Shown: positions 1 through 20,766 of the stretch, piece after piece | How positions within the stretch are numbered: the stretch's first letter is position 1 | Layout of the letters: each line of letters starts with the position of its first letter | Notes under the pieces: model-generated | Database searches by the model: none | What the model was told of the DNA's origin: nothing | The model's input: only the letters and a program-made list of their open reading frames with translations | Position numbers and translations under genes: made by a program | Assembly (NCBI GenBank): GCA_038893995.1 | Contig: JAWAQK010000040.1 | Coordinates: 2,347 to 23,112 of the forward strand | Length of the DNA stretch: 20,766 bases | From: Candidatus Thorarchaeota archaeon | GTDB lineage: Archaea; Asgardarchaeota; Thorarchaeia; Thorarchaeales; Thorarchaeaceae | Reading direction: 5' to 3'

Positions 1-1
1 T

Positions 2-2617
2 CTCTCGAACTCGGTGTCAACGAGCATCTCGGTCCTCGAGATTGTGAGTGGGGCCCTCTCGCTCTCCACCACGCAGATCCCGATCTCTGGCTCAGTGGTC
101 CTGTCGTACACACTCAATGCCAGCAATCCCTCCGGCGTACCGATCCGATTCGAGATACTCGACTACAACCTCCTCCCAGTCTGGAGCAGGATCGTGTTGA
201 CCGCCGAGAACGGGGTTGCAACGACGTCGTGCGTGGTCGACATGATTGCAGGTGTCCTTATTGTCCAGGCTACTCCACTGCCCGATGCCCTAGTTCTGGG
301 CGGAGGTTGTCAGTGTCAGTTGGTCGTGATGACAGAGTGTGTCCTGGACCTCTCGACCGTTCCATCTCCTGCGCTGAGGCACGAGGATGTCAATGTCTCG
401 TTGATCTGTCAGGACGAACTTGGCCTTCCAATCGCTCAGATCACGGTCATAGTGACCGTCATTGACCCCTATGGCAATACTGTGCGTCTTGGTCCAATAT
501 CGAACTCCATATCGGTGGTGGTCCGAAATGGCGCAGGTTCCTTCAAGTTCACTCCCGGCCTGACAGGTCTCTACAGAGTTTACATTCAGTCGTCGGGAGC
601 AGCATATGTGTATCCCTTCAACACTGACCGTTACCTCGTTGTATACACGCAAACAGTGTTGTCAGTAGAGAACTTCACCTCTCTACTGGTTACAGGAGAT
701 ACAGCATACAGCGCTGTGTCACTCCATACATCTGATGGGACTCCGATGACTGGCATGCCTATTGGGATAGTGGCGACTGGACCTGGCGGAACTGTTGTCG
801 GTCCCTTCTCGCTGGTGACCAACGACTCTGGAGTCATTCAGTGGTCATTTGTTCCGACACCCGAGGGTATTTGGACTGTCACATTTCGTTTCCTGGGCAT
901 GGGAGTCTACCTACCTTCCGATGCACAGGTCGTCATCTCAGTCTGTTACGGGACACGAATCTACCTGAACTACTCTCCGCAACAGGATATTGTTACGAGT
1001 CTGACTCCACTGGTGGTGTCGGTCCTTCTGACAGACTCCGGCGGCACACCCCTTGAGGGACGTACTATTACCTACTGTGTATACCATTCTGTTCTTGGAC
1101 TTGTGGACTCTGCAAGCTTCATTCAGCTCGGACCATCGCCTGAGACAATAGAGATCTATTTTGGACGCATGGGCAACTACACTGTGGTGTTCCTGTTCTC
1201 CGGTACCACTCACTACTTCCGTTCAAGTGCTGCAATCGACGTCTTTGTGAGGGGTCTCGTGAGCATACAGGTGGACCTTCCGCAGACTCTCGACCGATCT
1301 GAGCACCGTGAGGCCTCGCTGGTCCTCCTCGACGAAACAGGTCAACCTCTCGATCCACAGTTGCTTGAGGTCCAGCTGGTGCTACGAAGAGGTTCTCAGA
1401 TCATTCCCATCCATGACCGGCTCTCTGTGTCATCTCGATCGGTATCCCTAGATATGTTTGGGCTCGAGCCAGGCGATTACGAGCTATCAGTCTCAGTCAC
1501 TGGAACTCCTCTTCGCACGGGGGCTGCTCAGTCGTTCCCCTTCTCAGTGACTACCGTCTCACGTTTCCAGACGTCGGTGTTGGCATGCCCAGGACTGGTC
1601 GGGAACTCCCACAGGATAGTTTTCCTCCTGCTGGACTCCATCGACTCGAGACTGGACGGCATAGTCAGGGTCAGCCTGTTCGACCCACAGGGCCGCGAGA
1701 TACTCGGGAGTCCTCTGACTACAGTGACCGAGATCAACGTGGTCAATGGAACATTTGAGATATCGTGGATCCCACTCAGCATTGGATACTACAGACTTGT
1801 CATGGTGTATACTGGCCAGGACAGGATACAGTCATCTGAGATTGAGATGACGTTTCTCGCCCGCTACGAGAGCACACTGCAGGTGAGCAGTCCTGACAGG
1901 ATCAGATACATGGACCCTGCAAGGATGTACATACAACTGAGAGGAGGTACAGGAACAATCCCCAACGGCCCGCTCAAGATAGTCCTCAGGGTCGACGGGG
2001 TCCTGTTGGACATTATTGATGTCAGCGTCAACATGGCAGGCTCGTACCAGTTGGACCTCAAGGGATTGCCTGCGGGACTGCTCAATGTGACTGTCCTGTA
2101 CGAGGGATCGTCAGCGTATGCACCGTGTAGGTTGACTCGGTTCATCTGGGTCGAACCGATAGTTCAGGTCAGGGTCATTGGAGGACTCCAACATACGGTC
2201 AGGGCAAATGTGACGCTCAGTGTAGAGTCAGCTGTCCTCGGGGCGTCCTCGTCATGGTCTGGGACATTGTCTGTCCGGGTCACTGGCTCTGATGGTGAAC
2301 TCCTCTCCCGTGTCTGTACGATCGGCCCCACGCACACACTCGTGCTCTGGTTCGTCCCGATGGCGGAGGGAAACTATAGCCTAGAAGTCTGTCTGTCAGA
2401 TGTCCCGGTCTTGAACAGCTCCAGGTCCGCCTTCGTCATCACAGTGGTATCGCTCACAATCTACGAGCCCATGGTCGAGTCTGCCCCGTCGCTTGCTGGT
2501 GGAAGCCTCGCGCTAGCAGGAGTAGGTCTCCTCGTGAGGAAACGACTTCGTCTGTTGTTACGGTTCCTACCTGATGAATGGGTCGAGGAGGCAGCATCAC
2601 CGGGCACCAGTGTCTAG
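2..2617 (+). CDS. Large cell-surface/adhesin-like protein with tandem Ig-like beta-sandwich repeats and a C-terminal membrane anchor (5'-truncated by the window)
   Basis: Frame is open from position 2, so GTG at 14 is probably internal. V/S/T/G-rich ~100-aa units recur with motifs like LxDxxGxP (CQDELGLP, LTDSGGTP, LLDETGQP), DPxG (IDPYG, FDPQG) and GxYxxxxxxxGxxxYxxS (GIWTVTFRFLGMGVYLPS, GNYTVVFLFSGTTHYFRS). The hydrophobic tail SLAGGSLALAGVGLLV is followed by basic RKRLR. Confidence 0.8.
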   Translation, partial: LSNSVSTSISVLEIVSGALSLSTTQIPISGSVVLSYTLNASNPSGVPIRFEILDYNLLPVWSRIVLTAENGVATTSCVVDMIAGVLIVQATPLPDALVLGGGCQCQLVVMTECVLDLSTVPSPALRHEDVNVSLICQDELGLPIAQITVIVTVIDPYGNTVRLGPISNSISVVVRNGAGSFKFTPGLTGLYRVYIQSSGAAYVYPFNTDRYLVVYTQTVLSVENFTSLLVTGDTAYSAVSLHTSDGTPMTGMPIGIVATGPGGTVVGPFSLVTNDSGVIQWSFVPTPEGIWTVTFRFLGMGVYLPSDAQVVISVCYGTRIYLNYSPQQDIVTSLTPLVVSVLLTDSGGTPLEGRTITYCVYHSVLGLVDSASFIQLGPSPETIEIYFGRMGNYTVVFLFSGTTHYFRSSAAIDVFVRGLVSIQVDLPQTLDRSEHREASLVLLDETGQPLDPQLLEVQLVLRRGSQIIPIHDRLSVSSRSVSLDMFGLEPGDYELSVSVTGTPLRTGAAQSFPFSVTTVSRFQTSVLACPGLVGNSHRIVFLLLDSIDSRLDGIVRVSLFDPQGREILGSPLTTVTEINVVNGTFEISWIPLSIGYYRLVMVYTGQDRIQSSEIEMTFLARYESTLQVSSPDRIRYMDPARMYIQLRGGTGTIPNGPLKIVLRVDGVLLDIIDVSVNMAGSYQLDLKGLPAGLLNVTVLYEGSSAYAPCRLTRFIWVEPIVQVRVIGGLQHTVRANVTLSVESAVLGASSSWSGTLSVRVTGSDGELLSRVCTIGPTHTLVLWFVPMAEGNYSLEVCLSDVPVLNSSRSAFVITVVSLTIYEPMVESAPSLAGGSLALAGVGLLVRKRLRLLLRFLPDEWVEEAASPGTSV

Positions 2618-4408
2618 TCTACGGGTTGCCCATGGGTCTGTCCATCTGTGACTGTGGCGGTCGAACAGTCTGCTCAATGCAGAGGCCCTGTATGTCCTGT
2701 GTGTCCGGAGTGAACACGTGACGCACCTCATCTGCAGGGATCCTGCAACTTCCTCACATCTGCCACGCAGGACAAGTGCCTGACCCCGAGGGACGCGAAC
2801 GAGAGCTGCCATATCACCAGTCCTATCACTTGTGGAGAGCTCGATGTATGGTGACACTGCGACTAGCCACCGCTGAAACCTCAGACCGTCCGCGAGCGAG
2901 GAACTTGACGCCATGACGAATATTCCGTCCCATAGGCCCGTGTACTCGAGCCGGGGATGGTAGTTGACTGTCACTGCTCCTCCCCTTATCAACCGGTCTC
3001 TGGCAAGTGACCGACTTCTCCTGGGTACCACGAGCTCGCCAAGCAGACGTTCCCTCATGGCATGGGTACCGTCAAGACCCCACAGAAGTCCGAGCGTGTC
3101 GACGTCACGGGCCGAGAGTTTCAAGGGTGTATCGACTGACGGCTGGGCCAGACCTGTGTCGGTACCGCCCAGGACGTCTGAGGGCTCAGCAAGCCAGGGC
3201 TCTCTCCACTCTCCGCTCGTTGGATCAAACAGGTCCCACCTGAATGATTGGACGAGTGTGTGTGTCACTGTCTGGACGAAATCCTCCCTTGGCCAGCCTG
3301 AGGGCCCACCTGATGTGACCGGCTCCACGTATCCCAGTAGTCGCCTGAGTCGGGGGTTCCCCGTGTCAGCAGCCTCAAACAGACCTCTGGTGGGAGTTGG
3401 TGACTTGGTCCTCCTGAGCAAGATGTGTCTCATCTGAAGACCGAGACGGGGGAATACTGGGACGTAGGACTCGGTCATGACCCGTTCTATTATCTCTGAC
3501 ATCTTGGGGTCTGTCCCCAGCATGCTCCCAATTGCGGACCGAGTACACTTTCCCGGAACCGAAACAGAGGCGAGACCGACACATGCTCTCCTGATCTCGT
3601 CGTGGCGAAGTACATTGAATGACTCTAGAAGAATCTGGAGCAGTCGTCGGTGTTCATGTGCGACTGCCCCATCAGGCTGGGGATGCGTGCTGCTCCAGCA
3701 TGTTCCCACGTGACGAAGGCCTCCTATCACCTCCCCTACCTCCCTTCTGATTCGTGCCAACTCGCTCTCTCCAGACTCGGCCTTGCACATGGCAGTCTCA
3801 ATCTTGGCCTCAGGGTCGCTCGTCGGTATTCGTAGCAGCCAGTTCTGTATCCTGTTTCTGGGGAGCATGTCGAGGGGCGCAATCGCCGCGATCCTCTGCT
3901 GTGCTTTCCTCAATGCATCTATCACATCGCGGCACATGGCATCTGGCCTGAGCAGGGGTAGGACCTCAACGAGGGACTCTATTTTCTCCGACACTATCTC
4001 GTCTTGCCAGAGCGCCTTGAGCCAGGGCAGACTTTGGCCAAGTGCGGACGAGATGTGGTGAATATTCATCAGACAGCGTCCGAGTGTGTCGGTCTCATCG
4101 CTGAATGCTCTTGCAGTCTCATGTGCGTCTGTTGCACGTGCAACAGCCATAAGGACCCTGACAAGTGTCTCTCTCCGTCTGGCATCGATGGATTCCGGAA
4201 GCAACTCACTGATGGCTCTGTAGGGGTCACTCTCGGCGAGACCAGATAGGGCCCGACGGTCGGCAAGCCACGGGAGAGAGTCTACCTGAAGAGCGTTCAT
4301 CATATCGTCCAGATTCCTAGACTGACGCTGAGTCTCTAGTCTGCCCGAGACCCTCTGACTGGCCGTGCCTCTTGCACTGTCGTATCTGGCTTGGTTAAGC
4401 TGGATCAA
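2597..4408 (-). CDS. Hypothetical protein with helical N-terminal half and two C-terminal Lrp/AsnC-like (wHTH + alpha/beta) modules; apparent paralogue of 4604-6661
   Basis: 603-codon ORF. Lrp/AsnC-like linkers PVFPRLGL and HPRLEYTGL, wHTH-like RDRLIRGGAV, modules ending FDPTSGEW and FDRHSHRW. Start uncertain: TTG 4408, but the frame is open up to 4528. 3' end overlaps the convergent surface-protein gene by 21 bp. Confidence 0.7.
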   Translation of the reverse strand: MIQLNQARYDSARGTASQRVSGRLETQRQSRNLDDMMNALQVDSLPWLADRRALSGLAESDPYRAISELLPESIDARRRETLVRVLMAVARATDAHETARAFSDETDTLGRCLMNIHHISSALGQSLPWLKALWQDEIVSEKIESLVEVLPLLRPDAMCRDVIDALRKAQQRIAAIAPLDMLPRNRIQNWLLRIPTSDPEAKIETAMCKAESGESELARIRREVGEVIGGLRHVGTCWSSTHPQPDGAVAHEHRRLLQILLESFNVLRHDEIRRACVGLASVSVPGKCTRSAIGSMLGTDPKMSEIIERVMTESYVPVFPRLGLQMRHILLRRTKSPTPTRGLFEAADTGNPRLRRLLGYVEPVTSGGPSGWPREDFVQTVTHTLVQSFRWDLFDPTSGEWREPWLAEPSDVLGGTDTGLAQPSVDTPLKLSARDVDTLGLLWGLDGTHAMRERLLGELVVPRRSRSLARDRLIRGGAVTVNYHPRLEYTGLWDGIFVMASSSSLADGLRFQRWLVAVSPYIELSTSDRTGDMAALVRVPRGQALVLRGRCEEVAGSLQMRCVTCSLRTHRTYRASALSRLFDRHSHRWTDPWATRRLDTGAR

Positions 4409-4603
4409 CTCACGTACGAGTGTGTCGTCGGGTCTGAGTCGGCCGGTTGCGATACTGATGGACCTCAGGGTCCTGTACGATGCGTCTTTGTGAGCAGCAG
4501 GACTCGCGAACGTGGTTGCCTCCGCGATTCAGTGTGTAACCTGCTCGACAGGATGGCAAAAAGCATTGCGACATCGGACATCAGCCGCGGACCCAAGTTG
4601 CAG

Positions 4604-6661
4604 TCATGCGCACTCCTGCGTGAAGGTGATCTGGCTGAGCACCTCAGAGAGGTCGGTGTCCCATGTACAGTCCTTGCGGAGCAGTCTCTGGTACATCGTG
4701 CTGAGATAAGACCGTATATGGGTCACCTCCGAAACTTGAGCTTCAACACCAAGACATTCCGACTGTCTTCTCAGAGTCTCGTGCATGGCGAAGTACTGAA
4801 ACTGAGGGACCTTCATCGTGATGTAGGCATGGCGTCCCCCATCTCCCAGTAGCACATGCGCACGTGGAGTTCCCCTGAGCAGAGACATGCTCAGACCACA
4901 GACTGCACTCTCCTCTCCCCTCAGTTCAGCCAGTAGCGTGGGCATGTTACGCATTCTCACGCTCCTGAATGGTTTCACGATACCCCGCTCTGTGAGCCTA
5001 AGTATGGTGTTCTCGAGCCTCTTGACATCAATCTGGTACTCTCTAAGAAAGCTCGGATTCTCTAGCATATCGATGTAGAAGTTATTCGATGTCAGATCCA
5101 TGGCTCTGGCTTCTTCACGGTCTATCGGCTCGTTACCCGGAATCATTGGTCCTCCCGTCCTGGTTTGGAACTCGGACACAGAGAGTGGATCGACCGGTTC
5201 TTGGTCGTTGACGAATGGTGCAGTCCAAGATCTCGCAGCGACGTCGTAGGAGGACGGGTTCAGGGTCGCAGTTTCGTGGTCGACCCTCACAACGTTCCTG
5301 AGGTTCTCCTCCAGCACTGCCACCTGATTTCGCGGTACTGTCATCACTCTCAGGAAGTTGGTTCTTCCCCTGCTGTCTTTCAGCTCTATCCACTTCTCGA
5401 GATATCGATGCGGCCAGGTGTACGCGCGACCGGAGTAGACGATCTTCTCCAGCCCGATCCTCATGAAGTCAACGCGTGTGCGTATGTTATATCCGTTGAA
5501 TACAAGCGCGGCTCTGTCCATCATCAGCTCCCGACTAGTCGATGCCATTGCCCTCGTCACGGGGAACTCTAGCAGGCCCTTACCTATCGGTTGATCTGTG
5601 ATATACCGCAGGGACCTGGGGGTCCAGTCTGGTGCATTATCGATCAGGGTCTCAGTTGCGACGTACCATGGTTCGAGATAGGACGCAACGGCACTGCCAG
5701 GCAGGACGGTTGCATTTGCTCTCTCGGCGTCATTGATCACCCTGACGTACTGTGGGGGTGGTATGCCCTCCATCTCATACTTCATGTTGACACCCATGAG
5801 CGAACTGAGAACAGGTCTAGACGCCAACGAGAGGAATACATCCACAGGATCTAGATCGAGCTGTTGTCCGCGAACGAACAACGCGAGGAATTGCATGTAC
5901 TCTTCCCGTACCCGGGGCGGAAACGTGGCAGGCACAAGTGGCTCGAGCAGATCTCTCATGCTCGACACGTTCTTGGGCAACTCAATATCGTCCATCTGCC
6001 TGATGAGCGACCAGAAGCGAGTTCTGTCTTCGGGCGGAGGGCCATCAACGACAGTCTCAATGAACCGGACGATCATCGACCTGGCTGTTCGCGTGGCGAG
6101 ACTTCTCACTGCCGCATAGACCGTTGAATCATCCTTCAGGTACAGCGACGCAAGCTCATGTGGTTGTATCGGATGCGCGCAGACAGGGATGTACTCTCTG
6201 TCAACGACTGTCAGCCAGAAAGAGGAGCTCCCCACAATGGGATGGATGAAGTAACGGTGATTCCCTACACCTGGCATCAGTCTGTAGTACCAGCCGTGAG
6301 TCGGGGGAGGGTACATGCGTTCACCTATCGTGTACGGACCAGTCTTGAACGAGGCCAACCCGGTCAGGATGTGTCTGGCCTCTACCTCGGCCACGTCCTC
6401 GGTCGGTACGAACTGCTGGACGCCCGACTCATCAAGAATGAGGAGCCCATTTGGGACAAACCTAGTCGATGCACCAACCCCAATCAGACCTTTCACACCA
6501 TAGGCAAGATCGGCCCGCCTGATATCCCCTGAATCTATCATCTTCGTACTAGTGCAGTATGCCTTGACGGGGTCAGGCAACGGGGTACGCTCCGTATTCA
6601 AGTTCGCGCAACCTTCCAAATTAAGTGTGTGCAACACGTGGGAAAAACAGATGCCCGCCAC
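4604..6661 (-). CDS. Hypothetical protein with unknown N-terminal domain and two C-terminal Lrp/AsnC-like modules; apparent paralogue of 2597-4408
   Basis: 685-codon ORF. Linker VDFMRIGL, wHTH-like LENTILRLTERGIV, modules ending YDVAARSW and RLLRKDCTW. The real start may be TTG 6601 (GGAAGGT 9 nt upstream) or ATG 6541. Confidence 0.72.
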   Translation of the reverse strand: MAGICFSHVLHTLNLEGCANLNTERTPLPDPVKAYCTSTKMIDSGDIRRADLAYGVKGLIGVGASTRFVPNGLLILDESGVQQFVPTEDVAEVEARHILTGLASFKTGPYTIGERMYPPPTHGWYYRLMPGVGNHRYFIHPIVGSSSFWLTVVDREYIPVCAHPIQPHELASLYLKDDSTVYAAVRSLATRTARSMIVRFIETVVDGPPPEDRTRFWSLIRQMDDIELPKNVSSMRDLLEPLVPATFPPRVREEYMQFLALFVRGQQLDLDPVDVFLSLASRPVLSSLMGVNMKYEMEGIPPPQYVRVINDAERANATVLPGSAVASYLEPWYVATETLIDNAPDWTPRSLRYITDQPIGKGLLEFPVTRAMASTSRELMMDRAALVFNGYNIRTRVDFMRIGLEKIVYSGRAYTWPHRYLEKWIELKDSRGRTNFLRVMTVPRNQVAVLEENLRNVVRVDHETATLNPSSYDVAARSWTAPFVNDQEPVDPLSVSEFQTRTGGPMIPGNEPIDREEARAMDLTSNNFYIDMLENPSFLREYQIDVKRLENTILRLTERGIVKPFRSVRMRNMPTLLAELRGEESAVCGLSMSLLRGTPRAHVLLGDGGRHAYITMKVPQFQYFAMHETLRRQSECLGVEAQVSEVTHIRSYLSTMYQRLLRKDCTWDTDLSEVLSQITFTQECA

Positions 6662-6687
6662 ACGTGATCCTCAACATCGGTCACGTG
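6635..6687. promoter_or_regulatory. Cluster of three CACGTG palindromes including a 7-bp inverted repeat; candidate operator or attenuator
   Basis: CACGTG at 6635-6640, 6661-6666 and 6682-6687. CACGTGA-N13-TCACGTG spans 6661-6687. It lies between the micropeptide stop and the probable start of the 685-aa gene. Confidence 0.4.
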
Positions 6688-6750
6688 CAGCGGGCCCGGG
6701 AGAGGGAATCTAGTCCGGAGATATCTCGGCGGTCCTCTGCGGAAGCATCC

Positions 6751-6951
6751 TCAGAATGGCTGATCGGGGTCGATCGGCTCTGGGGGTGCCATGAACGGGT
6801 CATCCGGAATGGTCGGACTCAGTGGAGGCGCCGAGAATGGGTCATCCGGAATGGTCGGACTCAGTGGAGGCGCCGAGAATGGGTCATCCGGAATGGTCGG
6901 ACTCAGTGGAGGGAGCACAACCCTGTTCCAGATCCAGTCGTTGTCTTGCAT
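6751..6951 (-). CDS. 66-aa Pro/Asp-rich tandem-repeat micropeptide, (PPLSPTIPDDPF)x3 + PPEPIDPDQPF
   Basis: ATG preceded by SD-like AGGAGA (6966-6961). It is the only minus frame open across the repeat. The diverged 4th unit keeps A, P, P through synonymous changes (GCG>GCA, CCT>CCC, CCG>CCC) and ends exactly at the TGA. Co-oriented with the downstream genes. Confidence 0.65.
   Translation of the reverse strand: MQDNDWIWNRVVLPPLSPTIPDDPFSAPPLSPTIPDDPFSAPPLSPTIPDDPFMAPPEPIDPDQPF
6793..6912. repeat. 42-bp direct tandem repeat, ~2.9 near-identical copies, plus a diverged 39-bp copy at 6754-6792
   Basis: Unit GAAYGGGTCATCCGGAATGGTCGGACTCAGTGGAGGCGCCGA at 6793-6834, 6835-6876 and 6877-6912 (36 bp). 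One C/T difference at 6796; no spacers. Confidence 0.97.
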
Positions 6952-7311
6952 TTCTTCTTGTCTCCTGGAGCTCTGTCCAGCGAGACCTAGTACACTGCAA
7001 TGTCATTTCTCGGCCGATGAATTCAGTCTGTTATTGGAGCACAAAACACCAACTAGATGTCATCACTGGCGGATCTGACCCTATCTCTGACGAGCTGACT
7101 TTAATTGGTGAGAAGCGGAGCTAACAAGATTGCGTTACGAGTTGTCTTGGCTGATCTGGATTGCTGCGGTCGGCCTGTTGGACCCGGCTCAACTGCAGTT
7201 CAGGCTCCAGTCGTCCGGATCATCTTGATGTCTGAGGACCTCAGGGACCTGATCTGCGTTGGCAACCAACTGTCGAGAATCCTGAGTATTTGCGAGGGAG
7301 AATGGAGACCA

Positions 7312-7346
7312 TGGCCGGCCCATGTCCTGCGGGAGCATACCGGCCA
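7312..7346 (-). terminator. GC-rich stem-loop just downstream of the rubrerythrin stop; possible terminator or 3' stability element
   Basis: Minus strand reads TGGCCGG-TATG-C-TCC-CGCA-GGA-CATG-GG-CCGGCCA, 13 nt after the stop. There is no U-tract. Confidence 0.4.
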
Positions 7347-7359
7347 GGCTTAGACAGTC

Positions 7360-7953
7360 TCAGTATTCTGAGACGTGTATCATGAAATAGGACTTCGGAT
7401 GATCACAGGCTGGACACTTCTCAGGAGGCGATGTTCCTTCGTGGACGTAGCCACAGTTCATGCAGCGCCATCTTACCTTGTTCTCTCTAGCGAACACCCT
7501 GTTCTTGGCCACGTTCTCTGCAAGAGTCATGTATCTCTCATGATGCCATGTCTCTGACTTTGCCACGCTGCGCCACAGTGCTGCTATCTTCGGAAAGCCC
7601 TCCTTCTCGGCCACTTCGGCAAAGTGGGGATACATCTCACTGAACTCGTATTTCTCTCCAGCAGCGGCATGACGGAGGTTCTCCTCTGTCTTACCGAGCG
7701 AGCCGGTCGGGAAGGTCCACTTGACCTCCAATTCAGGTGCTGCTCCATAGTCTCTGAGCATAGTGAAGAAGCGCTTTGCATGTTCCTTCTCATGATCCGC
7801 CGTTTCGAGGAAGACCTGGGCTATCTGCATGTATCCCTCATCACGGGCGATACTGGCTGCGTAGGTATATCGATTTCGTGCCTGCGACTCTCCTGCAAAT
7901 GATGTCAGAAGGTTCTTCTCAGTCTCTGTTCCCTTGATACTCTTCTGCGTCAT
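7360..7953 (-). CDS. rbr: Rubrerythrin (diiron peroxidase with C-terminal rubredoxin-like domain)
   Basis: TEKNLLTSFAGESQARNRY, EKEH, GEKYE...MYP, ETWHHERY, and C-terminal CMNCGY...CPAC. Start ATG 7953 chosen (GGAG upstream); ATG 7962 is possible. Confidence 0.96.
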   Translation of the reverse strand: MTQKSIKGTETEKNLLTSFAGESQARNRYTYAASIARDEGYMQIAQVFLETADHEKEHAKRFFTMLRDYGAAPELEVKWTFPTGSLGKTEENLRHAAAGEKYEFSEMYPHFAEVAEKEGFPKIAALWRSVAKSETWHHERYMTLAENVAKNRVFARENKVRWRCMNCGYVHEGTSPPEKCPACDHPKSYFMIHVSEY

Positions 7954-7979
7954 TGATCTCATCTCCACTCTCAAGCAAG

Positions 7980-8026
7980 CCAAGATATGGTCTTGGTATT
8001 CAGATGGTCTGTCTGAATAGATATAA
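7980..8026 (-). promoter_or_regulatory. Putative rubrerythrin promoter: TATA-like box plus an inverted repeat near the predicted transcription start
   Basis: TTATAT on the minus strand at 8026-8021. CCAAGA-N5-TCTTGG at 7980-7996 is ~25 nt downstream of it. Confidence 0.4.
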
Positions 8027-8097
8027 TCGTGATGTTGTGGTACGTCTCAGGATCCTTGGATCTCCATTTGTCCAAACGAGTCAAAGACCAGCGTGCT

Positions 8098-8859
8098 CTA
8101 CATGGGGATTTTCGTCTTCATATAGACGTAGTCAAGCGCCTTGGATATGAGCGAAATGGTGACGACAAAGATTGCTGCCACGACCAGCCAGACCGGGAGT
8201 GAAACAAAGATTCTTGACATTATCCATGCTGCATTCTGAAACAGGTCGTTGACGGCAATGAAAGAGGCAACGACAGTGTACTTTGGCAAGTATGCGGCCT
8301 CGTTTGACCACGCCGGTATGACTCTTCTCAGTGACTGAGGAATCACGATAGACAATATGCTCTCGGTCCTTGTCATGCCTATTGATCTAGCCGCGAGTAA
8401 CTGCCCACTGCTCACTGAGGCCATAGCGCCTCTGAAGTACTCCGCCTGATACGCTGCACTGTTAAGTCCCATCGTGGCCATGGCTGAGAGTATCTGATGA
8501 TTGAGGATGATCACTCCTCCAACACTTACGCTCCAGCGTAGGTCTATCAGCGGCGACTCGGGAGAAGCGAATGTTGCATTGATGAAAGGAGCGAACAGAT
8601 AGATGACATATATCTGCACGAGCATCGGCGTGCCACGCATGAACTCGATGTAGCCAGTTGCGAGCGCTGATACGATAGTGCCTCCGTATTGCCGCGCCAC
8701 AGCAAGGAGCAACCCGAAGAAGAACCCGAAGACCAGCCCTGTGGCATACAGGTACATGGTCATTCCGTAGCCTTCCAGAATGAGCCCGTAGTAACCTGCT
8801 AGCCAGTCGAAAAAGAACTGCTGCGGAATGATGACCTGAGTCACATTGTTGATGGCCAC
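8098..8859 (-). CDS. Polar amino acid ABC transporter permease (HisM/GlnP family)
   Basis: YIEFMRGTPMLVQ, LNSAAYQAEYFRG, EAA loop GQLLAARSIGM, IVIPQSLR. GTG start with GGAGG SD. Confidence 0.95.
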   Translation of the reverse strand: MAINNVTQVIIPQQFFFDWLAGYYGLILEGYGMTMYLYATGLVFGFFFGLLLAVARQYGGTIVSALATGYIEFMRGTPMLVQIYVIYLFAPFINATFASPESPLIDLRWSVSVGGVIILNHQILSAMATMGLNSAAYQAEYFRGAMASVSSGQLLAARSIGMTRTESILSIVIPQSLRRVIPAWSNEAAYLPKYTVVASFIAVNDLFQNAAWIMSRIFVSLPVWLVVAAIFVVTISLISKALDYVYMKTKIPM

Positions 8860-8864
8860 GTCAA

Positions 8865-9638
8865 TCAGCCTCCCCTGTCCTTCTTGTTGGCGCCTCCGTA
8901 CAACACCTCAAGCTGGTGCAAGAATGCGCGAGCTCGTTCTGAGTCTGCTCCTGAGAAGAAATGCTCAGGGGTCCCGCGTTCGACAACCACTCCGTCGTCC
9001 ATGAATATCATCTCGTCTGCCACTGCCCTTGCGAATCCCAGCTCGTGCGTCACGACGACCATCGTTGTACCCTCCTTAGCCAGATCAAGCATGACCTGCA
9101 GGACCTCACCTATCAGCTCGGGATCCAGAGCGGATGTTGGTTCGTCGAACAGTATCACATCAGGTTCCATGGCGAGTGCTCGGGCTATGCTCACCCTCTG
9201 TTGTTGACCCCCGGAAAGTTCAGCCGGATAGTGGTGCGCCCTGTCGCTCATCTTCACACGGTCTAGTGCTCTGAATGCTCTGTCGTATGCGTCCTGCTTG
9301 CTGAGCTTCAGCACCTTGCGAGGTCCGATGGCGACATTGTCTATTGCCCTGAGATGCGCAAAGAGATTGAAGTGTTGAAACACAAAACCCATCTTGGACC
9401 GAACCCGGTCTATGTTGATGGACTTGTCGTTCAGCTTGATGTTTCTCAGGTACACTTCGCCCCGGTCTGGTGGGTCCAGCATGTTGATACACCGAAGTAG
9501 TGTACTCTTTCCCGATCCGCTGGGGCCAAATACTACTTTCACTTCCGACTCTGCAACGTCAAAAGACACTCCCTTGAGCACTTGAACATCTCCAAACGAC
9601 TTCCAAACATCTCTGACGCTTATGACAGTTTCAGGCAA
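8865..9638 (-). CDS. glnQ: Polar amino acid ABC transporter ATP-binding protein (GlnQ family)
   Basis: Walker [16 protein letters not shown], signature LSGGQQQR, Walker [15 protein letters not shown]-loop VVTHE. Start reassigned to TTG 9638 (GGAGGT upstream), which removes a 53-bp overlap. Confidence 0.95.
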
Positions 9639-9639
9639 G

Positions 9640-10317
9640 TCATTTACCTCCAAGTCCAATTCTTGCAAGCTTCCTGGTCTGTCGTTCACCAAGGTGATGT
9701 GTCACTGGATATGTCAGAACCAAGTAGACGAGTGCAACAACAACGTACGCTATGAACAGAAAGGCAGGCTCGTTGGCATAGTAGTTTCTTGCCAGTCTGA
9801 CCATGTCAGCGATTCCTATGGCTGATGCAAATGCAGCATCCTTTATCACCAGCGCATACTCGTTTGACCAAGCAGGTAGTGCTAGTCTCAGTGCTTGTGG
9901 AAGCACTACGTGCAGGAGCGCCTGCCGATTACTCATCCCGATGGACCTTGCAGCCATTATCTGTCCGGGATTGACAGAGAGGATCGCGCCTCGGATGATC
10001 TGTGACTGAAATGCTGCGCTGGCAATCCCCAGTGCCAATGATGCCGAGAAGAATGCACGTGCAATCTCGGGAAGAAAGGTGATTGTGTTGAGAAACCCAA
10101 AATAGAGTATGTAGATAATGACAAGTACCGGGATCCCCCTGACGAGTTTCTCATATCCCTCTGCAATGAATCCAAAGTCCTTTGAGTACACTCGCACTAT
10201 TGCAAGGAGAAGACCCAGTAGAAATCCAAACGATAGACCAAAGGCTGTCAGGAGCAGGGTGACCGGTATCCCTGCCATAACTGCCGATACTATGCCAAAG
10301 ATATCCGGTCCCTGCAT
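9640..10317 (-). CDS. Polar amino acid ABC transporter permease (HisM/GlnP family)
   Basis: [51 protein letters not shown], with multiple TM segments. Confidence 0.95.
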
Positions 10318-10328
10318 CTGACATTACC

Positions 10329-11117
10329 TCACACGAAGTACTTGTCGATCAGGCTAGTAATGGTGCCGTTCACGAGGAGCTTGTACAGTACCAGGTTGAT
10401 CGCACCGAGTAGATCTGTACCGTCGGGCCTCACGTAGGCGCACACGGGAGGTGCCTCTACAGCGAATATGGTCTTGATGCTGTAGACTTTCGAGTAGACC
10501 TTGAAGACTGGCTCGTCTATGTAGAGGGCGTCCAAGATTCCAGAGTCAAGATCCTGGAACATCAGGTCAGCCGCCGCATATCGTCGGATATCAATTGTGC
10601 CGCCCGCATCATTGATTTCTGTCAGTTCCTGATCCTCAACTGTGCCTGTCTGAACCCCCACTACCTTGCCGTTCAGGTCACTAAGTGCGCTTATGGTCAA
10701 TGTTGAGGCGTTCTTCACTACGACCACTTCGTCCATCGAGAGATATGGCATTGTGGCCGGAATTTGCCTGGTACGTTCGGGGTCCAGAAACAAGGCAGCT
10801 ATGATGACATCGACTGTGCCTCCCCTACAGGCACCAATCAGTGCACCGAAGTCCATGTCACGCCACTGGACTGTGAGTCCTAGCTGGTGCGCTACTCTCT
10901 CCATGAGTTCTATCTCAAAACCCTCGAACTTCTGAGAAGTGGAGTTGTAGATCTCAAATGGTGGATAGGGTGTGTTGGTACCAACCAGAATGTACCCTCT
11001 GGCTTGTATTGACTCCATTATCGCGGTGCTTCGAGGCCCTCCAAAGACCACAAAACCTGCCCCGAGACCGACGACAATTCCTATGACTAGGACCAATGCT
11101 GTTGCAGCCTTGTTCAT
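10329..11117 (-). CDS. Amino acid ABC transporter substrate-binding protein (SBP family 3), N-terminally membrane-anchored
   Basis: Hydrophobic N-terminal helix; VGTNTPYPPFE, GFEIEL, DLNGKVVGVQTGT. N-glycosylation sequons NST, NAS, NGT. GGAGG SD. Confidence 0.94.
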   Translation of the reverse strand: MNKAATALVLVIGIVVGLGAGFVVFGGPRSTAIMESIQARGYILVGTNTPYPPFEIYNSTSQKFEGFEIELMERVAHQLGLTVQWRDMDFGALIGACRGGTVDVIIAALFLDPERTRQIPATMPYLSMDEVVVVKNASTLTISALSDLNGKVVGVQTGTVEDQELTEINDAGGTIDIRRYAAADLMFQDLDSGILDALYIDEPVFKVYSKVYSIKTIFAVEAPPVCAYVRPDGTDLLGAINLVLYKLLVNGTITSLIDKYFV

Positions 11118-11486
11118 TCTGTCATCTCCTCCATATGCTTGAAAGGAGTAGTATGTGTACCTGCATAATGGGGAGATAAGTCATATGGTGTACTGATGTC
11201 ATCCTGAGCAGATCCTGGGAGGATCGATAGGATGCGGGGGGCCACGCAGAACGGTTCCGGTGGCAGAGTGTCATGCCTGGGGATAGTCTGACTCTCATTC
11301 AGGATGTCCGCAGGATTGCGCAGCAATCTGACATCACGTACGTGCTGCGTGCGTGGACATCTGCTGCAGTTGATAAGACGTAAGCGAGCAAGCGTTCTGT
11401 TCCTGGGCCGTGAAGGATCTGGATGTCCAATCTGGGCACGCCACCTCTGTATGGGTTTCCTTAGTCGATATGCTCGCACCCGTACC

Positions 11487-11492
11487 TTAATA
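11487..11492 (+). promoter_or_regulatory. Putative TATA box for the GGR-family gene (near-leaderless transcript)
   Basis: TTAATA 30 nt upstream of ATG 11523, with no SD before that ATG. Confidence 0.45.
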
Positions 11493-11522
11493 GGAACCCT
11501 GGACGACCACCGGTCCGCTCCT

Positions 11523-12722
11523 ATGTCCGTATACGACCTGGTCATCGTTGGTGCTGGGCCTGCTGGCAGCGCATGTGCCATGCACGCCGCGAGACGTGGC
11601 CTCAAGGTGTTACTGGTTGACAAGGCCAAGTTCCCCCGGTCCAAGTCATGTGGGGGTGCCCTCTCGAAGAGGACGTACCGTAATCTTGGTCCAAGAGCGA
11701 CCAGGGGCATCAACTGTCATGCCCATGGCTTGGTTGTATATTCCCCCAAGATGAGGATGGTAGACTATGAGGAGGATGACTGTGTCGACCTTGTGGTCAG
11801 AACGGAGTGGGACCATCACATGTTGCTGGATGCCATCGACGCGGGCTCCGAGTCTGCGGAGGGAACGATGGTCCAGTCGGTCTACATGGGGGAAGACTCG
11901 TTCAGCGTCATGTTGTCCGACGGCAACACTGTGAGTAGCAGGTACCTTGTACTGGCTGATGGTACAGGGCTCAGGTCCTACAAGAAGCTCCTGGGTTTTC
12001 ATCAGCCCTACGATCATATGGCAAGGACGGTCTGTGCTGAAGCGCCGGTCGAGGACAGCGTCATCGATGAGTTTCTTGGCACCAAGAGGAAACTACACAT
12101 TTTCTTCGGCGTAGTTCCTCGGGGGTATGGATGGCTCTTCCCGAAGAGAGGTTATCTCAATGTGGGTATCGGCTTCTCAAACACGACACCGCCATCGATG
12201 ACACAGTTCGAGGTCTTCGACATGTTCGTGAAACGTCTGAGGGACAGGAAGATGATTCCCCCCGACCTCGACCTGACATGTAGAACTGCACACCCTATCC
12301 CGTTCAGGAGACCCTTCCAACCTATTGGCATTGGGAGGGCACTTCTTGTGGGGGATGCCGGTGGATTCGTCTCTCCTGTCACGGGAGAGGGACTCTACTA
12401 CGGTACTTCCTCGGGCCGTCTGGCGGCGGAGGCGATTGCAGAGCATATGGATGGGAACTCTGCCAAGGACCTTGTTGCAGACTACACTTCTCGTTGGATG
12501 AGTGACTTTGGTGCTGACATGGTGGGGCCTGGTCTCTGGTTGGCCAATTTCCTATACAGGTCTCCCAGACGGATGGAGCTGATGGTCCGACTGATGAGTG
12601 CCGACGAGGAGACGCGAAGGACCGCTGCCCGAATGGTAATGGGTATCACCCGCTACGGCGAGGCACGCAGCGTCGTTCTGAGACGCTCACCATTGTCCCT
12701 TGCGAAGTCCTTGAGGAACTAG
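11523..12722 (+). CDS. Geranylgeranyl reductase-family FAD-dependent oxidoreductase (DGGGPL reductase-like)
   Basis: YDLVIVGAGPAG Rossmann motif, FPRSKSCGGA, GYGWLFP (YxWxFP), LLVGDAGGFVSPVTGEG. Start set at ATG 11523; the 73 upstream codons in the ORF track are not family-like. Confidence 0.92.
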   Translation: MSVYDLVIVGAGPAGSACAMHAARRGLKVLLVDKAKFPRSKSCGGALSKRTYRNLGPRATRGINCHAHGLVVYSPKMRMVDYEEDDCVDLVVRTEWDHHMLLDAIDAGSESAEGTMVQSVYMGEDSFSVMLSDGNTVSSRYLVLADGTGLRSYKKLLGFHQPYDHMARTVCAEAPVEDSVIDEFLGTKRKLHIFFGVVPRGYGWLFPKRGYLNVGIGFSNTTPPSMTQFEVFDMFVKRLRDRKMIPPDLDLTCRTAHPIPFRRPFQPIGIGRALLVGDAGGFVSPVTGEGLYYGTSSGRLAAEAIAEHMDGNSAKDLVADYTSRWMSDFGADMVGPGLWLANFLYRSPRRMELMVRLMSADEETRRTAARMVMGITRYGEARSVVLRRSPLSLAKSLRN

Positions 12723-13330
12723 TAGTCTACAAAGCCCGTGTCGATACTGCTGAAGAAATCGGGCCAGTTTCTCTTCACGAAGTCTAGCGGTAGTTCGCTG
12801 CTCATTATTAGGAGGGTCAACTCACAACAGTCATCTCCGACCGCTTTACACTTGGTCTCTCGGCAGATGACGTGATAGGCGCCCCCCATTGTCAGCGTGG
12901 CCCAGGTCTGGGCAGCCCCCTGGTAGGCCCCCGCCGGAAACCAACAGAATTTCATGGGGAATCTTATGTTTCTGGAGAACGGGCTATCGTCGTCCTGAAG
13001 TGTGTATACATAGACAGTCTGATTGTCCACTGTGCATTTCTCGTATGTCTGTTTAGTTGGAGTCCGACCTGCAAATATGATCCAGGCTGCTTCACCATAG
13101 GCAGGGACTCTCTCAAAGTCACCCTCCAGTTGTGCAGAGAGTTCCATCATGAACTCGTGTCCGAGGGCCATACCCCCCTCGAAGACGTGCTTCGGTCCAG
13201 CCTGTGGTCCAAGTAGCTCCACCGCGGTCTGCATCAGTAACTGATTGAGTTTTGTGGTCGTGAGTGTCAGACCCTTCTCACTCATCATCTTCTTCGCCTT
13301 GGAAGCCTGGACTATCAACCAGTTCTTCAT
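12719..13330 (-). CDS. V4R-domain protein (4-vinyl reductase/Bet3-like fold)
   Basis: FCWFPAGAYQGAA followed by RETKCKAVGDDCCEL matches the V4R C...ExxCxxxGxxxCEF pattern. Confidence 0.8.
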   Translation of the reverse strand: MKNWLIVQASKAKKMMSEKGLTLTTTKLNQLLMQTAVELLGPQAGPKHVFEGGMALGHEFMMELSAQLEGDFERVPAYGEAAWIIFAGRTPTKQTYEKCTVDNQTVYVYTLQDDDSPFSRNIRFPMKFCWFPAGAYQGAAQTWATLTMGGAYHVICRETKCKAVGDDCCELTLLIMSSELPLDFVKRNWPDFFSSIDTGFVDY

Positions 13331-13331
13331 T

Positions 13332-13790
13332 CTACTCGATCACCGCCTTTACTGAATCGAGCCTCCCAATCCTCACTAGCTGTTCGCACACAATCTTCAC
13401 TCGCATCTCAGGAATCCCCAAGATCTGAGCAAGTTCTTCGACACTTCGTCTCCCGTCTGCCAGCGCAACTACAGTGACCTGTGTATTGTCGAGATCGGAC
13501 ATGTTGACTAAGCCCTTCTTCGGAATTGGAACGTACCTCTTGGAGAGTGGCCTTCTGACGGCCTCGACCGTCTCGATCCGTTTGACTATGTCGCTTACGC
13601 TGATAGCTCTGACTCGAAACTCAGTGTCGACGAAGACTGTGACGGCATGCTCAGGTGTTCCGTGAGTGATCACGATTGGCACAGGGCTCCTGGGAGCCTG
13701 TTCAATCCTCGCCCTCTCTAGAGGCACATCTACGTTTGCCTTGCAGATTGGACACATGAACCTCAGTGGTACTGTACTCAACTTGAACAT
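13332..13790 (-). CDS. Small protein with N-terminal CPxC...H-x4-H putative Zn-binding domain and C-terminal winged HTH
   Basis: CPICK...ITHGTPEHAVTVFVDTEFRVR; C-terminal LADGRRSVEELAQILGIPEMRVKIVCEQLVRIGRL. 1-bp gap to the V4R gene. Confidence 0.8.
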   Translation of the reverse strand: MFKLSTVPLRFMCPICKANVDVPLERARIEQAPRSPVPIVITHGTPEHAVTVFVDTEFRVRAISVSDIVKRIETVEAVRRPLSKRYVPIPKKGLVNMSDLDNTQVTVVALADGRRSVEELAQILGIPEMRVKIVCEQLVRIGRLDSVKAVIE

Positions 13791-14097
13791 CGTCCCACGG
13801 GTCCTGGCGACATCCTGAGAATAGCGGCTCTAAAAGTGTATCTGGCGTAGTTCCGAGCGACCGAACCAATGCTCGCTGGAGGGCACATCACGCTCGAAGA
13901 CGGAGCGATCAACTGGTGACTCCTCTCATTGCTGTCCCTCCTCCCAGACCAGCATGCGGGACCCGGTCTGTTGATACTGGCGAGTTGGAAGGCGACATGA
14001 CAGCAGACACTGCTCCCGATCTGAGGTTGGCCGGGGCCCAAGTACTGCCTACACAGGGGCGTGAGACCAGCACGTGGCCGATGTTGGATGTTCTCCA

Positions 14098-17000
14098 TCA
14101 TGGGTCGAGAGCGGTCGATGTTGCTGCCTGTAGGGAAGAGTGGGTCTCTTCTAGTCTTCTCATCATTCCCTCAAAACTGTCGAACCAGTACTTCCTGTAT
14201 CCCGCGGGCAGCCTGTTCTCGTCGTCAGTGAACAGGAAGAGATGTACGCAGACGGTCAGATCCGCCCAGACAAATTCCCTCTTGCCACTCCCGTCCTCGA
14301 ATATGAGCCTGTATCCATCCACCTTGTATTCGTAGTCTGTGTGTCGTGTTCCCTTCGGGTCTACAAGCACTATGGTGTATCTGCTGCCCTTCCTCAACCA
14401 GAAGATAAAGTCTGGCCTGAACTTCTCTATCCTGTTGTTGGCTCTGTTGTAGTAGGGAACATAGACATCGTCCAAGTGCTCGTCTATCTTGCAGAACATC
14501 CACCAGTCGAATCGTCCTAGTGGGCCATCTCCTCTCCGAATGGCCTCCTCTACCTGCTCGAGGAACTTCCTCTCGCTCTCGACAGTGACTATGTGACTCA
14601 CGTATCTCTCCTTCTCCCTCTCCGAGAGGATCATGGGCAGATAGTAGTGGTTTGCGACATACTTTATCTTCAGAGTAGAGCCGTCCGCCACGAATACGTC
14701 CTCCCCACTCTCCCTGCTCAGTCTCTTGATCTCTGCTGTGTATTCGTCAATGCCTATTCTCCTCTGTTCCAACATTCGCTTCAGTTCTTCTTCTTTCTCA
14801 GACAGGTTTCTGTATTCCTGTACCTTGACTATCTTTTCCTGGAGCCTGCTCAGTTTTTCTGGCTCCAGAGTCACCCGTATTCTCTTGAAATGAACAATCT
14901 CGTCTGCGAGTCGCTGAAACCTGTCGAGCTCCTGCATAGTCACGTTCACATGCCTCATCAGTCTTGACACCTGCAGGAATAGGTCTCCGTCATCCGAGGG
15001 CAGGAAATTGCCATCTCGCAAGTACTCTCGCATCTTCCTCACGGTCTGCTGAGTCAACCGGTTCTCATGCGAGAATATGGCATGGATCAGTCTGTCGTCC
15101 CCTATCCAGTCAAAGAACCTGGTCAGGAGTTCTCTGTTGCCCTCGAACCTAGGAAGCTCGGAGGGTGGCATTACCCTGCCCACGTCCCTGTAGACTGGAA
15201 TCAGTAGCTCCCTCTCTCTGGCCCGCTCGTTCTCTCTGAGTTCAATGACCTCTCCTGATGCCTCTCTCTCATATCTTATGCTCTCCAGAATGTCCTGCAC
15301 GTTGTTCCTGCTCGTCCCGAGGACAAACAGGGTCTCCATCAATGACACATCGGTCTGGTCCAGTTTCGAGAGCATGTCTTTTGCGTCGGCGTCCCCCTCC
15401 CTTCTCAGTGGGAGGAGTCGTTTTCTCCTACCGCGTATCGGTTCTATTCTGACGCCCCTACCTATGGACTGGGTGACATACTTCCTTGCATCTCCCTTCC
15501 CTATGTTTATGAAGACCATCACGTTGGGCCTGTTTGAGTCCCAGCCCTCATAGAATGCCCTCGAGCCCATGAGAATACTCACACTGTCATTTCCGTGGCT
15601 TATCTCTCTAAACACACTCACGGTCTCATAGGCGTCGCTCATCTCGTAGCCAGTCAGCTTGTCCCTCAGCCAGGTACTGATGTCGCCTATCTTGATCAGT
15701 GCAAATGGCCTCTCAGATGTCTTAAGCTTGAATACGAGCTCCTCTGTATTCTGTGGAAGCCTGATCACCTCGATGTTCCCGAAAGAGCTCGCGTTGAACA
15801 CGTACTCCAATATCTCTCTGCTGCCGGCCTGCATGAGGCGTCGTGTGTCAATGGCAACGCGGCCTCCTCCGAACACGAATCTCGGTTGCCCCGAGAACTC
15901 GTCCACGAGCTCCTTTCTAGCCTCTTCGAGTAGGCTCCCGTCTGTTCTCCCGGTTGCAAATCTCTCGATCTCCCTGAAAAACAGCTCCAGGTCTGACTCC
16001 TCGATGTTGACAGAGTTCACCAGAGCAACGAGCAGGGGGCTGTGGTAGTGCGTTCTGCCCACCCTCTCGCTGACGTTATGTTTCGCCATCCTCAGTATGG
16101 TCAGCAGTAACAGGGACTTCAGGACGATCTTCTGCTTCTCCCTACTACTGAAGTCGGTCCGGTCTCCGAACGCAGTCAGTTCCTGCTGGGACAGGTAGAC
16201 ATTCTTTCCATAGCCCTCCCTGATGAAGGTGTCAAGGTTGAAGTTGTAGACAGTCGTCAAGATGTCCCAGGGGTCAGTGAAGGTGGCTGAGAAGTTGAAT
16301 AGGAAGCCGTTTCGCGTCATTATCGAGTAGAAGACCTGCCTCTTTGAATCCTCTTTGTCTCCCTTGTGTGCCTCGTCAAGAAGGACATACCATCTCCCGT
16401 CGTTCTCGACATCCTCGAAGCCAAGCAGCTTCTCCTTCGTCTCATCTGAGATCAGGTCGGATCGATACATGAAGACATGCACTGCATCAGGAAACAGCAG
16501 CGAGTTTGACGACTTCACCTCGTCATACCTGTCCAGCTCCCAGAGCATCACCGGCCTGGTTGCACCCCTGTTGAACTCCCTCACGTGATGCTCAATCTGT
16601 TCTATGAGGTCGTCTCTGTGCGTCAGAATGAGGATGTCATTGTAGGGTATGAGTCTGGCCTCTCTCAGCCTGTCCAGCAGTTCAACGAGTTTTATCAGTA
16701 CCATGGTCTTTCCAGAACCTGTCGCCATCCAGAAGCTCATCCTGTTGACGAAGTTCAGGAACTGTACTCTCTCCTGACCGCCACTCTGTAGGACTTGGTA
16801 GTACTGCCTGAGCCTATTGAACAGACGCCTATTCCTGCCACTCTGAATTCCCATCGAATCTACAAGATGTGGCTCAGATTTCCTCAACTCGTTGAAAAGT
16901 AGTCTCTTTCTCTCAATACTGTCCAGCTCGGTCTCTGTTTCTTTGTACCTCCTCAATGACCCATAGTAGTAATGAAGCAATTTCACCGCATTCACGAGGG

Positions 17001-17142
17001 CCTCCTGCTGGTAGTCAAACAGGGTGATCGAGTCCGAGAAATGAGACAGGTCGATCCTCAACCACTCTGTCGGAATCGACTCGTAAGCAATCCCCTGTGC
17101 TATCTCCTGGTACAGCAGGGGTATTCTCTCTGAGACCGGCAT
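14098..17142 (-). CDS. res: Type III restriction enzyme Res subunit (SF2 helicase-like ATPase + PD-(D/E)xK nuclease)
   Basis: Q-motif LFDYQQEAL, Walker A MATGSGKT, LLDEAH, FSAT, EGWD, QSIGRGVR, and C-terminal FRPDF...VDPKG. Lies 1 bp downstream of mod. Confidence 0.93.
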   Translation of the reverse strand: MPVSERIPLLYQEIAQGIAYESIPTEWLRIDLSHFSDSITLFDYQQEALVNAVKLLHYYYGSLRRYKETETELDSIERKRLLFNELRKSEPHLVDSMGIQSGRNRRLFNRLRQYYQVLQSGGQERVQFLNFVNRMSFWMATGSGKTMVLIKLVELLDRLREARLIPYNDILILTHRDDLIEQIEHHVREFNRGATRPVMLWELDRYDEVKSSNSLLFPDAVHVFMYRSDLISDETKEKLLGFEDVENDGRWYVLLDEAHKGDKEDSKRQVFYSIMTRNGFLFNFSATFTDPWDILTTVYNFNLDTFIREGYGKNVYLSQQELTAFGDRTDFSSREKQKIVLKSLLLLTILRMAKHNVSERVGRTHYHSPLLVALVNSVNIEESDLELFFREIERFATGRTDGSLLEEARKELVDEFSGQPRFVFGGGRVAIDTRRLMQAGSREILEYVFNASSFGNIEVIRLPQNTEELVFKLKTSERPFALIKIGDISTWLRDKLTGYEMSDAYETVSVFREISHGNDSVSILMGSRAFYEGWDSNRPNVMVFINIGKGDARKYVTQSIGRGVRIEPIRGRRKRLLPLRREGDADAKDMLSKLDQTDVSLMETLFVLGTSRNNVQDILESIRYEREASGEVIELRENERARERELLIPVYRDVGRVMPPSELPRFEGNRELLTRFFDWIGDDRLIHAIFSHENRLTQQTVRKMREYLRDGNFLPSDDGDLFLQVSRLMRHVNVTMQELDRFQRLADEIVHFKRIRVTLEPEKLSRLQEKIVKVQEYRNLSEKEEELKRMLEQRRIGIDEYTAEIKRLSRESGEDVFVADGSTLKIKYVANHYYLPMILSEREKERYVSHIVTVESERKFLEQVEEAIRRGDGPLGRFDWWMFCKIDEHLDDVYVPYYNRANNRIEKFRPDFIFWLRKGSRYTIVLVDPKGTRHTDYEYKVDGYRLIFEDGSGKREFVWADLTVCVHLFLFTDDENRLPAGYRKYWFDSFEGMMRRLEETHSSLQAATSTALDP

Positions 17143-17143
17143 C

Positions 17144-19645
17144 TCACCACCAGAGCAGGGGTCTGATCACTCTGAAGTCCAGATCTTCGAAGGTCACTGT
17201 CTGACCGTCCTTGAAGACAACTGCATATCTCTCTATCTTCTTTATCCCCTTCCCTGTCAGGTTGGACAGAGTCTCGGCCACGTCTATATTGGGGTATACC
17301 CTTGACAAGTCAATAGTGACCCTGTCGTTCCTCTCGTCAATCTCCATCGCCTCAAGTAGCTTGAGGTCCTTCAGAAATACGTACTGTTGATAGATACTCC
17401 TGTCAGAGAAACCCACAAGCGGATCACTGGGTCTGTAGACTGCCCTTCTCAGGGTCTGTTCGTACTGTTCTAGATCGTAATACTTGAAGAATCCACCCGC
17501 GGCGTTCTCGTTGTACCTCTGTCTGACGTCCTTCTCGGTCGAGATGCCTGACCTATCGTAGGCCAGGACTCTCTTCATCCGCGGCAGGACAACGCTGTAG
17601 AGATGCTCCCCCATCTCTATGCCGATCCATTTTCTACCGAGCTTATGTGCCACTGCCACAGTGGTACCCGAACCCAGGAAGAAATCGAGAACCAGGTCAC
17701 CTCTGTCCGAGGTCGACTCTATGACCCGCTTGAGGAGGATCTCGGAGTTCTCGGTGGAGAAGTTCCAACCAGAGGAATAGCCCGGAATATCGGTCCAGTT
17801 CGAGTCTATCTGTTTCTCCTCTGTGGGAGGCAACAGGTACTCGACTCTCACCCTGTCCCTGTTGCCACAGTCCGGACATCCCGACCAGGACCCCGATGTG
17901 TGGATGCGACCACATTCTCTACATACTATCCTGATCTTTCCATCGGCCTCCATCTGTTCGATGTTCGACTGCCCGTAGGTCCAGTGCCTTCCTCTGGGTG
18001 GTTCGAGCAGGTATCCGAAGATACGCAATGGTTGACCCTGCCCCTGTGAGTCCATTGCATGCCACCTCTCACCTCTCGGAGACGGCAGTCTCTTGAATAT
18101 CAGACTGAAGTGAGGCTCGCTGGACTTGGAGTACAGATAGAGCGAGTCCGTAGCGGCATTGAACCTCGTCACCTTCGGGTCCTGCTTGCTTATCCTGGAC
18201 ACCACTATCTCGTTCCTGAAGTTCTCCTCCCCGAAAATCTGATTCATCAGAAGTCTGACGAACATATTACCGTTGTAGTCGCACCTGACAAACATGCTAC
18301 CCCTACTACAGAGCATCTCTCTGGCAAGGACAATCCGGTTCTCAAGAAGCGTTATCCAGTTGGCATCCTTGTAGTTCACGTTGTACAGAAAGTCCGCATC
18401 TGTCCCGAGGTTGAAGGGTGGATCGATGTAGATTGTCTGTACTCTCTCTCTGAACTTCGGCAATATCGTCCTCAGGGCCTGATAGTTCTCTGAGTGAATC
18501 AGCCATCCGTCGAGTTCCTCGTCAAGATCGTCGAACAGAGATAGGATCTCAGACTTGATGTCTTGGTCAAAGTACTTTGTGTCTATTGGCAGAAACCGGT
18601 ACTCCCTGTTGAGTTCCTTGCCCTCTGGTGTCATCACGATGAGACTCTCGCGATCGAACTCCTCAAGCAGTCCAAGTTCTCTCCACTCCTTCTCCTGCTC
18701 TGCAAAGCCTCTATGCCGAACTATCCTGTCGACCAGGCTGATATCTCTCTCTGCAATCTTGTCCAACGTGATCACATAGTTGCTGTTCAGGACAAACTTT
18801 GGCTTGTTCCAGATCTTCACGAGTTCGTCCTCAAACTGAGCGACAAAATCGATCACCCTGTGAGCTATGTCCTTCAGTGTCTTCAGTTGCCTGAGCCTCT
18901 TCTCTGAGAAGTCACTCTCATCGTCGAACAGGTAGTTCTTCAGCCAGAGGTCAAACTGCTCCTTCAGGAACGCACGCGCATTCTTGTTTATGAAGAAATC
19001 AACCTCGTTCTGTTTCTCAAAAGTCCTGAATATACTGCCGAGGCGCTCATCGTCTATAGGTATATGCGCTCTCTTCAGCTCGCGTAGTATCTCATCCACT
19101 CTTGTGGTCCTTCCTCTCTCAGAGTATAGGACAGAAAACACGATCTCTCGGTCAGTGACGCTCTTCAGTTCGTAGACCAAGAGTCTCTTCTCATTACCCC
19201 TCTTGTGTTCAAGCCTAGAGACATCAAAGACGACCCTATACCTGACACTCTGTTCCTCGAACTCGATGTTCAGATTGTGCCAGAGCCTGTCGGTCTTCAC
19301 GTAGTAGAGCATGTGGGTCTTCCAGAACAGTGCGACATCCTTCTGGTTAGTATAGACTCTCTCATACAGGTTCGATTTCAGGGGGGTGTAGCTGAAGTAG
19401 ATACTGCCTGACTCTGAGAAGTAGGTCTTGAAGAAGTCGTAGAGCCTTCGGAACATCTCCTCTCTAAACTCTGGGAATTCTCTCGTTCTATCATCGATCT
19501 CGCTACAGAGTTCTCTGAAAATCGAGTCGAAATACGCCGACTTGATCCTCATCAGATTGATGAATCCTGACTCTCCCTCTATCTTCGCGCCTACGAATAT
19601 GTCCTTGAGCCTATCAAAGAACAGTTTCTCACTCTGACCCACCAC
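17144..19645 (-). CDS. mod: Type III R-M Mod subunit (beta-class adenine DNA methyltransferase)
   Basis: Motif IV IYIDPPFN precedes the variable region and motif I VLDFFLGSGTT...LGRKWIGIE. Long N-terminal extension. GTG start with GGTGA upstream. Confidence 0.94.
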   Translation of the reverse strand: MVGQSEKLFFDRLKDIFVGAKIEGESGFINLMRIKSAYFDSIFRELCSEIDDRTREFPEFREEMFRRLYDFFKTYFSESGSIYFSYTPLKSNLYERVYTNQKDVALFWKTHMLYYVKTDRLWHNLNIEFEEQSVRYRVVFDVSRLEHKRGNEKRLLVYELKSVTDREIVFSVLYSERGRTTRVDEILRELKRAHIPIDDERLGSIFRTFEKQNEVDFFINKNARAFLKEQFDLWLKNYLFDDESDFSEKRLRQLKTLKDIAHRVIDFVAQFEDELVKIWNKPKFVLNSNYVITLDKIAERDISLVDRIVRHRGFAEQEKEWRELGLLEEFDRESLIVMTPEGKELNREYRFLPIDTKYFDQDIKSEILSLFDDLDEELDGWLIHSENYQALRTILPKFRERVQTIYIDPPFNLGTDADFLYNVNYKDANWITLLENRIVLAREMLCSRGSMFVRCDYNGNMFVRLLMNQIFGEENFRNEIVVSRISKQDPKVTRFNAATDSLYLYSKSSEPHFSLIFKRLPSPRGERWHAMDSQGQGQPLRIFGYLLEPPRGRHWTYGQSNIEQMEADGKIRIVCRECGRIHTSGSWSGCPDCGNRDRVRVEYLLPPTEEKQIDSNWTDIPGYSSGWNFSTENSEILLKRVIESTSDRGDLVLDFFLGSGTTVAVAHKLGRKWIGIEMGEHLYSVVLPRMKRVLAYDRSGISTEKDVRQRYNENAAGGFFKYYDLEQYEQTLRRAVYRPSDPLVGFSDRSIYQQYVFLKDLKLLEAMEIDERNDRVTIDLSRVYPNIDVAETLSNLTGKGIKKIERYAVVFKDGQTVTFEDLDFRVIRPLLWW

Positions 19646-19675
19646 TCTTCACCCTGCTCTCTCGACTACCTCAGT

Positions 19676-19704
19676 TCTTCCGCCTGCAGGCGAAGATGTA
19701 TAGA
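19676..19704 (-). promoter_or_regulatory. Palindrome and TATA-like element upstream of mod
   Basis: Perfect 12-bp palindrome CGCCTGCAGGCG (19681-19692) with TCTT/AAGA arms; minus-strand TCTATACA at 19704-19697. Confidence 0.3.
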
Positions 19705-20021
19705 GTACTGACTTACTGGTGCCACCTGACAGTCCAATCACCCGGATCAGGCGGATACAGGTCTGAGCCCTACCCAGAGCATGTGTCGAAGTTGACTTCT
19801 GCATGGGCGGACCAGATGGGCGTGGTCCCATCTCTAATCGTCTTGAGTGTAGACCACGCGCTCACTTTAGTGTATTGTGTGAACTACTGTGACTGACGTA
19901 CTCTTGTCGATTGCATGCTACCCCCTGATGCATTCGACCTGTGGGCCGCTCTGGGCTCTTCCGTCAAGTTCTTCGGCTCCTCTGAACGCTGGTCGGGTAG
20001 GCACAGCGAGATCCAGGTCAA

Positions 20022-20766
20022 TCAGTCTCTGAAGTTACCTGTCTTCAGCCTCTCTGCAATAGTCTGGGCCAATTGACGTAGTGCCTGCTCTTCCTCCGCC
20101 GTAGGTCTGGCTCTTGCCTCTACTACTGGTTCGATGAGTTCGAGCCGTAGGTCTTCAGTGAGAGTCTTCCTTATCTTCTTCACTCCGCCTCCGCCCCATC
20201 CGAACGTTCCAAATAGACCGATTGGCCTCTTTGGAAAGCGTTTTCCCTCTATCTCATTCACGAATGCCCATATCTTGGGGAATGGATAGGCATCGTAAGT
20301 GGGCGTTCCAATGACAAGGACCCCCGCATGAACCGCGTCAGTCAACACCCGACTGATGTCACTGTAGCTCACATTGTGTACCCTTACCTGGACCCCGAGC
20401 CCCGTCAGTTCCCTCTTCAGCCTGATTGCCAGTCTGTGGCAGTAGCCGTACATGCTTGCGTATACTATCGCGCAGTATCTCTCCAGCTCTGGCCTGGTCC
20501 ACCTGTCGTAGCGTTCGACTATCCACATGGGATCCTTCCTATAGACAGGTCCATGACTTGGAGCAATTATCTGGATGGGGATATTGAGCTGCCTCACCTT
20601 TGCCAATGCCTGCTGTACGAACTTGAAGTAGCTAGTGATGATCACGGAGAGATACCTCTTGCTCTCACTCTCCACCATCCTAAGGTCGATCTCGTCATCG
20701 AATATCTTGCCATTGAGCGCACCGAATGCACCGAACGCATCACAAGAGAACAATGCCCTGTCTTCA
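20022..20766 (-). CDS. fprA: Flavodiiron protein (FprA/ROO family O2/NO reductase), C-terminal part; 5' end outside the window
   Basis: LFSCDAFG and IAPSHGP (metallo-beta-lactamase-like diiron domain); flavodoxin motifs YASMYG, GTPTY, FGTFGWGGG. The frame stays open to the window edge. Confidence 0.94.
   Translation of the reverse strand, partial: EDRALFSCDAFGAFGALNGKIFDDEIDLRMVESESKRYLSVIITSYFKFVQQALAKVRQLNIPIQIIAPSHGPVYRKDPMWIVERYDRWTRPELERYCAIVYASMYGYCHRLAIRLKRELTGLGVQVRVHNVSYSDISRVLTDAVHAGVLVIGTPTYDAYPFPKIWAFVNEIEGKRFPKRPIGLFGTFGWGGGGVKKIRKTLTEDLRLELIEPVVEARARPTAEEEQALRQLAQTIAERLKTGNFRD

Follow-up and report, generated by a model that had tools for sequence, protein, structure and literature searches.

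A proline-rich micropeptide gene linked to a tandem Lrp/AsnC-like protein and a giant surface-protein gene in Asgard archaea

Gene layout and synteny of the locus

The DNA analyzed here is a 20,766-nt stretch, referred to as the window, of a Thorarchaeota MAG (Candidatus Thorarchaeota archaeon GCA_038893995.1, contig JAWAQK010000040.1, positions 2,347–23,112). We recovered all three minus-strand ORFs that an initial annotation of this DNA had called, encoding a micropeptide and two large proteins that we designate A and B. A rubrerythrin gene lies upstream of this run, and a convergent gene for an Ig-like surface protein lies downstream:

2–2617, plus strand: last 871 aa of a giant Ig-like surface protein (Pfam Big_3_5, Filamin, MG2), frame open to the contig start
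2597–4408, minus strand: protein B ORF, 603 aa
4604–6661, minus strand: protein A ORF as first called, 685 aa
6751–6951, minus strand: micropeptide ORF, 66 aa

The initial annotation had recognized no named family for the three genes, and Pfam, NCBIfam, and PADLOC agree, returning none for A, B, or the micropeptide, nor for a 198-aa membrane protein encoded at related loci. Literature searches for this peptide, these proteins, or any comparable Asgard system likewise found no description. The GTG at 6661 that opens the 685-aa frame sits inside a 17-bp hairpin (6653–6695); the true start of A is likely the TTG at 6580, which would give a 658-aa product, as in the protein collection.

The surface-protein end in the window aligns with the product of 5456–13267 at a related locus, L025, with 36% identity over 855 aa. 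Judged from sequence, 2–2617 is the orthologue of a ≈2600-aa giant protein with a predicted C-terminal membrane anchor, its gene running off the contig start. In relatives, this ≈2600-aa surface-protein gene and a gene for the ≈198-aa membrane protein, which is small, polytopic, and conserved, usually stand between A and B. The usual order is peptide and A on one strand, the giant gene and the membrane-protein gene on the other, and then B on the same strand as A. A is therefore convergent with the giant gene, across gaps of a few bases, and B is divergent from the membrane-protein gene. A and B occur on the same contig in 18 of the 20 relatives having both, but are directly adjacent only in three fetched loci and the window, so the three-gene module proposed at first is not a fixed operon.

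We did not find the membrane-protein partner in the window's genome, an absence that is uninformative because the contig ends inside the giant gene. Similarly, A, B, and the giant gene are jointly absent from two genomes (G002 and G024), for which an assembly gap is as likely as loss. We found no exporter, protease, or modifying enzyme in the neighborhoods, and no haem-pathway genes around the locus in the window or its relatives.

Folds of proteins A and B

At the level of fold, both A and B belong with the Lrp/AsnC superfamily: their AF2 models contain a wHTH followed by a RAM domain (beta-alpha-beta-beta-alpha-beta). Each chain ends in a ≈330-aa tandem module of this kind, preceded by an N-terminal domain unrelated to that of the other protein:

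5627–6580, minus strand: A N-terminal domain (residues 28–345 of the 685-aa ORF), a beta-rich part and then a helical part in the AF2 model
4604–5626, minus strand: A C-terminal tandem Lrp/AsnC-like module, two wHTH+RAM units, NirDL-like (Foldseek, VIA)
3602–4408, minus strand: B helical N-terminal region (residues 1–269), with a four-helix bundle at 135–234 in the AF2 model
2597–3601, minus strand: B C-terminal tandem Lrp/AsnC-like module (Foldseek, VIA)

The best structural match for both modules is NirDL. Foldseek matched 4ch7 at E = 1.5e-5 for A and 6e-6 for B, and VIA matched 4czc_A with Z = 10.7 for A (268 residues aligned, model 345–680) and Z = 11.9 for B (model 270–600, likewise ≈270 residues aligned). 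Whole Lrp/AsnC regulators align to A 510–654 and to B 430–580, in each case at Z ≈ 6. These results bear out the initial description of the proteins as Lrp-like, and NirDL is the very family it had named. The further claim that A and B are paralogous survives in part. BLASTP of A against B gave no match, and hhalign of the two family alignments gave a probability of 97.8 and E = 8e-13; the relationship covers the C-terminal ≈220–330 aa but not the N-terminal domains. With two Lrp-like modules in each chain forming an internal pseudo-dimer, the proteins may pair as an A/B heterodimer but need not do so.

Sequence searches returned far less. In Pfam at E ≤ 1, neither protein matched an HTH_AsnC-type domain, HTH_24, or AsnC_trans_reg, and NCBIfam gave none of these; PDB sequence profiles gave chance-level matches only. 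A word-based homologue search with A retrieved A itself alone, and the ESM Atlas returned weak HTH_24/AsnC leads for whole A (scores 0.80–0.85) and nothing usable for its N-terminal domain. PF17805 (AsnC_trans_reg2) does not match A or B; its best hit in the whole genome, at another locus, has E = 0.75, below the cut-off, and control genomes did give matches. No TPR family was found in either protein with Pfam, and the models consist of tandem wHTH+RAM units plus the N-terminal domains.

A profile of the A N-terminal domain searched against 1.84 billion representatives gave 120 matches, nearly all of them ≈650–700 aa long or shorter pieces. With the matches judged by length and no outgroup of visibly different length among them, this domain appears confined to the A family. 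The N-terminal region of B has only generic helical-bundle structural matches. The two proteins also diverge in charge: the second wHTH is basic across the B family (mean net charge +5.0), whereas in A it averages −1.7.

A micropeptide family that tracks protein A

The micropeptide gene and the elements around it are as follows:

6961–6966, minus strand: Shine-Dalgarno-like AGGAGA, 10 nt upstream of the micropeptide start codon (ATG)
6751–6951, minus strand: micropeptide gene, whose product has a head of 13 aa, then three 14-aa Pro-rich units of identical sequence that end in PDDPF, then a fourth unit that has diverged
6793–6912, no strand assigned: 42-bp tandem repeat, 2.9 copies (Tandem Repeats Finder, 98% matches, score 233), encoding the repeated peptide units
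6643–6695, minus strand: terminator-like hairpin from RNA folding, 17 bp (6653–6695) plus T5 (6643–6647)
6618–6624, minus strand: putative A/T-rich TATA-like element, ≈38 nt before the likely A start

The initial annotation had linked this gene to the first large protein, and scanning upstream of A homologues favors that link: ≈34 of ≈48 distinct A loci, spread over many genera, carry a member of the family, in nearly all positive loci on the same strand and 55–200 nt upstream of A. The members range from 12 to 90 aa, with minimal ORFs of 12–16 aa, and have PEPW, PEPF, or a similar motif at the C-terminus. They are Pro-rich, the strongest conservation falls on the final four residues and the stop, and none has a signal sequence or hydrophobic stretch. 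In orthologues, GGTGA/GGTAA-like motifs of Shine-Dalgarno type precede the ATG by 7–10 nt. Close orthologue pairs have dN/dS values of 0.09–0.33 at dS ≈ 1, which clearly points to purifying selection and to a product that is itself selected. The gene is almost never annotated; a peptide profile searched against a collection of 5.8 billion proteins matched only 4.

The window's genome (2.33 Mb, both strands) contains 66 ATG ORFs of 12–100 aa ending in PW or PF. From chance one would expect ≈0.004 such micro-ORF per 300-nt upstream stretch, against ≈70% of A loci that carry one, and the association is thus far beyond chance. The remaining ≈30% have no detectable micro-ORF, among them L030 and L031, which are closest to the window's A.

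Repeated cores, noted at first in the window alone, recur in other lineages. Tandem copies of a unit of 11–15 aa occur in at least eight, with differing repeat sequences (the window, L010, L042, L043, L046, L062, L075, and L076). In six of them the final unit runs right up to the stop codon; in L042 and L043 it is partial but still closes on the Pro-Trp motif. In the window, the diverged fourth unit ends QPF directly before the stop. L074 and L075 have two residues beyond the Trp, so a free Trp carboxylate is not universal. The predicted functional unit of the peptide is short and aromatic-ended.

We assigned the window's 66-aa ORF to this family by its position, head, and terminal motif. It could instead be a spurious frame across a noncoding minisatellite: all six frames are open over the 42-bp repeat, and three units nearly identical in DNA are uninformative about selection. 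We consider that chance close to negligible, given that the ORF agrees with the family in position, strand, and head motif, that its Pro-aromatic unit ends, closure exactly at the stop, Shine-Dalgarno-like motif, and downstream hairpin are all family-like, and that F-type and repeat forms arise independently in L046, L061, and L076.

Where gene order has changed, the peptide tracks A and neither B nor the giant gene. It remains with A at loci whose A has neither the giant gene nor B as a neighbor (L032 and L034–L037) and at loci where B adjoins and there is no giant gene (L039, L040, and L054), and the additional A copies in genomes of a two-copy genus also carry it. In two loci it has moved to the other strand, lying just downstream of A in L046 and 3 kb from A in L055. 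We separately considered mimicry, by the peptide, of the LPxEW tail found in the giant protein and rejected it except as a low-probability idea: the motifs do not co-vary, and in the window the peptide carries Phe but the tail still has Trp.

This tracking also bears on whether the linkage reflects neighborhood only, with A and B acting elsewhere as siroheme-decarboxylase-like enzymes or amino-acid-sensing regulators and the micro-ORF a co-inherited separate gene. The fold match to NirDL would fit such roles, as would the fact that Lrp/AsnC RAM domains normally bind free amino acids, and the A loci that lack the micro-ORF fit as well. We nevertheless find this explanation quite improbable, because the micro-ORF follows A through rearrangements and accompanies its extra copies, PF17805, the siroheme-decarboxylase RAM family, has no match in A or B, and the context has no haem pathway.

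Candidate roles of the micropeptide and comparison with known systems

The spacer between the peptide and A was initially described as palindrome-rich; a palindrome is indeed present, but it is mainly the one terminator-like hairpin. A strong hairpin lies 3′ of the peptide stop in 16 of 21 loci (z < −2), usually with a T-rich tail. Its start is usually 15–28 nt past the stop and hence beyond the footprint of a terminating ribosome. A strict bacterial terminator and promoter scan of 6400–7400 found nothing, and the window hairpin fails it. Many orthologous loci have conserved A/T-rich promoter-like elements between the hairpin and A, 20–45 nt before the A start. These sequence features suggest that the peptide and A are transcribed separately. 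The simple leader-plus-operon layout that had been suggested is therefore unlikely, the peptide apparently having its own terminator-like hairpin and A its own promoter-like element. CACGTG was rejected as an operator: its 10 copies in the window, against 5.9 expected, are no enrichment, and two of the three clustered copies are the hairpin stem.

The micro-ORF could nonetheless encode a cis-acting leader peptide, in which a pause at the Pro-rich motifs or at PEPW-stop would gate passage beyond the hairpin and T-run into A. Such a pause would respond to the availability of Pro or Trp, to aIF5A activity, or to a small ligand, and would control transcription or translation in the manner of bacterial tnaC, mgtP/mgtL, and pheL. 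The upstream, same-strand position of the ORF in nearly all positive loci fits this, as do the stable hairpin and its usual T-rich tail, ORFs of as few as 12 codons, Pro-rich sequences whose last four residues and stop are strongly conserved, and a neighborhood free of exporters, proteases, and modifying enzymes. However, the promoter-like elements follow the hairpin at distances fitting short-leader or leaderless A transcripts, the hairpin mostly begins too far past the stop, and tandem copies of whole units are atypical of arrest peptides. Nor can a purely cis role explain L046, where the ORF is convergent with A and downstream of it, or L055, where it is 3 kb away on the other strand. We know of no established case of attenuation by a leader peptide in archaea, and we hold this role to be possible but on the unlikely side.

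The reading we prefer, which we regard as a genuine possibility still short of an even chance, is that the peptide is a trans-acting partner or ligand of A, and that A with B sets the expression or handling of the surface protein. An independently expressed micro-gene would yield one or several Pro-rich, acidic units of 11–15 residues ending in Pro-Trp or Pro-Phe, and these would engage A in trans through the Pro-aromatic end. Forms of 12–16 aa would be used whole and repeat forms as several equivalent units. A would then act jointly with B, a paralogue that probably binds DNA and whose gene usually diverges from the membrane-protein/giant-protein operon, and the two together would govern how the surface protein is expressed or handled. 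In this scheme we infer three things: that the peptide binds A, that B binds DNA, and that the surface protein is what they regulate. The reading accords with a peptide that follows A through rearrangements, including onto the other strand in L046 and L055, with the apparently separate transcription of peptide and A, and with the contrast in charge between the second wHTH of B and that of A.

Several observations pull against a trans-acting partner. The A loci that lack a micro-ORF include the ones closest to the window's A, a cis-acting leader would also account for an ORF upstream on the same strand and for the hairpin with its T-run, and the extended ends of L074 and L075 leave no free Trp carboxylate. 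NirDL, the closest fold match, is an enzyme rather than a regulator. The upstream regions of A and B share no operator motif either; a search for shared k-mers across eight genomes did no better than shuffles.

Alternatively, the peptide could be a RiPP-like or pheromone-like multi-core precursor that is processed and possibly modified and exported, with A and/or B as recognition or tailoring proteins; cutting the repeat forms after the aromatic residue would release several copies. Tandem cores with the same Pro-aromatic end in at least eight lineages, despite different repeat sequences, speak for this, together with the conserved small polytopic membrane protein nearby and the nature of the closest fold relative of A and B, an enzyme pair fused in one chain. 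wHTH-type domains, moreover, are peptide recognition elements in RiPP pathways. Yet no RiPP enzyme, protease, or transporter of a known family turned up in A, B, or their neighbors, we recognized no set of conserved catalytic-looking residues in A and B, and the peptides have no signal sequence and no conserved residue after the proposed cleavage site. Minimal precursors of 12–13 aa, in addition, have no space for a leader. We judge a RiPP-like role distinctly unlikely.

What we document here is anatomy, conservation, folds, and synteny. In most Thorarchaeota genomes the micro-gene neighbors the gene for a lineage-specific Lrp-like protein, next to the giant gene, a pattern that points to a regulatory or signalling module built on a peptide and not described before in Asgard archaea. 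No known prokaryotes are more closely related to eukaryotes than this group, in which, to our knowledge, almost nothing is known of cell-surface regulation and communication. The micro-gene is lineage-wide and tightly tied to an uncharacterized receptor-like protein and a giant surface-protein operon. We can also conceive, more speculatively and with rather low confidence, that the ≈12-residue Pro-Trp/Pro-Phe peptides are dedicated ligands of A as a tandem Lrp/RAM receptor that controls the giant surface protein, perhaps in cell-cell communication, and that multi-unit precursors are dosage variants. If a ligand, the peptide would make A the first Lrp/RAM-class sensor to respond to a ribosomally made peptide instead of a free amino acid; if cis-acting, it would be a rare candidate for archaeal leader-peptide control.

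Among characterized proteins, NirDL and AhbA-AhbB come closest, NirDL being the top match for both A and B, whose C-terminal ≈330 aa likewise hold two consecutive wHTH+RAM modules per chain. However, identity is only 8–13%, and A and B match neither PF17805 nor any other Pfam or NCBIfam family, carry additional N-terminal domains of 270–345 aa, and are linked to micropeptide and giant surface-protein genes rather than to a haem or haem d1 context. Lrp/AsnC (feast/famine) regulators share the wHTH and RAM architecture (2dbb, 2e7w, 8q90, 2cg4, and others align at Z ≈ 6) and have a counterpart to the basic wHTH of B. In A and B, by contrast, the module is duplicated in one chain and fused to large unique N-terminal domains, no family match exists at the sequence level, the second wHTH of A is acidic, and the context is not one of amino-acid metabolism.

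On the side of the peptide, the bacterial attenuators tnaC, mgtP/mgtL, and pheL resemble the locus in having a short, same-strand, Pro-rich upstream ORF that has a conserved end and precedes a hairpin and T-run. They differ from it in that here a promoter-like element separates hairpin and A, the hairpin lies mostly past the terminating ribosome, the ORF is on the opposite strand at two loci, and the lineage is archaeal. Multi-core RiPP precursors of the cyanobactin and dikaritin types similarly have tandem short cores with identical end residues, whereas here no tailoring enzyme, protease, or transporter is recognized and the single-unit ORFs of 12–13 aa are leaderless. In the RRNPP, Rgg-SHP, and ComRS systems of Firmicutes, a very short ORF lies beside the gene for an HTH protein, the peptide is conserved at its C-terminal end, and some precursors are multi-copy. 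The candidate receptor A is a tandem Lrp-like rather than a TPR protein, in an archaeal lineage, and its peptides have no signal sequence, hydrophobic segment, or detected exporter or processing protease; nevertheless, here too a micro-ORF lies beside the A gene, its conserved part is the C-terminal end, and some members contain several units.

Gene order around A and B

The genome containing the window (on contig C40) spans 2.33 Mb and is 91% complete, and the relatives in which we found the same genes are Thorarchaeota MAGs. As the initial annotation had it, three minus-strand ORFs stand between a rubrerythrin gene upstream and an Ig-like surface-protein gene convergent with the last of them:

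6751-6951 (-), micropeptide of 66 aa
4604-6661 (-), protein A, 685-aa ORF
2597-4408 (-), protein B, 603-aa ORF

None of the three matches Pfam, NCBIfam or PADLOC, in line with the earlier failure to recognize a named family, and the reported peptide repeats are encoded by a 42-bp unit present in 2.9 copies at 6793-6912. The GTG of the 685-aa ORF lies within the stem of a hairpin (6653-6695), so a TTG at 6580 is the likelier start of A, yielding the 658-aa product that is on record. The remaining genes of the window (8098-11117 (-), 11304-12722 (+), 12719-13790 (-) and 14098-19645 (-)) run from an ABC transporter for polar amino acids (two permeases, ATPase and binding protein), through a geranylgeranyl-reductase-like flavoprotein and a V4R protein with its HTH partner, to a Type III restriction-modification system with a Res of 1014 aa and a Mod of 833 aa.

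The compact run taken for a three-gene module is the exception rather than the rule, as most relatives have other genes between A and B. Their usual order is micropeptide and A, then a giant ≈2600-aa surface protein and a ≈198-aa polytopic membrane protein on the opposite strand, then B; A converges on the giant gene, a few bases away, and the membrane-protein gene is divergent from B. Of the 20 relatives possessing both A and B, 18 have them on one contig. Three loci (L039, L040 and L054) have no giant gene, leaving A, the membrane-protein gene and B as neighbors. In the window, B comes directly after A, and it is B that the giant gene converges on; the surface protein is orthologous to the giant protein of the relatives (36% identity over 855 aa), and its gene runs off the contig start. 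The membrane-protein gene was not found in the window's genome assembly, probably because the contig ends inside the giant gene.

Two features of these neighbors deserve mention. The membrane-protein gene (13270-13866 (-) in locus L025, with equivalents at most A loci) has no Pfam family, lies directly upstream of the giant gene, co-directional and with abutting ends, and keeps its place between A and B even at the loci that have lost or lack the giant gene. The giant protein ends, after a membrane anchor and a basic stretch, in a short cytoplasmic tail with a conserved Leu/Met-Pro-x-Glu-Trp motif, a likely docking site for a cytoplasmic partner. We noted the motif in the window and at L031, L033, L038, L041, L042, L044, L045 and L048-L053; it lies 2 to 3 residues from the C terminus in most orthologues, and in the window it reads LPDEW (2567-2581 (+)), followed by 11 further residues. 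It loosely resembles the micropeptide end, yet the two do not co-vary.

Predicted fold and distribution of A and B

BLASTP detects no similarity between A and B; hhalign comparison of the two families, using alignments of 12 orthologues each, matches their C-terminal ≈220 columns (probability 97.8, E 8e-13). AlphaFold2 models of A (pLDDT 82.5, pTM 0.82, 31 orthologues) and B (pLDDT 79.0, pTM 0.77, 15 orthologues) share the same top PDB match, the fused siroheme decarboxylase NirDL, with Foldseek E values of 1.5e-5 and 6e-6, respectively. VIA-align superimposes residues 345-680 of A (Z 10.7) and 270-600 of B (Z 11.9) on the entire NirDL chain over ≈270 residues, and the second module aligns with ordinary Lrp/AsnC regulators over their full length (Z ≈6). 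On these models, A and B are each predicted to comprise a unique N-terminal domain and two wHTH+RAM modules that form an internal pseudo-dimer. The earlier description of both as Lrp-like, comparable to AhbA/AhbB and NirDLGH, thus stands for the fold and fails for the sequence, as AsnC and HTH models match neither protein. The siroheme-decarboxylase RAM family likewise returned nothing over cut-off in the whole window genome, and control genomes did score. Across the family the second wHTH is basic in B (mean net charge +5.0) and acidic in A (-1.7); if either protein binds DNA, it would be B.

Searched against 1.84 billion proteins, a profile of the N-terminal domain of A retrieves only 120 cluster representatives; almost all have ≈650-700 aa or are shorter pieces. 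An A profile matches 41 of the 43 genomes sampled from its own taxonomic family, with one marginal match in 157 genomes from 26 other families of the phylum.

Three observations concern B. Nearly all orthologues carry Trp-x-Asp/Asn-Pro-Trp 1 to 10 residues from the C terminus (2630-2638 (-) in the window), which may pack on the RAM domain or be a tail motif akin to the peptide end. The four-helix bundle at residues 135-234 (3707-4006 (-)) has the ESCRT-I Vps28 C-terminal domain as its top structural match, and at Z 8.6 this probably reflects merely a common helical arrangement. Finally, a B profile finds (E 1.8e-7) a ≈70-residue helical segment of its N-terminal region in a separate family of ≈250 aa, found in the window's genome (G000) on contig C9 at 43348-44112 (+) (L081, 2349-3113) and by similar matches in genomes G010, G016 and G021, for which Pfam gave nothing useful.

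A micropeptide family that tracks A

The scan for short ORFs upstream of A that the initial annotation proposed proved productive: ≈34 of ≈48 distinct A loci have an ATG-initiated micro-ORF of 12 to 90 codons ending in Pro-Trp or, more rarely, in Pro-Phe. Calls followed our own criteria on DNA upstream of A in the fetched loci, which come from related genomes and are not independent samples. The micro-ORF is almost always on the strand of A, ends 55-200 nt before it, and has SD-like motifs ahead of its ATG (AGGAGA, 6961-6966, in the window).

Forms of the micropeptide.
Long form: 36-40 aa; conserved head, internal Ser-Pro-Phe-acid motif, terminal PxEPW.
Minimal form: 12-16 aa; a single Pro-rich unit and little else, with PEPW or PEPF at its end.
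Repeat form: 2 to 5 or more copies of an 11-15-aa unit in tandem; window, L010, L042, L043, L046, L062, L075, L076.

The duplicated unit is as long as the minimal ORF. Six of the eight repeat forms have their stop codon directly after the last unit; at L042 and L043 the last unit is partial but again ends with the Pro-Trp motif, and L074 and L075 extend two residues beyond the Trp. The window peptide is of the Phe type, like those of L046, L061 and L076.

Only 66 comparable PW/PF-ending ORFs occur in 4.65 Mb of strand in the window's own genome, a chance expectation of ≈0.004 per A locus. Pairwise dN/dS among closer orthologues is 0.09-0.33 with dS near 1, which indicates that the reading frame is under purifying selection. 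That the window's frame alone is spurious is highly improbable; its peptide has the head and unit architecture of the family. Most micro-ORFs are absent from a 15-billion-protein collection, and a profile search of its 5.8 billion cluster representatives found four proteins, none informatively named.

The micro-gene tracks A, not B or the giant gene: it remains with A at loci where B and the giant gene lie elsewhere, and in a genus with two A copies the additional copies have micro-genes of their own. It follows A even at L046, just downstream on the opposite strand, and at L055, 3 kb away on the opposite strand. Mere neighborhood of micro-ORF and A is accordingly a reading we consider quite unlikely.

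In the genus with two A paralogues per genome (L059-L072 versus L038-L054), one group has the 36-40-aa form; the second tends to have minimal micro-ORFs of 12-15 aa and another conserved A/T-rich element ahead of A. At L076 (G171, C100) 12-aa units ending PEPF are broken by a run of N, leaving a copy number of at least 5, uncertain; the repeat may break assemblies. On G000 contig C57 (L080), a 15-codon intergenic ORF ending Pro-Leu-Pro-Phe (12719-12766 (-)) is divergent from a 356-aa protein (13219-14289 (+)) with an N-terminal HTH_24/AsnC-type HTH; the arrangement may represent a further peptide/HTH pair or may be coincidental.

Possible action of the peptide and comparison with known systems

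At 16 of the 21 loci, the 75 nt past the peptide stop form a hairpin with z below -2 against shuffles (mean -3.2), and a T-rich run usually comes next; in the window, a 17-bp stem (6653-6695) precedes T5 at 6643-6647. CACGTG copies, considered as operators, were rejected: two of the three clustered copies are the hairpin stem, and the motif is not enriched overall. Past the hairpin, 20-45 nt before the start of A, a conserved A/T-rich element is present at many loci and fits a putative archaeal promoter giving a short-leader or leaderless A transcript.

The strongest rival, though on balance somewhat unlikely, is a leader peptide acting in cis, with its translation governing read-through at the hairpin, which would account for the micro-ORF's position, small size and Pro-richness and for the hairpin itself. 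It leaves unexplained the promoter-like element, the distance from hairpin to stop, the tandem units and the two other-strand cases. The linkage to A, the apparent terminator and promoter in between, and the match between repeat unit and minimal ORF argue instead for action in trans on A. We tentatively propose that this short, Pro-rich, acidic peptide with its aromatic end would act on A; A, together with its paralogue B, putatively competent to bind DNA, would then act on the neighboring surface-protein operon. A processed precursor, RiPP-like or pheromone-like, would suit the multi-core forms, but with no recognizable enzyme, protease, transporter or leader it is unlikely.

Our literature search returned no account of the micropeptide family, the A/B proteins or a comparable Asgard system. 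RRNPP/Rgg systems offer an analogy in having a peptide gene beside a receptor gene, but their defining receptor fold is absent from A and B, and the peptides here have no export signal. By predicted fold A and B belong to the Lrp/AsnC class, in an arrangement duplicated as in NirDL; they fall in no sequence family and have new N-terminal domains. By analogy, the system would pair a short ribosomal peptide with a cognate HTH-bearing protein, with all parts and the lineage new, and if the peptide is indeed a ligand, it may go beyond the known pairing of short peptides with HTH proteins.

Follow-up and report, generated by a model that had tools for sequence, protein, structure and literature searches.

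A probable micropeptide gene family next to the gene for a large Lrp/AsnC-like protein in Thorarchaeota

Background

To our knowledge, hardly any functional micropeptides have been recorded from Archaea, and we know of no peptide-ligand or leader-peptide control system established in Asgard archaea. The stretch of DNA analysed here (20,766 nucleotides from a Candidatus Thorarchaeota archaeon; hereafter the window) carries on its minus strand a short proline-rich ORF with an internal repeat, which was regarded in the initial annotation as a real small protein selected at the protein level. This locus raises the question of whether the ORF is a translated gene and, if so, whether its product acts in trans as a ligand or its translation acts in cis as a leader of the large gene downstream. 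Both answers would add something new to what is known of gene regulation in Archaea, and the question is directly testable with a foldable partner protein of recognisable type and short peptides that can be synthesised.

Results and discussion

Structure of the micropeptide ORF

The ORF and its elements are the following.

6751..6951, minus strand: putative micropeptide gene, with an ATG start, 66 codons (20 of them for Pro) and a TGA stop
6961..6966, minus strand: Shine-Dalgarno-like AGGAGA, 9 nt 5' of the micropeptide ATG
6913..6951, minus strand: N-terminal head MQDNDWIWNRVVL, 13 codons
6793..6912, minus strand: recent tandem amplification of a 42-nt unit (2.9 copies), which encodes PPLSPTIPDDPF and a 2-residue linker
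6754..6792, minus strand: diverged, older fourth unit, M-APPEPIDPDQPF, with the stop directly after it as in single-unit orthologues

The predicted 66-residue product consists of the head MQDNDWIWNRVVL, three copies of PPLSPTIPDDPF with the spacers SA, SA and MA, and APPEPIDPDQPF followed by the stop codon; the number of Pro residues, the 13-residue head, the three identical cores and the diverged fourth one are all as initially annotated, with the ORF at 6751-6951. TRF delimited the repeat array at 6793-6912 with a period of 42 nt (14 codons and not 13), 2.9 copies and 98% matches. In comparison with the repeat, the fourth unit has synonymous changes in Ala (GCG to GCA) and Pro codons (CCT to CCC and CCG to CCC), the replacements L to E, T to I, I to D and D to Q, and a deletion of one whole codon (Ser). 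These are exactly the synonymous changes at Ala-Pro-Pro, the replacements at variable positions and the whole-codon indel that had been pointed out, and the near identity of the DNA of units 1-3 beside the divergence of unit 4 bears out the suggestion of an old motif with a recent expansion. The 66-mer ends with PIDPDQPF before the stop and the inner units end with PTIPDDPF; the acidic/Gln-Pro-Phe-stop end of the fourth unit fits the end signature of the peptide family described below. Three long-type members of the family, L061, L066 and L067, have D-N-W-F/I-x-T-L heads, to which the present head bears a weak likeness that is suggestive only.

Since the repeat has a period that is a multiple of three, the plus strand is likewise open across it in all three frames (121, 95 and 100 aa). 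An open frame alone is therefore no proof of coding, and the evidence for coding is supplied by comparisons.

Searches with the peptide against Pfam, NCBIfam and the PDB sequences gave no match, and the region 6000-7600 had no family match in Rfam. In a word-index search of 5.8 billion proteins, the peptide matched nothing but itself; the exact 66-residue product is already present in the predicted-protein collection, so the expectation that gene callers had missed it does not hold. An exhaustive HMMER search with the peptide yielded six other matches of low-complexity Pro/DPF type with no evident relation to it, and a six-frame search of 40 relatives gave weak, spurious matches alone. The peptide family was detectable solely via synteny with the large Lrp-like gene, and our literature search found no description of it.

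A second copy in the same genome

The same genome has a second small ORF of 44 codons on an unlinked contig (G000:C28:54-188, locus L002; hereafter the C28 copy). Its product contains PPLSPTIPDDPF with 12 of 12 residues identical, and the motif lies 2 residues short of the stop. The two copies differ at seven of 36 nucleotides; all seven differences are at third codon positions and all seven are synonymous, whereas seven randomly placed differences would all hit third positions with P ~9.5e-5. The flanks of the C28 copy are unrelated to those of the window, and therefore the similarity is explained neither by a repeat element nor by recent gene conversion. The C28 copy has no large gene nearby and is located upstream of an NfeD-like gene, an orphan position that suggests action in trans.

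Micro-ORFs at orthologous loci

Among the 46 unique related loci with enough upstream sequence, 34, distributed over eight genera of one Thorarchaeota family, have a micro-ORF in the same position (product ending in acidic/Gly/polar-Pro-Trp/Phe no more than 3 residues from the stop); note that the related genomes are not independent, so that such locus counts overstate the support. The micro-ORFs are on the same strand as the large gene, and their stop codons are 21-518 nt before its ATG; in the window, 209 nt separate the stop at 6751 from the ATG of the 645-aa gene. Most of the family peptides have 12-16 residues in the form M-x(2-6)-P-x-x-P-E-P-W, with E-P-W as the consensus end, and the only part that is widely conserved is the C-terminal Pro-x-x-Pro-acidic-Pro-Trp/Phe. 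ORFs ending with [EG]P[FW]-stop were counted upstream of the large gene and in several controls, as follows.

300 nt upstream, same strand: 25/453
300 nt upstream, reverse strand: 0/419
Inside the large gene, same strand (off frames): 1/2386
Inside the large gene, reverse strand: 1/2894
Shuffled sequence: 5/22307

Alignment within one genus showed mainly synonymous variation in the micro-ORF with diverged flanks, and across genera synonymous variation was seen at the Glu and Pro codons preceding the final Trp. SD-like 5-mers were found 5' of 19 of 32 family micro-ORFs, compared with 7.5% of control ATGs. All three stop codons are used (13 TGA, 11 TAA and 8 TAG), several members have 2-3 extra residues beyond the aromatic residue, and the long-type members carry an internal S/N-P-F-acidic motif. 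Amplification of the unit occurred independently in at least five clades (that of the window, L026, L069, L033/L036 and L067), and every amplification retains whole units ending with Pro-Trp/Phe. Phe ends occur in at least three independent lineages. The peptide sequences diverge strongly between genera, and those of the window and C28 copies are identical in protein. In the tree of the large proteins, the peptide types follow the clades. No recognisable peptide was found at 11-12 loci, including a basal clade of six in that tree, and a search of these loci for divergent end motifs found none.

Stops or frameshifts in orthologues would have spoken against the small protein proposed initially; in the other genera, the ORF is intact and has retained its C-terminal signature. 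Together with the exclusively synonymous differences of the C28 copy, this retention upholds the idea of selection at the protein level, and the C28 comparison and the genus alignment argue for purifying selection on the peptide. The ORF in the window is thus very probably a translated micropeptide gene, and a strong comparative case for the family is made by its eight genera, the purifying selection and the fixed partner gene. We regard the window ORF as a lineage-specific, four-unit, Phe-ended member of a Thorarchaeota peptide family of 12-66 residues; it is distinguished by its Phe ends (DDPF/DQPF), by three recent units in addition to an old one, and by belonging to a genus of its own on a long branch. 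The defining feature of the gene is its fixed position upstream of the gene for a family-specific Lrp/AsnC-like protein.

The large Lrp/AsnC-like protein

4604..6541, minus strand: partner gene, 645 aa from the ATG, directly downstream of the micropeptide gene

Lrp/AsnC proteins (feast/famine regulators) have ligand-binding modules that sense small molecules, and the siroheme decarboxylase NirDL, an enzyme of haem d1 synthesis, is composed of two fused wHTH + RAM modules of the Lrp/AsnC type. The AF2 model of the 645-aa protein (pLDDT 87.6, pTM 0.86) has an N-terminal beta domain (residues 1-125), a helical region (127-350) and tandem wHTH + RAM modules in the C-terminal part. The C-terminal half matched NirDL in Foldseek (4ch7, E 2e-6) and in VIA (4czc_A, Z 10.7 over 268 residues), where the superposition on the fused pair of wHTH + RAM modules covers the C-terminal 340 residues. 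Residues 470-620 superpose on about 12 complete Lrp/AsnC regulators (VIA, Z 4.5-5.6). Sequence searches with the protein against Pfam (HTH_AsnC and AsnC_trans_reg included), NCBIfam and the PDB sequences gave no match; the protein is therefore called Lrp-like by the fold of its model alone. In the ESM Atlas, the best score was 0.87, which is taken as a lead only, and AsnC-type HTH families were present in neighbouring clusters. The fold searches, in which the N-terminal 350 residues were included as part of the whole-protein query, list modules of the Lrp/AsnC/NirDL type and no TPR receptor. The modelled partner thus resembles the Lrp/AsnC regulators and the NirDL/AhbAB siroheme decarboxylases (4ch7, 4czc) in its C-terminal double modules, and differs from them in an extra N-terminal beta and helical part of about 350 residues and in its confinement to one archaeal family. 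Invariant Trp, Tyr and Arg residues of the partner include W376, W439, R619, W627 and Y128.

Of 24 genomes sampled within the same family, 21 have homologues of about 660 aa with 23-29% identity, as against none of 16 genomes outside it. A profile search detected the protein in 75 of 86 family genomes, often in two copies, and gave two weak partial matches in 157 other genomes of the phylum; the protein of the window matched the profile of the family with an E-value of 1e-196. The large protein is fast-evolving, and the copy of the window is on a long branch of its tree. The peptide gene and the gene for the Lrp/AsnC-like protein of about 650 aa directly downstream form a conserved cassette.

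A possible trans-acting ligand of the large protein

We tentatively prefer the reading that the peptide is a trans-acting linear motif that would bind the adjacent Lrp-like protein. The analysis shows the coding and conservation of the micro-ORF, its linkage, the fold of the partner, the RNA hairpin and the tail motif described below, whereas binding, processing, regulation and competition are steps that we infer. Each aromatic-ended unit would represent one binding unit, and amplification would produce a multivalent ligand, or several ligands if the product were cleaved behind Phe/Trp. Binding of the peptide would then modulate the regulatory output of the Lrp-like protein. The repeated amplification of whole units suits multivalent or multi-copy ligands, and the orphan C28 copy with no large gene alongside, the tandem ligand-binding and wHTH modules of the modelled partner and the agreement of peptide types with large-protein clades point in the same direction. 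The fast divergence between genera, while unlinked copies remain identical, suits a lineage-specific partner better than the invariant ribosome.

Against the trans-acting ligand, AlphaFold modelling of a natural in-frame fusion of peptide, linker and large protein (L054, read with table 6) left the peptide undocked, with a pLDDT of 23-38 for peptide and linker, a result that is at most weakly negative and decides neither for nor against binding. The 11-12 loci without a recognisable peptide, the basal clade included, also speak against it. In addition, the size, the position, the conserved end adjacent to the stop and the hairpin with a T-run described below are equally typical of leaders.

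A system comparable in organisation is that of the RRNPP-type peptide-receptor cassettes and leaderless communication peptides of Bacillota (PMC10075063, PMC10518010). As in the present locus, a tiny gene lies beside that of a large cytoplasmic HTH-bearing protein, the C-terminus of the peptide is informative, the peptide types track the receptor clades, and some of the peptides are leaderless with about 8-20 residues. The differences are that our partner is Lrp/AsnC-like (wHTH + RAM) and not HTH + TPR, that the host is archaeal, and that the peptides are multi-unit; moreover, no export or import system was identified and no signal peptide is evident in ours. The likeness is an analogy only, and neither sequence nor fold homology was found.

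The hairpin after the micro-ORF and a possible cis-acting leader

Two elements lie between the micropeptide gene and the large gene.

6653..6695, minus strand: 15-bp hairpin with 2 G-U pairs and a 13-nt loop
6643..6647, minus strand: T5 run, 5 nt past the hairpin

The stem of the hairpin is formed by 6695-6681 with 6667-6653 (-33.7 kcal/mol, z -4.47, where z is the folding stability relative to shuffles). At most loci, a stable hairpin begins 9-57 nt past the stop of the micro-ORF and is often followed by a T-run, and the folding of three 110-nt regions was as follows.

110 nt past the micro-ORF stop: mean z -2.1; z < -2 in 19/33 loci
110 nt upstream of the micro-ORF: mean z 0.0; z < -2 in 1/33 loci
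110 nt inside the large gene: mean z 0.09; z < -2 in 1/33 loci

A terminator scan of the window did not call the hairpin, because of its 13-nt loop. The T5 run may be terminator- or attenuator-like, or could alternatively belong to the next promoter.

The region 6600-6760 contains three CACGTG sites and a GAGATATCTC palindrome, and the hairpin holds two of the three CACGTG palindromes.

Such a hairpin would be expected of a cis-acting leader or arrest peptide, in which translating the micro-ORF would determine how often transcription passes the hairpin and T-run and enters the Lrp-like gene. A slowing of ribosomes, either on the Pro-rich tract or where the ORF ends with Pro-aromatic-stop, would mask or remodel the terminator, and the amino acid sequence would matter inside the ribosome tunnel alone. 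We regard this reading as the main alternative to the trans-acting ligand and as somewhat less probable. The size of most orthologues (12-16 codons) is typical of leaders, the micro-ORF lies on the same strand just 5' of the large gene, conservation is confined to the last residues before the stop, and a stable hairpin with a frequent T-run follows, as in the window (-33.7 kcal/mol with T5) and in the 19 of 33 spacers with z < -2. Pro-rich tracts are also known to stall ribosomes. Published precedents for a leader or arrest peptide are TnaC and PepNL, the latter a 14-residue peptide that arrests termination (PMC11890864). Leaders of the TnaC, PepNL and trpL types share with the present peptides a length of 12-16 codons, an upstream position, Pro/Trp by the stop and a hairpin with a T-run downstream.

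Unlike arrest leaders, however, the present micro-ORFs end with any of the three stop codons, with no sign of a dependence on one stop of the PepNL type, and several have 2-3 residues after the motif. The spacing is variable both to the hairpin and to the large gene (21-518 nt), and the whole-unit amplification in at least five lineages would have no role in a leader; the orphan copy is a further difference. An arrest motif read by the ribosome should not diverge so fast while unlinked copies stay identical. Furthermore, the 3' region of the C28 orphan is also structured (z -2.1), so that the hairpin may be no more than a part of the peptide gene itself. With the trans-acting ligand, the role of the hairpin and T-run would be to terminate or stabilise a short and abundant mRNA for the peptide and to keep down read-through into the partner gene. 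The trans-ligand and cis-leader models are not mutually exclusive, and the micropeptide family appears homologous to neither RRNPP cassettes nor arrest leaders. Two handles that bear on the choice between a trans ligand and a cis leader are the repeated amplification and the related motif on the tail of a surface protein, which is described in the last section.

Other explanations

An improbable explanation is a multi-core precursor, secreted or modified in the manner of pheromones or RiPPs, from which the units would be excised, with the large neighbour as the receptor or the enzyme of maturation. Repeated origins are seen for tandem cores with conserved ends, which also occur in graspetides/microviridins, cyanobactins and the yeast alpha-factor, the unit boundaries fall behind the aromatic residue, and the neighbour has a fold of NirDL type, known from an enzyme. 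These known precursors nevertheless differ from the present peptides, most of which have only 12-16 residues with no leader or recognition sequence, signal peptide or double-Gly site and have no known maturation enzyme nearby: a Pfam scan of the large ORFs of the window gave no ATP-grasp, radical SAM, YcaO, protease or dedicated exporter. The amino-acid ABC importer encoded upstream of the micropeptide gene is outside the conserved neighbourhood, and the Ser/Thr and Asp-Asp residues are unconserved, which makes a graspetide unlikely.

The initial annotation had been reminded of graspetide precursors by these residues while stating that no ATP-grasp ligase is present in the window. The latter statement was borne out for the 16 large ORFs scanned with Pfam, and the conserved neighbourhood of the relatives also has no ATP-grasp domain. 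The resemblance itself did not survive comparison with the family, in which the ring positions are not conserved: the short orthologues lack both Ser/Thr and Asp-Asp and keep Pro, one acidic residue and the aromatic end. A graspetide precursor was thus rejected.

Very improbable is an endocytic-type, eukaryote-like motif, in which DP[FW] repeats recruit an Asgard trafficking or cytoskeletal partner and not the neighbour. A 429-aa protein rich in ..DDPFS[PA]P.. repeats was among the only six other HMMER matches, and the internal S/N-P-F-acidic motif of the long-type members would also fit; the likeness nonetheless amounts to three residues in a low-complexity context, the consensus is E-P-W at a free C-terminus and not an internal DPF, no appendage-type domain was identified, and the tight linkage is to the Lrp-like protein.

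A non-coding tandem repeat with an accidentally open frame, its period being divisible by three, is scarcely credible: at least four frames are open over the array and units 1-3 are too alike to show selection, but against this stand the synonymous-only differences of the C28 copy, the conserved micro-ORFs at the same place in eight genera, the SD-like site and the lack of an Rfam match.

The convergent surface protein

14..2617, plus strand: 3' part of the gene for an Ig-like surface protein (Ig-like domains in Pfam), convergent with the cassette; L-P-D-E-W at 2567-2581

In the relatives, this gene is an open frame of about 2,600 aa with one copy per genome, and in most of them it is directly convergent with the large gene. 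It was found in 37 of 43 family genomes and in none of 157 genomes outside the family, a distribution that matches that of the Lrp-like protein. At the C-terminus of the protein, a TM helix and a basic stretch are followed by a short, predicted cytoplasmic tail with L-P-x-[DE]-W a few residues from the stop. This tail was observed at 17 adjacent loci and in 18 of 20 further genomes, the other two being read out of frame, and an L-P-x-[DE]-W end is the sole case among 5,828 ORFs (at least 100 aa) of the genome of the window. The tail and the peptide of the window (LPDEW and IPDDPF) both have the order hydrophobic-Pro-acidic-aromatic. A motif unique in the genome, on a protein whose gene is syntenic with the large gene, is consistent with the preferred trans-acting ligand.

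More speculatively, the L-P-x-acidic-W tail could be a second ligand of the same site, for which peptide and tail would compete, a step that is pure inference. We give little credence to a complete, Asgard-specific signalling module of three parts based on short linear motifs, in which the regulator would dock on the tail of the surface protein and the four-unit peptide would mimic the tail and compete with it, releasing or capturing the regulator. If true, it would be the first circuit in Archaea known to be regulated by a peptide ligand, and motif mimicry of a eukaryotic style would be exemplified in the closest prokaryotic relatives of eukaryotes.

2597..4408, minus strand: 603-aa ORF between the partner gene and the surface-protein gene, found in this genome only

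Searches with the 603-aa protein against Pfam, NCBIfam and the PDB sequences gave no match, and a BLASTP comparison with a 685-aa ORF for paralogy showed no similarity; a search for related loci with the 685-aa ORF as query gave no match either. Comparison with the last Lrp-like module by hhalign gave a weak match (probability 55%, E 1e-4), and from this the 603-aa ORF is at best a remote relative of that module. The relatives have the large gene and the surface-protein gene directly side by side, and the 603-aa ORF is outside the conserved module.

Gene arrangement around the micropeptide

The micro-ORF, the Lrp-like large gene downstream of it and the surface-protein gene form a tight three-gene arrangement. 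No micro-ORF was recognisable at the large genes of six related loci (L034, L035, L038, L040, L042 and L043), which constitute the basal clade of the large protein. In this clade the large gene shares a contig with the surface-protein gene, but its distance to the 3' end of the latter is 15-32 kb and the two are not convergent. Because the basal clade has no recognisable micro-ORF and its large genes are distant and non-convergent, the three-gene arrangement seems to be derived.

Features at the surface-protein side of the window:
14-2617, + strand, 3' part of the surface-protein gene (Ig-like, about 2,600 aa)
2567-2581, + strand, tail motif L-P-x-[DE]-W near the C-terminal end of the surface protein
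2597-4408, - strand, 603-aa ORF separating the Lrp-like gene from the surface-protein gene

The surface-protein gene occurs as one copy per genome and shares with the Lrp-like gene a distribution restricted to one Thorarchaeota family; in most genomes the two genes are directly convergent. At the C-terminus of the protein, a transmembrane segment is followed by a basic stretch, the motif L-P-x-[DE]-W and a few residues (relatives for the tail motif: L018-L026, L046, L048, L052, L061, L064, L066, L069 and L077-L096), and in the window's genome it is the sole ORF ending in this way.

The 603-aa ORF was found at this junction only in the window's genome, and searches of Pfam and NCBIfam gave no match for it. 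Its last approximately 200 residues align weakly with the last Lrp-like module of its neighbour (hhalign probability 55%, E 1e-4), and the alignment takes in the C-terminal Trp-Asp signature.

DNA elements between the micro-ORF and the large gene

6618-6730, - strand, candidate operator/promoter region with palindromes and a box
6727-6718, - strand, palindrome GAGATATCTC
6624-6618, - strand, TTAATTT box, about 80 nt before the large-gene ATG

Three CACGTG palindromes fall in a 53-nt stretch of this region, and two of the three belong to the hairpin arms. Like the GAGATATCTC palindrome and the TTAATTT box, they are candidates for operator or promoter elements. Genus g3 has a different conserved near-palindrome, GAAGTTAACGTTC, which lies upstream of the micro-ORF.

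Variants and copies of the micro-ORF

L054, 1468-3672, - strand, same-frame micro-ORF and large ORF
L056, 68-2272, + strand, same-frame micro-ORF and large ORF
L002, G000:C28:54-188, + strand, orphan single-unit copy (44 codons, ending in PPLSPTIPDDPFGR)

In these two relatives, L054 and L056, only two adjacent stops (TAG TAA / TAA TAG) and a 29-codon open linker part the two ORFs; stop read-through would join the micro-ORF product and the large protein, and the shared frame is probably due to chance. Upstream of the large gene at L069 (G089:C100) is a tandem array of at least five RPYSPGPEPF units with a GL linker, broken by an N run. The assembler could not bridge this repeat, so draft genomes may show too few units for members of the family. 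The orphan copy in the window's own genome sits at a contig edge, and 198 nt downstream of it come an NfeD-like gene and a Holliday-junction-resolvase-like gene; unlike the window micropeptide, it has no Lrp-like gene downstream.

Other proteins

The window also carries a type III restriction-modification pair (14098-19645, - strand; Res helicase, 1014 aa, and Mod methylase, 833 aa), which bears no relation to the micropeptide. Protein P0005 of the representative library (429 aa) has about 15 tandem ..IEDDPFS[PA]PS.. units, which are Eps15/epsin-style DPF repeats, and its match to the micropeptide comes purely from the DDPFSAP motif.
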